Assembly: GCA_945867665.1 (NCBI GenBank)
Contig: CAMBIR010000005.1
Location: 8,659 to 72,658 of the forward strand
Reading direction: 5' to 3'
Source: an uncultured Bacillota bacterium
Lineage (GTDB): Bacteria > Bacillota_I > Bacilli_A > RF39 > UBA660
DNA length: 64,000 bases
A program made the position numbers and the translations under genes. Below are positions 1-64,000 of this stretch, in pieces. The stretch's first letter is position 1. Every line of letters begins with the position of its first letter. The notes beneath the pieces are model-generated. The model was not told where the DNA came from. It saw only the letters and a program-made list of their open reading frames with translations, and did no database searches.

Positions 1-1314
1 CATACTTAATTCTTCTTTGGATAATTCTCTAATTAAGAATAGACTAAGGATAGTATCACATGCTTCTCCTTCTATTTGGTATTCCTTTAGAATTTCTTCT
101 ATTTTGTCATAGTGGTTATCAAATTCTTCTAAAGTTTTTTCGGCATCTTCAATTATTTTATAATTAGAGAAATTATTTTTTATCTTCATTAATTCTTTTA
201 TGGTATCAAGATCATTATCCATGATGTTTAGATAATTTTTAGTCACTTTAATATAGTCATCATCTTCTAGTAGAGTTAAAATATTTTCTTTGGTAATATC
301 TAGGCCATGGTTGGTTTGTAAGATTTCTGTTAATTTATCTAGTTCCATTACGCCATTAATGGTAACGTATGTTAAGATATAGCGATAAATATCATTCATT
401 ATCTCCATAATATTCATATTTTTTCTTGTTTTACAATATTCTTCGATTTTTTCTTTTCTCTCTTCTTCGGCGTCAATTCCTTCTAAAATGGAAGATCCGC
501 CATTAAGCCAAGTTGGTAAGATATCTGTTACTTCTTCTAAAACATCTAGAATTTTCTCTTTTTCATTTTTTTGTAGTTTGACTTCGCCTTTTGTTATTGA
601 TTCGATAATTTCCTCTTCATCCATAATACCTATCATTGCGACTTCTACCATAGTCATGCTAAGGAAGTTTCTTTTTGCTTCCTCTTTTACTTTTTTCTCT
701 AAGATTTTATCAATTTTCTTTGGGAAGTATTCTTCTTTTAAATAGAGTAAGTTAGGAATTTCCTTTAGGTTGAATACTTTATAATTTCCTGATATTTTTT
801 CAACTAAATGAATTGTTTGTTCTAATTCTAGAGCAACTTCATTATAGTAAATCATATTATTTTTGATGATGTCTTCATCTTTGATTAAAGATTTAATTTT
901 TTCTTTGGTGGTGTTGATGCCACTTTCTTTGATTAATCTAACTAAATCGGTTATTTTTATTACGCCATTTGCCTTTAGATAGAATGAGACTGCTAGTAAT
1001 AGACGTTCATTTAATAATTCTTTCGTTAGTAATTCTTTGATAATTAAATTAATTTCTTCTGGGAGAATATACTGATTATCTTCTTTATAAATGTATCCTT
1101 TTTGAAGTAATTCCTTAGATACTTCTTTTCTTTTATCTAATGATTTTAAAGTATTGATTTCTTCATCGGTTAAGATGAATATTTCTTCTGGTAAGGAAGA
1201 AATAATTTCAGAAATTAACTCTTCTAAAGTACTATTATTTTCTAATTTATAATTTTCTTTTAATCTTTTTTGGCCTTTTGGGCTTAATTTTTTTAAACAT
1301 TGTTCTAATTTCAT
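1..1314 (-). CDS. Hypothetical protein, partial; the C-terminus lies beyond the window edge
   Basis: Minus-strand frame is open from ATG at 1312-1314 (MKLEQCLKKLSPKGQKRL...) to position 1, and I spot-checked internal codons. Not in the ORF track, presumably because it has no stop inside the window. I recognise no family. Confidence 0.5.
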   Translation of the reverse strand, partial: MKLEQCLKKLSPKGQKRLKENYKLENNSTLEELISEIISSLPEEIFILTDEEINTLKSLDKRKEVSKELLQKGYIYKEDNQYILPEEINLIIKELLTKELLNERLLLAVSFYLKANGVIKITDLVRLIKESGINTTKEKIKSLIKDEDIIKNNMIYYNEVALELEQTIHLVEKISGNYKVFNLKEIPNLLYLKEEYFPKKIDKILEKKVKEEAKRNFLSMTMVEVAMIGIMDEEEIIESITKGEVKLQKNEKEKILDVLEEVTDILPTWLNGGSSILEGIDAEEERKEKIEEYCKTRKNMNIMEIMNDIYRYILTYVTINGVMELDKLTEILQTNHGLDITKENILTLLEDDDYIKVTKNYLNIMDNDLDTIKELMKIKNNFSNYKIIEDAEKTLEEFDNHYDKIEEILKEYQIEGEACDTILSLFLIRELSKEELSM

Positions 1315-1467
1315 TTTTGGTACTCCTTTATTTCTTTTGTTATCTAAAGTTTGGGCTTAGATAATTATAAGTGTATCATAAATATGAAAATAAAGATAGT
1401 TGACGATTGGAAAAGATTGGAAAAATATGGATAAAGATCATTCTAATTTTAGCGTTTTTTCTTGAAT

Positions 1468-2646
1468 TTATTCTTTTGTCTCTTGGAAGAGTTTGGTCAT
1501 GGTTTCGTTTCCGGTGGTTAGCTTTTTGATGGTTAAGTCGTCGGCTTTATTGTTTGCGAGTCTTAAGTTATTTTCACTAGAAAGGAGAGCTTCCTTAGTT
1601 TTTTGAAGATGGTCGATGGTTTTGTCAATTTCGTCGATGGCTTTTTTAAATTTTTCACTAGCGAGGCGGTAATTTCTAGAGAATCCTTCTTTAAAAGTAT
1701 TTAAGTTGTCTTCAAAATGAGAAATATCAATATTTTGATTTTGAATAAGTACAAGTTCTTTTTTATACTGTAAGGCATTCATAGCTAAGTTTCTAATTAA
1801 AGTAATTAAGGGAATAAAGAATTGAGGGCGAATGACGTACATTTTTTCATATTTATAACTAACATCAACAATTCCTTCATTGTAATAGTCATTATCCATT
1901 TCTAAAAGAGAAACTAAGACGGCATATTCACATTTTTTCTCTTTTCTATCCTTATCTAATTCTTTGAAAAAGTCTTCGTTTTTATGTTTAGTCGCCGTTT
2001 TGTCGGCTTCGTTTTTCATTTCAAACATAATAGAAGTAATCTCGGTTCCTTCGTCGTCATAATCTTTAAAGATAAAGTCTCCCTTAGAGCCAGTTTTAAT
2101 ATCATTGTCTTTTTCAAAATAAGCATTTTTAAATAAAGGACGAAGTTTGTTAAATTCGTTATGGCAGTGAACTTCTAGGGATTCGCCAATCATTTTTGTG
2201 GATTGTTTGGCTTTAAAGTCTCTGTAGTAAGAGATTTGTTCTTCTCTATCTTTGATTTTTTCTTCATAGGTTTCTTTTAAGTTTTTTTCTTTGATTAAAT
2301 ATTCATTTTCTTTTAGTTCTATTTTACTATTTAAAGTACTGATTTCTTTTTCTTTTTCAGAAATGGCATTTTTGATGGTAAGTTCAGTTTCCTTTTCCTT
2401 AAAATTTAGGGTATTGGTTAAGTTTTGAATTTCTTGGTCTTTTTTGAAAAGTACTTCTTGATAATTTTTCTCAAGAGTTGTTTTGGTAAGCTCGATTGCA
2501 GCTTCTTTTTCTTTTTGGTATTCATTCTCTCTTCTTTTGATTTCGCTTTCAAATTCTTTATCTCTTACTTGTTTTAAGACGTTTTGATAGTCGGATTCAT
2601 CAATTTGAAATACTGTTCCACAGTTAGGGCATTTGATTTCATGCAT
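1468..2646 (-). CDS. DUF2130-family protein (N-terminal CPxCG zinc-ribbon-like motif followed by long coiled coil)
   Basis: 392 aa. N-terminus MHEIKCPNCGTVFQIDESDYQNVLKQVRD matches the conserved start of DUF2130 proteins. The rest is a Lys/Glu-rich coiled coil. Confidence 0.6.
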   Translation of the reverse strand: MHEIKCPNCGTVFQIDESDYQNVLKQVRDKEFESEIKRRENEYQKEKEAAIELTKTTLEKNYQEVLFKKDQEIQNLTNTLNFKEKETELTIKNAISEKEKEISTLNSKIELKENEYLIKEKNLKETYEEKIKDREEQISYYRDFKAKQSTKMIGESLEVHCHNEFNKLRPLFKNAYFEKDNDIKTGSKGDFIFKDYDDEGTEITSIMFEMKNEADKTATKHKNEDFFKELDKDRKEKKCEYAVLVSLLEMDNDYYNEGIVDVSYKYEKMYVIRPQFFIPLITLIRNLAMNALQYKKELVLIQNQNIDISHFEDNLNTFKEGFSRNYRLASEKFKKAIDEIDKTIDHLQKTKEALLSSENNLRLANNKADDLTIKKLTTGNETMTKLFQETKE

Positions 2647-2724
2647 GTTTTATCATCCTTTCTTTGTTTTAGTATAGCACTTAGAGAATCAAAGAGGGAA
2701 GAAGTTCACTAAAAAAATACTTAT

Positions 2725-3249
2725 CTAGAATTTTATTTTTTTGCCTCGTACAATACAATGATAATGAAATGGGATGGCTCTTATTCTTGGTTTGGGTTTG
2801 GTATAAATGCGAAAGAAGATTTTTTCTTTGGGAAATTTTTTATGCGTGAAACTATCAAAGTTTTCATAGACTTTATTTAATAATTCTGTTATTGTTTTTC
2901 CTTGATAGATGCCTTTCATTTTTTCCCATGATGGTTCTATCCAATAGTAAGTATCTTCTTTTTTATAGACTAAGAAGGTATGGCAGTAGAGTTTATGATG
3001 AAGAAATACTCCGGCATAGATGGTTTGGTTGGGAATATTTCTTGCAGTAAATTCTTCTCTTTCTAATTCACAGATTTCCCAACAGATGGCGGAGGATGTT
3101 TTTTTGATTTCTTCATTGGTTTGAAAGTAAAAGTCTTTAAAGAAATTTCCTTCTTTTAAATGAGGATGAAAGGTTCCTTTTTTATCGTGCCAACCATATT
3201 TTATTTGGGATAGACGCATGAAGTATTTTTTTATTTCCTCATTATTCAT
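2725..3249 (-). CDS. Hypothetical protein
   Basis: 174-aa ORF with RBS-like AGGTG upstream. Spaced Cys/His residues (CWEIC, HHKLYCH, HYHC) hint at a small thiol-enzyme fold, but I recognise no family. Confidence 0.4.
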   Translation of the reverse strand: MNNEEIKKYFMRLSQIKYGWHDKKGTFHPHLKEGNFFKDFYFQTNEEIKKTSSAICWEICELEREEFTARNIPNQTIYAGVFLHHKLYCHTFLVYKKEDTYYWIEPSWEKMKGIYQGKTITELLNKVYENFDSFTHKKFPKEKIFFRIYTKPKPRIRAIPFHYHCIVRGKKIKF

Positions 3250-3360
3250 TGTATCACCTCTTTTTTATTATAATGAAAACAGGGGAAAAATACTATAGTT
3301 GTTGGTTTAAAAAACTTTACTTTACACCATAATTATTATATAATTGGTTAACGGAAGTGA

Positions 3361-4992
3361 GTGATGGAAATGGAAAAAGTATATGTTTTTGGGCATCGTA
3401 ATCCGGATACTGATAGTGTTACGGCGGCAATTGCTCTATCTCATTTAAAGAAAGCTCTTGGTGTTAATGCCACACCTGCTGTACTTAGTGGAATTAATTT
3501 GGAGACAAAGTATGCTCTTAAGTATTTTAAAGTAAAGGAGCCAATATTTTTAAATGATGTAAAGATTAAGGTAAAAGATTTAAATTATACGAAAAATTAT
3601 AGTGTTACTGAACATGATTCAATTAATGATGCTTATCATAAGATGAGTGAGGCTGGGATTAGTAAGATTCCTATTGTTGATCAAGATAAAAAATTACTTG
3701 GTATTATTACGATGAAGGATATTGCTAAGGAGCAATTTAATGAGAACATCGATTTAGTTAATTCTACCTATGAAAATATTTTAGAAGCAATTAATGGAAA
3801 GGAACTTCTTCGGTTTGATGAAGAAATTACTGGGAAATTAACGGTTGCTAGTTATCGTAGTACAACGATTATTAGTTCTGTTCCTTTGGATGGGAATTCT
3901 ATTTTAATGGTTGGAGATAGACATAGTGTTATTGAATATGCAATTGCTAGTGGGGTTAAATTACTTATCGTGACTGGTGGTCATCAGATTAAGGAAGAGC
4001 ATTTGAAACTAGCAAAAGAAAAAAATGTGAATATTATTGTTACGCCTTATCCTACTTTAATTGCTGCTCGTCGAATTAATCTTGCTAATAGTGTATCTAC
4101 GATTAATTATGTTAAAGATATTCTTTGTATTAGTGAATATGAAAATGTTAGTGATTTTATGGGAATTGCTAATAAAACTAGATATAGTTATTATCCTGTT
4201 ATTGATGAGAATGAGAAATGTAAGGGAATTTTGAGAATGTCTGATGTCAGTTATGATAATCGTAAGAATGTTATTTTAGTCGATCATAATTCTTATGAGC
4301 AAAGTGCTATTGGGTTAGAAGAGACTAATATTGTGGAGATTGTTGATCATCATAATATTGGTAGTATTGGTACAAATATGCCAATTAATTTTAGAAATAT
4401 GCCAGTTGGTAGTACTAATACAATCTTATATATTATGTATCATGAAAATAATATTAAGATTCCTAAAGAGATTGCTGGTCTTATGTTATCGGGAATTTTA
4501 TCGGATACTTTAATTTTAAATTCTCCTACTACAACAGATATTGATAGAAAGGCTGTTCAAGAGCTTGCAGATATTGCTGGAGTTGATTATCAAGTATATG
4601 GTCTAGAGATGTTAAAGGCTGGTTCTTCATTAAAAGGAAAAACTAAAGAAGAAGTATTATATACAGATTATAAAAACTATCCTGTTGGAGAATATCATAT
4701 TGGACTTGGACAAATTTCTACCACAAATCCAGATGAGCTTCTTGAGGAGAAAGAAGAATATGTTGATTTATTAAATCAAGTAGCAGATGGAGAAGATTAT
4801 TACTTTGTTGCTTTATTTGTTACCGATATTATTAAGAAGGGTTCTTATGTTTTATATAGTAAGAGAGCAGAAGATATTTTAAGGAATGTTTATAAACGTG
4901 AAGATTTAACACAAGGAACTTTCTTAGAAGGTGTTGTTTCTAGGAAGAAGCAAATTTTACCTGGTATTATGTTAGAAATGGGAGAAAAATAA
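3361..4992 (+). CDS. ppaC: CBS-domain-containing manganese-dependent inorganic pyrophosphatase (family II, DHH-DHHA2)
   Basis: N-terminus VFGHRNPDTDSVTAAIA is the family II PPase DHH signature. An internal CBS pair and a DRTGG-like insert are present, and the C-terminal DHHA2 region has DHH and GSTNTIL motifs. The true start is probably ATG at 3364 or 3370; the tool reports a GTG at 3361. A TTTACT-17-TATAAT promoter-like element lies at 3316-3344. Confidence 0.85.
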   Translation: MMEMEKVYVFGHRNPDTDSVTAAIALSHLKKALGVNATPAVLSGINLETKYALKYFKVKEPIFLNDVKIKVKDLNYTKNYSVTEHDSINDAYHKMSEAGISKIPIVDQDKKLLGIITMKDIAKEQFNENIDLVNSTYENILEAINGKELLRFDEEITGKLTVASYRSTTIISSVPLDGNSILMVGDRHSVIEYAIASGVKLLIVTGGHQIKEEHLKLAKEKNVNIIVTPYPTLIAARRINLANSVSTINYVKDILCISEYENVSDFMGIANKTRYSYYPVIDENEKCKGILRMSDVSYDNRKNVILVDHNSYEQSAIGLEETNIVEIVDHHNIGSIGTNMPINFRNMPVGSTNTILYIMYHENNIKIPKEIAGLMLSGILSDTLILNSPTTTDIDRKAVQELADIAGVDYQVYGLEMLKAGSSLKGKTKEEVLYTDYKNYPVGEYHIGLGQISTTNPDELLEEKEEYVDLLNQVADGEDYYFVALFVTDIIKKGSYVLYSKRAEDILRNVYKREDLTQGTFLEGVVSRKKQILPGIMLEMGEK

Positions 4993-5018
4993 AATTATTA
5001 GAATATAAAAAGAAGAAG

Positions 5019-6329
5019 TTACATTGTTCTTAAATGTTTCTTCTTCTTTCCTTTTTGTAAGGAGCAAACAATGACAATAATACTTAAGAAAGCAATTACT
5101 CCTATTGCAATCATGGTGTATTCTTTTAATTGTTTTAACTCTTGTTTGTAAAGTTTTACTTCGGGATTGTAATATCTGCTTAGTGTTTCTTCTTCTGTAT
5201 CATAGACATAATATCCTGTATTTCCTGTTTTGATGTTTGTTCCATAAATTAGACCTATTTTATTTTTTTTACTGATTTTATAGTAGTCAATGGTTTGATT
5301 TTGTATTTTAAGAGTATCTTTTAAGTATTTTTCTGGAGTTTTTGAGGGAAGAATTTGTAAGGTTATGTTTCCTACTTTGATATAATGATATTCTTCATAT
5401 TTTTTTGTTTGTTCGTTATAAGTATAATATGCTAGTTTGTTCTCTTTATCTTTTAGGATAACTAGTAATACATTTGTTTTATTTGTTTTATTATTTTTAT
5501 AAGCTATAACATCTTGATCATCTATTTTAATCGTTACTTCTTCATAGTTTTCTAATTTATCGATTAGATTATTATTTTTTTTCACTACTGTATAAGTATT
5601 TTTGCCAATCTTTACCAAAATAGGATGTTTATCTTCTACGGTAACAATAATTTTATATACTTTTTCATTTCCATTTTCAGCAGTTACTTTAACTTCAATG
5701 GTATTCTCTCCTTGGGATAATGTTTTTTCTCCTGTTCCCGATACGGATGCTTTACCACTTTCTGCTGATGCTTGAACATTTATTTTTTCAACAGATTGGT
5801 CAAGAGATAATTTATACTCAGTTGTATCTTTGTTAAATGCTGGTTCTATACTTTGACCATCGATGGTTAATGATTTTAAGTTATTGTTCGCATCATATTC
5901 TTTTTTATCTGCAGTTGTTCCTCCCTTATTTGAATTACTACTGCCACCACTTGAGGATGTACTTTTGTTTTTCACTACAATACTTACCGATTTGCTACCG
6001 GAAAATTTAGCATTTCTATCGTAATCCGCAACATCTAGCGATGATGCGGTAATAGTTGCTGTTCCAGCACTTTTTGCTGTAAAAGTATAAGTATAAGTAT
6101 CATTGTCTAACCATTTCCCAGACTCTCCTCCTGCTAAAATTTCATTATTGGAAGAGGATACATTAAAAGTTCCAGCAAGATTGTTAGCATTTACAGAAAC
6201 AGTAACCGTTTGTCCAACAGTTACTTCTTTTGCTCCCGACCAAATAGATAAAGAGCCTGCAAAAACATTTGTCTTAGCAATGAAAAAGGTAAACATTACG
6301 CATAATATATATTTTATTCTTTTTGTCAT
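5019..6329 (-). CDS. Secreted, membrane-anchored surface protein with Ig-like and cadherin-like beta-sandwich domains
   Basis: N-terminal signal peptide (MTKRIKYILCVMFTFFIAKTNVFA). Central LKSLTIDGQSIEPAF...YKIIVTVED segment matches the cadherin-like beta-sandwich pattern. C-terminal hydrophobic segment followed by KGKKKKH is a stop-transfer anchor. Confidence 0.5.
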   Translation of the reverse strand: MTKRIKYILCVMFTFFIAKTNVFAGSLSIWSGAKEVTVGQTVTVSVNANNLAGTFNVSSSNNEILAGGESGKWLDNDTYTYTFTAKSAGTATITASSLDVADYDRNAKFSGSKSVSIVVKNKSTSSSGGSSNSNKGGTTADKKEYDANNNLKSLTIDGQSIEPAFNKDTTEYKLSLDQSVEKINVQASAESGKASVSGTGEKTLSQGENTIEVKVTAENGNEKVYKIIVTVEDKHPILVKIGKNTYTVVKKNNNLIDKLENYEEVTIKIDDQDVIAYKNNKTNKTNVLLVILKDKENKLAYYTYNEQTKKYEEYHYIKVGNITLQILPSKTPEKYLKDTLKIQNQTIDYYKISKKNKIGLIYGTNIKTGNTGYYVYDTEEETLSRYYNPEVKLYKQELKQLKEYTMIAIGVIAFLSIIVIVCSLQKGKKKKHLRTM

Positions 6330-6340
6330 TGATTTCTCCT

Positions 6341-8680
6341 TTATTGATTAATATTACTTTTTCCCATAATACTATTTTTAATTTGAACATAATCTACCGC
6401 CGTAACCTGTCCATCTTTATTGACATCAGCAGCCTTTAAATAACTATCTGTTAGATTACTTCGATTCATAATATAATTTTTGACATTAACATAATCCACT
6501 GCAGTAATTTGACCATCGCCATTGATATCTCCAAAAATTACCACATCATAAGTTTTTGTACCATTGGTACCAGAAATTGTTACTTTATCCCCGGTTTTAA
6601 ACACATCATTTGTCTTAAGCATTCCATTCTTTGATTTTACTGTTACACCTACTTTATGATTATAACTCGTAATATTTCCAATTATATTAGACACATTTGT
6701 TCCTACATTAATTCCAAAGATATTTTTATCATTATATTTAAATCCTGAATGATTCATTGCATCTTCAATAGTAGTAGATGGAGAATCGTCTTTTTCTCTA
6801 ATAAAATTAATGGTATAAGTTCTTGTTTTTCCATTTTGTGAAGTTACATTAATTTGTTGTGTCTGATTATCAGACTTAATTTGAATGGTATCTGCTCCGC
6901 TTACTTTGGCATTTGCATTAATGGTATTTGCCCCAATTTTAACAGAAGTTGTATTACTACTTAAATAAACATTATAATTATAAGTATTATAACTAAAATT
7001 ATTAATGGTATTATTATTAATCGTTAAATTTTTTAAATAATTGTTTGGATTTCCTAATCTAGGGGCTGTTACGGTATAATTTGGCATATTATTATATACA
7101 GGAATAACAAATTTAATGGCTGTATTTAAATAACTATTCATACTATTAACATAACCATTATATTTAATTCCTCCTTCTTGAATTGGAGCGGCTAGATTTT
7201 GCATATATTGGTGGGTAAAATTTCCATTTTTTGTTGAAGATACATCAAATTTTTCATAGTAAATGGTATCTTGATTTATAGAAATATATCCATTATACAT
7301 AAATGATGCTCCACCATAAATTCCTTTATATGGAGTATTCCATCCTTGTTCATAAGCATATCCAGAATAAATAGAACTGCAATTTGTACATCTTGATTTT
7401 ATATTAAAGAAATTATAATAACCTGAATAGCTTTTCCCACTATACCGGAAATTTCCACCTATTCTAGAATCGGTTGAAGATATTCCAGATATCTCTTGCT
7501 TAATACGACTAGCTACATGAACAGCACTAATTCCAATTTTTGAAGATGATGTTACAATATCATCATTAACATTTCCTGTACTATCTTTAATAGCACCACT
7601 TCTATTATAATACTGATAAATACTTGGCCAAAAACCTTGAGCGGATAAAATAGAAGAAATAACCCTTGAATTTTGGTTAGAACTATATCCTAATGTTTCG
7701 AAGGCAAAAATATACTTTTCATTCAAATAATTTCTTGGGTCAAGATAGTAAGCAATAGCTTCTTTTGAGGCATTATAATATCCAGGTTCACTCTCATATT
7801 CCTTAAAATTATCTGCTAAAATATTATAAGTATTGGTATCTAAAGATAAATATCCATCATCAAATGGAGCTTTTCTTTGAAGCAGACTTGCCCCATTACC
7901 ACTTTCTCCTGTTACAACATCATCAAAATTAAGGTTAATTTTCTCCGCCTCAAAAGTCCAATTAGAATGTCTTGCATGTAATTCTAATAAATATGGAATA
8001 TAACTATCTGGAAAACCTGCAGTTTTTAACTTTTGGGTATAACTTTCAATAGTATCTCCATTTTTTTTCTGATTGTAATAATTTTGTGCAGTTGATGTTA
8101 ATTTTGTTGTATTTACGAAATATCCACATAAATAACCAGTGTTAGAACCTGCAGTTATTTTATACCAATATGGACATGTGGTATTAGGCTTGTCCACAGT
8201 TTCTAAAACATCTACATCTTCCCCACAATTAACTTTAGCACCTGTTCTACTCCCATTAGCACTACTTCTTAAACCAACGGAACCTGTATCTTCATAACAC
8301 ATGATTGTTCCATCTTTTTTTGTTGGATTATCATAATTTTTTTTAGCGTAACTATCATCTACTCCAGAAGTAGTTTGATTCTCTTCTTTTAATTTTATGA
8401 AATCACCACAAGAATAACCTGTATAGTTTCCATAACTTACTTTATACCAATTACCACCACATCCGTTACCTGTTCCAGAATTGGTATTTAAAATTGTTAA
8501 TTCTGTAGCATTATAAAATCTTGTAATCACACTACTTGATGTTGTTGGTTGACTTCTTAAAGTTAAAGAATCATTGACATTTACGATACCTGTTAGGGCA
8601 TATACACGAGGAGTAAGGCTACATACGATTCCAAGAGCAACACATTTTAAAATTAGATTTTTTCTTGAATTTTCTTGCAT
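6341..8680 (-). CDS. Secreted peptidoglycan hydrolase (N-acetylglucosaminidase-like) with two SH3b-like repeats, a cadherin-like domain and a C-terminal type I dockerin
   Basis: Signal peptide present. Two NWYKV.../YWYKI...GY.CGYF SH3b-like repeats. A DPRNYL...GYAYEQGW region resembles the glucosaminidase (LytD-like) domain. The C-terminus carries duplicated Ca-binding loops DINGDGQITAVD and DVNKDGQVTAVD, typical of dockerin. Confidence 0.6.
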   Translation of the reverse strand: MQENSRKNLILKCVALGIVCSLTPRVYALTGIVNVNDSLTLRSQPTTSSSVITRFYNATELTILNTNSGTGNGCGGNWYKVSYGNYTGYSCGDFIKLKEENQTTSGVDDSYAKKNYDNPTKKDGTIMCYEDTGSVGLRSSANGSRTGAKVNCGEDVDVLETVDKPNTTCPYWYKITAGSNTGYLCGYFVNTTKLTSTAQNYYNQKKNGDTIESYTQKLKTAGFPDSYIPYLLELHARHSNWTFEAEKINLNFDDVVTGESGNGASLLQRKAPFDDGYLSLDTNTYNILADNFKEYESEPGYYNASKEAIAYYLDPRNYLNEKYIFAFETLGYSSNQNSRVISSILSAQGFWPSIYQYYNRSGAIKDSTGNVNDDIVTSSSKIGISAVHVASRIKQEISGISSTDSRIGGNFRYSGKSYSGYYNFFNIKSRCTNCSSIYSGYAYEQGWNTPYKGIYGGASFMYNGYISINQDTIYYEKFDVSSTKNGNFTHQYMQNLAAPIQEGGIKYNGYVNSMNSYLNTAIKFVIPVYNNMPNYTVTAPRLGNPNNYLKNLTINNNTINNFSYNTYNYNVYLSSNTTSVKIGANTINANAKVSGADTIQIKSDNQTQQINVTSQNGKTRTYTINFIREKDDSPSTTIEDAMNHSGFKYNDKNIFGINVGTNVSNIIGNITSYNHKVGVTVKSKNGMLKTNDVFKTGDKVTISGTNGTKTYDVVIFGDINGDGQITAVDYVNVKNYIMNRSNLTDSYLKAADVNKDGQVTAVDYVQIKNSIMGKSNINQ

Positions 8681-8941
8681 ATTTTATACTCCTTTCCATT
8701 CTTACCCCCATTATAGCAAATATCGACAATTTTTGCTACTAAAAGATTGTTATTTACAAAAAATACTGATAAAAAATTAGCAAAAAAAGATAGATTAATC
8801 TAAGGATGATTTTTCTATCTTTTATAGAATATATGTTTATTTAAATTTAGTATTTTAAACTTTCTTATCATAAAATAGATATTATTAAAATTAAAAATAT
8901 GAAAAGAAGGGTCTCTATCAGTATTTTTTAAATCTAAAAAA

Positions 8942-9583
8942 TTAAATTACATATAAATAAATCATAAAGAAATGGAAGATACTACCTGCTAGAACAAAGA
9001 AGTGGAAGATAGAATGCATGTATTTTTTCTTGGCACCTAATCCATAGAGAATGGCACCAATGGTGTACATAACACCTCCTAAAATTAGATAGATAAGACC
9101 TACTGTAGGGCAAAGGTTTTTTAGAAGAGGATAGAAAAGAAGGATGCCCCACCCCATAGCTAAATGACATACTACGGACAGTCCTTGATATTTATCTACA
9201 TCAATCGCGTTTGCTACAATAGCGATAATGCTAATTACCCAAATTATGATAAGAAGAGATAGTCCTAGTTTTCCTTTGATTAGGCAAGTGCAAATAGGAG
9301 TATAAGTTCCTGCTTCTAGAAGTAAAACGTTACAGTGATCAATTACTCTTAATACTTTTTTACCCGTTAGTTTAGGACTTAGGCTGTGATAGATACAAGA
9401 GATAGTGTATAAAACAATTAATGATACTCCATAAGTGATGGAAGATAAAATACTAATAACATTTTTGGAGTGAACAATTAATAAGACTAGAGCCGCTATA
9501 CTTAAGCCTGCTCCTATTCCATGGCTAATTGCATTAATTAATTCTTCTGATAAACTATATTTGGGAATCTTTACCTTTCGCAC
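8942..9583 (-). CDS. Hemolysin III family (PAQR/YqfA) membrane protein
   Basis: 213 aa with seven predicted TM segments and the characteristic N-terminal EELINAISHGIG plus His-containing motifs. Confidence 0.85.
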   Translation of the reverse strand: MRKVKIPKYSLSEELINAISHGIGAGLSIAALVLLIVHSKNVISILSSITYGVSLIVLYTISCIYHSLSPKLTGKKVLRVIDHCNVLLLEAGTYTPICTCLIKGKLGLSLLIIIWVISIIAIVANAIDVDKYQGLSVVCHLAMGWGILLFYPLLKNLCPTVGLIYLILGGVMYTIGAILYGLGAKKKYMHSIFHFFVLAGSIFHFFMIYLYVI

Positions 9584-11826
9584 TTTTGTATCTCCTCTCT
9601 TACTTTTTTGATTAAATTCTCTACTTCATTATAATCTTCATCAAAAAGTTCTATTCTAAAATTTTTAATTCCGTAAGAAATATAATTTGAAATATTAGGA
9701 ATTTTGTTGGTTATATTCTTGTGTAAAATATGAGTAATACAGTTTTCTCTTAGCATGGGGTAACGATTTTTTTCTTTATCTTCTAAGTAGAATTTATCTT
9801 TACTATCTTTACAATTTTTACAGTAATTTAGACATTTTTTTAAAGGGCAATATTTCATGACCATGAGTTCTAATCTGCCATAGATAATTAATTCGGCTGG
9901 ATAGTTTGTTTTCATGATATTTTTTATTTGATTATCTGTTAGTTCAACAGATAGTGTTACTTTTTTAACATTATTTTTGGTTAATAATTCGATTGAGTTA
10001 TGATTGGTAATGTTCAGAGTATAGTCACTAATTAAATGATTATTCTTTTGATAATGATTTAGACCGCCAATTTCCGTGATAAGTAGATTCTCATTTTCTA
10101 AATTGGGATGAGTATTTATTATTCTTGGTAGGCGATAATAAATGTTGTTGTAATCTTTATAAGTATTGTATAGGTTATAGTCCGTGGTATAGATTGTGTC
10201 TATTTGATTTTCTAGGGCACATTTTAACTGGGTTTCATTTCTGGTTAAAATACTGATATTTATTTTATCTTGGGATGGATATTTATCTAGGGTTGTGGAT
10301 TGTTTCTTAGTATAAGAAGGAGAAGAAATTTGATGGGGATGAATTCTTTTACTTGTTAATTCTTGGACTGCTTTTCTTCTTAATTCATTGATTGATTTAA
10401 TATTGATAAAAAGATTGGTATCTATATTTACTTCTATGAATGATGCTTTATAAGGAGTATTGCCTAGTTTGTTTAATTGGTGTTCTACTTCTTCTTGAGT
10501 GGTACTTCTATTTATTGCTAGTTCTGGGATATTTCCTAGTACTTCTACTTTATTTTGATTATCTTTGATTGTAATAGACATTTGTTTATTTTTTCTTGCT
10601 TCAAAATAGATATCTATGGGTATTTTTTTCTCCGTTACTTGTTCTAGAGATTTGGTTAATTTAAAGTCTGTTGTTTTTAAGATTATATCTTCTCCATGAA
10701 TATGTTTGGTATTCTCTACATAGGCAATATGAGGAGATGAGATACTGTTTTTTAAAAGACTTTTATCATCATAAAGACGATTAATGATCATTCCTGTGTT
10801 ATTATTTTGAAATCTTATTCCATCTCCTTGATTTAGGGAATCATTGGTAACTTTAATTTTTATTTTATCTTTAGTAGTACAAAGAACTTTACCTACTGGA
10901 ATTCCTTGATGATTAGGGGTTTTGATATTCATAATATCTGACTCATGAAAAAGATATCCTTTGGTAAATTCACGATTGTATAGTTTTTTTAAGTTGATTT
11001 GTTCTTCCTTAGTTAGGGTTAATGGTTCATTATTGTAATATTTATCAATTAGGGTTCGATATAATCTAGTGACATAGCCAACATAAGATGGAGATTTCAT
11101 TCTTCCTTCTATTTTTAAACTGTCAATATTAGCGTCTAATAGTTCTTTTAAGTTAGGGAATGTATTTAGTTCTTTGGTACTTAAAAGGTACTGACCATCT
11201 GTTTTTACGACTTCATTATTCTTTATTAATTGGTAAGGCAAACGGCAACTTCCAACACATTCTCCCCGATTACCACTTCTACCTCCATTTAGGCTACTGA
11301 AAAGACAACAGCCAGAATAACATACACATAAGGCACCATAAACAAATACTTCTTTTTCGATAGGAATATCAATTTTCTGGATTTCTTCTAGGGACATCTC
11401 TCTTGCTAAAACGACTCTTTTTAATCCTAATTTTTGAAAGAAAGAAGCTGCTTCTTTGTTATTGGTATGACATTGGGTAGAGGCATGGAGTTCTAGATTA
11501 GGATAATATTCTCTTACTTTTTTGATTAAACCGATATCTTGGATGATAAGGGCATCTACTTGGTTTTGATATAAAAAACCAATATATTCTAAAATAGAAT
11601 CTAATTCTTCTTCATAGGTTAAGGTATTTACGGTTACATAGACTTTTACTCCATAAGTATGCGCATAATTGATGGCATTCATTAATTCTTCATTGGTAAA
11701 GTTACTTGCAAATTTTCTAGCTCCATAATTTTTTCCTGATAAATATACGGCATCCGCTCCATTATGGATGGCATAATATAACATCTCTTTATTTCCTACT
11801 GGACTTAATAATTCAACTTTTTTCAT
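9571..11826 (-). CDS. Peptidase U32 family protein (long form, with Cys-rich Fe-S-type motif)
   Basis: N-terminus ELLSPVGNKEMLYYAIHNGADAVYLSG...VKVYVTVNTL matches the U32 core. Cys cluster CVCYSGCC...ECVGSC is present. The start overlaps the downstream hemolysin III gene by 13 nt. Confidence 0.85.
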   Translation of the reverse strand: MKKVELLSPVGNKEMLYYAIHNGADAVYLSGKNYGARKFASNFTNEELMNAINYAHTYGVKVYVTVNTLTYEEELDSILEYIGFLYQNQVDALIIQDIGLIKKVREYYPNLELHASTQCHTNNKEAASFFQKLGLKRVVLAREMSLEEIQKIDIPIEKEVFVYGALCVCYSGCCLFSSLNGGRSGNRGECVGSCRLPYQLIKNNEVVKTDGQYLLSTKELNTFPNLKELLDANIDSLKIEGRMKSPSYVGYVTRLYRTLIDKYYNNEPLTLTKEEQINLKKLYNREFTKGYLFHESDIMNIKTPNHQGIPVGKVLCTTKDKIKIKVTNDSLNQGDGIRFQNNNTGMIINRLYDDKSLLKNSISSPHIAYVENTKHIHGEDIILKTTDFKLTKSLEQVTEKKIPIDIYFEARKNKQMSITIKDNQNKVEVLGNIPELAINRSTTQEEVEHQLNKLGNTPYKASFIEVNIDTNLFINIKSINELRRKAVQELTSKRIHPHQISSPSYTKKQSTTLDKYPSQDKINISILTRNETQLKCALENQIDTIYTTDYNLYNTYKDYNNIYYRLPRIINTHPNLENENLLITEIGGLNHYQKNNHLISDYTLNITNHNSIELLTKNNVKKVTLSVELTDNQIKNIMKTNYPAELIIYGRLELMVMKYCPLKKCLNYCKNCKDSKDKFYLEDKEKNRYPMLRENCITHILHKNITNKIPNISNYISYGIKNFRIELFDEDYNEVENLIKKVREEIQKCER

Positions 11827-11868
11827 GATATCACTTCCAAACTACTAATATCATAACACATATTTAAT

Positions 11869-11908
11869 AAAAATACTGATAAAGATTAAAGGTCTATATC
11901 AGTATTTT
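11869..11908 (-). terminator. Intrinsic terminator hairpin, AAAATACTGATA…TATCAGTATTT stem family
   Basis: 11-bp perfect stem with 13-nt loop, flanked by A-run and T-run. Lies 3' of the minus-strand gene ending at 11907. Confidence 0.6.
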
Positions 11909-13739
11909 ACTTGTGATAAGTATTAGTATCTATATTAAATTTATCAGAAATTCCTGGTAACTCTATTTTATTTCCATATTCATCTATTTTTTCTCTTTTA
12001 GGGAATTGGATATGTTGTCGATGATTGTTTATCTCTATGGTTTCTTGTAATTTATTTTGGAATTCTTCTCCTTCTAAGTGATATAATTTTTGATAAACTT
12101 CACTTACTGCCGACATAATCGTTTGTCCTGATACTGGTTTATTGACTTTGGTTAAAAGATACTCTCCTATTTCATAAAGAATTTCTTTTTCATTAGGCCA
12201 ATTCATAAAACTTTTTTCCATTTCAGGGTAATGTTTTTTTAAAGTTTCAATAAACTCAGGAGATAGTTTTTTTAAGTGTTCAACTAAATCTATTAAAATA
12301 TCTTTTAAAGTACTCTTAGAATTTCTATCTAGATAAAAGTTTACTTTTTGGTAGAATTCTTCTAATGAGTTAATGTTTAATAATTCTAAGGAAGAATTAT
12401 TAATGGAAGAATTAATAAAATTATATCTTCTACTATTTGTTTCTTCTTCTGCGGTTAATAATAGGTGATTGTATAAGTCATTTTTTAAATCATTATCCCA
12501 AGTAGGATCGGTTATATAAAAACCGTCTATTCCATATTTAGGATCTTTAATATATACATACTCCCTCGCATGGCTATCATGCTTTGATACTACTGTTTCG
12601 TTTTCATTAAACCTATCATAAGAAGTATCTACACCAACATTTCTATGGATATTTTTAATTCCTGATTTATTTAGTAAGTCTTCTAGCATATTGGCATATC
12701 CTACACATACCATATATTCATTTTCTAAAATAGCATATAGATTTCTGGATGCAAATTTATCGATTTGATTTTCTTTATATTGTTTATATTGCTTGACTAC
12801 ATTATAAGCAGAAATATATCTTTCAAATGGGGTTAAATTTTGAGTTTCTTCTATCATTTGATATAACATTTTTTCGAAGCGAAGATATTCTTTTACAGAA
12901 ACAATACTTTGACCTAGTTGGATATCTATATTTTCATTTAAATAATGGTTATTGGATAAAATATTATTGGTTACAAATTCTTTATTTTTAACATTTATCA
13001 TTACATGGTTTTCTTTCCCTAATTCATGTAGTCTTTCAGATATTAAAACGGCATCTTTCATATTTTCTTCTTCAATTACGATTTTAGTAGTACTATTAGG
13101 TAAGTATTTTAAATTTTCTAGGTCCTCTTTGGTGATTTTATTTCTTAAGGAGATGGATGAACTAGATAAAGCAGCATATGAATTACTCCCAACTAAATTA
13201 CGGTCATAATTATAATAAATTAGGGAATCGAAATTATTTTTTAGTTCATCTGAAACACCAGAGGTTCTTACTTTTTTTAATTTCGATTGTTTTAAGATAT
13301 TATAATCTTCTTTTGTTAAGATATATTTGGTTTCATCATACATTGCTAGCGTAATTTCTTCTAGATTCTTATTGTGAGTTATAGCTTCTATGATTTTTTT
13401 GGTGATTAAAGCTTGAGATTGAATGTCCAATTTCTTTTTTAAATTATTTTTAATTATTTCTGATAAAATTTTTTCTACTTCTTCTTGGTTCTTTAAATAA
13501 TAGTCTGGGTTTATATATAAAGTCTTACCTGAGTTTAAAAAATCAGTACCAATTAGAAATGGTTTATCTATTGTTGTATAAATTTTTTTCTCTATGCTTG
13601 ATGAGGGTAATTTTTCTATTTCTTCTTTCTTTAAACAGAGTGATGAAATATCAAGTTTATCTAAATTTGTTAATATTTCATTTGGGGATAGGGATTGATA
13701 CTTATCTGTTTGTTCATATAAATTCTTTATGTATTCCAT
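11907..13739 (-). CDS. Hypothetical cytoplasmic protein with transglutaminase-like (Cys-His-Asp) core
   Basis: 610 aa, no signal peptide. Segment YMVCVGYANMLEDLL followed by SHAREYVY and ITDPTWDN resembles the transglutaminase-like cysteine protease catalytic triad arrangement. Confidence 0.4.
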   Translation of the reverse strand: MEYIKNLYEQTDKYQSLSPNEILTNLDKLDISSLCLKKEEIEKLPSSSIEKKIYTTIDKPFLIGTDFLNSGKTLYINPDYYLKNQEEVEKILSEIIKNNLKKKLDIQSQALITKKIIEAITHNKNLEEITLAMYDETKYILTKEDYNILKQSKLKKVRTSGVSDELKNNFDSLIYYNYDRNLVGSNSYAALSSSSISLRNKITKEDLENLKYLPNSTTKIVIEEENMKDAVLISERLHELGKENHVMINVKNKEFVTNNILSNNHYLNENIDIQLGQSIVSVKEYLRFEKMLYQMIEETQNLTPFERYISAYNVVKQYKQYKENQIDKFASRNLYAILENEYMVCVGYANMLEDLLNKSGIKNIHRNVGVDTSYDRFNENETVVSKHDSHAREYVYIKDPKYGIDGFYITDPTWDNDLKNDLYNHLLLTAEEETNSRRYNFINSSINNSSLELLNINSLEEFYQKVNFYLDRNSKSTLKDILIDLVEHLKKLSPEFIETLKKHYPEMEKSFMNWPNEKEILYEIGEYLLTKVNKPVSGQTIMSAVSEVYQKLYHLEGEEFQNKLQETIEINNHRQHIQFPKREKIDEYGNKIELPGISDKFNIDTNTYHK

Positions 13740-13829
13740 ATAACGCCTCCTACTTCAATTTAATCATAACAAATATTTTATTTTAAATCTATAAAATAGG
13801 CTTACTTTGTTTTATTTTATTATTAATGT

Positions 13830-13870
13830 AAAATACTGATAAAGATTTTTCTTCTCTATCAGTATTTTTT
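13830..13870 (-). terminator. Intrinsic terminator hairpin, same AAAATACTGATA…TATCAGTATTTTTT stem family
   Basis: Perfect 12-bp stem with T6 tail, located 3' of htrA-like gene (minus) and 5' of the 610-aa gene. Confidence 0.6.
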
Positions 13871-13877
13871 CTAAAAA

Positions 13878-15137
13878 TTATTCGTTTTTTCCTAAAGTAA
13901 GTTTAGTTTTTTGTTCTTTTCCATCTCTTATATAAGTTACTTCAACGGAATCATTTGGAGAATGTTTGTATAATTCGTATCTAAATTCTGCTAATGATTT
14001 GGTATCTTTTCCAGCTAATTTTGTTATGATGTCACCTTTCTTTATTCCCGCTTTATCTGCTGGGGAATTACTTTCTACTTTAACAACGGCAACACCATTA
14101 TTAACATTTTCGGGAACCATAATTCCTGATTGCCATAAGTAATAACTGTTACTTAAATCTAACATCGATATTCCAATGTATGGTCTTGATACTTTTCCAT
14201 CTTTTTCTAGGACTTCTGCTACTTTTAAGGCATCTTCAATTGGAATTGCAAATCCCATTCCTTCAACAGTGTCATCAACTAATTTCATATTAGTAATACC
14301 AATGACTTCTCCATTTGTATTGCATATAGGGCCGCCACTGTTTCCTGGATTAATAGCAGCATCTGTTTGTAAAACTTGCATGTAATAATCTGAAGTTTGT
14401 GAATTACTTAGAGCAACTTCGACTAGTCTATCTTTTGCACTTAATATTCCTTTTGTAACTGTTCCAGCATAATCTGATCCTTCTGGAGAACCTACAGTAA
14501 AGACAGTATCTCCTACTGTGGATTTATCAGATGCTCCTGTTGTTGCAGCGACAATTTTATCAGAGTCTTTTACACTTAAAACGGCAATATCTGAATAAGT
14601 ATCACTTCCTACGGTTGTTGCTTCTAATTCATCACCATTTTGGAATAATACTTTTACTGTTTTTCCTCCTGATATAACATGGTTATTAGTCATTAAGTAA
14701 GCTTTCCCATTTGCTTTTTTGTAAACAAAGCCTGTTCCAGTGGACGCTAGTTGATTATTATTATATACTTCAACAACTACTACTGCATCATAGACTTTAG
14801 ATACGGCATCCGCAATACTATTAGTTTCGGTTAATTTTGCGGTTGATGTAGTTATTCCGTTAGTTGTCGTTGTAGTATTTTGTCTTGTCGATATCATTAA
14901 ATAAGCACCTAATCCTCCACTAATTAGGGATAAAACAATACATAAGATAATGACAACAGGTATACTTACTTGATTATTATTTTTTATATTTTGATGATTT
15001 TCTCTAGAATAAGATGAATAAGTATTTTCTTGTACATTATTACTCTTATTTGTTTCATTTGGTGTTACATCAATAATGATTTCTCTTTCATTTCGTAATT
15101 TTCTTGGTTTTATTCGCATAAACTCTCCTTCTTTCAT
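13878..15137 (-). CDS. htrA: HtrA/DegP-family serine protease (trypsin-like domain plus PDZ), membrane anchored
   Basis: N-terminal TM, catalytic motifs TNNHVI (His), DIAVL (Asp) and GNSGGP (Ser), and a C-terminal PDZ domain. Confidence 0.85.
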   Translation of the reverse strand: MKEGEFMRIKPRKLRNEREIIIDVTPNETNKSNNVQENTYSSYSRENHQNIKNNNQVSIPVVIILCIVLSLISGGLGAYLMISTRQNTTTTTNGITTSTAKLTETNSIADAVSKVYDAVVVVEVYNNNQLASTGTGFVYKKANGKAYLMTNNHVISGGKTVKVLFQNGDELEATTVGSDTYSDIAVLSVKDSDKIVAATTGASDKSTVGDTVFTVGSPEGSDYAGTVTKGILSAKDRLVEVALSNSQTSDYYMQVLQTDAAINPGNSGGPICNTNGEVIGITNMKLVDDTVEGMGFAIPIEDALKVAEVLEKDGKVSRPYIGISMLDLSNSYYLWQSGIMVPENVNNGVAVVKVESNSPADKAGIKKGDIITKLAGKDTKSLAEFRYELYKHSPNDSVEVTYIRDGKEQKTKLTLGKNE

Positions 15138-15188
15138 TTAAAATTATATGGAGTAATTGTGATTAAAATATCTAAGAATTATGTGATA

Positions 15189-15842
15189 TTAAGGGAAAAC
15201 TTTATATTTATTTAATAGTTTTGTTGTAATAAGTAAATAGATTATTGAGATAGAATATCCGGTTAAGACATCACTTAGGTAGTGAACTCCTAGATAAATT
15301 CGGCTTACTCCTATTAATATAATTATAGCAATATTTAGGGTAATTAACAAGATTTTTAAGTACTTATTTTTGACTAATCTTTTGGTAATATAGATAAGTA
15401 GACCATAAAAGGCAAGAGATGCCATTGCATGTCCGCTAGGAAAACTATACCCAGACATTTCGATTAGGCTATATCCAGTTGGTCTTTCTCTTCTAAAGAT
15501 AAATTTAAGGATTTGGTTAATTAAAGTTATTCCTGCTAAATTTAGGATAATTCCTAGAGATAATTTTTTATTTTTTATTAATTTTATACAAAAGAAGATA
15601 GAAATAATTGCGATTACGATCATGACTTCTGGATTACTTAATTTGGTTGCTAATTTCATGAATGTGGTTAATTTATCATTTCTTAATTTTTCTATGAATA
15701 AGTGATAAGCTAATTTATCTATATATAATTCTTTTCCCACAATTACTTTACTTGTAATTAATAGTATTATTAATAATAATGGAATCGATATATAGAGAAT
15801 ATATTTATTATTTTTTATTTTTGTTATAATTCTTTCTTTCAT
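15189..15842 (-). CDS. PAP2-family phosphatase (phosphatidylglycerophosphatase B / undecaprenyl-diphosphatase-like)
   Basis: PAP2 motifs KxxxxxxRP (RRERP), PSGH and SRxxxxxHxxxD (SRIYLGVHYLSD), with multiple TM segments. Confidence 0.8.
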   Translation of the reverse strand: MKERIITKIKNNKYILYISIPLLLIILLITSKVIVGKELYIDKLAYHLFIEKLRNDKLTTFMKLATKLSNPEVMIVIAIISIFFCIKLIKNKKLSLGIILNLAGITLINQILKFIFRRERPTGYSLIEMSGYSFPSGHAMASLAFYGLLIYITKRLVKNKYLKILLITLNIAIIILIGVSRIYLGVHYLSDVLTGYSISIIYLLITTKLLNKYKVFP

Positions 15843-15931
15843 CTTACACCTTACTTCCTATTTTAACATTATAGCACAACTTCCTCGTTTGAGAGTAGAT
15901 TTTTCTTTTTAAAAAGGTTAAGATTTTTTTC

Positions 15932-16726
15932 TTAACCTAAAGCAACATCTAATACCATCATTAGAACAAAGCCTGAAATAAGTCCTAATGTAGATAAGTT
16001 TTTATTTTCAGAAATAGATTCTGGTAATAGTTCACGAGCTGCAACTGTTATCATTGCTCCTGCTGCAAAAGATAGGAGAATGGGTAAGATACTTCTTACT
16101 GCTAAAACAAGTATAACACCAATTACTGCAGATATGGGTTCTACTAGAGCTGAAGCCTGACCGATAAAGAAACTTTTCTTTCTCGAAAATCCTTCTTTTC
16201 TAAGAGGAAGTGAGACTGCTGCTCCTTCGGGAAAATTTTGAATACCGATACCAATTGCTAGCATGATAGCCCCAATTAAAGTCATTCCTGATACACCACT
16301 AGAGATTCCTCCAAAGGCAACCCCAATGGACATTCCTTCTGGAATATTATGAAGAGTAATAGCAGATACTAATAAAATACTTCTTTTTAATGAATCTTTT
16401 TTTATACTATTTTTATCACTTAAAGTCTTGTCTAAGAATTTATCAGATAAGAGAACAAATAATCCTCCAAGTATAAATCCTAATGCTGGTAGTCCCCACG
16501 CTATATATCCTAATTCTTCTGATAATTCTATTGAAGGAAGCAATAAAGACCAGAAAGAGGCTGCTATCATTACCCCAGCACTAAAACCTAGTATGGTATT
16601 TAAGGCTTTTTTGTTTACTTCTTTGAAGAAACATACCATTAATGCTCCTAAAAGTGTTATTCCCCAAGTAAAAGTTGATGCAATTAATGCTTGTAAAATG
16701 GGATTTAAATCTCCAAACCAATTCAA
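15932..16726 (-). CDS. zupT: ZIP-family divalent metal transporter
   Basis: Conserved HNIPEG and NFPEG motifs, 8 TM topology, about 264 aa as in ZupT. Confidence 0.85.
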   Translation of the reverse strand: MNWFGDLNPILQALIASTFTWGITLLGALMVCFFKEVNKKALNTILGFSAGVMIAASFWSLLLPSIELSEELGYIAWGLPALGFILGGLFVLLSDKFLDKTLSDKNSIKKDSLKRSILLVSAITLHNIPEGMSIGVAFGGISSGVSGMTLIGAIMLAIGIGIQNFPEGAAVSLPLRKEGFSRKKSFFIGQASALVEPISAVIGVILVLAVRSILPILLSFAAGAMITVAARELLPESISENKNLSTLGLISGFVLMMVLDVALG

Positions 16727-16817
16727 TTTTATTCACCTCTATAGATATAGTATGAAAAAACTAAAAAGAAGTGCTTTTCTTGTGTTATAATGATATTAAT
16801 AAGAGGATGGAGGAGAA

Positions 16818-17054
16818 ATGAAAAAAAGAAGAAAAAATGGTTTTAGAAATTATCGTTTTATTTTCTTAGGAATTCTGCTTTTAAGTGTTGGTTTTTCTGC
16901 TTTTCAAAATAATTTATCGATTAATGATGCAAATGCTACAGTAAGAGTGGATAAAGATATTAGAATAATGGGGATTAGTATAGATAGTGTAAATGATGCG
17001 ACTAGTAGTTATGAGGAATATAATGTTCTAATGTTACTTCTAAAATTAATTTAG
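16818..17054 (+). CDS. N-terminal fragment (signal-anchor) of a secreted protein, probably the same gene as 17072..18325 interrupted by a frameshift
   Basis: Begins MKKRRKNGFRNYRFIFLGILLLSVGFSA (signal peptide). The frame closes at 17054, while the downstream ORF frame is open from 17024. See the finding at 16818..18325. Confidence 0.4.
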   Translation: MKKRRKNGFRNYRFIFLGILLLSVGFSAFQNNLSINDANATVRVDKDIRIMGISIDSVNDATSSYEEYNVLMLLLKLI

Positions 17055-17071
17055 ATAATAATAATTCTTAT

Positions 17072-18325
17072 GTGATATTTTTAGTAGATATTTATAATTT
17101 AGGAAATGTTTTAATGGGAATTAAAGATATTAGTATTAATTATGATAATTTAAAGGTAGAAATTCTTAACTATGATTTAAAATCTAGGTTATGTGATGAA
17201 AGTAATCAATGTACTTTAGGGATGGAAAAGAAGTTAGAGGTTAAAGTTTCTTACCAAGATGGTGGCTATCAATCTTCTGATACTTCTTATGATATTCGAC
17301 TAGATTTTCTTTTTGGAAGAATTTATTCTATTAGTTATTATGATATTGATGCTACTAATCTACCTCATGAAATAATGGAAGGAGAAGAAATAAATATTAC
17401 AATTCCTAATCATATTGATTATTTTTTAAATGTATTTATGAATAATAAGCGATTATCTAACGAAAGCGATTATCAATATAAAAATGATATTTTAATACTT
17501 CCTAATGTTAATGGAGATATTCGTCTTTATTTTAAGATGCCAATATGTCAAAGGGCAACTATCCTTCATACTGAAGAATGTAAGGGTAACTATTGCTCTG
17601 GTATGGGTTATAAAGTTGATGGTAGTATGGGAACTAAAACAATAACTTATGGTTCTTTGGGAACTGCAGGAAATTTGATATCAGGAGATGCTTTTGATTG
17701 TGATGTGAATGGTGACGGAAATTATGATGCAGAAACAGAAAGATTTTATTATGTTACTGATATGGAAAATAATAGTAATATAGCCGTTTTAATTTATTAT
17801 AATAATGTTAGTGGGGGAATGCCAAATAATGAGAAGTATTATCCATACGATAGTTCAAAAGAAAATTGGCATGGACCTAGAACTGCTATGGAACAACTTC
17901 CTACTACTAGTCAATGGAGTAATGTTAGTTTATTTAATACAGAAAGAAAATTAATTAATGAATATGGTACTACTAGTACAAAAGATGGTCATACCTTTCC
18001 TGAAGTACTTAGTTATTCTAAATATGCTGCACGTCTTTTGACTATTGCTGAAGTGAGAAAACTTGTTAATTTTTATATTCCAACTTGGAAAAATGGAGAA
18101 TTAGATAATCAGCTTTATCTTGTTGAAAATACTAATTTTTCAAAGAAAGATAATTCTAAATTTGATGGATACTGGTTAGAGACACCTAGAAATACGATGT
18201 CAAATTATAGTTGGATAATTTTTGCTACAACAAGACGTGTTCATAGTGTAGAAGTACAAAGAACTGATACTTTTGTTGGCGTTCGTCCAGTAATAGAAGT
18301 ATATAAAAGTGATATTGATTATTAA
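17072..18325 (+). CDS. Secreted hypothetical protein (C-terminal Cys-containing beta-rich domain with GYWLETP...GVRPV motif)
   Basis: 417-aa ORF. The C-terminal YWLETP....GVRPVIEV motif is reminiscent of a class of uncharacterised Firmicute secreted proteins. The reported GTG start is probably not real. Confidence 0.55.
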   Translation: MIFLVDIYNLGNVLMGIKDISINYDNLKVEILNYDLKSRLCDESNQCTLGMEKKLEVKVSYQDGGYQSSDTSYDIRLDFLFGRIYSISYYDIDATNLPHEIMEGEEINITIPNHIDYFLNVFMNNKRLSNESDYQYKNDILILPNVNGDIRLYFKMPICQRATILHTEECKGNYCSGMGYKVDGSMGTKTITYGSLGTAGNLISGDAFDCDVNGDGNYDAETERFYYVTDMENNSNIAVLIYYNNVSGGMPNNEKYYPYDSSKENWHGPRTAMEQLPTTSQWSNVSLFNTERKLINEYGTTSTKDGHTFPEVLSYSKYAARLLTIAEVRKLVNFYIPTWKNGELDNQLYLVENTNFSKKDNSKFDGYWLETPRNTMSNYSWIIFATTRRVHSVEVQRTDTFVGVRPVIEVYKSDIDY

Positions 18326-18332
18326 AATGAAA

Positions 18333-18388
18333 AAAATACTTATTTAGAAGTACTCTTAATTTAAGGATATTTCTTTTTAAGTATTTTA
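18333..18388. terminator. Bidirectional terminator between convergent genes (arms AAAAATACTTA / TAAGTATTTT)
   Basis: Imperfect long hairpin between the + strand gene ending at 18325 and the - strand ABC gene ending at 18386. Flanking A/T runs. Confidence 0.45.
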
Positions 18389-20764
18389 TTTTTGAAATTG
18401 TGAATTATAAATATCTGCATAGAAACCATTTTTCTTGATTAGTTCGTTATGTTTTCCTTGCTCAACGATATTTCCGTCTTTCATGACTAGAATAAGGTCG
18501 GCGTTTTTGATGGTTGATAGACGATGAGCAATAATAAATGATGTTTTTCCTTCGGTTAGTTTATCCATAGCTTTTTGGACTAACTCTTCTGTTCTTGTAT
18601 CAACATTGGAAGTAGCTTCGTCTAAAATTAGGAATGGCGAATCGCTTAACATTCCACGAGCAATGGTAATTAATTGTCTTTGTCCTGCTGATACGGAATC
18701 GTTATCTCTAATTACTGTGTCATATCCATCTGATAGGGTATTAATAAAGTGACTAATTCCTACGGTATCACATACTTCTTCTACACGACCCATATTGACG
18801 TTTTCACGATTATAAATAATATTTTCTTTAATGGTTCCATTGAATAGCCAAGTATCTTGTAGCACCATAGTAAATAAGGAATGGACATTTTCTCTGGTTA
18901 AATCATTGATAGATACACCATCGATTTTGATATCTCCTCCATTGATTTCATAGAATTTCATCAATAGATTAACCATTGTAGTTTTTCCTGCTCCGGTAGG
19001 TCCTACGATTGCTACTTTTTGTCCTGGTTTTGCTACAGCACTAAAGTTATGAATAGTTGGTTTATCATTTCCATCATATTGGAAGACCACCTGATTGAAT
19101 TCTATCTTTCCTTTTACTTTTTTTCTATCTAAAACTTTTGTTTTATTTTCTTCACTAGGCATTTCTTCTTCATCTAGGAATTCAAATACTCTTTCACTTG
19201 CAGCTGCTGTTGATTGTAGTGAGGTCATTGCTTGAGCAATTTGTGATAATGGAGAAGTGAATAGTCTTACATAAGCAATAAATGCTACGATTACTCCAAA
19301 TGTTGTTAAATCATTCATGGTTAATAAGGCACCTACAATACATACAGCTACATAACCAAAGTTTCCAATAAAGTTCATCATTTGAGGCATTAGTCCGGAT
19401 AAGAATTGACTCTTTCTATTACATTCATATACTTTCTTATTTAATTCATCAAATTTTTGATTGGATTCTTTTTTTCCATTATAGGCTTTTACGACATTTA
19501 ATCCAGAATAGATTTCTTCAATATGGCTATTTAGGTTTCCTAATTCTACTTGTCTTGCGGTAAAGTATTTTTGAGATTTTCCTAAGATTAAGAACATAAA
19601 GACAAAGCCTAATAAACTAGAAACAATAGCCGTAATTGCCATAATCCAATTGGTTACAAACATCATAATAATGGCACCTATAAATAGAGTTATTGCACTA
19701 ACTAAAGTAGATAGGGATTGGTTCATTGACTGAGCTATGGTATCTACATCGTTAGTTACTCTAGATAAGATATCTCCTGATTGATGGGCATCAAAGAATT
19801 TTAATGGTAATTTATTAATTTTCGTAGAGATATTGCTTCTTAGTTTTTTAGCAAATTTATTGGCTACAATAGTCATAGAGATAGATTCTATATAACTAAA
19901 TAATGCACTTAGTAAATAAACTATTACTAAGAATAAAGCAATTCCTTTAATTTTATTCATATTCATTACTGGTTCAATTACTTTTTTGATATTCTTTGGT
20001 AATTTATCTAGTTTTGTATATAATTCTTTAGTGTTAGTTTTATCTCCTACTCCACTCATTATCGTTAAAAATTTTGCTTGGTCGCTGGAAGTTATGGTAG
20101 TACTCTTGATTTTAAAATCTTGGAAAAGTACTTTTTGAATGCTTTCTGGGATTTCAAGAGATGTACTTGTTCTATTTTCTTTATCCATCATTTGGGTAAC
20201 ACTTTTTAAGAAAGTGACTTTTTCAGGGGAGGTAATTTCTATTCCTTGATAAGTAGAAGTTTTCAAGATACAAGTTAAAACATCTTCTGGTAAGTTAGAT
20301 AATTCCTTCATAATATCTTGTTGGTTCGTCATAGTACTAATTTTTGCCATGCTATTTTGAAAAGCTATTTTAGATTCATCTTTTATTGATGGAGAAGTTA
20401 AGATTTCTCTTGATGTTTCTTCGGATAAATTCATTTGTAAGATTTGTGGTAGGGTTGTTTTTAATTTATCTTCTGAGACAGATGCTGTTACTTTTGTGGT
20501 TATTTCTTTCATAACATTAGTTTTAATGACTAATCCTTTGGAGATTTCATCAGTTAAGTCTGATAATTTGTTTGGAGAAATAATAGAAAGAACGGAACTT
20601 AAAGCTGCTAAGATTAGGGCAACTAAGATTAGAATATGAAAACTTTTTAGTTCTTTAAATAATCTAGAAATAGCGCTTTTAAAGTTCTTGGCTTTTTCTG
20701 CAGGTGCTGGGCCCATACCTGGTCCGTGTTGTCTTCTTTTGGGTTGATTATTTTCACTAGGCAT
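18386..20764 (-). CDS. ABC transporter ATP-binding/permease protein (type I exporter half, heterodimer partner) with large extracytoplasmic insertion
   Basis: Walker A GPTGAGKT, signature SAGQRQ, Walker B ILDEAT. About 200-aa hydrophilic insert between TM1 and TM2. Overlaps the upstream partner gene by 8 nt. Confidence 0.85.
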   Translation of the reverse strand: MPSENNQPKRRQHGPGMGPAPAEKAKNFKSAISRLFKELKSFHILILVALILAALSSVLSIISPNKLSDLTDEISKGLVIKTNVMKEITTKVTASVSEDKLKTTLPQILQMNLSEETSREILTSPSIKDESKIAFQNSMAKISTMTNQQDIMKELSNLPEDVLTCILKTSTYQGIEITSPEKVTFLKSVTQMMDKENRTSTSLEIPESIQKVLFQDFKIKSTTITSSDQAKFLTIMSGVGDKTNTKELYTKLDKLPKNIKKVIEPVMNMNKIKGIALFLVIVYLLSALFSYIESISMTIVANKFAKKLRSNISTKINKLPLKFFDAHQSGDILSRVTNDVDTIAQSMNQSLSTLVSAITLFIGAIIMMFVTNWIMAITAIVSSLLGFVFMFLILGKSQKYFTARQVELGNLNSHIEEIYSGLNVVKAYNGKKESNQKFDELNKKVYECNRKSQFLSGLMPQMMNFIGNFGYVAVCIVGALLTMNDLTTFGVIVAFIAYVRLFTSPLSQIAQAMTSLQSTAAASERVFEFLDEEEMPSEENKTKVLDRKKVKGKIEFNQVVFQYDGNDKPTIHNFSAVAKPGQKVAIVGPTGAGKTTMVNLLMKFYEINGGDIKIDGVSINDLTRENVHSLFTMVLQDTWLFNGTIKENIIYNRENVNMGRVEEVCDTVGISHFINTLSDGYDTVIRDNDSVSAGQRQLITIARGMLSDSPFLILDEATSNVDTRTEELVQKAMDKLTEGKTSFIIAHRLSTIKNADLILVMKDGNIVEQGKHNELIKKNGFYADIYNSQFQK

Positions 20765-22520
20765 TTTCTAATTCCTCCTTTGATAATTGTGATAAAGCAA
20801 TTTGTTTATATACTTTACATGATTTTAATAATTCTTTATGTGTTCCCATTCCTACACATTTTCCGTTGTCTAGAACGATAATTTTATCGGCATTCATAAT
20901 GGTACCTATTCTTTGAGCAACAATTAGACTGGTTGATGTTTTGGTATGTTCTTTTAAGGCTTTTCTTAGCGTTGCATCAGTTTTATAGTCTAGTGCAGAA
21001 AAACTATCATCAAAGATATAAATTTCTGGATCTCTAGCGATTGCTCTAGCGATTGCTAATCTTTGTTTTTGTCCCCCAGATACATTGGTTCCTCCACTGG
21101 CAATATGGGTATCGTATTTATTATCCATTTTTTCAACAAAATCTTTTCCTTGGGCAACTTCAATAGCTTTTTTGATTTGTTTCTCCGTTACTTCTGGTTT
21201 TCCATTTTCTCCATAAGCAATATTTGTATTTACTGTTCCATCAAACATAACGGCTTTTTGAGGAACATAACCAATTTTGTTGTGTAAGAATTCTTGAGTG
21301 TATTCTTTAACATTAATTCCATCTACCAAAACTTCTCCTTCAGTAGCATCATAAAATCTTGGTACTAGATTAATTAAAGTTGATTTTCCACTTCCTGTTG
21401 AACCAATGAAAGCAATTGTCTGGCCTTCTTCTGCTTTAAAAGAGATATTTCTTAATAAGTATTCTTTGGCATCAGGATATTTGAAGGAAACATTTTTGAA
21501 TTCAACAGTACCTTTTTCTTTTGTCGTCTCCTTGTCAATACTGCCATCTTTGATGCTCTCTTCTGTATCTAGTACTTCATTAATACGATTTGCAGAAACG
21601 CTAGCACGGGGTACCATCATGAAAATCATAGCCAACATAAGGAAGGACATGATGATTTGCATAGCATAAGTACTGAACACGATCATATCTCCAAACATTG
21701 TTAATTTGTTGGATAAAACTGTTTCTTTGATTAAAGAAGCTCCAACGAAATAAATACTTAGAGTTAAAAAGTACATTACTAAGTACATAATAGGGGATAA
21801 AATTGCAAATGTTTTTTGATTAAATAATTGTTGATTAGTTAGTTTGGTGTTGACATTTTCAAATTTATTTTCTTGATATTCTTCAGCATTAAAGGCTCTA
21901 ACAACACGAATTCCTGTTAAGTTTTCTCTTGTTACATTATTTAGATTATCGGTTAATTTTTGAACAATCTTAAATTTTGGTAGGACAATTATCATAATGA
22001 TTCCTATTGTTGTTAGTAAAACTGCTACAGCGATAGCAGTAATAATACTCCACTCTGTACTTTTATTTAAGATTTTGCTAATTGCCCAAATTGCTGTTAT
22101 TGGTGCTTTAATTAATAGTTGTAATCCCATAGAAATTAGCATTTGAACTTGAGTAATATCATTCGTTGTTCTCGTAATTAAACTACTTGTAGAAAATTGC
22201 TTTACCTCGTGCATAGATAAATTTTCTACCTTATTAAATAATTTTTTTCTTACTTTCATCGAGAAGGTTGCTGAGATATTAGAAACTAAATATCCTACAA
22301 TAATTGCTGATAAAAGACTTCCTAAGGCGCAAGCTAACATGTAGCCACCATTTATTAGAATATCTTTCATGTTGCTGCCTTCACTTTGGACTAAGACGGT
22401 AATTTCTGACATATAGTCAGGCATTTTTAGTTCTAGCCATACTTGACCTATGATTAGGACAAAACTAATCATAATAAAGAACCATTGTTTTTTATTAATA
22501 TTTTTTAATAATTTAAACAT
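20757..22520 (-). CDS. ABC transporter ATP-binding/permease protein (type I exporter half)
   Basis: Six TM helices plus NBD with GSTGSGKST, SGGQKQR and IFDDSFSALD motifs. Forms an operon with 18386..20764. Confidence 0.85.
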   Translation of the reverse strand: MFKLLKNINKKQWFFIMISFVLIIGQVWLELKMPDYMSEITVLVQSEGSNMKDILINGGYMLACALGSLLSAIIVGYLVSNISATFSMKVRKKLFNKVENLSMHEVKQFSTSSLITRTTNDITQVQMLISMGLQLLIKAPITAIWAISKILNKSTEWSIITAIAVAVLLTTIGIIMIIVLPKFKIVQKLTDNLNNVTRENLTGIRVVRAFNAEEYQENKFENVNTKLTNQQLFNQKTFAILSPIMYLVMYFLTLSIYFVGASLIKETVLSNKLTMFGDMIVFSTYAMQIIMSFLMLAMIFMMVPRASVSANRINEVLDTEESIKDGSIDKETTKEKGTVEFKNVSFKYPDAKEYLLRNISFKAEEGQTIAFIGSTGSGKSTLINLVPRFYDATEGEVLVDGINVKEYTQEFLHNKIGYVPQKAVMFDGTVNTNIAYGENGKPEVTEKQIKKAIEVAQGKDFVEKMDNKYDTHIASGGTNVSGGQKQRLAIARAIARDPEIYIFDDSFSALDYKTDATLRKALKEHTKTSTSLIVAQRIGTIMNADKIIVLDNGKCVGMGTHKELLKSCKVYKQIALSQLSKEELENA

Positions 22521-22562
22521 ACTCTTTTCCTTTCTAAAATATTTTTTCTTGTAATATAAGAC

Positions 22563-23006
22563 TCACATATTCATTATATTACTCTTTATTTTTTCAGTTA
22601 CCTTAAAAAAAATTTCTAGCTCTTCGTTTGAAATATTTTCTTTTAATTTTTCTTCGAATATTTGACGTTCTTTTAACATTTTGTTGTAATATCCTTTACA
22701 AGATGATGTTAATACGATTTGTTTTTTTCTGGCATCCTTTTTACTATCTACTCTTTTTATTAGATTGTTTTTTTCCATTGTGTTTAAAATACCAGATGTT
22801 GTTGACCGACGTGATTCAATTAGTTTTTCAATATCATTTTGATAAATAATTTTTTCTTTATTTTTAAAGAGATAGTGTAAAATTCTAAATTGAACTGGTG
22901 TCAATGTAAATGTCATTTTTGAGTTTTTTGCTTTATTTATAATATACCTGTTAATCATATTGTCCATACATTTTATTTCTAATGCAATATTTTGTTTTGA
23001 ATTCAT
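22563..23006 (-). CDS. MarR-family transcriptional regulator
   Basis: Winged-HTH segment LTPVQFRILHYLFKNKEKIIYQNDIEKLIESRRSTTSGILNTMEKNNLIKRV. Located directly upstream of the ABC exporter pair. Confidence 0.8.
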   Translation of the reverse strand: MNSKQNIALEIKCMDNMINRYIINKAKNSKMTFTLTPVQFRILHYLFKNKEKIIYQNDIEKLIESRRSTTSGILNTMEKNNLIKRVDSKKDARKKQIVLTSSCKGYYNKMLKERQIFEEKLKENISNEELEIFFKVTEKIKSNIMNM

Positions 23007-23133
23007 TTCCCACCTCTTTTTGTAAGGTAACTAACATTAATGATTATACAAAAATCTAATATTTTTTGTCAATAGAAATACTTAAATATGGGAAAATATG
23101 GTAGAAAAAAAATAACCTTACCAAAAGTTATTT

Positions 23134-23760
23134 TTAACTTACTGCTTTTTCTTGAATTAATGTCCTAGTTTTATTTTTTCCTTTTTTGGTTGTAATATTA
23201 TTTACTGGTGAGTTTTCTCCGCCTAAGAAATAACTATTACATTTAATATTTTTTTCTTCTTCTTTAAAGATACTTTCTTGTTCCATAAATAATGGATTCA
23301 TATTGAGTTGTCTCACCATTTCTTGATATTCAATTGCACTAAAATGTTCTATACCAACGATTTCAAACATTTTAAAAAATTCTTGCATGATTAATTGTAA
23401 TGAAATTAATGTGCTATTAAATTTTTGATTAGTCATGTTATATATTTCTTCTAAACCAATTACTCCACTTTTGGTAATAATATTCTTAAAAGAATTTACT
23501 AAATCATTCGTCCCATGATTTTTTAAAAATATTTGACCATAAGTATCTAACTTTGCATTGTAAAGTTCATTAAAGAAATCTCTAATTGCAAATTCATTAA
23601 TATCTTCTCTCATTTTAATCGTTAAACTTGTATAATCTCCGTTGGTAGAATCGATAAAGCTTAGTATTTTTGGACATTTTCCAGCTATACATAAAATAGT
23701 TTCTGGCATATTCTTCCTCCTCGTGTTTTGATATTTTACTACAAATTTATTTTTTGTCAA
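23134..23760 (-). CDS. Hypothetical protein
   Basis: 208-aa ORF, no recognisable family. Confidence 0.4.
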   Translation of the reverse strand: MTKNKFVVKYQNTRRKNMPETILCIAGKCPKILSFIDSTNGDYTSLTIKMREDINEFAIRDFFNELYNAKLDTYGQIFLKNHGTNDLVNSFKNIITKSGVIGLEEIYNMTNQKFNSTLISLQLIMQEFFKMFEIVGIEHFSAIEYQEMVRQLNMNPLFMEQESIFKEEEKNIKCNSYFLGGENSPVNNITTKKGKNKTRTLIQEKAVS

Positions 23761-23921
23761 CTATAACATTCTATGCCTATCATTTATAAATATGTGAAGA
23801 GCACCGAATTGTTTTATATTTTAGCCCAATATTTATGTTTTTTTCTGTATTAGTATTTTAAATTGATAAAAATGTTTGAGAACGGTATTTTGTTAATAGT
23901 AAGTTATCAAAAAAAAGAATA

Positions 23922-25241
23922 CTAGTTAGTACTCTTGAGGTAAAATTCACCATTTTCTTCAATGAATATGTTAGGTGATAGGGTTCTTAATTTATCTAAT
24001 ATTCTTGTTTTTTCAATCCCTGACTTTATGGAAGTGTGTTCCTCTTTTTGTTGACAAGGGATAATTTTGTATTTAAAATTTTTCTCATTATCAATAGTTA
24101 ATTGAAAGATGGCAGTATCTTTTGTTTCATTATTGAAGATAAAATCCCCTAAGTTATAAATGATAGCCTTCTCTTTATAAAAATCAATTCCTTGTAAAGT
24201 ATGTGCGTGAGTTCCAACAATAAGGTCACTCCCTGCATCAATATATTGTTTAGCTGTTTCAATTTGAACCTCTTCTAAATTACTAGAATCTTCTTTTCCC
24301 CAATGAAGTAATGTGATGAGGACATCACTGCCTTGTTTTATTTTTTTAATCTGTTCAATTAATAAATTGGGATTATAACAACGAAATACACCTCCTGATG
24401 TTTCCGTTGCTTCGGGAGTTAAAATTAGTTTTTCTGCTCTTGTTGCATTTAGAAAGGCAATTTTGTATCCATTTACAATAAAATAGTAAGGGCGCATAGC
24501 TTCAGTAAGATTTCTTCCAGCACCTATATAAGGAATTTGGTATTCATTTAGTGATTCGATGGTATCTTGAAAAGCATCTGCTCCAAAGTCGTAAACATGA
24601 TTGTTGGCAAGGGTTACTAAATCAACACCCATTTCTTCATAAATCTTTAGTCTCTCTGGGGATGCTCTAAAGGTATAATACTTACCAGGCATTTTCTCTC
24701 CACGATTGCTTATGGTAAATTCATTATTTGCAATTGTAATATTACTATTCTTTAAGGTATCAACGACATCTTCTGATAATATTCCATATATATTTTTTTC
24801 TCTTTCTTCATATTTAGGAATAATGTACCAATTGTCTGCTAAAGAAACATCTCCTATAAAACTTAATTCTGTAGTATTGGTTATTTTCTCTATTTTTTTT
24901 ACATTATTCATGTTGCTGTATGTATTATTAAATGTATCTAGTAATACATTTAGTGAATTATTATATATTTGGTGCCAATCAACCTTTTCTTTGTTATTTA
25001 ACTCTTCCTTTAATTCTGTTAATTTTTTCTTACCATATTCTTTTTCTAACCACATTAAAAATAATTTTGTTATTTTTTCTTCTTGATTATCTTTTAAAAT
25101 TTCTTCTATTATGTTTTCTTCCTTGATTGGATTGTATTTTTTACTTAGATGTTTTGGTGTTAAAAAGTAAATGAGTACTAAACATAATAAAATACTAATT
25201 AAAATTATAAGTAATATTTTGGTAATTTTATTTTTTTTCAT
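23922..25241 (-). CDS. CapA/PGA_cap-family metallophosphoesterase (poly-gamma-glutamate/capsule synthesis-like)
   Basis: N-terminal TM anchor. Motifs FIGDVSLADNW, LTLANNHVYDFG and VGTHAHTLQG are typical of the CapA/YwtB metallophosphatase family. Confidence 0.75.
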   Translation of the reverse strand: MKKNKITKILLIILISILLCLVLIYFLTPKHLSKKYNPIKEENIIEEILKDNQEEKITKLFLMWLEKEYGKKKLTELKEELNNKEKVDWHQIYNNSLNVLLDTFNNTYSNMNNVKKIEKITNTTELSFIGDVSLADNWYIIPKYEEREKNIYGILSEDVVDTLKNSNITIANNEFTISNRGEKMPGKYYTFRASPERLKIYEEMGVDLVTLANNHVYDFGADAFQDTIESLNEYQIPYIGAGRNLTEAMRPYYFIVNGYKIAFLNATRAEKLILTPEATETSGGVFRCYNPNLLIEQIKKIKQGSDVLITLLHWGKEDSSNLEEVQIETAKQYIDAGSDLIVGTHAHTLQGIDFYKEKAIIYNLGDFIFNNETKDTAIFQLTIDNEKNFKYKIIPCQQKEEHTSIKSGIEKTRILDKLRTLSPNIFIEENGEFYLKSTN

Positions 25242-25566
25242 TTTTTTTAATGGAAGGATTTTCCTCTAATTGAAGTTGTTCTCCTACTTTTAGGTCTATA
25301 AAAGAATTTAATGGTAATAAAAAGGTTGTTGTTGCTTCTAAATTTTCTAGGAAAGTATTTTCATGCATTTCTCTTTTGATGGATAATACTTTTAAATTAT
25401 CATCTGTCATGATAACATCAATTCTTTGTTTGTGAGCAATGGTGCTATAACGATTACAGTTTTTAATCATAATTGCATAATATAGTTTTTGAAAGTGATA
25501 TTTTAATAATTTTGAATTCGTGGTCATAGTAAGCATAATTTTTTCTTCTTTATACTTTAACTTCAT
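25228..25566 (-). CDS. Hypothetical protein (overlaps CapA-like gene start by 14 nt, so likely co-transcribed)
   Basis: 112-aa ORF, no recognised family. Confidence 0.4.
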   Translation of the reverse strand: MKLKYKEEKIMLTMTTNSKLLKYHFQKLYYAIMIKNCNRYSTIAHKQRIDVIMTDDNLKVLSIKREMHENTFLENLEATTTFLLPLNSFIDLKVGEQLQLEENPSIKKNEKK

Positions 25567-25599
25567 TTTTTAGAAAAAAACAATTATTTTAATAACTGT

Positions 25600-27939
25600 T
25601 TAAATTCCTTTCCATTGCCAATTTTGAACTTCTGGCATATCTTTTCCATATTCATAAATATATTGCTTATGAATGACTAATTTATCTTTACATAATTGAT
25701 TCAACAAGGCACTTCGATTTCCTAATTGAGGCAATCTTTTTAAGGCGGCTAAAACAAGATGATACCTATCAATTTCATTTTGAACACACATATCAAATCT
25801 AGTTGTAATTGTTCCTTCTTCCTTGTATCCATGAACGTGTAAATCTTTGTTATGTCTTCGATAAGTTAACTGATGAATTAAATTTGGGTATCCGTGGAAA
25901 GCAAAAATAATTGGTTTATCTTTGGTGAATAATGAATCATAGTCTTCGTCAGTTAATCCATGTGGATGTTCAGTGTTAGATTGTAGTCTCATTAAATCAA
26001 CAACGTTAATTACTCTGATTTTTAATTCTGGGAAAAATTCTCTTAAAATAGAGGTAGCAGCTAAGGTTTCTAGAGTTGGCGTATCTCCACAACAAGCCAT
26101 AATGATATCTGGTTCTTGATTTTGGTCATTGCTTGCCCATTTCCAAATACCAATTCCTTGTGTACAGTGAATAACTGCCTCTTCCATACTTAGCCATTGT
26201 GGTCTTGGATGTTTCGAAGCAATAATGACATTAATATAGTCTTTGCTTTTCATACAATGTTCAAAACAAGATAATAGACAGTTAGTATCTGGTGGCAGAT
26301 AAATTCTTACAATATCTGCTTTTTTTGTTACTAAATGATTTAAGAATCCTGGATCTTGATGTGTATACCCATTATGATCTTGTTGCCATACATGTGACGT
26401 CAAAATGTAATTTAATGACGATATTTTTTGACGCCATGGCAATTGTTTGCATACTTTTAGCCATTTGGCATGTTGGCTTGCCATGGAATCAACAATTCTA
26501 ATGAAGGCTTCATAGCTTGTAAAGAAACCGTGACGTCCTGTTAATAAATAACCTTCTAGCATTCCTTGGCAAACATGTTCGGATAAAATGGAGTCAATCA
26601 CTACACCATTACTATCCAAAAATTCATCAGTTTCTTTTTTGATGGCATTCCATTTTCGATTGGTTTGTTCAAAAACATAGTTTAAGCGATTGGATAATGT
26701 TTCATCTGGGGCAAATATTCTAAAATTATGTTTGTCTTGATTTAATTTGATAACATCTTTTACATATTTTCCAAGTTCAATCATGTCTTGTGCTTGAATA
26801 TTTCCATGTTCTGTTATTTTTACCCCATATTCTCTAAAATCTGGTAGATTTAATTCTTTTAATAATTTTCCTCCATTCGCATTAGGATTGGCTCCCATTC
26901 TTTGATTGCCAACTGGGACTAACTCTTGCAAATCTTTGATTAGCGTTCCATTTTTATCAAATAATTCTTCTGGTTTATAACTTCTTAGCCATTCTTCTAA
27001 TATTTGTAAATTTTCTTTATGATTTTCATCGACAACGATAGGTACTTGATGAGCGCGAAATGAACCTTCTATTTGTTTTCCATCGACTTCTTTTGGCCCA
27101 GTCCAACCCTTTGGTGTTCTTAAAATAATCATTGGCCAAATTGGTCTTTTGGTTGTTTTTCGATATTTAATATCTTTTATTTTTTCAATTACTTCATCTA
27201 AAACTTCAGCCATTCTTCGGTGCATTGTCATTGGATTATCTCCTTCAACATAATAAGGAAGATAGCCACTGCCTCTGAAATAGTCGTCTAATTCCATATC
27301 GCTAATTCTAGAAAATATTGTTGGATTGGCAATTTTATATCCATTTAAATGGAGAATTGGTAATACTACTCCATCTGTTTTAGGATTCATTATTTTATTA
27401 ATTTGTAGTGAGGCTTGAAGGGGACCTGTTTCTAATTCACCATCTCCTATTACGCAAGCCGCTATTAGCGTTGGATTGTCTAGTACTGCTCCATAGGCGT
27501 GTGACAAACTATACCCTAATTCACCACCTTCATTAATTGAACCTGGTGTTTCAGGAGCAGCGTGGGAAGATACTCCACCTGGAAAAGAGAATTGCTTAAA
27601 TAGTTTTTTTAATCCCTCTTCATCTTGAGTAATACTAGGATATATCTCTGTGTAGCTTCCTTCTAGATAAGTATTTGAAATCATTGCCTGTCCACCATGC
27701 CCAGGGCCAGAGATGTATATCATGTTTAAGTCATATTTTTTAATCACTCTATTTAAGTGGGTATAAATAAAATTTTGTCCTGGCGCTGTCCCCCAATGAC
27801 CAACCACGTTTGGCTTGATATCTCTTAGAGTAAGTTTTCTTTTTAATAAGGGATTATCTAATAAATATAATTGACATGCTGATAAATAATTGGCAGCTCT
27901 AAAATAGGCATCTATTTTTTTTAATTCTTTTGTTTCCAT
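25600..27939 (-). CDS. xfp: Phosphoketolase (xylulose-5-phosphate/fructose-6-phosphate phosphoketolase)
   Basis: 779 aa. N-terminus [17 protein letters not shown]...[19 protein letters not shown] and ThDP-binding motifs (GPGHGG, EGGELGY) are diagnostic. Confidence 0.9.
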
Positions 27940-28006
27940 AACATTCTCCTTTTATCTCAGTTATTATATAAAAAAAGTTCACTTCTGAACTTTTATGTGA
28001 TTAAAA

Positions 28007-28705
28007 TTACTGATTAATACTTCCTAATTTTTTATCCAAATCATCTATAATAGTTTGAAGTCTATCATAATTTATTTTTAAATTTTCTTTTTCTTTCTCG
28101 ATTTTGCTTTCTTCATTCATTTTATAATCAAAGAATTTTTGCTTTTCTTGGGATAATTTTTCTTTGTCTTTTTCTAATTTATCACTAGACTTATCAATTG
28201 TTATTCTTATTTCCTTTAATTCATCTATATAACTATTTATTTCTGTTACTCTTGATTGTAGGGCATCAAATAATTTATCAAAATCAGATAATTGTTTATC
28301 TATATTTGTCGTTTTATTCGTAATAGGAGATAATTTTTCATTATTAATTAGGCGATATTCTGTCCAAAATTGTTTTAGTGAGGATACTTTTGGTTTTACA
28401 ACTATTCCTTTTTCTTGATAATTATTAAAATAAAGTACATTATCAATTTCATTATCAATTGGAGTAATGTCTTTAATATTTTCATACATTTTATCTATTC
28501 TGTTACGATATTCTTTATGTTTAGAAAAATTAGTTAATTTAGCAGAATTATCTTTTAAGTAGTTTTCTTTCGTTTCACTTGTTTTTTCTTCTGAAATTAA
28601 TTTCTTTTTTTGAGCAATGTTTTTACTTTTTATTTCTCCTAAATTGGAAAATAAGTTTTCTGGTAATTCAATATTTCTTACTCTACTACTATACATAATT
28701 TTCAC
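28007..28705 (-). CDS. Hypothetical coiled-coil protein
   Basis: 232 aa, Lys/Glu/Asn-rich heptad-like sequence. Overlaps the upstream DUF1292 gene by 17 nt. Confidence 0.45.
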   Translation of the reverse strand: MKIMYSSRVRNIELPENLFSNLGEIKSKNIAQKKKLISEEKTSETKENYLKDNSAKLTNFSKHKEYRNRIDKMYENIKDITPIDNEIDNVLYFNNYQEKGIVVKPKVSSLKQFWTEYRLINNEKLSPITNKTTNIDKQLSDFDKLFDALQSRVTEINSYIDELKEIRITIDKSSDKLEKDKEKLSQEKQKFFDYKMNEESKIEKEKENLKINYDRLQTIIDDLDKKLGSINQ

Positions 28706-28973
28706 CTTCTAAACTGTATTTTGACATTAATTTCATGATACTTTTTAATTTTTCCCATTCATGCCCTGACTCAATGTTTTCTATATATTGATTATTTTCT
28801 ATTTTTCTTATTTTTCCAGAATAAATAATGGTATTTCCATCGCGGTCATGCTCATTTTTCGTATAGATAATGTACTTTCCTGATAATTCTTCTACTTCAA
28901 AAGCACATATTAACTCTACTTCTCCTACTTCCCTATATCCATCGATTAAAGATATTTTTCTACTGTTTCCCAT
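28689..28973 (-). CDS. DUF1292 (UPF0473/YrzB-like) family protein
   Basis: 94 aa. ISLIDGYREVGEVELICAFEVEELSGKYIIY...EWEKLKSIMKLM matches the DUF1292 pattern (ITL.DE.GNE.E.E.L.TF....K.Y...........EEW..IEEVL). Confidence 0.7.
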   Translation of the reverse strand: MGNSRKISLIDGYREVGEVELICAFEVEELSGKYIIYTKNEHDRDGNTIIYSGKIRKIENNQYIENIESGHEWEKLKSIMKLMSKYSLEGENYV

Positions 28974-29143
28974 TTTATTCTCCTCCTATTTTAAACACAT
29001 TATATCATAGTTTTCTTTTAATCACAAGTAAATTTTAAGGAAAACTTGAAAGTTCGATTTGAGATTGTAAACGTAATGATTAGTTATATTATAGTTAATT
29101 TTTATACTTTTTGTTTGAAAGTATTGCAGATGAATTGATTTTT

Positions 29144-29172
29144 TTTTTACTTTTACTTCTTTTTTGTATAAT
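29144..29172 (+). promoter_or_regulatory. Putative agrB promoter (extended -10 TGTATAAT, weak -35)
   Basis: TGTATAAT at 29165-29172, 18 nt upstream of the agrB RBS. A T-rich -35 region is consistent with an activator-dependent promoter. Confidence 0.35.
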
Positions 29173-29190
29173 GGAATTGTAGGTGATAAT

Positions 29191-29811
29191 ATGAAGAAAA
29201 AATTCATTCAAACCTCTATAAATATCCTTAAAAATAGTGGAAAATATAGTAGTGATGATATTGAAATTATTATATATGGTCTTGAAGGAATTTATCTTAC
29301 TATAACTAAAATGATTATCATTTTCTTAATATCATTCATATTAGGAATAACAAAAGAAGTATTTCTTCTTCTCATTACCTATAATATTATCAGATCCCAA
29401 GCTTTTGGAATACATGCAAGTAAAAGTATTTATTGTTTAGTTTCTTCTCTTACTTTCTTTGTAGGTGGCGCTATGATATGTAAATATATAATGTTACCTT
29501 TATGGTTAATGATAGTAATTGCTATTTTATGTGATATATGTTTGTTGCTTTATGCTCCAGCTGATACCCATAAGCATCCTATTATTAATTTAAAAAAGAG
29601 AAAAAAATTTAAGTTCTTAAGTTTTACTTTTGGTCTGATATATACCTTTTTAATTATTTATTATTATGGGCAGGATATTACAAATTATTTACTATTTGGA
29701 ATGTTAGAGGCAGTATTAATGATTTTACCTGTTACTTATAGTACCTTTAAAATGCCTTATGATAATTATAAAACTTATTATAATGATGTTGAATTAATTA
29801 GCAATAATTAA
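29191..29811 (+). CDS. agrB: Accessory gene regulator protein B (AgrB-family membrane endopeptidase that processes the AgrD propeptide)
   Basis: Multi-TM protein. Segments YGLEGIYLTITKMIIIFLISFILGITKE and IIRSQAFGIHASKSIYCLVSS align to the conserved AgrB core with catalytic His/Cys. ATG at 29191 is preferred over the ORF-track TTG at 29164. RBS AGGTGA at 29181-29186, extended -10 TGTATAAT at 29165-29172. Confidence 0.8.
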   Translation: MKKKFIQTSINILKNSGKYSSDDIEIIIYGLEGIYLTITKMIIIFLISFILGITKEVFLLLITYNIIRSQAFGIHASKSIYCLVSSLTFFVGGAMICKYIMLPLWLMIVIAILCDICLLLYAPADTHKHPIINLKKRKKFKFLSFTFGLIYTFLIIYYYGQDITNYLLFGMLEAVLMILPVTYSTFKMPYDNYKTYYNDVELISNN

Positions 29812-29850
29812 TTTTACATAAAAAAGAATAAAAAGAAGGAGGAAAAAAAT

Positions 29851-29973
29851 TATGAGTTTTATTGCAGACTTATTAGCAAGAATTGGAGGTAGTGCCGCTA
29901 GCACTGGTACTAAGGCATGTGCTGTTTGGTTTTTGGATGAACCAAAAATGCCTAAAAAGTTAATTGAGAAATA
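29851..29973 (+). CDS. agrD: AgrD-like autoinducing peptide precursor (40 aa), missed by the ORF track
   Basis: Strong RBS AAGGAGG, then a 9-nt spacer, then ATG. Product MSFIADLLARIGGSAASTGTKACAVWFLDEPKMPKKLIEK has an N-terminal amphipathic helix, a single Cys core (CAVWF(L)) and a charged tail DEPKMPKKL resembling the conserved AgrD C-terminal DE.VPKEL recognition motif. Lies immediately downstream of agrB. Confidence 0.6.
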
Positions 29974-29985
29974 GATAAAAATAAA

Positions 29986-30015
29986 TAAAACACTCGTTCT
30001 TGAGTGCTTTATTTT
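29986..30015. terminator. Bidirectional terminator between agrD (+) and agrC (-)
   Basis: AAAACACTC-gttctt-GAGTGCTTT followed by ATTTTTG. A-run on the left gives a T-run on the minus strand. Confidence 0.55.
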
Positions 30016-31322
30016 TGACGATTTTTTACAATGATAGTTTGACTATAAATATTGTTTTTTATTTCTCTTTTGGTATCAAAGATATTGTTTTTTTGAACCA
30101 ATTGATTAACTAATAGAAGTCCATGTCCACGATTTTTTCCTTTTGTTGTAAAGTTTTCTTTTCCAATTTTTTCTTCATCAATTTCGTTATTGTAAGTATT
30201 TGAAATAATCATTCTAAATTCATTATCCAAATTAGAGTATGCTTCAATTCCAAGTTCTTTATCTTTAGATTCAGCACTTGCTTCTATAGCATTATCAATA
30301 AATACGCCTAAAATTTTAGCAAAATCTCTTTGTTCTTTTGTGTTTAAGTTATATATTGTTGAACTTTGAATTTTTTTAGAAATATTAATTGAGACACTAA
30401 TTCCTTGTTCTTCAGCTTTTTGTGTTTTAAAATAACACAAACCTTTTACTCCATTAGCAGGTAAATAACCAAATTTAGCGTATTTTTCATTTTTTACCGA
30501 ATAGGTATCTCCAAGAATTTCGTCAATATAGTCAATTATTGTTTTTTCCTTTTCTTTATCACATATTTTGGAACGAATTGCTAAAAACTCATTTTTTGTT
30601 TCATGACGTAGAGTTCTTTGATTTTCTATTTCTTCTTCATAAGTTTTCATAAATTCAAGTAATTTATCATAGTCATCTGTTATTTTATTATTAATCATGG
30701 TTTGTTTTATTAAACTGAATAACACAATAAATAAAACTATAATAGCAAATAAATATAAAAATACATTATTATTAAAACTTAACTCTTTTATCAATGTATA
30801 AAATAATAAACCTGTACATATAAAAATCAAAATAGAAAAGATAATTATTTTTTTATTATCCTCCACTTCATTTTCTAAAATTTTTTTTATTTTATCTCTT
30901 AATAAAAAGATAGAAAAAGAAAAAAAAGATAATACTATAATATTTGAAAATATTGTATTTGCATATACGTTATAACAATATTCTTTGTTAACATTTAAAA
31001 TATAAATTATAAATAATAATTGGAGCAAATCTACAATCATTAAAATAACAATATATAAAAATGACAAAAAAATAGATTTTTTTGTATTTATTTTAAATTG
31101 TACTTTATAATATAAAATATCAATAGCAAACATTAGACTTGTTTTCATAACTGATGTAAAATTAATTTTTACTATTGTTTGTGGTATAGCAAATAATAAT
31201 ATTAAAAATGCATCTTTCAAAATACTTGAATTATTCTTCTTCTCTAACACAATTTTTCCAAATAAATAAACACCAATCATAACAATAATAAGTATGATAT
31301 ATTCATTAATAATTTTCCACAT
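30009..31322 (-). CDS. agrC: AgrC-like sensor histidine kinase (polytopic sensor domain plus HATPase_c_5/GHKL)
   Basis: N-terminal 6-7 TM helices, His-containing dimerisation region (RHETKNEFLAIRS) and C-terminal GHGLLLVNQLV ATP-lid motif typical of LytTR-coupled kinases. Overlaps the agrA-like gene by 17 nt. Confidence 0.75.
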   Translation of the reverse strand: MWKIINEYIILIIVMIGVYLFGKIVLEKKNNSSILKDAFLILLFAIPQTIVKINFTSVMKTSLMFAIDILYYKVQFKINTKKSIFLSFLYIVILMIVDLLQLLFIIYILNVNKEYCYNVYANTIFSNIIVLSFFSFSIFLLRDKIKKILENEVEDNKKIIIFSILIFICTGLLFYTLIKELSFNNNVFLYLFAIIVLFIVLFSLIKQTMINNKITDDYDKLLEFMKTYEEEIENQRTLRHETKNEFLAIRSKICDKEKEKTIIDYIDEILGDTYSVKNEKYAKFGYLPANGVKGLCYFKTQKAEEQGISVSINISKKIQSSTIYNLNTKEQRDFAKILGVFIDNAIEASAESKDKELGIEAYSNLDNEFRMIISNTYNNEIDEEKIGKENFTTKGKNRGHGLLLVNQLVQKNNIFDTKREIKNNIYSQTIIVKNRQK

Positions 31323-32028
31323 ATGTTTTCAACTCCTTCTTTTTTCTATTTGAAAGTAAATAGACTGTTTTGTTATTCAAGAATGTAATGGTGTTTTCTG
31401 AATAATTTATTCTTTTAATTTTCTCTACATTTACGATACATGATTTGTGGCATTGAAAGAAACTTCTTCCTAATCTTTCTGATAATTCTTGGATTGAGAG
31501 ATTGGTTTCAAATTTTTCTCCACTTTCAGTTACGATTACACATTTTGATACTTCTTGTAATTTTTCGATATATAAAATATTATCAAATGGAATTCTATAA
31601 GAATTACGATTGAAGTTATAAATCAGTACTTTTTTCTTATTGATTGTCTTTATGATGTAACGAATTGTTTCTTCTAATCTATCCGGCCATATTTTATCTT
31701 TTGGAATGAAATCAATTGCTAATAATCTAGAGTAGAATATGTCATTTTTACATTCGCCGTGATTTGTTACAAATAAAATGACACTATCTAAATCTTCTTC
31801 TCTTATTTCAGATGCAATTTCTAAGCCTGATACTTCACCAAGTTCAATATCCAGGATATAGACTTTTTCTTCTCCTTCTTTCTTGATTAGTTCATGAACT
31901 TCCTTATTATATTCAGTAAATTCATTAATTTTATACTCGAAGTTATAAGGCATCATGACTTTTGTTAAAATATTATGAATTCTTGTTAAGAACTCTTTAT
32001 TGTCTTCGCATATAATAAATCTTACCAT
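31306..32028 (-). CDS. agrA: LytTR-family response regulator (AgrA-like)
   Basis: REC domain (ICEDN...LDIELGEVSGLE) followed by LytTR DNA-binding domain (YRIPFDNILYIEKLQEV...FFQCHKSCIVNVEKIKRI). 240 aa. Confidence 0.85.
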   Translation of the reverse strand: MVRFIICEDNKEFLTRIHNILTKVMMPYNFEYKINEFTEYNKEVHELIKKEGEEKVYILDIELGEVSGLEIASEIREEDLDSVILFVTNHGECKNDIFYSRLLAIDFIPKDKIWPDRLEETIRYIIKTINKKKVLIYNFNRNSYRIPFDNILYIEKLQEVSKCVIVTESGEKFETNLSIQELSERLGRSFFQCHKSCIVNVEKIKRINYSENTITFLNNKTVYLLSNRKKKELKTYVENY

Positions 32029-32191
32029 AATTTTACTCCTTCCCAGCGAATAGGTTCATTATATCATTAAATCGACAAAATATTTGTTTTTGCGTGGTAA
32101 AATGCAAATTTCAAGCCCTAAAAGACAACATATTATATAATTTGTTACTTTTATAAAAAAACTTTAAATATCTTTTTAGATAAATAAAGTT

Positions 32192-33553
32192 TTATTTTAT
32201 TTTTTTGCACAATAATTCTGTTGCGGTTTGAAGTTGTTTATCTTGTTCTGAGGTTACCTCATATTCAATGGCGTTAGTTGGGGTTACTCCTTTTTCGTTA
32301 ATCCAATTTCCATTTGGAGTGAGCCATTTTTGGATTGTATATTTAATCATACTTCCATCTGATAATTTTTTTGTTTTTTGAACAGTTCCTTTTCCATAGG
32401 TTTGTGTTCCTACTACTAATCCACCGTAGCTTTCTTTGATAGCAGAGGCTAAGATTTCAGAAGCGGAAGCGCTAGCTGCATTGACTAGTACGGCTACTGG
32501 ATAACTTCTACTTTCTTTGGTTTTATCTTTGACCACTTCTTTCTTTTTATCATCTTGTAATTGATAAATTGTTTTTCCTTTTTTTAAGAAGAGACTACTA
32601 ATATCTGTTACTGCAGTTAAATATCCTCCTGAGTCATTTCTAACGTCTATTATCAAAGCTTGGATTCCTTTTTTTTCTAATTTTTCTAGTTGATTTTTAA
32701 ACTGTTCGTAGGTAACTCCTGAAAATACTGTGATGTCTATATACCCAACCTTTTTCCCATCTTGTTCAATAATTTTGCTTTCTACACTTGGAACTTCTAC
32801 TTTTTTTCTATTAATCGTTATTTCTTTTTCTTTTTCTTCTCTTTTAATCGTTAATTTTACTGTTTTATTCTTGCTATTTTTAACATAGTTAGACATATCT
32901 TCACTAGTTTTTCCTTTATAATCTTTACCGTCTATTTTTAAAATGATATCTTTTTCTTTCATACCAGCTTTTTTAGCGGGACCATTTTCAAACACACTAA
33001 CAACAATAATATTTCCTTCTTGATCCATAGATACCATACAACCGATTCCTTCATAAGTTCCATCGACAGTTTCCAAAAAACTATTTGTTTCCTTTTGAGT
33101 GGTATAAGTTGTATAGTTATCTTTTGTTTGAGATAACATGGAGTCGATTGCTTTATCAATCATTTTATTTTTATCTAAATCACCGTAATAATTGGAAGTA
33201 ACGGTATCATAAACATTAATTAGTTTTTGTAAATCATAATATAATTTAATGAAATTTTTTCCACCACTTAAGAAAAATAATACAAGTAGGCAGATTAAAA
33301 ATCCTAGTAGTTCGTAGCCAAGGCTTGAGAATATTTTATTTTTTAGTGTCATATTTTCATTATTAGATACTTTTCGTAAAAATATTTTATTTATTATTTT
33401 TCCTGGAGTTGATTGATTAAATTTTTGTCTTTTTTCTTCTTTTAATTTTTTCTTTTCTTCTTTAATTTTTTGTTTTTCTTTTTTGATAATTTCTTTTGAT
33501 TTTTTTATTTTATCATTTATATTTTTTTGGAATATTCTCATTTTCATCACCAT
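32192..33553 (-). CDS. ctpA: Carboxyl-terminal processing (tail-specific) protease, S41 family, with PDZ domain
   Basis: N-terminal TM anchor, PDZ domain, S41 catalytic region with GGYLTAV and ASASEILASAIK motifs and the GKGTVQ signature. Confidence 0.85.
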   Translation of the reverse strand: MVMKMRIFQKNINDKIKKSKEIIKKEKQKIKEEKKKLKEEKRQKFNQSTPGKIINKIFLRKVSNNENMTLKNKIFSSLGYELLGFLICLLVLFFLSGGKNFIKLYYDLQKLINVYDTVTSNYYGDLDKNKMIDKAIDSMLSQTKDNYTTYTTQKETNSFLETVDGTYEGIGCMVSMDQEGNIIVVSVFENGPAKKAGMKEKDIILKIDGKDYKGKTSEDMSNYVKNSKNKTVKLTIKREEKEKEITINRKKVEVPSVESKIIEQDGKKVGYIDITVFSGVTYEQFKNQLEKLEKKGIQALIIDVRNDSGGYLTAVTDISSLFLKKGKTIYQLQDDKKKEVVKDKTKESRSYPVAVLVNAASASASEILASAIKESYGGLVVGTQTYGKGTVQKTKKLSDGSMIKYTIQKWLTPNGNWINEKGVTPTNAIEYEVTSEQDKQLQTATELLCKKIK

Positions 33554-33649
33554 AATATCAGTTTAGCACAAAGATTTTTTAAATACAATCCATTCAAATT
33601 AACTTTACAAATTGTCGTAACTGTTCTACATAAATTAAGAGAAGAATGA

Positions 33650-34048
33650 TTAATTTTTCTTCTCTGGTTTGGTTTCTTTAATAGATTTTTGTGATTTTTT
33701 TGGCTCTTTTTTTTCTTCTTTATTATTTGGAGATTGGGCTAGAAAGGTAACTTTTTCTGCAACAATTTCTGTTTTTTTCTTTTTGCTTCCATCATCGCTT
33801 GTAATTACTCTTGTTTGAATTCTTCCTTTAACGCCTACCATATCGCCTGACTGACAGTATTCCGTAGTATTTTCAGCAACATTAGTCCATAAGGTGCAAT
33901 CTAAAAAATCGGTTTCATATTCTCCGTTCATATTTTTGTAATTTCTTGGAACGGCTAAAGTTACTGTTGCAGTTTTTTTGCCAGTTTCAGTAGTTCTTAA
34001 TTCTGGTGTCTTGACGATTCTTCCAACTAATACAACTTGATTCAACAT
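33650..34048 (-). CDS. Single-stranded DNA-binding protein paralog (SsbB-like, lacks canonical acidic DDDIPF tail)
   Basis: OB-fold start MLNQVVLVGRIVKTPELRTTETGKKTATVTLAVPRNYKN and conserved Trp/Phe. C-terminus is Lys-rich (…KPEKKN) instead of the acidic tail seen in the main ssb at 52657..53199. Confidence 0.8.
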   Translation of the reverse strand: MLNQVVLVGRIVKTPELRTTETGKKTATVTLAVPRNYKNMNGEYETDFLDCTLWTNVAENTTEYCQSGDMVGVKGRIQTRVITSDDGSKKKKTEIVAEKVTFLAQSPNNKEEKKEPKKSQKSIKETKPEKKN

Positions 34049-34269
34049 ATTATCCCTCCTTTCAGTAAAGACTATAGCATTCTATTAGATAAGATACAAT
34101 TTTTTGAAATTGCTGTTTCCTTTATTAATAGTTAAGGAAAAGAAAAATACTTCTACGGAACTAAGTGATATTTTAAGATTGAAACTCATATTAATATTTT
34201 TGTTCATTTAATTTGGGTTTTATTTATTTAAAAATAAAAAGTGAGGTTTATTTATTTTACATTAATTTG

Positions 34270-34312
34270 ACATAAAAAAAGAAGAAATCCCAACTTTGAG
34301 ATAACTTCTTTT
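34270..34312 (-). terminator. Intrinsic terminator downstream of sufB
   Basis: On the minus strand, AAAAGAAGTTATC-loop-GATTTCTTCTTTTTTTT. Confidence 0.5.
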
Positions 34313-35627
34313 AAGATTCAATATTGATTTTTAATAATCGATTTAATTCTACTGCATACTCCATTGGTAATTCTTCTCTAAATTCATTGATAAATCCTAG
34401 AATGATTAATTCTTTGGCAGATTCTTCAGGAAGGCCTCTACTCATGAGATAAAATAGTTTGTCATCACTAATTTTACTAACTGTTGCTTCGTGTTCTAAT
34501 AAAGATGTTGAATTCGCTACAATATTATTGGGAATGGTATCACTTTTAGAAAGTTTATCTAAAATGATTGTATCACATTTGACACTTGCTATGGAGTCAT
34601 GTGCTTCTTTGGTTATCTTTACTGTGCCACGATAAGTGGCGTTACCTCCATTTGAAGCGATGGATTTTGAGACAATATTACTTTTCGTATATGGAGCTAA
34701 ATGAATCATCTTGGCTCCTGTATCTTGGATTTGATTTTTTCCAGCGCCAGCTACTGTTATACAAGTTCCTCTAGCATGAGGGCCATTTAGGATACATGCA
34801 GGGTATTTCATATTGGTTTTTGCCCCAACATTTCCATCAATCCATTCCATTAAACCATTTTCTTCAACAATAGCTCTTTTGGTTACTAAATTATAAACAT
34901 CACTAGACCAGTTTTGAATTGTTGTATATCTGCATTTTGCATTCTTTTCTACAAATATTTCTACGACAGCAGCGTGGAGAGCATCTTCTGTATAAGTTGG
35001 TGCTGTGCATCCTTCAATGTAGTGAAGTTCGCTACCTTCATCAACAATAATTAGTGTTCGTTCAAATTGTCCCATATTTTTACTATTAATTCGAAAATAA
35101 CTTTGCAAAGGGCGATCTAATTTGGTGTGGGGAGGAATATAGATAAATGTTCCGCCACTCCAAACGGCACCATTTAATGCTGTAAATTTATTTTCATCAT
35201 ATTTTACTAATTGATTAAAATATTTTTTGAAGATTTCTGGATGTTGTTTTAGTGCACTATCGGTATCTAGAAAGATAACATTTTTTTCTTCTAACTCTTT
35301 TATCATATTATGATAAATTACTTCACTATCGTATTGCGCGCCAATTCCATCTAAGTATTTTTTTTCGGCATCAATAACGCCTAGTTTATCAAATTCATCA
35401 CGAATGGAACATGATATGTTATTCCAATCGTTCGTTAATTTTTCCTCCCTTTTTTTATAATAATTAATACTGTCATAATCAATATTTAGACTTGGACCAA
35501 AAGATGGGTCTTTACTATTTTTGAAGGCTTCAAAGGCTTTTAGACGAAAGTCTAGCATCCAACTTGGTTCTTCTTTGATACTTGAGATATTTTTGATGTC
35601 GTCACTTGTTAATTTCATTGTAATCAC
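34311..35627 (-). CDS. sufB: Fe-S cluster assembly protein SufB
   Basis: N-terminus EPSWMLDFRLKAFEAF matches the SufB start. Beta-helix core with EGCTAP motif. 438 aa. Confidence 0.8.
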   Translation of the reverse strand: MITMKLTSDDIKNISSIKEEPSWMLDFRLKAFEAFKNSKDPSFGPSLNIDYDSINYYKKREEKLTNDWNNISCSIRDEFDKLGVIDAEKKYLDGIGAQYDSEVIYHNMIKELEEKNVIFLDTDSALKQHPEIFKKYFNQLVKYDENKFTALNGAVWSGGTFIYIPPHTKLDRPLQSYFRINSKNMGQFERTLIIVDEGSELHYIEGCTAPTYTEDALHAAVVEIFVEKNAKCRYTTIQNWSSDVYNLVTKRAIVEENGLMEWIDGNVGAKTNMKYPACILNGPHARGTCITVAGAGKNQIQDTGAKMIHLAPYTKSNIVSKSIASNGGNATYRGTVKITKEAHDSIASVKCDTIILDKLSKSDTIPNNIVANSTSLLEHEATVSKISDDKLFYLMSRGLPEESAKELIILGFINEFREELPMEYAVELNRLLKINIES

Positions 35628-35715
35628 CTTTTTTCCATGTTTATTATATCAAAAATAGGTAAAAATAAAAAGTTATTTTGATTTTCAAAGAAGATTTTTG
35701 AAAAGAAAACAACTT

Positions 35716-36909
35716 CTATTTTATACAATATAATAAATAACCAATGCAAACAGAGAATGCTGCAATGATAACTAGACCAATTATCATTTGAATAATATTG
35801 ACATAACCAGCATTTTTGTTATTTGTGACCATACTTTGTTCTTTGTTTAATCTTTCGAAATAATTTAAGTTGGTAATCATGTTATTTAGCATCATATTAT
35901 AATTTCCTAAATCAAGATTATATTTTAAAATAATATCAATATTTTGAAGATATCTATCTTTTTTAGAGAGTATTTTTTCTACTCTATCTTTGATTTTATC
36001 ATAGTAGTTATAGAATAGACATTCAATTAGTTCGTAGCGATTGCATGTGATTCCATTAATAATTATGATATCATTATTCTTTAAAATGGAAGGAAAAACA
36101 TTATCAAATAGTGGAGCAAAAGAATATCTTTTTGTTTCTTTGTCGCAAAGGATACCATAGTCTTTAAAATTTCTTTCACTTTGGTTAATTATACTGTCAA
36201 AAAGTAGCATGTCAAAATATTTTTTCTCAATGGTTTGATAATCTTCTTCCAACATACTAGGAAGGCTTTTTAAAACATTTAGACCATATTCGATAATAGT
36301 TTTATAGTCTTCTTTGGTATTAGCGACTTTTAATTGTTCTGCCGTATCTACCCATTTTTCTTTTTTTAATTTTCCATTGGTGATTAATTTTAAAAATCTT
36401 TTCTTTAAATTTTCGACGTCGTAAAACTCATCATCATCAACGATATCTCTAATGATTATAGAGTCTTTTTGCTTCATTGCGTTGTAAATTCTGTATTCTT
36501 CTACGATATCAAAATTTAAAAGGCGACCAACTTGACAGATAGCAATTTCAATGTCATCTACTCCTGTATGTTTTTGATATCCTTTAAAAGTATTTTCTAC
36601 TAGTACTTCAGAGGATTCTGGATTTATTACGGTAACAGAAACTGGTTGTAAGAAAATATTGCTGTTACTATCAAAAGCAGTTACATAATAGTTTTTTCCA
36701 GGATTTAAACTTGGGGTATTTTGAATGGTTGCGGATAATTTATTTTGATGCATATAATAATTTGCAATATTTTCCACTTCCCTTTTTATCATGTCTATAT
36801 TTCTCGTATCTTGCTGATATTTACGGACTAATTCACTTGTTTGTTCCTGGGTTAGGCTATAATTTGTACTAATACTGTTGACTAAATTTATGATATTATT
36901 TCCATTCAT
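35716..36909 (-). CDS. Hypothetical tail-anchored membrane protein
   Basis: 397 aa, with a single C-terminal TM segment (IIQMIIGLVIIAAFSVCIGYLLYCIK). No confident family assignment. Confidence 0.45.
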   Translation of the reverse strand: MNGNNIINLVNSISTNYSLTQEQTSELVRKYQQDTRNIDMIKREVENIANYYMHQNKLSATIQNTPSLNPGKNYYVTAFDSNSNIFLQPVSVTVINPESSEVLVENTFKGYQKHTGVDDIEIAICQVGRLLNFDIVEEYRIYNAMKQKDSIIIRDIVDDDEFYDVENLKKRFLKLITNGKLKKEKWVDTAEQLKVANTKEDYKTIIEYGLNVLKSLPSMLEEDYQTIEKKYFDMLLFDSIINQSERNFKDYGILCDKETKRYSFAPLFDNVFPSILKNNDIIIINGITCNRYELIECLFYNYYDKIKDRVEKILSKKDRYLQNIDIILKYNLDLGNYNMMLNNMITNLNYFERLNKEQSMVTNNKNAGYVNIIQMIIGLVIIAAFSVCIGYLLYCIK

Positions 36910-36970
36910 ATTCTCACTATCCTACTTTTCTATTTTATGATTTTAGTATATCATTAAATGACATAAAAAA

Positions 36971-37012
36971 AAAGAAATATTTGACTATTTTTTAAAAAAT
37001 ATTTCTTTTTTG
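36971..37012. terminator. Bidirectional hairpin terminator 3' of pcrA
   Basis: Stem AAAGAAATATTT / AAATATTTCTTT with 14-nt loop, flanked by A9 and T6 runs. Confidence 0.5.
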
Positions 37013-37097
37013 AAGAAAATACTTAGGAAAACATGAATTTATGTTAGATATTTTGTTGTTTGAAGAAGAATTTTTTAGAAGTATTTTATGGGTATGT

Positions 37098-39194
37098 TTA
37101 ACCTACCTTGGTAATACTTCGATGATTTTTAATAAATTTTTTGATGCCGATTGGATGTGGGAAAGCAACTGTAATAATTTTCTTATCAACTGCGGTTACA
37201 ACGCCTTCTCCATAATCTTCGTGTCGGATGTTATCTCCAATGTTATAGTCGACATTGGTGTTTCGATACATTTTTTCTTTATTTATTTTGGCAACTTTGG
37301 TAAAGATAGAGGTTGTTTGTTTTTCTCTTTCTAAGTATTTATCCTCAATTTCATCAATGAAACGACTAGGAGCGTTAACTTGCGTTTGGCCATAAAGCAT
37401 TCTTTTTTTTGTATTAATTATCCATAATTTTTTCTTTGCTCTAGTAATGGCAACATAACACAGTCTTCTTTCTTCTTCAATAGCGTCATTGGTGCCTTCC
37501 ATAATAGAATTATAATGTGGAAATATTCCTTCTTCCATTCCAATAATGAATACATCGTCATATTCTAATCCTTTAACGGAATGAACAGTCATTAGACTGA
37601 CTTTATTGTTTCCTTCATCGTGTTCGGTTACATCAGAGACAAGAGATATTTCATTTAAAAAGTCATCAAGAGAGACTTCTCCATATTCATTTTCATAGTT
37701 TTTAGTAATGGATTTGAATTCTTCAAGGTTTTCTAAACGGATTTCACTTTCTAGTGTTTTTTCTTCTACTAGTTCTTGTTTTAGTCCACTTTTTTCTAGG
37801 ACAAGTTCAACAATTTCTGTTAGAGTTTTATTTTCAGATATCTTTGTTAATTCTTCAATTAGTTGTTTAAAAGCTAGTTCTTTTCCTGAGGTTATGGCCT
37901 CAAACATGGAAGTATTATTTTCTTCTGCTCTGGCAGTTATGTTTGCTATTGTAACATTGCCAATTCCTCTTTTGGGAACGTTAATTACTCTAGATAGGCT
38001 AACATCATCTTTGGGATTATTGATTAATCTTAAATAACATAATAAATCTTTAATTTCTTTTCTGTTATAGAAATAGAAACTACCAATAATGCGATAAGGA
38101 ATATTTGCTTTTAGCATGGCTTCTTCCATTGCTCTTGACTGAGCATTGGTTCTATATAAAATAGCAATGTCATCATAACTTGTCCCTGCTTCTTTTAGTT
38201 TTTTGATTTCTTTTACAACATAGTCTCCTTCTGCTTTTTCATCATCCGTTTTTATATATTTTATTTTATCTCCTTCTTCATTATTGCTCCACAAATTTTT
38301 ATCTTTTCTTAGTTTATTATGTTTAATGACACTATTTGCGGCATTTAGAATCGTTTTTGTGGAACGATAGTTTTCTTCTAGGAGAATGGTCTTGCAATCA
38401 GGATAGTCTTTTTCAAAATTTAGAATATTTTTATAGTTTGCTCCTCTAAAAGCATAAATCGCCTGGTCGTTATCACCTACAACAAAGATATTGCGATATT
38501 TTTTACTAAGCATTTTACTAAATACATACTGTGCCTCATTCGTATCTTGATATTCATCAATTAGAATGTATTGATATCTTTCTTGATAACTATTTAAGAT
38601 ACTTGGACTTATTTCAAATAATTTAATGGGTAAAATTAATAAATCATCAAAATCTACGGAATTTCCTGCTTTTAATTTTTCACAATATTTCTTATATAAA
38701 GTTACTACCTTTTCATCAAATTCCTGTTTTTTAAATTTTTCAGGGGTAATTAATTCATTTTTAGCAGAACTAATTTTACTTCTTAGTTCTCTAGCGTTAT
38801 AATATTTGGGATTCATATTTAAGTCTTTCATTAATTTTTTGACAACGGTTAGGGTATCATCGCTATCCAGGATGATAAAATTTTTTTCATATCCTAAAAA
38901 CTCATAATTTTCTTTTAGAATTTTTAAGCCAAAGGAGTGAAAGGTAGAAATTTGAATATATCTAGCGTCTGGTCCAATTAATTTTGTTACTCTTTCCTTC
39001 ATTTCTCTAGCGGCTTTATTGGTAAAAGTAATGGCTAAGATGTTCGCTGGTGAAATTCCTTGTTCTATTAAGTAGGCAATCCGGTTGGTTAAGACACTTG
39101 TTTTCCCAGAGCCAGCTCCCGCTAAGACTAGCATTGGTCCTTTTTCGTGTACAACAGCTTGTTGTTGATTTTGATTTAAAAAACTAATATCCAT
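37098..39194 (-). CDS. pcrA: ATP-dependent DNA helicase PcrA (UvrD/Rep superfamily 1A)
   Basis: Motif I AGAGSGKT, QQ(Q)AV start, motifs II-VI (DEYQDTN, GDNDQAIY, TVHSVKGLEYD, VAITRAKK) and the C-terminal Tudor-like tail. 698 aa. Confidence 0.9.
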   Translation of the reverse strand: MDISFLNQNQQQAVVHEKGPMLVLAGAGSGKTSVLTNRIAYLIEQGISPANILAITFTNKAAREMKERVTKLIGPDARYIQISTFHSFGLKILKENYEFLGYEKNFIILDSDDTLTVVKKLMKDLNMNPKYYNARELRSKISSAKNELITPEKFKKQEFDEKVVTLYKKYCEKLKAGNSVDFDDLLILPIKLFEISPSILNSYQERYQYILIDEYQDTNEAQYVFSKMLSKKYRNIFVVGDNDQAIYAFRGANYKNILNFEKDYPDCKTILLEENYRSTKTILNAANSVIKHNKLRKDKNLWSNNEEGDKIKYIKTDDEKAEGDYVVKEIKKLKEAGTSYDDIAILYRTNAQSRAMEEAMLKANIPYRIIGSFYFYNRKEIKDLLCYLRLINNPKDDVSLSRVINVPKRGIGNVTIANITARAEENNTSMFEAITSGKELAFKQLIEELTKISENKTLTEIVELVLEKSGLKQELVEEKTLESEIRLENLEEFKSITKNYENEYGEVSLDDFLNEISLVSDVTEHDEGNNKVSLMTVHSVKGLEYDDVFIIGMEEGIFPHYNSIMEGTNDAIEEERRLCYVAITRAKKKLWIINTKKRMLYGQTQVNAPSRFIDEIEDKYLEREKQTTSIFTKVAKINKEKMYRNTNVDYNIGDNIRHEDYGEGVVTAVDKKIITVAFPHPIGIKKFIKNHRSITKVG

Positions 39195-39268
39195 GAAAAT
39201 TCCTCCTTCTTTTAAAATACTTCATTTATATTTTTCCTTTAAAAAAAGATATTTTATCGTAAATATCT

Positions 39269-40324
39269 TTAGATTGTTTGTTCTGTTAAATTATCAATAA
39301 ATGGAATTTTTTCATTTAGATATAATCCTATTTTTTTGTTTTCTAAATTTTTTATTAATTCTTCCTTAGGAATCTCAACAAAACTGTTTCTAGTATAGTT
39401 GAAACTGTAATGTTTTTGGGAAAAATTAATTAATAAGAAATGTTCTTTTTTGTTGTTATTATTAATGTATAGGTTATTCATTGTTATTTTTTCATTTGAA
39501 CAATACTTATTAAAGACTTCTTCAAAGATTATTTTTAATTCAATTGGTTTTAAATTACTTGCTCCGATAGTATCTGCAGTATCATTTAAAATAAGGGAAA
39601 AAATATTTTCTTTACTATAATCTAAGTTTGATAGTATTTTCTCTAACTTATTATCACTATAATCATCCAGGATGTAGGCTATTTTTTTATCTAATATTAA
39701 ATTATCATTATAGCCTGTAAAATTTTTCGTTTTGAAGTTAGCTTGAATGAAAGGAATATCTTGAGTAATATCTGTTATTAGCTCTCTATTTTTGATGGTT
39801 AAGATATTTTTTTGATATCCTAATTGTCCAGTTGTCGTAATTTTACAATTAATCTTCATTATTCGACATAAAAATAAATAAAGTTTACTCAAAGAATGAT
39901 TTGTTCCTTTTCCATAATATAAGCTTCCCCATAAATTGTTGATTGTACTTATATTTTGAAGATTAAAGGTTTCGTTTTTATCTGGTAAAATATTAATGTC
40001 ATAGCTAATATTTTTACCAATTGTAATGTATAAAAATCTAGCAATTTCTAATTCAGATAAAGATGTAGGAATGCTATTGATAATATCTAAAATAAAGTTT
40101 TGTGCCTGTTTAAAAATATCATAAGAGACATAAATATAGCCCTGAATGTCCTCTGAAAGGTCAGAATAGGAATAATTTTCTCCATGTTCTAATAGATAGT
40201 AGATTACTTCTAGACAGGGGGACATGATGTCTAAGTTAATATATTTAATGGAAGGTGTATTTTTTAATTTATTAATATCTTCCATTGTTTTGATGTTCAT
40301 TCTTATTTGGGAGCTATCTTTCAT
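39269..40324 (-). CDS. Hypothetical protein
   Basis: 351-aa Asn/Ile-rich ORF, no recognisable motifs. Confidence 0.45.
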   Translation of the reverse strand: MKDSSQIRMNIKTMEDINKLKNTPSIKYINLDIMSPCLEVIYYLLEHGENYSYSDLSEDIQGYIYVSYDIFKQAQNFILDIINSIPTSLSELEIARFLYITIGKNISYDINILPDKNETFNLQNISTINNLWGSLYYGKGTNHSLSKLYLFLCRIMKINCKITTTGQLGYQKNILTIKNRELITDITQDIPFIQANFKTKNFTGYNDNLILDKKIAYILDDYSDNKLEKILSNLDYSKENIFSLILNDTADTIGASNLKPIELKIIFEEVFNKYCSNEKITMNNLYINNNNKKEHFLLINFSQKHYSFNYTRNSFVEIPKEELIKNLENKKIGLYLNEKIPFIDNLTEQTI

Positions 40325-40417
40325 ACTATCACCATTTTAATTATAGTATAGGTTAGTTAAAAAAGGAACATAATTATACTTTTGGTTTACAAATTTTTAC
40401 TTTTGTTTACTTTAAGT

Positions 40418-40454
40418 AAAATACTGATAAGGGTTTTAGCTCTCATCAGTATTA
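40418..40454 (-). terminator. Terminator hairpin of the AAAATACTGATAAG…CTCATCAGTATT stem family, 3' of hybrid kinase gene
   Basis: 12-bp stem with one mismatch, overlapping the stop codon of 40436..42301. T-rich tail on the minus strand. Confidence 0.5.
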
Positions 40455-42301
40455 TTTTTATTAAAACAATCATCAATTTTTTCTTTAATGATTTCTTTGG
40501 TGAACGGTTTTGTTACACAATCTGTGAATCCTAAGAGTTGATATTTTTCTCTGGCTCCATTTATAGCATCAGCAGTTAGGGCAAGAACTGGCGTGTTAAA
40601 ATTTTTTATTTTCTTTAACTCTTTCATTGCGGTTACGCCACTCATCACAGGCATCATGATATCCATTAGAATAATATCATAATGTTTTTCTTTTACTTTT
40701 CTTAAAGCTTCTTCGCCATTGTAACATTCTTCTACTTCTTTAAAATTTAACCCACTTATTGCCCTTCTTGCTACTTTTATATTTAATTTATTATCATCAA
40801 CAATTAAGATACTTTTATCTTGGTAAGAAATCTGATTTTCGAGTGATTCTTGATTTTTGGCTTGATTTTTTAACTTTGGTGGAGAGGAAATTTTTTGAGG
40901 AAGGGTTACCATAAACATCGAGCCTTTTCCGAATGTTGATTCAACATTTATTTTTCCCCCTAATAATTCGACTAATTTTTTCGTAATTGCAAGGCCTAAT
41001 CCTGTTCCTTCAGTTGTCGTATTTTTTTCAATATCTAGACGTTCAAATTTATGAAATAGTTTGTCAATATACTCTTTTTTTATTCCTCTTCCGGTATCAC
41101 TAACGGTAATTAATAAAACAGTTGTTACTTTTTTATTGATACATTTGATATTTAATTCTATTGTTCCTTTATCGGTATATTTTATTGCATTGGATAGTAA
41201 ATTATTTAGAATTTGTTTTACGTGGATTTTGTCGCCTTTTAAGTATTCTGGAATATCAGGAGCCATATTTAGTTGATAATCAATTGGCTTGGCACCTATT
41301 CTTGTTCCATTAATTTTAAATAAAGTTTCAACTTCTTCTTTGAAGTTATAGACAACTTCTGTTATTTCTAGCTTGTCACTTTCAATTTTATTGATGTCCA
41401 TAATATTTCCTACAATTTCTAGAAGGGTATGGGATGCTGAAATAACATCATCGACATCTTCTTTCATACTAGTTGGTAATTCTTTATTATCTGCCATATC
41501 TTCGCATAGTCCTACTATTGCATTTAGAGGTGTTCTTATCTCGTGAGACATTGAAGATAAGAAGTCACTTTTCGCAGTATTGGCTTTTTCGGCTTGTTCT
41601 CTTGCAATATTTAATTCTTCTATCATTTTAATGTCAGGATTTTCAATAGTAAAATACATTAGATTAGTTACGATAGCAAATGATGATGAGATGATTAGAA
41701 ATCCTGGATTTAAGGCTCTTATCCCTAATGCCAATGTCATAACTAAAATGAATGCCAGTACAGGAATATATTTGTTTTTCTTTTCTTTATTTATTCTATT
41801 AATGTAGCATATTATCCAACTAACAAGATAAAATAAAACAATTATGTACAATAAATTTGCACTCATTCCATAAGAATATACAATGTTATTTCTATGATAA
41901 TAATTTAGTGGTAAAAATAATAATAAACTTACTATAATAAACCATAGAATAACAAATGCAATTCCTTTTTTTTGATGGAAATTTAATTTTTCTTCCTTTC
42001 TTTTAAAAGATATGGAGTAAATATATAATGTAAATAATGATTGCCAAAGAAAGATTGTAATAAGAAACAAACGATTAATTAACTCTGTTAAAAAAGGAAT
42101 TTTTTCTAGGTTGGATACTGTTATGCAGCAGAGAATTTCCATAATTAAATTTATTATATTTACAATAATAATATTTCCATATAAATCGGTTTCTAGATTA
42201 TGAATTCTTTTTTTATTAAAATAAATTATTCCAATAAAAACACTATAAATTAAGTTGCAAGTAATTGTTGCAAGACCTAAATACATAAAAAACACCTCCA
42301 T
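40436..42301 (-). CDS. Hybrid sensor histidine kinase / response regulator (polytopic N-term, HisKA, HATPase_c, C-terminal REC)
   Basis: H-box [15 protein letters not shown] boxes ([14 protein letters not shown]), C-terminal receiver ILIVDDN...[10 protein letters not shown]. The true start is probably the second Met (about 42286), preceded by an in-frame GGAGGTG RBS. Confidence 0.8.
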
Positions 42302-42350
42302 ATGTTCTTTAAGATAAGTATAACATATGAAAGTTTTTTTTAAAATAAAT

Positions 42351-44189
42351 TTATTTTTCTTTTTTGGTTAAAGACTTTATTTTTCCTTTTTTTGAATTTT
42401 CTATCATCTTTAGAGCTTGTGTATCTATTTTTCCAATAGCAGTTACGGGGAATTTATCAATTACTTGGTAAGAATATGGTAAGGAATATTCAGCTAAATT
42501 TTTTTGGCATAATTCTTCTATTTCTTTTAATATTTGTGCTTGATCTTTGGTAGGATCCTTTAAAATAATATATGCTTTAGGTAATTCTCCTTGAATTTCA
42601 CTATAATCTCTGCATCCTACTACTTTACATTCTGATACTTCTTTATGTGATAAAATAATTTCTTCAATTGAGGAAGGATAAACTTTAAATCCATCTGGTC
42701 TAATAATCATTTCTTTATATCTTCCTTCGACAAATAAGATACCATCTTGATCAAAATACCCTAAATCTCCAGAATAAATTATAGGTATTTCTAATTCATT
42801 ATGAAGAATTTTTTTCTCTTCTTTTAAATTATTATAATATCCTAACATCACATTTGGGCCAGAAATTCTAACTTCTCCTTTATAATTATAAGGTAATTCC
42901 TGATTGGTTTTTGGATCATATATTCCTAGATTACATTTATGAAGGGGAATACCTACACTTTTTAGTTTATTTACTTCATTATTTATGCACACTGAAACTG
43001 CTGCATCTACTTCACTCATTCCATAACCTTTTATAATTTTGGTTTGGCAATGATGTGATTTTAAAAATTCATTTACTTGCCTTTCCAGCGTATAGTCCAT
43101 TTTATCTCCGCCTACAATTGGTGTCTTGATAAAAGATAAATCTTCATTTTGTAATTTTTTACTGGATAATAGGTAACCATAATGTGAAGGTACTCCCGCC
43201 ATATAATTTGGCTTATGTTTAAGTAAAATTTCGTCATATTTAGATGGATCAAATTTTGGCATTAAAATAACTTTCATGTTCATTGATAGAGGTAAGTGTA
43301 AGCCGTTTCCCACACCATAAACGATAAATGGAGGCATGATATCTAGCCATGTTCCATGATCTTTAAAATCAAGTCCACTAATTTCACATTGGTAAGCACA
43401 GCAATTGATATTATCATTAGATAAAATTACTCCCTTTGCTTTTCCTGTTGTTCCTCCCGTATGAACGATGGTTACAGGCATGTTTTCTTCATATTTTACT
43501 TCTTTTACTTCTGGATTTCTTTTCTTTAAAAAAGTCTTCCAGTCTATAACTTCTTTTGTATCCATAAATCTTTTTTCTTTACTAGCAATTTTATCTTTTA
43601 ACTTCAGTATTTTTTGAATTGGTGCTTTAAAACTTTCGTAAGGCGTAATAATAACAACTTCTTCAACAGAAGTATTTTTCTTTAAATTTTTATATTTTTC
43701 GTTTGTTGCATCTATTCCAAAGAAAATTTTTGAATGAACTTCATCAGCATATTCTTCTAGTTCAGTAGCACTTTTTCGTGGATCAATCATATTTGAGATT
43801 GCTCCAATTTTCGAAAGAGCATAGAACAGAAAAACCATTTCTGGAGTTGTTGGCATAGAAATTGTTACAATATCTCCTTTTTTGACATTCATTGCTACTA
43901 GAGATTCTGCTGTTTGATCAATCTTTTCAATCAATTGTTTATAAGTTAATTGATTTCCAAAATATTCGATTGCTATTCTATTTAGATTATCTTTATTTTT
44001 TTCTTTTAAATATCCATAGATGGTATTTTTAGGCATGTCACTTTTGATTACTTCCTCGCTATAATATTTTAACCAAGGTTTGTCAATACTAGCATAGCCT
44101 GTTGGTGGGCCTTGAATTTTCCCTAAAGATAAGTCTCTTAGATATAAATCTCTTAATTTTTCTTCATTTAAATTTAAATTTTTAATCAT
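42351..44189 (-). CDS. AMP-binding (adenylate-forming) enzyme, acyl-CoA synthetase-like
   Basis: AMP-binding motif [15 protein letters not shown], and adenylation core motifs ([29 protein letters not shown]). 612 aa. Confidence 0.75.
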
Positions 44190-44340
44190 GGTTACTCCTC
44201 ACTTCTAAAAAATTTGAACTTTATTTTATTTGTAAGTTTACTAGTTGGCTTCATTTCTAATTAAATATAGCATTTTTTCTTTTTAAAAGATATTTATTTT
44301 TCTTATAGTTAACAAAAAATGCTTTTCTAGAGTTTTAGTA

Positions 44341-44964
44341 TTAATTATTTTTTGTATAAGTAGATGATACTTTGATGAAAGACTTGATAAAATCTTTAGA
44401 ACGGGCTAGAATTTCCCGTATTTCCCTTGTCTCTTGATTGGTGTACTCCCTTTGATTAGCAGGATATCCATACGCATTAATATCTAGAGATGAGGCAATA
44501 TAAAGTGCTCTATATAGATGGTATTTTTGTGTAACGATTAAAATATTCTTAGCGTGGTAAATATATTTTGCACGGTAAAGGCTATCATAGGTTGATATTC
44601 CAAAATTATCCATTATGATATCTTCTTCTGGAATATTATTTTCTAATAAGTATTTTTTCATTACATTTACTTCATCATAATCGTCCCTAATATGATCACC
44701 GCTTACTAAAATTTTAGTGGCTGTTTTGTTTTGATAGAGTAAAATACTTAATTTTAATCTATCTTCTAACATGGGACTTGGTCTTTTATTTTTAATTCCA
44801 GCTCCTAAGACTAAGATAAAATCAATATTTTTTAAAGTGTTTTGTTCTTTATTTGTTAGTATTTTATCTTTAGTAGATATTATCATATAAAAATTGGTTA
44901 TTAGGAAAAAAGATATGACTAAGATAGCAATTATCTTTAAGTATTTTAATTGTTTAGAAAACAT
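44341..44964 (-). CDS. DUF218 (SanA/YdcF/ElyC-like) membrane protein
   Basis: N-terminal TM. LGAGIKNKRPSPMLEDRLKLSILLYQNKTATKILVSGDH matches the DUF218 core. Confidence 0.65.
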   Translation of the reverse strand: MFSKQLKYLKIIAILVISFFLITNFYMIISTKDKILTNKEQNTLKNIDFILVLGAGIKNKRPSPMLEDRLKLSILLYQNKTATKILVSGDHIRDDYDEVNVMKKYLLENNIPEEDIIMDNFGISTYDSLYRAKYIYHAKNILIVTQKYHLYRALYIASSLDINAYGYPANQREYTNQETREIREILARSKDFIKSFIKVSSTYTKNN

Positions 44965-45038
44965 TTTACAACCACCCTTCTTATAGTAAAAAATAAATTT
45001 ATTTATGTGGAAATTATATCATGAATAAAAAAAATCTC

Positions 45039-45062
45039 AACTTATAGTTAGTGAGACATTTT
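45039..45062 (-). terminator. Terminator hairpin 3' of cold-shock gene
   Basis: TCTCAAC…GTGAGAC hairpin flanked by A8 (T8 on minus strand). Confidence 0.45.
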
Positions 45063-45200
45063 TATTATAAATTAGGTTTTAATATATATCTTATCTTTTT
45101 ATCGACTGGGGATAAAACGTCTTGAAAGATAGCTACTTTTTTTCCTCTTAATTCTATATCTTCATTATCTTTTAATAAAGTATGTACGCGAATTGGCAAA

Positions 45201-45419
45201 CTAATCTACCCCCACATATTGATTACAAGTTTCTACATTTTTTGCTTGATAACCTTTAGAGGTATTAATTAAGTTAAAAGTGACTTCTTGTCCTTGAGAT
45301 AATGTTTTATAACCATCCGCTTTTATGGCGGAGTAATGTACGAATATGTCTTCTCCTTCATTGTATTCTATAAAACCAAACCCCTTGGCATCATTGAACC
45401 ACTTTACTCTACTTTTCAT
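45201..45419 (-). CDS. cspA: Cold-shock protein (CspA family)
   Basis: RNP1/RNP2 motifs KWFNDAKGFGFI and VHYSAI, about 70 aa. Confidence 0.85.
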   Translation of the reverse strand: MKSRVKWFNDAKGFGFIEYNEGEDIFVHYSAIKADGYKTLSQGQEVTFNLINTSKGYQAKNVETCNQYVGVD

Positions 45420-45466
45420 TCTTTGTTCCTCCTTCGTACTACTCTTTCATTATCCCATATCTTATC

Positions 45467-45514
45467 TAGAAAAAACTGTAAATTTTATGTATTATTTTTT
45501 AGAAAAAACTGTAA
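45467..45514 (-). promoter_or_regulatory. Two identical 15-bp direct repeats TAGAAAAAACTGTAA (33-bp periodicity) in the cold-shock gene upstream region
   Basis: Copies at 45467-45481 and 45500-45514, located 48-95 nt upstream of the csp start codon (minus strand). Confidence 0.45.
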
Positions 45515-45543
45515 CATTTCTGTAATAATAACTATAAATAATT

Positions 45544-45810
45544 TTACTTATTTTTTAATAAATCTTTCTTGTTTTTGCATCTTTTGGGTAGTATATTACT
45601 ATTAATTTGGGTGGCATCATATAATTTTTTCAAAGTGGCGATTTCTTTATTTACTTGGTCAACGCTTAAGTTTAATTCTTGTGCTTGTTTGACAATGCTA
45701 TAGCCTTTGGCTCTGGTTCGCATGATGTATTCTTGTCTTTTATTTAAGTTTCCTTCTTTAATGAAGGTTTCTAATACTGATTTTGTCCACAATATTTGTC
45801 TTGTCATCAT
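45544..45810 (-). CDS. Small HTH protein resembling sigma-70 region 4 (ArpU/phage-type late regulator-like)
   Basis: 88 aa. LNKRQEYIMRTRAKGYSIVKQAQELNLSVDQVNKEIATLKK has the region-4 HTH pattern. Adjacent to tRNA-Trp. Confidence 0.45.
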   Translation of the reverse strand: MMTRQILWTKSVLETFIKEGNLNKRQEYIMRTRAKGYSIVKQAQELNLSVDQVNKEIATLKKLYDATQINSNILPKRCKNKKDLLKNK

Positions 45811-46012
45811 CTATCTCCTTTTTTAGAAACATTTTTTATCATTTTACTATAGGAAAATGTTGTATGACATAGAAAAAAATATACAATTTTGTCTATTTTC
45901 TGTAAACGATTATTTTTTTACCATTGGTTAATATTGGCTTTTTTCATAAAAAGTTAGAAAAGTAGTTGAAAATTTATCTTTTTTATGATAAATTATAGTT
46001 ATCTTGTTTTTA

Positions 46013-46087
46013 GGAGTGTAGTTCAGTTGGTAGAACGTCGGTCTCCAAAACCGAATGTCGTGAGTTCAAGTCTTGCCACTCCTGCCA
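46013..46087 (+). tRNA. trnW: tRNA-Trp (anticodon CCA)
   Basis: Cloverleaf with 7-bp acceptor stem AGGAGTG/CACTCCT, D arm containing GTTCAGTTGGTAGAAC, anticodon stem TCGGT/ACCGA with loop CTCCAAA, T arm with GTTCAAGTC, discriminator G plus encoded CCA. Followed by terminator hairpin GAATTCCCAAATGGGAATT and a T-run. Upstream TTGAAA-17-TAAATT promoter-like element at 45966-45994. Confidence 0.85.
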
Positions 46088-46095
46088 TTTTTAAA

Positions 46096-46120
46096 ATTGA
46101 ATTCCCAAATGGGAATTTTT
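46096..46120 (+). terminator. Intrinsic terminator after tRNA-Trp
   Basis: GAATTCCCA-AA-TGGGAATT followed by TTTTTTTAT. Confidence 0.65.
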
Positions 46121-46204
46121 TTATTTCCCCAATATGATAATTATCATTATAGAAATAAATTTTAAAGGAAACAGTATTTTGCTGAATACTGTTTCCTTTT
46201 TTGT

Positions 46205-46480
46205 TTAATTCTTTGGTGGAATAACACTATTTACTATATTCGTAATTACTTCCCATTCTTCTTTTGTTGTTGGTTCTCCTAAATATGGACTTGGTAAGTT
46301 AGTGTCATAGATGGCTGCATAAAATCTTAATCTGTTATTACTATCTAAGGTGTTATCTGTATAAATAACGTAGTCTTTGTTATTATTTGGATTTTTAAAG
46401 GTTAAAATAATATCATATTCTACTTTTGTGCCATTAGATAAAATTGTGGATATTTTCTTTCTATCTGACATGACTTTCAC
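46205..46480 (-). CDS. DUF1292-like small protein (second paralog)
   Basis: 91 aa. KISTILSNGTKVEYDIILTF...KDYVIY...RFYAAIYD...EPTTKEEWEVITNIVNSV follows the same DUF1292 pattern as 28689..28973. Confidence 0.5.
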   Translation of the reverse strand: MKVMSDRKKISTILSNGTKVEYDIILTFKNPNNNKDYVIYTDNTLDSNNRLRFYAAIYDTNLPSPYLGEPTTKEEWEVITNIVNSVIPPKN

Positions 46481-46847
46481 CTTCTTTAGTTAATTTTTTA
46501 ATTAATCCTTGACGCTCTGTATTAATTTTTGATAATTCTTCTGTTGTAGTTGTTTCTTTTTGAATGAATTCTTGAATATCCATATTTCTTTTTTCTACTA
46601 GTTGATAGACTTGGTTATTTAGTTCTAGTAATCTGGTATAATCCTCATTGGAGATAGTGATTGTTGCTTTAGATTTTGGAGTGGTGCTCATGTTACTTTG
46701 AATTAAATCTTGTAATTGAAGATTTTTGGTATTCAAAATTGTGGATAAATCTAAGTTAGTATTATTATTTAAATAAAATGTATAAATACTTCCTCTTAAA
46801 ATGATGGGATTTTCTGGAATGTAGTATGTTGTTATTTGTGTGTTCAT
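46461..46847 (-). CDS. Hypothetical protein (overlaps downstream DUF1292-like gene by 20 nt)
   Basis: 128-aa ORF, unknown. Confidence 0.4.
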   Translation of the reverse strand: MNTQITTYYIPENPIILRGSIYTFYLNNNTNLDLSTILNTKNLQLQDLIQSNMSTTPKSKATITISNEDYTRLLELNNQVYQLVEKRNMDIQEFIQKETTTTEELSKINTERQGLIKKLTKEGESHVR

Positions 46848-46944
46848 TGATATCCTCCTTTTCTACTAATATGGCTTATTTCTTTGATAATTATTTATTT
46901 TTTTGGTGGTTTGTGCTAAAATCATGATAGGAGGAGTTTAGAGA

Positions 46945-47316
46945 ATGAAGAAATTTTTAATTTTATTTTTTTGTATATGCTTGTTAAGTGGTTGTGGTAG
47001 TGAAAAAAATACTAAACAAGATAGTTACTCTGTTAACTATATGGAGGCTAAGGAAAAAATTATTAATGATGGTGCTATCCTTTTAGATGTTAGGTCAGAA
47101 GAGGAATATAATGTTAAACATATTGATGGTGCTAGTTTGCTTCCTTTAGACAAGATTGATAGTGATAGTATTGCCGCAATTGTTAATGATAAGAATAGTC
47201 CTATTATTGTTTATTGTAAGAGTGGCAATCGAAGTCATCAAGCTTTATTAAAATTACAAGAGTTAGGTTATAGTAAAGTTTATGATTTAGGGGCAATGAG
47301 TAATTGGGAAGAATAG
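46945..47316 (+). CDS. Rhodanese-domain lipoprotein
   Basis: Lipobox LLSGCGS after signal peptide. Rhodanese active-site loop CKSGNRS. 123 aa. Followed by two tandem hairpin terminators. Confidence 0.8.
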   Translation: MKKFLILFFCICLLSGCGSEKNTKQDSYSVNYMEAKEKIINDGAILLDVRSEEEYNVKHIDGASLLPLDKIDSDSIAAIVNDKNSPIIVYCKSGNRSHQALLKLQELGYSKVYDLGAMSNWEE

Positions 47317-47320
47317 AGTT

Positions 47321-47396
47321 ATCCACAGGTAACTGTGGATAACTCTTTTTAAAGTAAAAACAATATAAGTATTTTTTACCTATATTGTTTATTTTT
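47321..47396. terminator. Two tandem hairpin terminators between rhodanese gene (+) and FIST gene (-)
   Basis: Perfect 12-bp stem AGTTATCCACAG/CTGTGGATAACT (47321-47348) followed by TCTTTTT. Second hairpin AAACAATATA/TATATTGTTT (47358-47390) followed by ATTTTTT. Confidence 0.65.
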
Positions 47397-47448
47397 TCGT
47401 ATTTTTTTGTATGAAGGTACTTATCTTGTAGCCTAACCTTTTTTCTTT

Positions 47449-48612
47449 TTATTTTTCAAAAGCAGTGAATGATAACATTAATCCACCAGTAGTATTGGCT
47501 TGGTCATCATCTGTGTAACCATATTCACCGAATGTGAATGCTACTAGGAATGGAACATCTCCAGCTTCTTTTTTTAATTGTTCGTAAACTTCGTTCATTC
47601 TGTCTCCAATTCCTAAACGGCGTCCTCCACAGTGAACTAATAAATATCCGGCAGCATTTGGACATTTTTTCTTTAATTCTTTTAATGTCTTACCTGTTGA
47701 GTTAATTAATTCATCAACCGTTGCTTCCATTCTAATTACGGTTGTTCCAACAGCTAAATTTGCACCAATATTCATTGATTTATCATCATTTCCGTTCATT
47801 GGGTGACGAATTGCTGTTAAGTTACCTAATCTATCTTTTACGCCTAATGGACTTGTAATTGTTGTAACTAGTAAATTTCCACCAGTTACGGCTTCATCAT
47901 CTAAGCCTCTCCAATTTTTATATTTATCTAATGCTGGTTCTCCATCAATTTCTGCTAATACTCTTGTATCATTTAATTTGGTAATGATACCCATATCTTT
48001 TGTTTCATTATATGCTCCTGTATAAACGGTAGCAATATCATTCGCAGTATAGAAGAAGGCAGCAACTACTCCATCATTAAAGATAGTGTCATTATAGAAA
48101 ATTGACCATTTCCCTTCAACGGTATTATCAGCAGCACTTCCTCCAAAACATGGTACACGACCAATCACATCTTGGATACCTTTGATATATTCTTCTTCTT
48201 CAGCAGGGGATGCACTCATAAAGAAATAATCTGGTGCATAATCAAGTCCAGCTTTTTCTAGAGCCTTCTTCGCAACTTCGCGACCAGTTTCTCTGGCACT
48301 TTTTCCTTTTGCCATTCCATAGCATGCAACAGTTAAATCATCTCCGCCTAGAGTTAACATTCCAGCAGTTCCAGACTCATCAATCATATACCCGTCTGGT
48401 GTAATAATACCTGCTGATGAAGTACAACCAATGACATCAACATCTGTTGCTACAGATTTGATTCCTTCCATTAGTTTTTTTTGGTTATATCCTACAGAAT
48501 TAAATAATAGAGCTATTTTGGCATTCATTCCTTCTGTAGAAGTTTTTGCGGTTTCTACTCCGGCTTCGTAGGCATCAACATTTTTACTATAACCAACTTT
48601 TGCTTTTAACAT
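47449..48612 (-). CDS. FIST-domain protein (FIST_N plus FIST_C putative sensor)
   Basis: 387 aa, Gly/Ala-rich, with the characteristic FIST layout (…GCTSSAGIIT…, …FGEYGY…). Local GC is visibly higher than in neighbouring genes. Confidence 0.65.
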   Translation of the reverse strand: MLKAKVGYSKNVDAYEAGVETAKTSTEGMNAKIALLFNSVGYNQKKLMEGIKSVATDVDVIGCTSSAGIITPDGYMIDESGTAGMLTLGGDDLTVACYGMAKGKSARETGREVAKKALEKAGLDYAPDYFFMSASPAEEEEYIKGIQDVIGRVPCFGGSAADNTVEGKWSIFYNDTIFNDGVVAAFFYTANDIATVYTGAYNETKDMGIITKLNDTRVLAEIDGEPALDKYKNWRGLDDEAVTGGNLLVTTITSPLGVKDRLGNLTAIRHPMNGNDDKSMNIGANLAVGTTVIRMEATVDELINSTGKTLKELKKKCPNAAGYLLVHCGGRRLGIGDRMNEVYEQLKKEAGDVPFLVAFTFGEYGYTDDDQANTTGGLMLSFTAFEK

Positions 48613-48745
48613 AATTTTTCCTCCTTTATCGAATTTTTTATGTTTTTAATACCCCTATGGTATTATAGTTAAATTATAGCATAATAAAATTTCTTTTGTA
48701 AATAAAATTTTAATGGTTTACAAAAATATCAAAATAAATAGTAAA

Positions 48746-48770
48746 AAAAATACTAGATTGTCTAGTATTT
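48746..48770 (-). terminator. Terminator hairpin AAAAATACTAGA-ttg-TCTAGTATTT 3' of dCMP deaminase gene
   Basis: 10-bp stem, 3-nt loop, A8 run on the plus side gives T8 on the minus strand. Confidence 0.6.
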
Positions 48771-48791
48771 GAGAGATGTTTGGATAGCGAT

Positions 48792-49301
48792 TTATTTTTT
48801 TAAATTTAATACTAATTTTTTACTTTTCTCTTCTGAAAATTCAGTAAATTTTACTTCACATTTATTTAACATTATCTTAGAGGCTTTTGTTCCATCAGTA
48901 TTAGCATATTTGTCCGATAAATAAATAATTTCTTTGATGCCATTTTGAATAATTAGTTTTGTGCATTCATTACAGGGAAATAAAGTTACATATAATTTTG
49001 CTCCTTCTAAATCTTTTTTATTTCCTCTAAAATTAGAAATTGCATTTAATTCAGCATGGCAGACAAATGGGTATTTGGTTGCTAGAAAATCTCCTTCTCT
49101 ATCCCATGGAAAATATTTATCTTCAAACCCATTAGGAGCACCATTGTAACCTATGGATAAAATTCTATTGTCTGCACTAACAATGCAAGCGCCCACTTGT
49201 GTAGATGGGTCTTTACTTCTCATTGCAGATAATTCTGCTACTCCCATAAAATATTCATCCCAATCTAAATAATCCATTCTTTGTTTATTTACTTCTTCCA
49301 T
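48792..49301 (-). CDS. comEB: dCMP deaminase (ComEB-like cytidine/deoxycytidylate deaminase)
   Basis: Zinc-binding motifs HAELNAI and PCNECTKLII. 169 aa. Confidence 0.85.
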   Translation of the reverse strand: MEEVNKQRMDYLDWDEYFMGVAELSAMRSKDPSTQVGACIVSADNRILSIGYNGAPNGFEDKYFPWDREGDFLATKYPFVCHAELNAISNFRGNKKDLEGAKLYVTLFPCNECTKLIIQNGIKEIIYLSDKYANTDGTKASKIMLNKCEVKFTEFSEEKSKKLVLNLKK

Positions 49302-49376
49302 TTTTTACTTCCTTTCTTAATTTTTAGTTTATCATAAAAAAGATTATAAACGCATATTATTTACTGGTGATTAATA

Positions 49377-49649
49377 ATGTTTACTTTAAGAGATGCTGTT
49401 TTTGTCGCAAATGAATTGGGAGTTACTTTTGATCATTTTTCTGTCCAAGACTTGATTACAGGGTTAAATATTGAACTTGAGCACGGATATCAAAATCCTA
49501 TTACCAATATTACGAACAATGATTTATTGCTTACGGCGAAAATTGTACTTGCACATTTGAAGGAGTTTCCTAATTATTATAATGAAGAGTATGGTCTTCC
49601 CGCAATGGAGAGAGAATTAAAGAGACATTTAATGGAAGAATATAGTTAA
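49377..49649 (+). CDS. Hypothetical small protein
   Basis: 90-aa ORF on the rare plus strand, no family recognised. Confidence 0.4.
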   Translation: MFTLRDAVFVANELGVTFDHFSVQDLITGLNIELEHGYQNPITNITNNDLLLTAKIVLAHLKEFPNYYNEEYGLPAMERELKRHLMEEYS

Positions 49650-49670
49650 AATACTTATCTTTATTTTTCC

Positions 49671-50597
49671 TTAATCTTTGTTTTGAAATAGTTTAGAGAT
49701 ATTTTTCTTAGGAACTAGTATTTTTACATTTTTTTGAATTTTGATATGATAGGTATCTTGTTTATTTCTTTCTAATTTTTCCCCATCTATACACCAAGTT
49801 TTATTTTCAGCATTATTGATGGTTAATTTGATTTCATTCGTTTTGTAAAAATAGATTCCTGGGACTTTACTTGGGTCATATGTGGTTAAGAAGTAAAGAC
49901 TTTTTAAGATATCTTTCTTTTTACTTATTGTACAAAGAACAATTTCGAATTTATCATCGTCTAGTAAGACATCTTTATAAACATTCTTTACCCCAGCGAT
50001 ATGGTTGGCATTGGATATGATGATAAAAGAAAATAGGCCTCGATACTTTTCACCGTTTACTTCATAACTTACATCATATAATTTTGTCTTTTGAAAAAAA
50101 GTCTGAAATGCTCCTTTTAAATAGGCTAAATGGCCTATTTTCTTTTTGAGTGGTCTTGGAGTATCATAGGAAATATTGGTATATTTTCCGAATCCTGCAA
50201 CATAAACGAATGGGTGTTTATTAATTAAGCCAATATCAAAATCTTTTACTTTTCCATTTAAAGAAAGGGAAATATTAGATAAAATATCTTTCGTATATCC
50301 TAGCATAGCGCCTATGTCATTGGTTGTACCAACAGGAATGTGGGTTAATAATAGAGGAGTTTTTCTTTTTAAGTTTCCGGTTACAATTTCGTTAAATGTT
50401 CCATCTCCTCCAAAAGACATGACTAAGTCGACAGGTGGTAATTTTTCTATAATTTTTATCGCATGTCCTTTATATTTGGTAGAAATAAATTCTACTTCAT
50501 CATACTTAGATTGAATGATTTTTTCTATCTCTGGAATATATTTTTCTACTTCTTTTCTTCCTGAATTTGGATTATAAATAATTGTACATTTTGTCAT
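49671..50597 (-). CDS. dagK: Diacylglycerol kinase-family lipid kinase (DagK/YegS-like)
   Basis: DAGK_cat motifs IYNPNSGR and FGGDGTFNEIVTG. 308 aa. Confidence 0.8.
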   Translation of the reverse strand: MTKCTIIYNPNSGRKEVEKYIPEIEKIIQSKYDEVEFISTKYKGHAIKIIEKLPPVDLVMSFGGDGTFNEIVTGNLKRKTPLLLTHIPVGTTNDIGAMLGYTKDILSNISLSLNGKVKDFDIGLINKHPFVYVAGFGKYTNISYDTPRPLKKKIGHLAYLKGAFQTFFQKTKLYDVSYEVNGEKYRGLFSFIIISNANHIAGVKNVYKDVLLDDDKFEIVLCTISKKKDILKSLYFLTTYDPSKVPGIYFYKTNEIKLTINNAENKTWCIDGEKLERNKQDTYHIKIQKNVKILVPKKNISKLFQNKD

Positions 50598-50664
50598 TAG
50601 ATACTCCTTTCTTCTTTATTGTAACATATTTTAACTGAAACCAACCTTAAAAATAGAGAAAAAA

Positions 50665-52419
50665 GGGGCTGTCATGAAATGAAATAATTTCATACAGCTT
50701 TTTTCTTTTGAATTTTTTGCTTTGGAAATGGTAATTTTTCTGTTTTTAGATTGTTTGGCTTTTCCCAATAGTTGCTTTTGATTTTATCATTGTTAAGTAG
50801 AACAAAAAATTTTCTTATATTTCTTCCTAAACACATAAGCATTATTTCACAAGATACTTTTTCTAATCCACGTCTTCTTATTCGCTCATAATTCATATTT
50901 TGTTTAAGTTGTCCAAAAGTACCTTCTACTTGAATACTTCTATTTATCCTTATTTCTATACCTTTAGGACTAAGTAAATTTTTTCTTGCCTGTTCTTTTA
51001 ATAATTCGTAATCAGTATTTAGTTCATATAATCTATAATCTAAATCTTTATTCTTCAAATTTTTCTTACAAATATAAGCATAATTGCAAGCATTGCAACC
51101 TATAAATTTATATAACTTGCCTTTCTTATTTCTTTGATGATGACTATAGTTAAAAGGAACTTCTTCTCCAATACAAGTATTTAAACACATAACTCCATCA
51201 TCAAAAGTATAAAAAAGTTGAGGTCTTTTACCATCTGCTTCGCCACTCCATGTTTGAAATTTAACATAGTTTCCAATATTGTGCTCTCGCATATATTTAT
51301 AATTCACATAAATTCCATATCCTGAATCAGCACATTCGTTTTCAGGGTACTCATTATAATATTTAAAATATAAATCATTCATTGAAATAAAAGTATAATA
51401 ATCACTTCTATCTTGGAATACTCCGTACAAAGTTATTAATTCACTTGATACCATTACCTGAATATTATAGCCAGCGTGAAAATCATGACTTAATTTTGAA
51501 TAATAATCTTCCTTTAATACCATTGCTGTTGCATCTTTATCTGTCTTAAAATAAGAGTTTCTATTTTCGCCACAAATTCTTTCTTTTTCTTCATATTCTA
51601 GTAGTTTTATTAGATATTGGTATGCCAATTTATAATTTTTTTGCTCTTTAGTCAAACGCTTACCTTTCCCAGTTGGAATAGAATTTATATCAATATTTTT
51701 CCTAATAACATATTCTTTGATTTTTTCATTTAACTCATTACTTTTGATTAAATTTTTATCATTTATTTCCATATCCATTGATAGTAATAATTCTTTGATT
51801 TTAATATCAAGTTTTTTATGAAAGGTGGTTGGCTTCCAAACAAATTTATATTTGTTAGCATTAGCTTCTATTTTAGTTCCATCCAAATATTGATTAGTTA
51901 TATCTAAATTAAACTCTTCTATAATTGTCTTTGTTACCATAGTAAATATTTCATATTGATAAGGAAGAATGTACTTATTAATACACTCACAAATAGCATT
52001 ATAACTAGGTTGCTCTTGTTCCATTATATACATTACTCTTAAATCAAAAACACAAAGTTGTTCTATTTCTCTTAAACTACTTTTAAATTGGGAAAAGCAA
52101 TAAATTATAGCAGCTACCAAATTATATGGATTATAACCGTTTCTACCATTTTTCTTTTGTACTTTTTCAATTAGAGTTCCTATATTACTTTTATTTAAAA
52201 TTGATATAAATTTGTCTATTTTATCAAATTCCTCATAACACTCTTTTGAGGACACTATGAAAATAGACCTTTTTATGGTAAAATAATTCATGTGATACAT
52301 CTTCTTTCAGCAATTTGATTGTATCACATATAGCGTTAGAAATTAGTTTTTCTAGCGTTTTTTATATTTTAATTAACAAAAAAAGAACTGTATGAAATTA
52401 TTTCATTTCATGACAGCCC
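50665..52419 (-). mobile_element. Complete IS1182-family insertion sequence (about 1.75 kb) with 33-36-bp terminal inverted repeats
   Basis: Perfect inverted repeats GGGGCTGTCATGAAATGAAATAATTTCATACAG at 50665-50697 and its reverse complement at 52387-52419, flanking a single DDE transposase ORF. Confidence 0.8.
50690..52300 (-). CDS. IS1182-family DDE transposase
   Basis: 536 aa. N-terminal GRNGYNPYNLVAAIIYCFSQFKSSLREIEQLC and central DGTKIEANANKYKFVW are IS1182/IS5-superfamily hallmarks. Confidence 0.8.
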   Translation of the reverse strand: MYHMNYFTIKRSIFIVSSKECYEEFDKIDKFISILNKSNIGTLIEKVQKKNGRNGYNPYNLVAAIIYCFSQFKSSLREIEQLCVFDLRVMYIMEQEQPSYNAICECINKYILPYQYEIFTMVTKTIIEEFNLDITNQYLDGTKIEANANKYKFVWKPTTFHKKLDIKIKELLLSMDMEINDKNLIKSNELNEKIKEYVIRKNIDINSIPTGKGKRLTKEQKNYKLAYQYLIKLLEYEEKERICGENRNSYFKTDKDATAMVLKEDYYSKLSHDFHAGYNIQVMVSSELITLYGVFQDRSDYYTFISMNDLYFKYYNEYPENECADSGYGIYVNYKYMREHNIGNYVKFQTWSGEADGKRPQLFYTFDDGVMCLNTCIGEEVPFNYSHHQRNKKGKLYKFIGCNACNYAYICKKNLKNKDLDYRLYELNTDYELLKEQARKNLLSPKGIEIRINRSIQVEGTFGQLKQNMNYERIRRRGLEKVSCEIMLMCLGRNIRKFFVLLNNDKIKSNYWEKPNNLKTEKLPFPKQKIQKKKAV

Positions 52420-52423
52420 CTTC

Positions 52424-52639
52424 TTATTTACAAAATGGAATAAATCCCATGAATCTTGCTAATTTTACTTGTTTTGCTACTTCTCTTTGGTGTTTAGCAC
52501 ATGTACCAGTAAATCTTCTTGGTAAGATTTTTCCGCTATCGCTTATGTATTTGCTAATAATTGGAACATCTTTATAATCTACTGATTTTCCAGCACACAT
52601 ATGACATATTTTTTTTCTTTTTTTACGAAATTCTGCCAT
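52424..52639 (-). CDS. rpsR: 30S ribosomal protein S18
   Basis: 71 aa, FRKKRKKICHMCAG...DYKDV...LPRRFTGTCAKHQR consensus. Confidence 0.9.
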   Translation of the reverse strand: MAEFRKKRKKICHMCAGKSVDYKDVPIISKYISDSGKILPRRFTGTCAKHQREVAKQVKLARFMGFIPFCK

Positions 52640-52656
52640 TATTATTTTCCTCCTTT

Positions 52657-53199
52657 TTAAAAAGGTAAATCGTTATCACTAATTTCTACTTCTTCGCCAA
52701 ATGCTGCAAATGGATCTTTTTCTTCTTCAATGTTCATTGATGTATTTTGTGGTTGTCCACTAGTAGTTGTATTTGGAGTTTCTCCAGCAAAATCATATGG
52801 TGTTCTTTCTACTGGTGGCTCTGGCATTGAATTAAAATTATTGCCATTAGATGCAGCATTTCTTGACTCTAAGAATTGAACATTAGTTGCTACAACTTCT
52901 GTAACGTAAACTTTTCTACCTTCGTTATTATCATAATTTCTTGTTTGAATTCTTCCTTCAACAGCAATTAATCTTCCTTTTGACATATATTTTCCAACAT
53001 TTTCAGCAGTCTTATCCCATACTACGACATTGATAAAGTCTGCTTCCCTTTGACCGGATGCTTGATTGGTAAAAGGTCTATCAATTGCAACGGTAAATTG
53101 ACATACAGCACGATTTGAACTTGTATATCTTAATTCTGGATCTCTGGTTAATCTTCCGATTAATATTGCTTTATTCATCAAAATCCTCCTAATCCTCAA
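52657..53199 (-). CDS. ssb: Single-stranded DNA-binding protein (canonical, acidic C-terminal tail DNDLPF)
   Basis: OB-fold N-terminus MNKAILIGRLTRDPELRYT, Gly/Gln/Asn-rich linker, C-terminal DNDLPF. Confidence 0.9.
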   Translation of the reverse strand: MRIRRILMNKAILIGRLTRDPELRYTSSNRAVCQFTVAIDRPFTNQASGQREADFINVVVWDKTAENVGKYMSKGRLIAVEGRIQTRNYDNNEGRKVYVTEVVATNVQFLESRNAASNGNNFNSMPEPPVERTPYDFAGETPNTTTSGQPQNTSMNIEEEKDPFAAFGEEVEISDNDLPF

Positions 53200-53479
53200 T
53201 TTTTAATACTAAATGTCTAACAACATTTTCATCGATTCTAGCAACACGATCAAATTCTTTTGTTGCTTCATTTGAAGATGTTTCAATATTGTATAGATAG
53301 TAGTAACCAGATTTCATTTTCTTAATTTCATAGGCAAATTCTTTTTGACCTAATTCTTTTGATAATGTGATGGTAGCTTTATTTTCTGTTAATGTTTTTT
53401 CTAATGCTGTAACGGTTGCTTTTCTTGTTTCTTCATCTACGTCTGGTCTTACGATAAACATAATTTCATATTTATTCAT
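53189..53479 (-). CDS. rpsF: 30S ribosomal protein S6
   Basis: 96 aa, MNKYEIMFIVRPDVDEE... consensus. Forms the classic rpsF-ssb-rpsR operon. Confidence 0.9.
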   Translation of the reverse strand: MNKYEIMFIVRPDVDEETRKATVTALEKTLTENKATITLSKELGQKEFAYEIKKMKSGYYYLYNIETSSNEATKEFDRVARIDENVVRHLVLKIED

Positions 53480-53697
53480 TTTTCCACCTCCTTATGGTCT
53501 ATTCGGCTTAATTTAAAATTAAGCAAGGAACTTTCGTTCGATTGATATTATATCATAATTTAATTACATAAGTAAACTGTTATTTTACTCTTTTTCTAAA
53601 AAAATACTTCATTAAATTTTTCTAAAGAAAAAGATACTTCTATAGAAAGAATAACTAATTAATTTTTTAAAAATTAGCTTTTTTTTAAGTAATTTCT

Positions 53698-55098
53698 TTA
53701 ACGTCTTCTCTTAGATACTTCTGAGTCATCTTGTAAATTATACAACTCACTATAATTTATAGCGTTACTAGAAGGTGAGATAAGATTGGTAACTATACTA
53801 GTTTCACTCTTCTCTCTATAGTCTTTTAAAGGTTTACTCCTGACTGGAAGACGTAATTTTCTGATTGCTTTTAATTCTATTTGTCTAACTCGATTTTCTG
53901 TCATATTCAATATTTTTCCCACTTGGTTTTCAGATAAGGGATGAGCGTTAGATAAACCTAGTAATAAATCTAGAACAGTTCTTTCTCTATCAGTTAAACT
54001 GTCTAATAAATTATTTAAGTTTTCTGTTAATTCTTTTTTTATCACTATATTTTCTGGATTTTTAGATTGAATAATATTATCCACATTTCTTATTTCTTCT
54101 TTTGCGTTCCAATTTTCATCTTCTAAGTATTCATCTAAGCTAACCATTGATTCCATTAGAATTTTTCTAATTTGATTATATGTCTCTCTATACTTTTTAA
54201 AATCTTCTGGTATTGGTTGAGCAGTTGATAAATTTATCATTTTAATATATTGGGGATGAGTTTGCTTTCTGGCTTGCTCTATTCTTATCATTTCATCAAG
54301 GATTAATCTTGCCAATTTTTCATTTTCTAGAATGGTTTCATTTTCTCTTTTTTCCACATTATTTTTTGCTTTTAAATATAGCGAGTACCAATTTCGATTG
54401 CTTGTTTTATTTTGAGGATTATACAGCTTGGTTTTATTTTTTTGAATCCAATAATTAATTTGATTTACTAGATAATTTGCAAATGTTCCACGACTTTTAT
54501 CATAATTATCAATATTATTTATCGCTTCTACAAGTGCTTCGTAGCCATAGCTTTCTATTTCACTGATATCTTTATCATAAAAAAGGGAATATTTCCAACA
54601 AACATAAGGGACTAAACGCATATTTCCCAATATTAATTCATCTCTTAAGGTATTATCTTTTTTCTTTTGATAAAGTTCTGCTTTGATTTGGGACTCTTCT
54701 GAAGTTAAAGCCTTGGGCAATTCTTGATTTTTATAAGTCCGTAAATTTTCATAATTTTCAAATTGTTCATCTAGAATAGTGTCTTTTCCCCTTACTAGAA
54801 TATTTTTTTCTTCTAAATATTTCATAATATTATTTGTTTCGGTTTCGTTTAGATTAAGAGAAATAATATCTTTTAACTTGATAGCAGGAATTCTGGTACT
54901 GCTATATTTTTTCATTTTGCCATTTTTTGTTTCTATGTAGCCTACAAATTCTCTATCTTGATCAAATTCTTTTCTTTTTTTGACAAAATAAATATGCCCT
55001 GGTATAAATTCTTTTTCAACAAAATCTTCTAATTGTTCCTTTGTTTCAAAATGAAGATTTTCTGGTTGTTTCCTTTCTAGTTCCGACATTTTATTCAC
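53698..55098 (-). CDS. Atypical sigma-70-family RNA polymerase sigma factor with about 150-aa N-terminal extension
   Basis: Region 2 (ELILGNMRLVPYVCWKYSLFYDKDISEIESYGYEALVEAINNIDNYD…FANYLVNQINYWIQ) and region 4 (LTDRERTVLDLLLGL…VGKILNMTENRVRQIELKAIRKLR) are recognisable. The N-terminal 150 aa and a long region-3 linker have no homolog I recognise. Confidence 0.6.
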   Translation of the reverse strand: MNKMSELERKQPENLHFETKEQLEDFVEKEFIPGHIYFVKKRKEFDQDREFVGYIETKNGKMKKYSSTRIPAIKLKDIISLNLNETETNNIMKYLEEKNILVRGKDTILDEQFENYENLRTYKNQELPKALTSEESQIKAELYQKKKDNTLRDELILGNMRLVPYVCWKYSLFYDKDISEIESYGYEALVEAINNIDNYDKSRGTFANYLVNQINYWIQKNKTKLYNPQNKTSNRNWYSLYLKAKNNVEKRENETILENEKLARLILDEMIRIEQARKQTHPQYIKMINLSTAQPIPEDFKKYRETYNQIRKILMESMVSLDEYLEDENWNAKEEIRNVDNIIQSKNPENIVIKKELTENLNNLLDSLTDRERTVLDLLLGLSNAHPLSENQVGKILNMTENRVRQIELKAIRKLRLPVRSKPLKDYREKSETSIVTNLISPSSNAINYSELYNLQDDSEVSKRRR

Positions 55099-55237
55099 CT
55101 CTTTTGTTTTATTTTATCATAAATATTTTTATTATTTATTAATTTTTGTTATTCTTAACTAATTTTACATTTTTATTAATAGACTATATATAATTATTTT
55201 GTCTTTAGAATTTAATTTATCACTTTTTTAAATATAG

Positions 55238-55279
55238 AAAATACTTATCAAATATTAGAGACTCGATAAGTATTTTTTT
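55238..55279. terminator. Terminator hairpin GAAAATACTTATC…GATAAGTATTTT 3' of pepF
   Basis: 12-bp stem, 15-nt loop, T7 tail. Confidence 0.55.
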
Positions 55280-55280
55280 A

Positions 55281-57068
55281 TTATTCATCTGTTAATTTTT
55301 TAAATTCTTCGATAGTTTCGTTAAACATATTTAAAGCACTTTCGACAACTTCTTTTTTGGTTAAGTCAACGCCTGCTAGTTTAAGGGAATCAATTGGATT
55401 CTTTTTACTACCGCATTTTAAGAATGATTTATAATTTTCTACAGCATTTTCTTTTCCTGATAAAATATCATTGGCAATATGGCAAGCGGCGGATAAGCCA
55501 GTTGCGTATTGATAAACATAGAAGTTGTAATAAAAGTGAGGAATTCTTGCCCATTCATACTGAATTTCTTCATCGACAATGACACCACTTCCGAAGTATT
55601 TTTTGTTTAAATTATAATATTTTTCCGACAAATGATCGGCGGTTAGTGGGATATCTTTTTCGGCATCTTCGTAAATTTTTTGTTCAAATTCGGCGAACAT
55701 GGTTTGGCGATAGATTGTTGCTTTAAATAAGTTCATTAATTTATCTAGGATAAATCGTTTTTCTTCTTTGTTATCGCTAGTTTTTAAAAGATATTTTGCT
55801 AGCAAGATTTCGTTTGTGGTAGAGGCTACTTCAGCAACAAAGATAGAATAGTTTCCATATTGATAAGGGTTGCTTATTCTAGTGTAGTAGCTGTGCATTG
55901 AGTGTCCTGCTTCGTGGGCTAGGGTTGACATGTCATCGTATTTTTCTTGATAATTTAGAAGGATATAAGGTTCTGTATCGTAAGATCCTCCTGAATAGCC
56001 ACCGGTTCTTTTTGATGAAGTTGGATAGACATCTACCCAATTACTGTTTAATCCTTTTTCTAGAGTACTGATATAGTCTTCTCCTAGAATAGATAGGGCT
56101 TTTAAGACCGTTTCTTTTGCTTCTTCATAAGGGTATTTTTTATCGAATTCTTTTACGATTGGGGTATAAATATCATATAAATGTAATTCGTCTAACTTTA
56201 GTATTTCTTTTTTTAGGGCATAATACTTATAGAGAATATTCATGTTGTTAGAGACTGTTTCAATTAAATTGTTATAAATTGATTCATCTAATTCATCATC
56301 GTATAGACACCACTGAATCGTTGAGGCATATTTTCTTATTTTAGCAATTGTAGCGTTTTCATTAATGTTTCCTGATAAGGTTGATGCAAAGGTATTAATA
56401 AATTGTTTATAAGTTTTATAAAGAGTTTGGAAAGCATCTTTTCTTACTCTTCTATTTTTTGATTCAATATAGATAGAATAATTGCTACAAGTTAGCTCAA
56501 CTTCTTTTTCTTCTTCATCTAAGATGGAGCCAAAAGATAAATCAGAGTCTTTTAATAACTCGTAAGTTTGGTAGTTATTATTTAGTATTTTGGTAAGGCT
56601 TGATAATAATTTTTCTTCTCTATCAGATAGGGTGTGTTCTTTATATCGAAATTCTTTTTTTAAAATGATTTCATAGTCTTTTAATTTTGGTTCTTCTAAA
56701 TAATACTTTTCAATTTCTTGGTATTCTTTTTTTAAGATGGTAGGCGTTACAAAGAAACTTGCTTTACTCCATTTATCTAGTAAATTAGATACTTTTATTT
56801 TTAGGGCTTGATTGTCGTTATTTGCTGTATTGGTATCTGATAATAGGCTGGTATAGACGTATAGTTTGTCTAAAATTCTAGCGATTTCATAGTAGGTATT
56901 GATTGTTTCATAAAAACCTTTAGCATTTTCTTTCATGATGTTTTCATATTTTTTGAAGTCTTCGATTAAATCTTCTGCTTTTTTATAACTTTCTTCAAAA
57001 TCTTTTGGTGACCTAAAAATTTGGGTTAAGTCCCATTTGTACTTCGTATCAATTTGATTTCTATCCAT
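55281..57068 (-). CDS. pepF: Oligoendopeptidase F (M3B family)
   Basis: 595 aa, zinc-binding HEAGHSMHSYYT (HExxH) plus downstream Glu, M3B architecture. Confidence 0.85.
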   Translation of the reverse strand: MDRNQIDTKYKWDLTQIFRSPKDFEESYKKAEDLIEDFKKYENIMKENAKGFYETINTYYEIARILDKLYVYTSLLSDTNTANNDNQALKIKVSNLLDKWSKASFFVTPTILKKEYQEIEKYYLEEPKLKDYEIILKKEFRYKEHTLSDREEKLLSSLTKILNNNYQTYELLKDSDLSFGSILDEEEKEVELTCSNYSIYIESKNRRVRKDAFQTLYKTYKQFINTFASTLSGNINENATIAKIRKYASTIQWCLYDDELDESIYNNLIETVSNNMNILYKYYALKKEILKLDELHLYDIYTPIVKEFDKKYPYEEAKETVLKALSILGEDYISTLEKGLNSNWVDVYPTSSKRTGGYSGGSYDTEPYILLNYQEKYDDMSTLAHEAGHSMHSYYTRISNPYQYGNYSIFVAEVASTTNEILLAKYLLKTSDNKEEKRFILDKLMNLFKATIYRQTMFAEFEQKIYEDAEKDIPLTADHLSEKYYNLNKKYFGSGVIVDEEIQYEWARIPHFYYNFYVYQYATGLSAACHIANDILSGKENAVENYKSFLKCGSKKNPIDSLKLAGVDLTKKEVVESALNMFNETIEEFKKLTDE

Positions 57069-57086
57069 TTTCTTCCCTCTTTCTTT

Positions 57087-58187
57087 TTAAACATTAAATC
57101 TAAAGTGACAGATATCGCCATCTTGCATTAAGTAATCTTTCCCTTCTAAGCGCATTTTTCCAGCTTCTTTTACTTTTAGTTCATTGCCACAGTCGATTAA
57201 GTCTTGATAACTCATCACTTCGGCACGAATAAAGCCTTTTTCAAAATCTGTATGAATTAGTCCAGCACATGATGGGGCTTTCATTCCTTTTCTAAAAGTC
57301 CAAGCTCTTACTTCATCTGGGCCAACGGTAAAGTAAGTGGCTAGTCCTAAAAGAGAGTAAGTACTTTTAATTAAACTAGAAAGTCCACTTTCTTCAATAC
57401 CTAGTTCTTTTAAAAAGGCTGTTTTTTCTTCTAGTTCTAATTCGGCTAATTCACTTTCGATTTTGGCGCAAATCATAACTACTTCTGTATTTTCTTTCTT
57501 TGCATATTCTCTTACTTCTTTTACGTATTCATTTTCTCCCGCTATAATGGTATCTTCATCAACATTTGCTACATAAATAATGGGCTTTGCGGTGATGAGG
57601 CGAAAACTTGATAAGATCTTTAATTCTTCTTCATCGAAATCTAATTTTCTTACGGGAATATTTTTTTCTAAGTTTTCTTTGATTCGAAGAAGTAAGTTAT
57701 ATTCTATTAAATCATCTTTATTCTTCGAAGTTTGTGCTTTTTTGGCGATTTTATTAATTCTGTTGTCAATAATTTCTAAATCAGAGAAAACAAGTTCTAG
57801 ATTGATGACTTCAATATCCCGAATGGGATCAACGTTTCCATCAACGTGAATAATATTTTTATCATCAAAACAACGGACAACTTCAACAATGGCGTCAACT
57901 TCTCTGATGTGCGATAAAAATTTATTACCTAATCCTTCTCCTGTTGATGCTCCTTTTACTAATCCTGCAATATCTGTAAATTCAAAAGTTGTGGGAATCG
58001 TTTTATTTGGCATATACATTTCTTCTAATACTTCTACTCTTTTATCTGGAACAATTACAGTACCTACGTTGGGTTCAATAGTGGCAAATGGATAATTGGC
58101 CGCTAAAATTTCTTGTTTGGTAATTGCATTAAAAAGGGTTGATTTTCCTACATTTGGTAGGCCTACAATTCCTGCGGTTAAACTCAT
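57087..58187 (-). CDS. ychF: Ribosome-binding ATPase YchF (Obg-family GTPase fold, TGS domain)
   Basis: GLPNVGKSTLFNA P-loop, DIAGLVKGAS, C-terminal TGS (RAWTFRKGMKAP). 366 aa. Confidence 0.9.
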   Translation of the reverse strand: MSLTAGIVGLPNVGKSTLFNAITKQEILAANYPFATIEPNVGTVIVPDKRVEVLEEMYMPNKTIPTTFEFTDIAGLVKGASTGEGLGNKFLSHIREVDAIVEVVRCFDDKNIIHVDGNVDPIRDIEVINLELVFSDLEIIDNRINKIAKKAQTSKNKDDLIEYNLLLRIKENLEKNIPVRKLDFDEEELKILSSFRLITAKPIIYVANVDEDTIIAGENEYVKEVREYAKKENTEVVMICAKIESELAELELEEKTAFLKELGIEESGLSSLIKSTYSLLGLATYFTVGPDEVRAWTFRKGMKAPSCAGLIHTDFEKGFIRAEVMSYQDLIDCGNELKVKEAGKMRLEGKDYLMQDGDICHFRFNV

Positions 58188-58274
58188 GTTATTCCTTCTT
58201 TCTGTATTAATAGTATAGCATAAAATTCTATGATACTGAAATTTTTATCTTAAAAATACTTATTTTAATAGAAA

Positions 58275-58306
58275 AAAGAAAGATAATTTGGGTTAGTATC
58301 TTTCTT
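58275..58306 (-). terminator. Terminator hairpin 3' of 58340..58780 gene
   Basis: AAGAAAGATA…TATCTTTCTT with A-run on the plus side (T-run on minus). Confidence 0.5.
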
Positions 58307-58339
58307 ATCTTACAAGTAATCCTGGTGAGGGAATTCTTG

Positions 58340-58780
58340 TTAAAGTTGGACTATCAAATGATATTGCTGGTCTTGTTTTTTCCTTGTTTTGATTTTCTTT
58401 CCAAAAAGATGATTCTTTTTTTCGAATTTTTTTATTGCAATCTGTTCTTTAGAAATATCTTGTTTGGCCATTTCTCTTATATGAAGTAAATTAATATTTA
58501 ATTCTTTTACTGCATTTTTGAATAAAATACCAAAGGCAATTTCTTTATTTCGATTTAAGCCTTTTTTAGAAATAAAGATGGGCGTTTCTTCTAGAGATTT
58601 TTGGATATTCATTGTAAGGCTATTTAAAATAGAAGCATACTTTACTTGTACTTTTCTTGGTACTTTACTCCATTGGCCAAACTGAGTAGTTGGAAATAAC
58701 TTTTTTATACATTTTGAATAAATTTGAGCATTATTTAATTGATACTTTTCTTTTTCTTGATTGAACATATTGAAATTCAT
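58340..58780 (-). CDS. Hypothetical basic protein
   Basis: 146 aa, Lys-rich, unknown family. Followed by a hairpin terminator at 58275-58306. Confidence 0.4.
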   Translation of the reverse strand: MNFNMFNQEKEKYQLNNAQIYSKCIKKLFPTTQFGQWSKVPRKVQVKYASILNSLTMNIQKSLEETPIFISKKGLNRNKEIAFGILFKNAVKELNINLLHIREMAKQDISKEQIAIKKFEKKNHLFGKKIKTRKKQDQQYHLIVQL

Positions 58781-58893
58781 CTTATCTCCTACTTTCTATT
58801 CTTTATGTAAATATTATAGCACGTATTTTAATTTTTAGGAGGATAAATTTGGAAGATGTGAATTCTATTTTATATTAAAGCGTTACTTTAAGG

Positions 58894-58915
58894 AAAAATA
58901 CTGATCAGTATTTTT
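58894..58915. terminator. Perfect 22-nt palindrome AAAAATACTGATCAGTATTTTT (bidirectional terminator) 3' of AbgT gene
   Basis: Zero-loop perfect palindrome of the recurrent AAAATACTGAT stem family with flanking A5/T5. Confidence 0.55.
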
Positions 58916-58955
58916 CGTAAAAAAAAGAAACAAATCTTGGAATAAGAAATGTTTC

Positions 58956-60500
58956 TTATAATGTTACTTTCGTTGCAATTCCTATTGGAATACCTAGAGT
59001 ATAGAAAACAATTACAATAGCGAGCCATAAAACAGTAAATGCTACGGTATATGGAGTCATTAAGGATATGGCTCTAGAAATGGTTACGGGGTCATTTTTC
59101 TTCTTATTGTAAATTTGAAGAAAGCCAATTAAAATGACAAAGTAAGTAAATAATGGTGTGATTCCTTTTACAGAACTGTCTGCCGCTCTAAATACGACTT
59201 GAGCAAATTCTGGGGTTAAGGAACTTTGCATAAACATTGGTACAATAATCGGCGCTAAAATTGCCCATTTTGTTGAAGCAACGGGTACAAGAAAGGTAGA
59301 TACTAATGTTAGGAAGAATGTGATTAGAACAAGGACAATTCCCGTTAATTGAAGATTTCCTACCCAGTTTGTAAGACTAGCGACAACGAAGACGCCAAGG
59401 TTAGTTTGTTTGAAAATTAAACAAAATTGAGCAGCAAAGAAGATTAAGACAAGGAGTGATGATAAATCTTTTAAATAATAATTCATTCCATCTACAAAAT
59501 CACGATTGTTTTTAAACGTTTTCACTCTTAGGCCATAAACTAAACCGGCTAACATCAAAAGAAAACTAAAGATAAAAACAGAACCTTTATAAAAGTATGA
59601 ATTTGCTCCAAATAATTGATTAACATAGCCTGAATCTTTTAGGTAAAGAAGTAAGCCAGAGAAAGGTAGTCCTGGTGTGATGCAATAGATAATCGGTAGT
59701 AAAATTGCTACTACTGAGAGAATCGCAATGATTAGACCTTTCATTTCTGTTTTGGTTGGTTCTTGTTTTCTATTTTCTATTTCTTCTTCCTCAAAGTTAT
59801 ATTTTCCTAATTTAGGAATGATTACTCTTTCTGTAATGAGCGTACCAATGTAAGCAACTAATAAGGTACTTACCATCATAAAAATAAGATTTCCATTGGT
59901 TTTTACTTTATAAGTAGCATCAAGAATTGTCGTTGCTGATTTGGTATAAGGAAGTAGACTACTATCTAGCGAATTTGCGACAATATTTGCACCTGAGCCA
60001 AAAGTAATTCCAGCGAAGGCAGCGCAGATTCCAGCGGATGGATGTCTACCTAAATCTCTAAATAAAATAGCCGCCATAGGAATTAAAATAACATACCCCA
60101 CATCATAGAACATCGAAAAAATTACTCCTAGTAATACAATTAAGAAGGTTAACATTTTTCTAGGAAATATTTTGGCAATCACTTTATTTAAGGTATTTAA
60201 AAATCCTGATTTATAAGCAACTCCTATTCCCATTAGTCCTAAAATGAAAGTTCCTAGGGGTGCAAAATTCATAAAATTGGAAAGTAAATTACTGATTAAG
60301 TATTGAATTCCTGTTCGATTGAAGAGATTGTTAATATTTACTACTTGGGACTCTAAGTCACCAGTTACGGTATTTACTGTATAATAGTTCGTTTCTAGAT
60401 TTAAAATTCCACCAATACTACTAATCACCATAACCGTTAGGGTTAAAACGAGAAAAACTAGGGCTGGATGGAATTTTGTTCTTTTGATTTTATTTTTCAT
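58956..60500 (-). CDS. AbgT-family transporter (p-aminobenzoyl-glutamate/YdaH/MtrF-like)
   Basis: 514 aa polytopic. N-terminal region (…NRTGIQYLISNLLSNFMNFAPLGTFILGLMGIGVAYKSGFL…) aligns to the AbgT consensus. Confidence 0.75.
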   Translation of the reverse strand: MKNKIKRTKFHPALVFLVLTLTVMVISSIGGILNLETNYYTVNTVTGDLESQVVNINNLFNRTGIQYLISNLLSNFMNFAPLGTFILGLMGIGVAYKSGFLNTLNKVIAKIFPRKMLTFLIVLLGVIFSMFYDVGYVILIPMAAILFRDLGRHPSAGICAAFAGITFGSGANIVANSLDSSLLPYTKSATTILDATYKVKTNGNLIFMMVSTLLVAYIGTLITERVIIPKLGKYNFEEEEIENRKQEPTKTEMKGLIIAILSVVAILLPIIYCITPGLPFSGLLLYLKDSGYVNQLFGANSYFYKGSVFIFSFLLMLAGLVYGLRVKTFKNNRDFVDGMNYYLKDLSSLLVLIFFAAQFCLIFKQTNLGVFVVASLTNWVGNLQLTGIVLVLITFFLTLVSTFLVPVASTKWAILAPIIVPMFMQSSLTPEFAQVVFRAADSSVKGITPLFTYFVILIGFLQIYNKKKNDPVTISRAISLMTPYTVAFTVLWLAIVIVFYTLGIPIGIATKVTL

Positions 60501-60681
60501 TGATTATCACCTTTTTTAACTTTTTGTTAAATTCTACTCTTGGTAGCATGATGGTTCTTCCACATTCCATACATTTTATTTTGATGTCCGCTCCTACTCT
60601 GATAATTTCCCATTTATTGGTTCCACATGGATGTTGTTTTTTCATCATCACAATACTACCTAAGCTATAATTAAGAGCCAT
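60490..60681 (-). CDS. DUF951-family small protein
   Basis: Core MALNYSLGSIVMMKKQHPCGTNKWEIIRVGADIKIKCMECGRTIMLPRVEFNKKLKKV matches DUF951. RBS AAAGAGGTGG precedes this Met. The ORF-track start at 60780 is an upstream in-frame extension overlapping trmL. Confidence 0.7.
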   Translation of the reverse strand: MALNYSLGSIVMMKKQHPCGTNKWEIIRVGADIKIKCMECGRTIMLPRVEFNKKLKKVIINEK

Positions 60682-60761
60682 TTTATCCACCTCTTTTTCA
60701 AGAGTATTATAACATTTTTGAAATTTGATGTAAATAGAGGGACTTTTTAAAAAGAAAAAGA

Positions 60762-61286
60762 TTAGTCTTCGAGTAACCAATCTTCTCCTTTATGAGGTTC
60801 TGTTCTTTTTAAAGAGGGATAATCTTGTTGTCTTAATACTTCATAAGTTGCCACGGCAACACAGTTTGATAAATTTAGGGCTCTAACATTCTCTGTTGTT
60901 GGAATTCTTATGCATCTATCTAGGTGATTTTTTAAGATTTCTTTGGGAATTCCTGTTGACTCTTTGCCAAAGATTAAATAAATCTCTTTTTCTTTATCTT
61001 TAAAATCAAATTCGGTATGAGGCTTTTTGCCATATCTTGTAAAAAAATAGTACTCCCCTTCATTCTTTTTTGCAAAAGAAGCAAAATCTTCATAGACTTG
61101 ATAGTCTAATTTGTCAATATAATTGACACCACTTCTTTTGATTGTTTTATCATTTAAGATAAATCCAAGTGGCTCGATTAGGTGAAGTTTTGCTCCTGTT
61201 GCAACACAAGTACGCATAATATTTCCTGTATTTTGGGGAATTTCTGGTTCATATAGTACAATGTTAATCAATTTCGTCTGCTCCAA
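60762..61286 (-). CDS. trmL: tRNA (cytidine/uridine-2'-O)-methyltransferase TrmL (SpoU/TrmH class)
   Basis: IVLYEPEIPQNTGNIMRTC, LIFGKESTGIP and SLNLSNCVAVATYEVLRQ motifs. About 160-170 aa. Confidence 0.85.
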   Translation of the reverse strand: MEQTKLINIVLYEPEIPQNTGNIMRTCVATGAKLHLIEPLGFILNDKTIKRSGVNYIDKLDYQVYEDFASFAKKNEGEYYFFTRYGKKPHTEFDFKDKEKEIYLIFGKESTGIPKEILKNHLDRCIRIPTTENVRALNLSNCVAVATYEVLRQQDYPSLKRTEPHKGEDWLLED

Positions 61287-61770
61287 TTCTATTTAAGTAT
61301 TTTATTGTTTTTTTACTGCTATAGTTGTTTTTCTTAATGCTATAGGTATCGGTTACTTTCCCGTTTGTATATACAACTAAATAAGGGAAATTTTCGTCTA
61401 TTCCCAATTTGGCAATAGCGCTTTGTTTATTTTCATCTGTTACATTTAAATATAAAACATTGTTTCTTAAATTGGTATCTATTAAATTGTTTTTAAACTG
61501 CTCTTCAAATCTATTAATTTCTTTGTCTCCTAATATAGATACATAAAGAATGGCATTTTTATTTTCTACAATATAATCGTCTAATTCATTATAATTAATC
61601 ACGGTTAAATATTGATTCATAATGCTTGTATAGAGTTTGTTTTCATTGTAAGTTTCATACCAAGTATAGACATAAGTTAAAAGTAAAATACTTCCCAATA
61701 AAATAAGGAATAAATAAATGTAATTTTTAGGAGCTACTTCTCTTAATTTTTCTTTTTTTATGCTACTCAT
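61264..61770 (-). CDS. Hypothetical membrane-anchored protein
   Basis: 168 aa, single N-terminal TM (YIYLFLILLGSILLLTYVYTW), extracytoplasmic domain of unknown function. Overlaps the trmL start by 23 nt. Confidence 0.4.
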   Translation of the reverse strand: MSSIKKEKLREVAPKNYIYLFLILLGSILLLTYVYTWYETYNENKLYTSIMNQYLTVINYNELDDYIVENKNAILYVSILGDKEINRFEEQFKNNLIDTNLRNNVLYLNVTDENKQSAIAKLGIDENFPYLVVYTNGKVTDTYSIKKNNYSSKKTIKYLNRIGADEID

Positions 61771-61948
61771 TTTACCATCTCCGTTAACTTTATTTTAACA
61801 GTTAATTTTACATTTGTAAATATTTTATACTAAATATTATGAAAAAGAACATGAGTTTATGTTATAATAATTAACAGTGAACTTATTTTAATTTCTTAAT
61901 AAAAAAGGGGGTGTTTTTAGGTTCCGCTACTGTTACCTAAAATATTAT

Positions 61949-62590
61949 ATGGAGAATAAAAATTTTGATAAATTATTAGAAGATTTAATTTTAGAAAATG
62001 CATCCAAACAATTGGTACCTACTTTGCTTTTGCATAGTTGTTGTGCACCGTGCTCTAGTTATGTTCTAGATTATCTTTCCAAATATTTTAAGATTACGGT
62101 GCTTTATTACAATCCTAATATTTCTCCTGAGAGTGAATATTTGAAGAGAAAGGATGAACAAATTAGACTAATTAAAGAGATGAATACAACCTACCCTGTT
62201 TCTATTCTAGATTGTGATTATGATAATGCTTTGTATGAAGAGGCTATTAAAGGATTAGAGAATGAGAAAGAAAGAGGGAGCCGTTGTACTATTTGCTTTA
62301 GAATGCGTCTAGAAAAAACAGTAAGGATGGCAATGACAAAAAAGTTTGATTATTTTGGAACCACTTTAACTGTTAGTCCTTATAAAAATGCTAAATTAAT
62401 TAATGAAATTGGAGAGGATTTAGAAAATATTTATGGGGTGAATTTTCTCTTTAGTGATTTTAAGAAAAGAGAAGGATACAAAAAATCGATTTTGTTATCT
62501 AAAAAATATCATTTATATCGTCAAGATTATTGTGGATGCAAATATTCTAAATTGGAAAGGGAGGGGTTATTATCGAAACAGATGAATTAA
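61949..62590 (+). CDS. queH: Epoxyqueuosine reductase QueH (DUF208)
   Basis: LLLHSCCAPCSSYVLDYL and C-terminal CTICFRMRL…YCGC cysteine motifs. 213 aa. No canonical SD within 15 nt of the ATG. Confidence 0.85.
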   Translation: MENKNFDKLLEDLILENASKQLVPTLLLHSCCAPCSSYVLDYLSKYFKITVLYYNPNISPESEYLKRKDEQIRLIKEMNTTYPVSILDCDYDNALYEEAIKGLENEKERGSRCTICFRMRLEKTVRMAMTKKFDYFGTTLTVSPYKNAKLINEIGEDLENIYGVNFLFSDFKKREGYKKSILLSKKYHLYRQDYCGCKYSKLEREGLLSKQMN

Positions 62591-62604
62591 AACTATTTTA
62601 TCAG

Positions 62605-63228
62605 TTGGATGAGAAGAAGTATCTCGTTGAAAAAAACTTAGAATTGAAAAAATATTTTTATTGTTTATATGATGAGTATCAATTAGAAAATGTGCAAGAG
62701 ATGATTAATCAACTTATTGCTTGGTATAGTATTAAGTATGAAGACCAATATTTGGCTAAGGTAATTGATGATGTATCATCAAAAGAAGAATTTGATATTT
62801 CCAGAAAATTAGTGGAATTTTATAAAAAGAATAAAGAGATTTATACCGTTATGAATTTTGACGCTTTAATTAATCATTATTCTACTTTCGAACTTGATTT
62901 ATTCTATGGAAAGAATTGTAATAGTGATGAGATGAAAGCATTTCAAAAAGAAATTCTTATCGCAGTTGGATGGGGACTTATTTATCATAAACATACTTCT
63001 TTGGAATATGGATTTTGTCGTGCTAGAATCATGATGGAAGAATTTAATCAACAATATCATTTAGAATTAAATCCTGATATTTATAAATCCGTTATTTTTA
63101 GAAAATATACTTTAGAAGATGAAGAAATCCGGAAAAAAATAGAACAGATAAATAGTCAGAAAAAGACTGATGAAATAGGCATTAAAAAAAGAAAGTTAAC
63201 TAGAATTCGTTCTTTCTTTCAAGGATAG
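62605..63228 (+). CDS. Hypothetical protein
   Basis: 207-aa ORF 14 nt downstream of queH, unknown. Confidence 0.4.
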   Translation: MDEKKYLVEKNLELKKYFYCLYDEYQLENVQEMINQLIAWYSIKYEDQYLAKVIDDVSSKEEFDISRKLVEFYKKNKEIYTVMNFDALINHYSTFELDLFYGKNCNSDEMKAFQKEILIAVGWGLIYHKHTSLEYGFCRARIMMEEFNQQYHLELNPDIYKSVIFRKYTLEDEEIRKKIEQINSQKKTDEIGIKKRKLTRIRSFFQG

Positions 63229-63837
63229 TTTATTTTTACTAATTAATGAAACAAGATGATAAAGGTCATTTTGTTTTTTTGTCCAATTTTTTTCAATTTC
63301 ATTTAGTAAGTATTCTTTGATTTGTTCTAAATTATTATTTTCCCTGTGGAAATATTCATAGTATAAATATTTTAGAAGAATTTTATCTTGATTTTCTTTA
63401 ATATAATGAATTAATGTTTCTTTTTTTTCAATTTCTATTCTTAATTTATTTTCTTCATTTATAGGGATTATTTCTTGATAAGTAATTTTAGTAAGTGGAA
63501 GATGCATGGCAATATCGTTTGCTTCGTCTTCTTCTTCATAAATTAAACTACTTTTTTTTAAGACATTTCCTTCTAAATCAAAAAGAAGGCCTATAGTAAT
63601 TATAGAATTTGATACTAACAAAATAATTTTTCCGCGTTTATTATTTTCTTCTTTAAACTTTTGGATAGTACTTATATCTACTTTTACTTTGTTATTTTTA
63701 AAATTGAGGATATCTTCATCTGTTACGTGATAGATTGGTAATTTGGATAGATTTTTTATTTTATCATGTTTATTCCACTCAAAAAATTGATAATAGTTAT
63801 CTTGAAAATTTAAAGCAATATCATAAATGTAGGTCAT
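63196..63837 (-). CDS. Hypothetical protein
   Basis: 213-aa ORF convergent with 62605..63228, unknown. Confidence 0.4.
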   Translation of the reverse strand: MTYIYDIALNFQDNYYQFFEWNKHDKIKNLSKLPIYHVTDEDILNFKNNKVKVDISTIQKFKEENNKRGKIILLVSNSIITIGLLFDLEGNVLKKSSLIYEEEDEANDIAMHLPLTKITYQEIIPINEENKLRIEIEKKETLIHYIKENQDKILLKYLYYEYFHRENNNLEQIKEYLLNEIEKNWTKKQNDLYHLVSLISKNKLSLKERTNSS

Positions 63838-63841
63838 TTTT

Positions 63842-64000
63842 TTATCTCCTTTTGTAGGTTATGGCTAATGATACCATTACAAAGCCTAGAAGCGTGTAAT
63901 AGCATTCAATTCTTCTAGTTATAAAATGAACATAAAAAGAGAAATTATACCCTATTGTTAGTAGATTTAAGTAAAGAATAATAAAAGATAGGCCTAGTGT
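63842..64000 (-). CDS. Hypothetical membrane protein, partial (N-terminus beyond window)
   Basis: Minus-strand frame open from the window edge to TAA at 63842-63844. Translation is hydrophobic (…LGLSFIILYLNLLTIGYNFSFYVHFI…VMVSLAITYKRR). Confidence 0.3.
   Translation of the reverse strand, partial: TLGLSFIILYLNLLTIGYNFSFYVHFITRRIECYYTLLGFVMVSLAITYKRR

What the first reader, a model, noticed from the sequence alone, without database searches (positions are those of the whole stretch)
29144..32028. Split agr-type quorum-sensing locus with an unannotated 40-aa AgrD precursor
agrB (29191-29811) is followed, after a strong AAGGAGG RBS, by a 40-codon ORF (29851-29973) that the ORF track misses: MSFIADLLARIGGSAASTGTKACAVWFLDEPKMPKKLIEK. 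It has the three hallmarks of AgrD propeptides: an N-terminal amphipathic helix, a single-Cys core, and a charged C-terminal DEP..PKKL recognition tail. The cognate AgrC-like kinase and LytTR regulator (30009-32028) are on the opposite strand. They converge on a shared bidirectional terminator, so they are not in the single agrBDCA operon of staphylococci. The predicted mature signal would be a thiolactone around CAVWF(L), a sequence I do not recognise from characterised AIPs.
Basis: partly seen in the sequence, partly recalled or inferred. Interest (0 to 1): 0.7.

Follow-up and report, generated by a model that had tools for sequence, protein, structure and literature searches.

The report
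Ordinary agr quorum-sensing locus, convergent layout
This is a genuine but ordinary agr-type peptide quorum-sensing locus in an uncultured human-gut Bacilli bacterium: its split layout and probable six-residue cyclic signal are already-known agr variations, and the most interesting feature is that strains of the same species carry different signal/receptor alleles.

Summary
AgrB matches Pfam AgrB (117 bits). The peptide passes NCBIfam AgrD TIGR04223 (28.6 vs 19) and is kept, with its RBS, in every orthologous locus down to 41% AgrB identity.

The novelty claim is weak. The peptide is already a called gene on 31 public contigs. Separate agrBD and agrCA operons, six-residue macrocycles and tail-free rearranging AIPs are described for clostridia. 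Annotated agr loci also show other strand orientations.

From Cys to EPKMPxxL the peptide aligns without gaps with C. acetobutylicum AgrD, whose AIP is a detected six-membered tail-free ring. I therefore predict CAVWFL (cyclic [M+H]+ 720.354), not CAVWF.

One addition: strains with ~95-99% identical flanks carry different rings (CAVWFL, CYLWFI, CLFLIM) and AgrC sensor halves only 38-45% identical. This resembles staphylococcal agr specificity groups, but here the two variable segments are not adjacent.

Verdict: new member of a known kind, low-to-moderate interest.

The parts
29067..29099 (+). Candidate AgrA (LytTR) recognition region upstream of agrB. It contains the conserved blocks GTAAACG (29067-29073) and AGTTAAT (29093-29099), with a TAGTTAT between them (29081-29087).
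   Evidence: Both blocks are invariant in six orthologous promoters whose surrounding sequence varies. The combined pattern occurs once in the 64 kb window, against 0.02 expected. Function is inferred. The spacing is not the canonical 9+12+9 of S. aureus P2.
29167..29172 (+). -10 hexamer TATAAT of the agrBD promoter
   Evidence: Conserved as TATAAT or TATACT in the alignment; coordinates.
29191..29811 (+). agrB: 206-aa membrane peptidase/cyclase, with RBS TAGGTGA at 29180-29186
   Evidence: Pfam PF04647 at 117.4 bits against a cut-off of 23. His75 and Cys82 have the same spacing as the S. aureus His77/Cys84 dyad, and five hydrophobic segments are predicted.
29836..29842 (+). AAGGAGG ribosome-binding site of agrD
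   Evidence: An AGGAGG-type RBS is present in the orthologous loci.
29852..29974 (+). agrD: 40-aa AIP precursor MSFIADLLARIGGSAASTGTKACAVWFLDEPKMPKKLIEK. The predicted ring Cys23-Leu28 is encoded at 29918-29935.
   Evidence: NCBIfam TIGR04223 at 28.6 bits against a cut-off of 19. Conserved in 12 alleles with a variable ring and an invariant DEPKMPxxLIEK tail. Ungapped alignment with six-ring clostridial AgrDs.
29983..30014 (.). Shared bidirectional intrinsic terminator between agrD and agrC
   Evidence: Called on both strands. Free energy -10.4 and -14.5 kcal/mol, z-scores -4.3 and -6.2. An A-run/hairpin/T-run is present at the same place in L011-L016, although the stem sequences differ.
30009..30707 (-). 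agrC, cytoplasmic histidine-kinase half (residues 206-437)
   Evidence: HATPase_c_5 at 6.7e-10. H-box RHETKN at residue 239, N-box IDNAIE at 342, G-box at 397. It is 93-94% identical between alleles of the species.
30708..31322 (-). agrC, N-terminal six-TM sensor half (residues 1-205); the hypervariable segment
   Evidence: Six predicted TM helices. Only 38-45% aa and 54-62% nt identity to L011 and L017, whose flanks are 95-100% identical.
31306..32028 (-). agrA: receiver + LytTR response regulator. It overlaps agrC by 17 nt.
   Evidence: Response_reg at 2.9e-11 and LytTR at 2.9e-19. The best NCBIfam hit is AgrA. Asp60 lies in ILDI.
32036..32066 (-). agrCA promoter-proximal elements: extended -10 TGATATAAT (32058-32066) and RBS GGAAGGAG (32036-32043)
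   Evidence: Conserved in the window, L011, L018 and L020; coordinates.

Best explanation
This is a complete, functional agr-type cyclic-peptide quorum-sensing module in the chromosome of an uncultured, low-GC (28.5%) human-gut Bacilli bacterium. It is organised as two convergent transcription units, agrBD and agrAC, that end at one bidirectional terminator.

Inferred mechanism:
- AgrD inserts into the membrane through its N-terminal amphipathic helix.
- AgrB, using its His75/Cys82 dyad, recognises the DEPKMPKKLIEK tail and cleaves after Leu28.
- AgrB then transfers the acyl group to Cys23, giving a six-residue thiolactone ring, CAVWFL.
- An unidentified peptidase removes the leader, probably at the conserved small residue directly before the Cys (A|C). 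That would leave a tail-free peptide, which would rearrange by an S-to-N acyl shift to cyclo(CAVWFL).
- The peptide binds the six-TM sensor of AgrC. AgrC phosphorylates AgrA, and AgrA activates the agrBD promoter (autoinduction) and unknown targets.
- agrCA has its own strong extended -10 promoter.

Shown here: gene identities, signature residues, conservation of the layout, ring register, and allelic co-variation of the AgrD ring and the AgrC sensor. Inferred: the chemistry of the product, N-terminal processing, AgrA binding sites and the regulon.
For: - Family hits for all four proteins.
- Catalytic and signature residues present.
- The agrBD> <agrCA arrangement, the small ORF with its RBS, and the terminator are conserved from 100% down to 41% AgrB identity, in MAGs labelled Bacilli or Tenericutes.
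- Ten same-allele contigs are 97-100% identical with all genes intact.
- Ungapped alignment from Cys to EPxxPxxL with C. acetobutylicum AgrD (CVLVTL|YEPKMPEELL). That species' AIP was detected as a six-membered tail-free macrocycle (PMC8251862).
- The AgrD ring and the AgrC sensor half change together between strains, while the AgrC kinase half, AgrA and the flanks stay 93-100% identical. This supports a cognate ligand-receptor pair.
- Conserved promoter blocks upstream of agrB, unique in the window, and a conserved extended -10 upstream of agrA.
Against: - No expression or chemical data exist. The organism is uncultured and known only from metagenomes.
- The staphylococcal Pfam AgrD model is below its cut-off (15.8 vs 22.7).
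- The staphylococcal AgrC and AgrA equivalog models are far below theirs (63 vs 500 and 73 vs 400), so the proteins are family-level relatives only.
- The conserved promoter blocks do not have the canonical 9-bp repeat with 12-bp spacer geometry, so autoinduction is not demonstrated.
- The ring size rests on alignment register, not on a cleavage assay.
Confidence: 0.8

Rival explanations
1. The signal is a five-residue thiolactone, CAVWF, as in staphylococci, Listeria and C. perfringens. AgrB would cleave after Phe27, and Leu28 would belong to the discarded tail.
For: Five-membered rings are by far the commonest (PMC10301443). Position 28 is always aliphatic or aromatic (L/I/M/V/W/A), so it could be part of the AgrB recognition site.
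Against: All 11 alleles of this lineage have exactly Cys+5 residues before [D/E]EP. They align without gaps with the clostridial group, where the Cys+5 ring was confirmed by mass spectrometry for C. acetobutylicum. Position 28 also varies between alleles, as the ring positions do, whereas the tail is invariant.
Confidence: 0.2
2. The neighbouring kinase and regulator are not the receptor for this peptide. Adjacency would be coincidental, and the AgrBD product would signal through another system, as in C. perfringens (VirSR) or C. difficile agr1.
For: The two units are separately transcribed. Orphan agrBD pairs are common in clostridia (PMC12312760). In L018 and L022, transposases separate agrD from agrCA or follow agrD directly.
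Against: Adjacency is kept across relatives down to 41% AgrB identity. The AgrC sensor half diverges in step with the AgrD ring inside one allelic block. The best NCBIfam hits are AgrC and AgrA.
Confidence: 0.05
3. The peptide acts mainly as an interference or antimicrobial molecule against other strains and species, rather than as an autoinducer.
For: Gut-derived AIPs have been reported to inhibit biofilms and shift communities ex vivo (PMC11953309). Allelic diversification is also what interference competition would produce.
Against: A dedicated, co-varying sensor kinase next to the gene argues for self-sensing. In staphylococci, interference and autoinduction coexist (PMC10482373), so this is an addition rather than an alternative.
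Confidence: 0.05
4. The 40-codon ORF is a chance ORF in AT-rich DNA.
For: Short ORFs are frequent. The Pfam AgrD hit is sub-threshold.
Against: TIGR04223 is above its cut-off. A strong RBS sits at the correct spacing. The ORF is present in all orthologous loci, with a tail that stays invariant while third positions and ring residues change.
Confidence: 0.01

Closest known systems
Clostridium acetobutylicum-type agr system (agrBD + agrCA as separate operons; six-membered tail-free AIP CVLVTL)
   Same: Two transcription units. AgrD has Cys+5 residues followed by [Y/D]EPKMPxxL, in identical register. No RNAIII. AgrC with HATPase_c_5 and a LytTR AgrA.
   Different: In the clostridia the two operons are described as part of agrBD-agrCA-CA_C0082 clusters, followed by a LanM-like effector gene (PMC10301443). 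Here the operons converge on one terminator and no LanM-like gene is present: the neighbours are phosphoketolase, DUF1292, an S41 peptidase and SSB. AgrD is much shorter (40 vs 54 aa). The host is an uncultured Bacilli/'Tenericutes'-labelled gut lineage, not Clostridia. AgrB identity to clostridial plasmid AgrBs is only ~35%.
Staphylococcus aureus agrBDCA with specificity groups I-IV
   Same: The same four components. AgrB His/Cys dyad. AgrD built as amphipathic helix, Cys core and acidic tail (DEPKMPKKL here vs DEVEVPKEL, the latter recalled from my own knowledge). Intraspecific allelic variation that affects AgrB, the AgrD ring and the AgrC sensor while AgrA is conserved (PMC10482373).
   Different: Not a single operon. 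No RNAIII (no Rfam hit). A six- rather than five-residue ring. Because the units converge, the variable agrD core and the variable agrC sensor segment are separated by ~770 bp of conserved kinase-domain sequence, instead of forming one contiguous hypervariable block. The staphylococcal equivalog models are not met.
Ruminiclostridium cellulolyticum Rc-AIP1 (cyclo-CWFWSY) and other clostridial cAIPs
   Same: Six-residue, aromatic-rich core starting at Cys. A small residue directly before the Cys is compatible with a tail-free product that undergoes an S-to-N acyl shift (PMC8251862).
   Different: The product here is only predicted, and the leader-removing protease is unknown.

Membership tests
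agr-type (AgrB/AgrD/AgrC/AgrA) cyclic-peptide quorum sensing | AgrB-family integral membrane peptidase | tested here: met
   PF04647 at 117.4 bits vs a cut-off of 23, covering residues 10-178.
agr-type (AgrB/AgrD/AgrC/AgrA) cyclic-peptide quorum sensing | AgrB catalytic His/Cys dyad (His77/Cys84 in S. aureus; PMC10482373) | tested here: met
   His75 and Cys82 in HASKSIYC, with the same 7-residue spacing. The same H..C motif (HATKS.[YD]C) is visible in the AgrB sequences of distant loci L012, L014 and L016.
agr-type (AgrB/AgrD/AgrC/AgrA) cyclic-peptide quorum sensing | AgrD-family precursor directly adjacent to agrB (general AgrD model) | tested here: met
   TIGR04223 at 28.6 bits vs a cut-off of 19, E 1.2e-6. 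The gene starts 40 nt after the agrB stop.
agr-type (AgrB/AgrD/AgrC/AgrA) cyclic-peptide quorum sensing | AgrD tripartite architecture: N-terminal amphipathic helix, Cys/Ser core, charged C-terminal tail with a conserved E-P..P motif | tested here: met
   Hydrophobic moment of 1.38 for residues 1-14. Invariant Cys23, E30 and P31, and near-invariant K32, P34 and L37, in 15 aligned AgrDs.
agr-type (AgrB/AgrD/AgrC/AgrA) cyclic-peptide quorum sensing | Polytopic AgrC-type histidine kinase (HATPase_c_5 / HPK10-like) plus LytTR response regulator | tested here: met
   HATPase_c_5 at 6.7e-10, LytTR at 2.9e-19, Response_reg at 2.9e-11. Six TM helices and H-, N- and G-boxes.
agr-type (AgrB/AgrD/AgrC/AgrA) cyclic-peptide quorum sensing | Secreted cyclic (thio)lactone or lactam peptide that activates the kinase | not testable with these tools
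   Needs LC-MS and a reporter assay.
agr-type (AgrB/AgrD/AgrC/AgrA) cyclic-peptide quorum sensing | Autoinduction through AgrA-binding direct repeats in the agrBD promoter | tested here: inconclusive
   Conserved GTAAACG and AGTTAAT blocks 26 bp apart, unique in the window. This is not the canonical 9-12-9 geometry, and there is no binding data.
Staphylococcal agr (agrBDCA operon + RNAIII) | Single agrBDCA operon from P2, with a divergent P3/RNAIII | tested here: not met
   agrBD (+) and agrAC (-) converge on a terminator. No RNAIII or other Rfam match near the locus. The divergent neighbour is a DUF1292 protein gene.
Staphylococcal agr (agrBDCA operon + RNAIII) | Staphylococcal AgrD, AgrC and AgrA equivalog models | tested here: not met
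   PF05931 at 15.8 vs 22.7. NF046015 at 62.9 vs 500 and NF046049 at 72.6 vs 400.
Staphylococcal agr (agrBDCA operon + RNAIII) | Intraspecific hypervariable alleles with co-varying AgrD ring and AgrC sensor | tested here: met
   Window CAVWFL, L011 CYLWFI, L017 CLFLIM. AgrC sensor 38-45% aa identity against kinase half 93-94%, AgrA 94% and XFP 100%.
Clostridial six-membered-ring agr subgroup (C. acetobutylicum type) | Cys + 5 residues before the [Y/D]EPxxP tail | tested here: met
   Ungapped alignment A2 with sequences from PMC10301443.
Clostridial six-membered-ring agr subgroup (C. acetobutylicum type) | Separate agrBD and agrCA transcription units | tested here: met
   The opposite strands make this obligatory. 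The agrA side has its own extended -10.
Clostridial six-membered-ring agr subgroup (C. acetobutylicum type) | LanM-like CA_C0082 effector gene downstream of agrCA | tested here: not met
   The neighbours are XFP, a coiled-coil protein, DUF1292, an S41 peptidase and SSB. No LanM-like gene adjoins the locus.

The most novel reading that the evidence does not exclude
An uncultured human-gut Bacilli commensal maintains several mutually exclusive agr pherotypes. Within one species (flanks ~95-99% nt identical) there are at least three ring and AgrC-sensor allele pairs: CAVWFL, CYLWFI and CLFLIM. Close relatives carry CLILIM, CLFWFM and CLVLIV. The alleles would be exchanged as a mosaic block by recombination, with a left breakpoint at ~28,100-28,200. 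This would imply strain-level signal interference in the gut. It would also show that ligand-receptor co-variation can persist even though the convergent layout places the two variable segments ~770 bp apart rather than next to each other.
Probability: 0.45. Interest if true: 0.45.

Novelty: new member of a known kind. Interest (0 to 1): 0.25.

Why it matters
As a locus it adds little. Agr systems with separate operons, six-residue rings and tail-free cyclopeptides are established, and gut-microbiome AIPs are already being mined at scale.

Its modest value lies in three things:
1. It provides a concrete, synthesisable signal prediction (cyclo/thiolactone CAVWFL, [M+H]+ 720.354) for an uncultured gut lineage. 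Such a peptide might even aid cultivation or strain tracking.
2. It documents staphylococcus-like pherotype polymorphism in a gut commensal, which bears on strain competition in the microbiome.
3. It offers a natural case where the co-evolving ligand and receptor segments are not contiguous.

Tried and rejected
- I checked whether the two 779-aa ORFs (6341-8680 and 25600-27939) and their ~436-439-aa neighbours are a segmental duplication. They are unrelated proteins.
- I looked for an RNAIII-like or any other structured RNA with Rfam. The only hit is a tRNA at 46012-46084.
- I tested whether the divergently transcribed DUF1292 and coiled-coil genes are a conserved partner of the locus, analogous to P3. 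They are absent upstream of agrB in the distant loci L012, L014 and L016, so they are not part of the module.
- I searched phage records for AgrB relatives and found none. Plasmid hits are only ~35% identical clostridial and enterococcal AgrBs. The constant chromosomal synteny argues against a mobile element.
- I searched the full-text library for CAVWFL, DEPKMPK and FIADLLA and found no paper. The supplements of the gut RiPP survey are not held, so I could not check whether this AgrD family is among its catalogued families.
- I found no paper that explicitly describes a convergent agrBD/agrCA arrangement. An annotated Clostridium plasmid does show agrA on the opposite strand from agrD-agrB-agrC, so orientation changes are not unusual.
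- I could not refine the taxonomy beyond the record titles ('uncultured Bacilli', 'Tenericutes', 'Erysipelotrichaceae bacterium'). I ran no further search on it.
Full report
**1. Observation**

| Feature | Coordinates | Strand |
|---|---|---|
| agrB (206 aa from the ATG) | 29191-29811 | + |
| AAGGAGG RBS | 29836-29842 | + |
| 40-codon ORF, ATG 29852 to TAG 29972-29974 | 29852-29974 | + |
| 437-aa membrane histidine kinase | 30009-31322 | - |
| 240-aa response regulator, overlapping the kinase gene by 17 nt | 31306-32028 | - |

Between the agrD stop and the agrC stop lies a hairpin flanked by an A-run and a T-run (29983-30014). It is called as an intrinsic terminator on both strands. It folds at -10.4 kcal/mol on the + strand and -14.5 kcal/mol on the - strand, with z-scores of -4.3 and -6.2 against shuffles.

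**2. Identity of the parts**

- AgrB matches Pfam PF04647 at 117 bits against a cut-off of 23. It carries His75 and Cys82 with the spacing of the S. aureus His77/Cys84 catalytic dyad (dyad from PMC10482373).
- The 40-aa peptide passes the general NCBIfam AgrD model TIGR04223 (28.6 vs 19). It falls below the staphylococcus-centred Pfam model (15.8 vs 22.7).
- The kinase has six predicted TM helices, an RHETKN H-box, N- and G-boxes and a HATPase_c_5 domain. The regulator is receiver + LytTR.
- The best NCBIfam hits for the kinase and regulator are AgrC and AgrA, but far below the staphylococcal equivalog cut-offs. They are family-level relatives, not orthologues of the staphylococcal proteins.

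**3. 'Unannotated'**

The exact 40-aa sequence is already a called gene in NCBI, ENA and Logan assemblies on 31 contigs. NCBI's pipeline routinely labels such genes 'cyclic lactone autoinducer peptide'.

**4. Host and context**

The window has 28.5% GC. Identical or near-identical loci sit on human-gut metagenome contigs, including Hadza and other cohorts, always in the same chromosomal order: PGA_cap - phosphoketolase - coiled-coil protein - DUF1292 - agrBD> <agrCA - S41 peptidase - SSB - SufB. Species-representative genomes that carry relatives are titled 'uncultured Bacilli bacterium', 'Bacilli bacterium' (roe deer) and 'uncultured Tenericutes bacterium'. One 66%-identical AgrB is labelled Erysipelotrichaceae. 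There are no phage hits and only ~35% identical plasmid hits. The locus is therefore a vertically inherited chromosomal feature of an uncultured gut lineage.

**5. Conservation of the arrangement**

In six species-level relatives with AgrB identity of 85, 55, 52, 51, 41 and 42%, agrB is followed on the same strand by a 39-42-codon ORF with an AGGAGG-type RBS. agrC and agrA lie on the opposite strand, converging on an A-run/hairpin/T-run whose stem sequence differs from locus to locus. The upstream neighbours are not conserved in the distant loci. The conserved module is therefore the four agr genes plus the terminator.

**6. Ring size**

All 11 lineage alleles have Cys + 5 residues and then [D/E]EP:

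- CAVWFL
- CYLWFI
- CLFLIM
- CLILIM
- CLFWFM
- CLVLIV
- CLFWFI
- CWLWFI
- CWLLFV
- CILVWW
- CMFWFA

From the Cys through EPxxPxxL they align without a gap with C. acetobutylicum AgrD (…GKCVLVTLYEPKMPEELL…) and other clostridial AgrDs predicted to give six-membered rings (PMC10301443). The C. acetobutylicum AIP was detected by HRMS as a six-membered macrocycle without an N-terminal extension. R. cellulolyticum makes cyclo-CWFWSY. Such tail-free thiolactones rearrange within minutes to homodetic cyclopeptides (PMC8251862).

I therefore favour CAVWFL over CAVWF. The calculated cyclic [M+H]+ values are 720.3538 and 607.2697 respectively. The residue before the Cys is always Ala or Gly, which is compatible with a tail-free product. 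This last step is inference.

**7. Regulation**

Upstream of agrB, six orthologous promoters share a -10 (TATAAT, 29167-29172), the RBS, and two blocks: GTAAACG (29067-29073) and AGTTAAT (29093-29099). From my own knowledge, the second block resembles the S. aureus AgrA box ACAGTTAAG. The combined pattern is unique in the 64 kb window, with 0.02 expected by chance. The geometry is not the canonical 9-12-9, so AgrA binding and autoinduction remain inferred. The agrA side has a conserved extended -10 (TGATATAAT, 32058-32066) and a strong RBS. This fits an independent, probably constitutive, agrCA promoter. No RNAIII or other Rfam family is present.

**8. Allelic variation (the most interesting addition)**

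Ten contigs that carry the identical AgrD are 97-100% identical to the window across the whole region.

L017 is different. It is ~99% nt identical through the phosphoketolase gene. Identity then drops abruptly at about 28,100-28,200, inside the coiled-coil gene, to 73-93% through DUF1292, agrB, agrD and the agrC kinase half. It falls to ~61% in the agrC sensor half.

Protein identities to the window:

| Locus | Ring | AgrB | AgrC kinase half | AgrC sensor half | Other proteins |
|---|---|---|---|---|---|
| L017 | CLFLIM | 87% | 93% | 38% | XFP 100% |
| L011 | CYLWFI | 85% | 94% | 45% (54-61% nt) | AgrA 94%, S41 95%, SSB 98% |

For L011 the downstream flanks are ~95% nt identical. This is the pattern of staphylococcal agr specificity groups (PMC10482373). 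There is one structural difference. Because the units converge, the variable agrD core (29918-29935) and the variable agrC sensor segment (30708-31322) are separated by the conserved kinase-domain coding sequence instead of forming one contiguous hypervariable block. Whether the alleles cross-inhibit is untested.

**9. Comparison with what is known, and novelty**

A 2025 primer lists the following as recognised agr variations: separate agrBD and agrCA operons, missing agrCA, six-residue macrocycles, and tail-free rearranging AIPs (PMC12312760). Gut-microbiome AIPs have been mined and synthesised at scale (PMC11953309). An annotated Clostridium plasmid has agrA on the opposite strand from agrD-agrB-agrC.

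I found no paper that describes exactly the convergent agrBD> <agrCA layout or this peptide. Even so, it is a minor permutation of a known design. The LanM-like effector gene that accompanies the clostridial six-ring systems is absent here.

**Verdict**

This is a new member of a known kind. Interest is 0.25. The pherotype reading would raise it to about 0.45 if it were demonstrated.

Noticed in passing
L018:5038-6194; L022:4847-6247: In two related strains, transposase genes sit at the convergence point. In L018 an ISL3-family gene lies between agrD and agrC. In L022 a DDE_Tnp_1/DUF772 gene lies directly after agrD, just before the contig end, so agrCA is not seen there. The terminator region may be an insertion hotspot, or these may be agr-defective variants.
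   Followed up: partly
window 28100-28200 (inside ORF 28007-28705): There is a sharp mosaic breakpoint. L017 is ~99% identical to the window to the left of this point and 73-93% identical to the right. The coiled-coil and DUF1292 genes therefore belong to the divergent allelic block together with agr. This could be hitch-hiking or a functional link.
   Followed up: partly
window, whole (ORF list): Nearly all long ORFs lie on the - strand. agrBD is one of very few + strand units, so it is transcribed against the local gene-orientation bias. The convergent layout could reflect an inversion of agrBD.
   Followed up: no
L012-L014, ~30-60 nt upstream of the agrA -10: In the more distant species the agrA promoter carries a palindrome, ATGTAAC-N6/7-GTTACAT, that is absent from the window's species. 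It looks like an operator for a dimeric regulator.
   Followed up: no
window 32192-33553 (-); L002:8341-9692; L004:8362-9333: An S41 (CtpA/CtpB-like) peptidase gene lies immediately upstream of agrA, also in L012 and L014 at ~50% identity. It is split or truncated in some metagenome contigs. I did not examine whether it could be the unknown leader-removing protease or whether this is mere synteny.
   Followed up: no
window 6341-8680 and 25600-27939: Two ORFs of exactly 779 aa, each next to a ~436-439-aa ORF, looked like a duplication. They are unrelated in sequence.
   Followed up: yes
window 46012-46084 (+): A single tRNA gene is the only Rfam match in the window. It lies on the + strand in a region where almost all genes are on the - strand.
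   Followed up: no

What the first reader, a model, noticed from the sequence alone, without database searches (positions are those of the whole stretch)
58894..58915. Recurrent conserved-stem terminator family (AAAATACTGAT…ATCAGTATTTT) at gene ends
At least six intergenic hairpins in this window share the same outer stem sequence AAAATACT…AGTATTTT, and four share the longer AAAATACTGAT(A)…(T)ATCAGTATTTT core. Sites:
- 11869-11908
- 13830-13870
- 40418-40454
- 58894-58915 (a perfect 22-nt palindrome)
- 48746-48770 and 55238-55279 (related variants AAAATACTAGA and AAAATACTTATC)
- isolated half-sites at about 8759-8770 and 8914-8926
Ordinary intrinsic terminators do not conserve stem sequence, so this looks like a REP/BIME-like repetitive palindromic element family that doubles as bidirectional terminators (A-run on one side, T-run on the other). 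It could also mark a protein- or RNA-recognised site.
Basis: seen in the sequence. Interest (0 to 1): 0.55.

Follow-up and report, generated by a model that had tools for sequence, protein, structure and literature searches.

The report
Conserved 39-base hairpins at gene ends
An uncultured gut bacterium (class Bacilli) places the same 39-base palindromic hairpin just after the stop codon of many genes, probably as a transcription stop signal, and the same hairpin sits at every joint of a site where whole gene cassettes are gained and lost between strains.

Summary
AAAATACTGAT occurs 10 times in the window against 0.28 expected, and 9 of the 10 are intergenic.

The copies belong to one homologous family, specific to a clade of uncultured gut 'Bacilli' MAGs. 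The unit is 39 nt: 16-nt arms (AAAATACTKATMKAGA / complement) around a variable 7-nt centre. There are also 20-22-nt mini palindromes, split copies and orphan arms.

Full copies start -21 to +15 nt from a stop codon and fold at -14.5 to -17.5 kcal/mol. In 6 of 6 informative paralogs the non-Watson-Crick pairs are G.U on the strand transcribed with the upstream gene. The arms stay conserved in relatives with about 81% nucleotide identity, while the centres and flanks drift.

Best reading: a REP-like family of RNA 3'-end hairpins, acting as weak intrinsic terminators or mRNA stabilisers.

New finding: the copies mark gene-cassette junctions. The htrA-to-U32-peptidase site carries 0, 1 or 3 defence-like cassettes in different strains, with one element at every joint.

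I cannot tell whether the element drives this exchange or only travels with the cassettes as their terminator. The flagged 22-nt palindrome lies after a separate canonical terminator, so it is probably not the main terminator there.

The parts
13830..13868 (-). Full 39-nt element H2, 9 nt after the htrA stop codon. It is the left border of the variable cassette site.
   Evidence: CM hit of 59.6 bits. Folds at -17.5 kcal/mol, z -6.5. G13.U27 wobble on the minus strand only. Homology to CAKOUR, L138 and L184 ends exactly here.
11870..11908 (-). Full 39-nt element H1. It overlaps the stop codon of the 610-aa cassette gene and is followed directly by the extended -10 promoter of the U32 peptidase gene.
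   Evidence: CM hit of 58 bits. Fold. Junction analysis.
11907..13739 (-). Accessory cassette gene (610 aa, no Pfam, NCBIfam or PADLOC match) bracketed by H2 and H1.
   Evidence: No family hits. Absent in L138, replaced in CAKOUR, and one of three cassettes in L184.
55238..55276 (-). Full 39-nt element of the T-type subfamily (AAAATACTTATC...GATAAGTATTTT), 4 nt after the pepF stop codon.
   Evidence: CM hit of 52 bits on the minus strand against 43.4 on the plus strand. Two G.U pairs on the minus strand. Compensatory G-C>U-A and A-U>C-G changes relative to the G-type. Homology to L175 ends at 55276 and to L177 at 55231.
40418..40456 (-). Element H3. Its 5' arm encodes the last codons of a hybrid histidine kinase, and the stop codon lies in the loop.
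   Evidence: CM hit of 26.8 bits. Fold. The arms are invariant in four diverged orthologs or paralogs (L171, L174 copies 1 and 2). The element is absent from the 82%-identical kinase in L172.
58894..58915 (.). The flagged site: a 22-nt mini palindrome made of the two outer arms joined directly.
   Evidence: The distant relative L179 keeps a palindrome at the same place with a symmetric G>T / C>A change. In L178 a cassette begins at its dyad centre (58904).
58917..58957 (-). Separate canonical terminator of the abgT-family gene (AAGAAACA...TGTTTCTT plus a run of eight T), immediately upstream of the mini palindrome.
8760..8927 (-). Split copy. The 5' arm (8912-8927) and 3' arm (8760-8775) enclose 136 nt that contain their own terminator-like hairpin and a third, degenerate arm (8849-8856).
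   Evidence: The CM finds a half hit at 8894-8927.
18333..18387 (.). 55-nt composite hairpin with T-type outer arms, between convergent genes.
48747..48771 (-). Short related terminator (AAATACTAGA...TCTAGTATTT plus a run of eight T). L178 has a cassette inserted in its T-run. L171 and L175 have an unrelated terminator at this position.
37016..37087 (.). Outer arms AAAATACT and AGTATTTT 56 nt apart, downstream of pcrA. The arms are conserved in L171 and the interior is not. There is no significant fold.
53601..53608 (-). Orphan 3' arm (AAGTATTTT on the minus strand) upstream of the rpsF promoter. It is orthologous to the 3' arm of a full element in L175, and homology to L175 resumes exactly here.
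2714..2728 (-). Orphan T-type arm (CTAGATAAGTATTTT on the minus strand) that overlaps a stop codon. No hairpin is predicted.
49648..49659 (-). Orphan T-type arm 12 nt after the stop codon of the DAGK-family gene. The 8-mer is conserved in L171.

Best explanation
The sites belong to one lineage-specific family of small palindromic repeats, REP-like in size and placement. The unit is 39 nt: 16-nt arms (consensus AAAATACTKATMKAGA and its complement) around a free 7-nt centre. It sits at the 3' end of genes.

Inferred mechanism: the element is transcribed with the upstream gene and folds into a 16-bp A/U-rich RNA hairpin. The AAAA/UUUU ends double as the U-tract, so the hairpin would act as a weak intrinsic terminator and/or a 3'-exonuclease barrier.

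Because the same unit closes both core genes and accessory cassettes, copies become direct repeats on either side of cassettes. These repeats let cassettes be lost, gained and reshuffled by recombination between copies.

Shown: family membership, position, foldability, strand-asymmetric wobble pairs, compensatory changes, conservation of the arms, and location at cassette joints. Inferred: transcription, termination or stabilisation activity, and the recombination route.
For: 1. Strong over-representation, with 9 of 10 copies of the 11-mer intergenic.
2. In the three related MAGs every copy is exactly 39 nt and shares inner-arm sequence. Unrelated genomes give singletons of random length.
3. 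Full copies start -21 to +15 nt from a stop codon.
4. RNA folds of -14.5 to -17.5 kcal/mol, with z scores of -4.2 to -6.5.
5. In 6 of 6 informative paralogs the non-Watson-Crick pairs are G.U on the strand transcribed with the upstream gene and A x C on the other strand.
6. There are compensatory changes between the G- and T-subfamilies: 93.8% of cells are paired against 41-52% when the partner is slid, and 4 pairs change on both sides.
7. Intergenic arms are fully conserved at 6 of 8 sites in a relative with 81% nucleotide identity, against a 24% background. The H3 arms are invariant across diverged kinase copies while the centres vary.
8. After the stem core, 5-7 of the next 8 bases are T (sequences).
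9. Recombination between copies is visible. L138 has a single element where the window has H2-gene-H1, with an overlap of exactly 39 nt. L184 has four elements around three cassettes.
Against: - There is no free U-run beyond the 4 U that can pair with the A-run, and the stems have only 3 G-C pairs. Termination may therefore be weak. The simple terminator scan did not list them.
- RNA structure alone does not explain why the arm sequence is kept.
- Mini palindromes lie after efficient-looking canonical terminators. One of them is conserved, with a symmetric change, in a distant relative whose flanks cannot be aligned.
- Orphan arms with no predicted hairpin are conserved at 5 of 6 sites.
- One copy (L162 19811-19849) combines a G-type arm with a T-type arm and so carries two mismatches.
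- No expression data were available.
Confidence: 0.6

Rival explanations
1. The element is an active recombination site. Units of [genes + element] would be inserted and excised at resident elements by a trans-acting enzyme: a tyrosine recombinase as for integron attC or Xer/pdif modules, or an HUH/Y1 enzyme that acts on hairpins. Termination would then be secondary.
For: - The htrA-to-U32 site has 0, 1 (two different ones) or 3 cassettes, with one element at every joint. Every cassette or module seen ends in its own element: the 610-aa gene, the GajB-like helicase, the WYL cassette, the three-gene cassette in L175, and the AMP-ligase + kinase module.
- Many homology breakpoints fall within 0-7 nt of an element end or at a dyad centre: 13830, 11914, 55276, 55231, 53601, 58904, 58895, 40414, 40453.
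- Full elements occur only at junctions that vary between strains. None lies in the syntenic block 30.5-40.3 kb.
- A hybrid G/T-type copy suggests a crossover in the centre.
- The mini palindromes have the 8-6-8 layout of a recombinase core site.
Against: - No recombinase, integrase or Y1 transposase lies next to any array or in any locus gene table.
- Cassette insertions also occur at other terminators or away from the element: the 287-aa gene at 60749/60753, the 1639-aa gene 44-49 nt past the element at 55189-55194, and the 210-aa gene in a T-run.
- The 7-nt centres differ between copies, which is unfavourable for tyrosine-recombinase strand exchange.
- One insertion is flanked by a 62-nt repeat at 98% identity that extends 23 nt beyond the element into a promoter. 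That is what homologous recombination would give.
- Alignments necessarily run through any shared element, which biases apparent breakpoints towards its ends.
- The cassettes carry their own promoters.
Confidence: 0.2
2. The 8-11-nt arm is a DNA-level recognition word read one copy at a time, for example a DNA-uptake-type signal or the site of a DNA-binding protein. Inverted pairs would then be co-opted as terminators, as with DUS/USS in Neisseria and the Pasteurellaceae.
For: - The arm sequence, not the spacing, is what is conserved: 0-4, 17, 39, 56 and 136 nt between arms.
- Orphan arms without structure are conserved.
- AAAATACT is also enriched inside genes after synonymous-codon shuffling: 25 sense hits against 9.5 expected. 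No such enrichment appears in unrelated AT-rich genomes.
- There is a precedent for uptake signals that form terminator stems (PMC1852404).
Against: - Only 1 of 10 copies of the 11-mer is in a gene, and ATACTGAT is not enriched in genes.
- In-gene 8-mers are not conserved between relatives: 4 of 13 against a 24% background.
- The in-gene enrichment is strand-biased and only weakly repeated in relatives.
- The G.U asymmetry and the compensatory changes point to RNA pairing.
- Sequence-specific DNA uptake is not known in Bacillota (own knowledge).
- Distances to promoters are not fixed.
Confidence: 0.08
3. The elements are miniature transposons (MITE-like). The 16-nt arms would be terminal inverted repeats, and the mini, 39-nt, split and cargo-carrying forms would be deletion or cargo variants moved by a transposase encoded elsewhere.
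For: - Arms are conserved while the interior varies in length.
- A split copy has a 136-nt interior.
- Copy density differs between lineages: 3-4 in 5.7 kb of L096 against none in 21.8 kb of L172.
Against: - No target-site duplication is visible at any copy.
- No clean filled-versus-empty polymorphism of a single element was seen.
- The two IS types found have unrelated terminal repeats: an IS30-like element in L174 and L172, and an IS1182-like element at window 50664-52421.
- The placement within 21 nt of stop codons, co-oriented with the gene, and the conservation at orthologous sites argue for selection, not random insertion.
- The 39-mer has no meaningful match in phage or plasmid collections.
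Confidence: 0.07
4. These are ordinary, independent terminators that look alike only because the genome is very AT-rich.
For: The exact 11-nt stem occurs as a hairpin in more than 100 unrelated genomes across many phyla, so it does arise by chance.
Against: - Those chance hits are one per genome, with random spacing.
- The related MAGs have several each, all 39 nt, with shared inner arms.
- 10 copies against 0.28 expected in the window.
- Other terminators in the same window use unrelated stems.
Confidence: 0.03

Closest known systems
REP / BIME elements of Enterobacteria and Pseudomonas
   Same: Imperfect palindromes of about 35-40 nt. They are extragenic, lie at the 3' end of transcription units, are dispersed in many copies, act as RNA hairpins that stabilise or terminate, and are known to mediate rearrangements between copies.
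   Different: - No GTAG-type conserved foot.
- No clustered, alternating BIME arrangement.
- No RAYT (Y1 transposase) gene seen.
- A/U-rich stem whose ends are the A- and U-tracts.
- The host is a Bacillota lineage.
- The 39-nt length is fixed.
DNA uptake sequences (DUS/USS) paired as terminator stems in Neisseria and the Pasteurellaceae (PMC1852404)
   Same: The most over-represented genomic word forms the stems of hairpins just downstream of genes. Single copies also occur.
   Different: The 11-mer is almost absent from coding sequence. Its density is about 1 per 6 kb, not 1 per kb. The in-gene 8-mers are not conserved. No competence link was tested.
Integron attC sites and gene cassettes
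   Same: Imperfect palindromes with conserved outer parts and a variable centre. One follows each cassette in an array whose content differs between strains, and an empty allele with a single site exists.
   Different: - No R''/R' core (RYYYAAC / GTTRRRY).
- No adjacent integrase or attI.
- The cassettes carry their own promoters.
- The element is much shorter.
- The inner stem is too short for an L box.
Neisserial intergenic mosaic elements (dRS3 repeats), Correia elements and 'minimal mobile elements' (own knowledge)
   Same: Short inverted-repeat units in intergenic regions next to strain-variable gene cassettes held between conserved genes. They are thought to promote cassette exchange by recombination, and some act as terminators.
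   Different: Unrelated sequence and host. No associated phage or IS110-type integrase is seen here. The unit is a single 39-nt hairpin, not a mosaic array.
Stem-loop repeat families catalogued across bacterial genomes (PMC2267715), and BOX/RUP/SPRITE of pneumococcus (PMC3049150)
   Same: Lineage-specific families of small repeats that can fold, mostly intergenic, proposed to work at the RNA level.
   Different: Those families are usually longer (60-200 nt). This sequence is not described: a word search of the literature found only primers, and Rfam has no match in the window.

Membership tests
Intrinsic (Rho-independent) terminator | Stable RNA hairpin within a few tens of nt after a stop codon | tested here: met
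   Hairpins start -21 to +15 nt from the stop codon. Folds of -14.5 to -17.5 kcal/mol; 0 of 200 shuffles fold as well.
Intrinsic (Rho-independent) terminator | U-rich tract directly after the stem | tested here: inconclusive
   5-7 of the 8 bases after the AGUA foot are U, but the first 4 can pair with the 5' A-run, and no long free U-run follows. The consensus scan did not list these hairpins.
Intrinsic (Rho-independent) terminator | Selection on pairing in the transcribed strand | tested here: met
   G.U rather than A x C on the gene's strand in 6 of 6 informative paralogs. Compensatory changes at pairs 9:31, 12:28, 13:27 and 16:24.
Intrinsic (Rho-independent) terminator | Transcripts end at the site | not testable with these tools
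   No RNA data were available for this uncultured organism.
REP / BIME | Short imperfect palindrome, extragenic, at the 3' end of genes, dispersed | tested here: met
REP / BIME | Hundreds of copies per genome | not testable with these tools
   Only the 64-kb window and loci of up to about 22 kb could be read. The window holds 4 full or near-full copies, 1 mini and 1 split copy.
REP / BIME | Conserved GTAG-type tetranucleotide at the foot, and a cognate RAYT (Y1 transposase) gene | tested here: not met
   The foot is AAAATACT / AGTATTTT. No Y1_Tnp gene appears in any locus gene table. Whole genomes were not searched.
REP / BIME | Clusters of alternating copies (BIMEs) | tested here: not met
   Copies are single. 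When several lie close together they are separated by whole genes.
DNA uptake sequence (DUS/USS) | Word present about once per kb, in genes as well as between them | tested here: not met
   The 11-mer occurs 10 times in 64 kb, once in a gene. ATACTGAT is not enriched in genes.
DNA uptake sequence (DUS/USS) | Inverted pairs that form terminator stems | tested here: met
DNA uptake sequence (DUS/USS) | Sequence-biased DNA uptake with a specific receptor | not testable with these tools
   This needs transformation assays or a complete genome.
Integron attC / cassette array | Conserved R''/R' core sites RYYYAAC...GTTRRRY | tested here: not met
   The sequences have no such cores.
Integron attC / cassette array | Adjacent IntI integrase and attI | tested here: not met
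   The genes around the arrays are marR, ABC transporters, zip, PAP2, htrA and U32 peptidase.
Integron attC / cassette array | One site after each cassette, with array content varying between strains | tested here: met
   Alleles with 0, 1 or 3 cassettes and an element at each joint.
MITE | Terminal inverted repeats plus a target-site duplication | tested here: not met
   Inverted arms are present, but no flanking duplication is seen at any copy.
MITE | Parent IS with the same terminal repeats | tested here: not met
   The IS30-like and IS1182-like elements have unrelated ends. Whole genomes were not searched.

The most novel reading that the evidence does not exclude
The 39-nt hairpin is the recombination site of an integron-like cassette system in a Bacillota lineage that has no integrase next to the array. 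Units of [promoter-genes-hairpin], many of them defence-like, would be inserted and excised at resident hairpins that follow core genes. The enzyme would be encoded elsewhere: a Xer-type or other tyrosine recombinase, or a hairpin-specific HUH enzyme. The hairpin would at the same time serve as each cassette's terminator.
Probability: 0.2. Interest if true: 0.8.

Novelty: new member of a known kind. Interest (0 to 1): 0.45.

Why it matters
Small palindromic repeat families are well studied in Proteobacteria (REP, DUS-terminators, Correia, attC). They are hardly described in the uncultured, small-genome gut Bacilli that are common in human and animal microbiomes.

This family gives three things:
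- A ready marker, as a covariance model, for gene ends and for cassette junctions in these MAGs.
- An example in which selection keeps the sequence of a terminator stem, not only its pairing.
- A compact natural system (htrA | element | cassettes | element | U32 peptidase) with empty, single and triple-cassette alleles. This system can be used to test whether terminator-like repeats organise the exchange of defence genes.

If the element proves to be a true recombination site, it would be a new cassette-capture mechanism outside integrons.

Tried and rejected
- **Rfam (gathering threshold).** Only tRNA-Trp was found.
- **Simple terminator and promoter scan.** It does not flag the elements, and its counts equal those of shuffles.
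- **Exact-stem scan of 185k species genomes.** It gave mostly chance hairpins in unrelated phyla. It served only to pick out three related MAGs and as a negative control.
- **Metagenome scan.** 30 loci, of which only three were related.
- **GCAATCG.** It is the top 7-mer, but it turned out to be a coding motif of ABC transporters and similar genes, not a repeat.
- **IS30-like and IS1182-like ends as a source of the arms.** They are unrelated.
- **BLAST of the 39-mer against phages and plasmids.** Only chance-level hits.
- **Literature word search for the arms.** Only primers.
- **Classical operator in front of promoters.** Rejected, because the distance to the -10 box varies from about 13 to about 95 nt.
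- **Exact-protein look-ups with YchF and HlyIII.** They returned only near-identical strains and gave no information on the 58894 and 8760/8927 sites. The split copy could not be compared with a diverged relative.
- **PADLOC and Pfam on the 610-aa, 351-aa and 146-aa genes.** No hits.

Full report
**Setting**

- The window has 28-30% G+C and is about 86% coding. Nearly all genes are on the minus strand.
- Exact-protein look-ups place it in human-gut metagenome assemblies.
- The nearest public genomes are MAGs labelled 'uncultured Bacilli bacterium': CAKOUR01, CAKPOS01 and JAQXQC01, at 91-98% nucleotide identity. More distant YchF homologs are labelled Erysipelotrichaceae.
- Promoters are of the extended -10 type (TGnTATAAT), seen as ATTATAGCA on the plus strand.

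- AAAATACTGAT occurs 10 times against 0.28 expected. AAAATACT occurs 61 times against 12.7 expected.
- These words and the variant AAAATACTTA(T) are the most over-represented 8- to 11-mers in the window.
- Nine of the ten 11-mers are intergenic, although only 14% of the window is intergenic.
Their flanks are unrelated, so they do not come from one duplicated segment.

**Anatomy**

- A scan of 185,579 species genomes for the exact stem with any 0-30-nt spacer returned more than 119 loci. Most are single hits in unrelated phyla, with spacers of random length and sequence.
- The three related MAGs had 2-4 of the listed loci each. Every copy there is AAAATACTGAT-N17-ATCAGTATTTT, 39 nt in all, with similar inner arms.
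- The unit is therefore a 16-nt arm, a 7-nt free centre and a 16-nt arm.
- A second subfamily (T-type, AAAATACTTATC...GATAAGTATTTT, window 55238-55276) has the same 39-nt length. It differs from the G-type by paired changes on both arms.
- A covariance model built from ten paralogs finds the following in the window:
  - three full units (13830, 11870, 55238);
  - a shifted unit whose loop holds the stop codon of a histidine kinase (40418);
  - the 22-nt mini palindrome (58895);
  - half of a split copy (8894-8927).
- Other forms are:
  - outer arms 56 nt apart (37016/37087) or 136 nt apart (8760/8927);
  - a 55-nt composite hairpin (18333-18387);
  - orphan arms (2714, 34144, 49648, 53601, 58253).
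- A more distant MAG (RGIG4757, locus L096) carries three copies after genes within 5.7 kb.

**Evidence for an RNA 3'-end hairpin**

- Full copies start -21 to +15 nt from the stop codon of the upstream gene.
- They fold at -14.5 to -17.5 kcal/mol, and no shuffle does as well.
- In all six paralogs that carry an informative non-Watson-Crick pair, the pair is G.U on the strand transcribed with the upstream gene. On the other strand it would be A x C.
- The named structure pairs 93.8% of cells, against 41-52% when the partner is slid. Four pairs change on both sides.
- The stem has only three G-C pairs. The U-tract is largely the UUUU that can pair with the 5' AAAA, so as terminators these elements look weak.

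**Evidence for constraint on the sequence itself**

- Against a relative with 81% nucleotide identity, 6 of 8 intergenic AAAATACT/AGTATTTT arms are fully conserved, compared with a 24% background. In-gene occurrences are not conserved (4 of 13).
- The kinase-end element keeps invariant arms in four copies whose centres differ and whose genes have diverged. An 82%-identical kinase in a different context lacks the element.
- The mini palindrome downstream of the abgT-family gene is retained in a distant relative (L179; YchF 91% identical). It carries a symmetric G>T / C>A change there, while the flanks cannot be aligned.
- Several conserved orphan arms form no significant hairpin.
- Structure alone does not explain these points.

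**The flagged site**

- The 22-nt palindrome at 58894-58915 follows a canonical terminator (stem 58925-58932 / 58950-58957 plus eight T) by about 2 nt.
- It is probably not the primary terminator of the abgT-family gene.
- In strain L178 the same position has the full 16-nt 5' arm (AAAATACTGATAGAGA), followed by a 520-aa gene cassette. Homology to the window breaks at 58904, the dyad centre.

**Cassette junctions**

The two window copies H2 (13830-13868) and H1 (11870-11908) bracket a 610-aa gene that matches no family. The alleles found at this site are:

| Source | Arrangement |
|---|---|
| L138 | htrA, a single element, U32 peptidase. The two homology blocks overlap by exactly 39 nt. |
| Window, CAKPOS | The 610-aa gene |
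| CAKOUR, L137, L180 | A different cassette that begins with a WYL-HTH regulator |
| L184, L185 | Three cassettes (GajB-like helicase; the 610-aa gene; WYL remnant plus a 609-aa gene), with four elements, one at every joint |

- A still more distant relative (L182) has a defence island at the same place, but only an orphan arm.
- The pepF-to-rpsF interval behaves in a similar way. The sigma-like gene of the window is absent in L177. In L175 it is replaced by three other genes that end in a full element. Breakpoints lie at 55276, 55231 and 53601, which are element or arm ends.
- The AMP-ligase + kinase module that ends in the 40418 element is itself duplicated in L174 and relocated in L172.
- In the window, full elements occur only at junctions that vary between strains. 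None occurs in the syntenic block 30.5-40.3 kb.

**Why I do not conclude that the element is the recombination site**

- Cassette insertions also occur at unrelated terminators (60749/60753), 44-49 nt past an element (55189-55194) and in a T-run (48728/48749).
- One insertion in L184 is flanked by a 62-nt repeat at 98% identity that extends into a promoter, as homologous recombination would give.
- No recombinase lies near any array.
- The centres differ between copies.
- Alignments run through any shared element, so apparent breakpoints gather at its ends.
- The most economical reading is that this lineage uses one hairpin as the standard 3' end of both core genes and cassettes, and that the resulting direct repeats permit loss and reshuffling.
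- Active, site-specific use remains possible. I put it at about 0.2.

**Other rivals**

- A DUS-like word is unlikely. The 11-mer is nearly absent from genes, and the in-gene 8-mers are not conserved.
  - AAAATACT does show an unexplained enrichment on the sense strand in the window's genes (25 against 9.5 after synonymous shuffling). The enrichment is lineage-specific, and relatives repeat it only weakly.
- A MITE is unlikely. There is no target-site duplication and no matching IS ends, and the placement is tight and oriented.
- Chance similarity is excluded.

**Comparison with known systems**

- The element works like REP. It also resembles DUS-terminators and attC/NIME-type junction repeats. 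It fails defining features of each (see the membership table).
- Families of small stem-loop repeats are common in bacteria (PMC2267715), so I file it as a new member of that broad kind.
- This sequence is not in Rfam, in the literature, or in phage and plasmid collections.

Noticed in passing
window 50664-52421: An insertion sequence: a 536-aa DDE transposase (DDE_Tnp_1_6 / DDE_Tnp_1) flanked by inverted repeats of about 30-55 nt (GGGGCTGTCATGAAATGAAATAATTTCATA...), lying between rpsR and the DAGK-family gene. It is absent from every related locus compared (L152, L175, L177, L178, L179).
   Followed up: partly
window 29164-32028: An agr-like quorum-sensing locus. It has AgrB (29164-29811, +) and a small AgrD-like ORF just downstream (about 29852-29974; MSFIADLLARIGGSAASTGTKACAVWFLDEPKMPKKLIEK). 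A LytTR response regulator and an HATPase_c_5 kinase lie on the opposite strand (30009-32028).
   Followed up: no
window, all coding regions: AAAATACT is enriched on the sense strand inside genes, in all three reading frames: 25 observed against 9.5 expected after synonymous-codon shuffling, with antisense at 9 against 7.3. The sites are not conserved in relatives. The enrichment is absent from unrelated AT-rich genomes and only weakly repeated in other loci of the clade. It is unexplained.
   Followed up: partly
window 40414-44319; L174 2966-11872; L172 7963-11837: The AMP-dependent ligase + hybrid histidine kinase pair behaves as a discrete movable module. It is tandemly duplicated with an IS30-like element between the copies in L174. 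In L172 it sits in a different neighbourhood (after DCD genes, before AbiEii) and has no hairpin.
   Followed up: partly
window 11907-13739, and loci L016/L118, L184, L182: The site downstream of htrA looks like a defence-island hot spot. It holds a WYL-HTH regulator, GajB-like UvrD helicases, several large proteins without any family match (610, 609, 651 and 773 aa), and, in L182, TnpV and a type I HsdM. The 610-aa protein of the window has no Pfam, NCBIfam or PADLOC hit.
   Followed up: partly
window 53698-55098: The 466-aa sigma-70-region-4 protein between pepF and rpsF is accessory. It is missing in L177 and replaced by unrelated genes in L175 and L179. L176 has an extra 1639-aa gene inserted upstream of it.
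   Followed up: partly
L137 14671-14733: In one metagenome contig the H1-type element is cut inside its 3' arm (…TCTTTATCA|TATGGCAATCGCTTAAAAATTG…), and the contig ends 50 nt later. This could be another insertion into the element or an assembly break at a repeat.
   Followed up: no
window 47316-47350: The terminator hairpin of the rhodanese gene is a palindrome of the DnaA-box word (GAGTTATCCACAGGTAACTGTGGATAACTC). This is probably coincidence.
   Followed up: no
window 58340-58780 and the orthologous positions in L152, L154, L177, L179: The small gene between the abgT-family gene and ychF varies in length and identity between strains (146, 154, 158 or 162 aa; two other genes in L179). It has no family match.
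   Followed up: no
L162 19811-19849 (just outside the window start, after a SEC-C domain gene): A hybrid 39-nt element with a G-type 5' arm and a T-type 3' arm, giving G x A and A x G mismatches. It looks like a recombinant between two subfamily members.
   Followed up: partly
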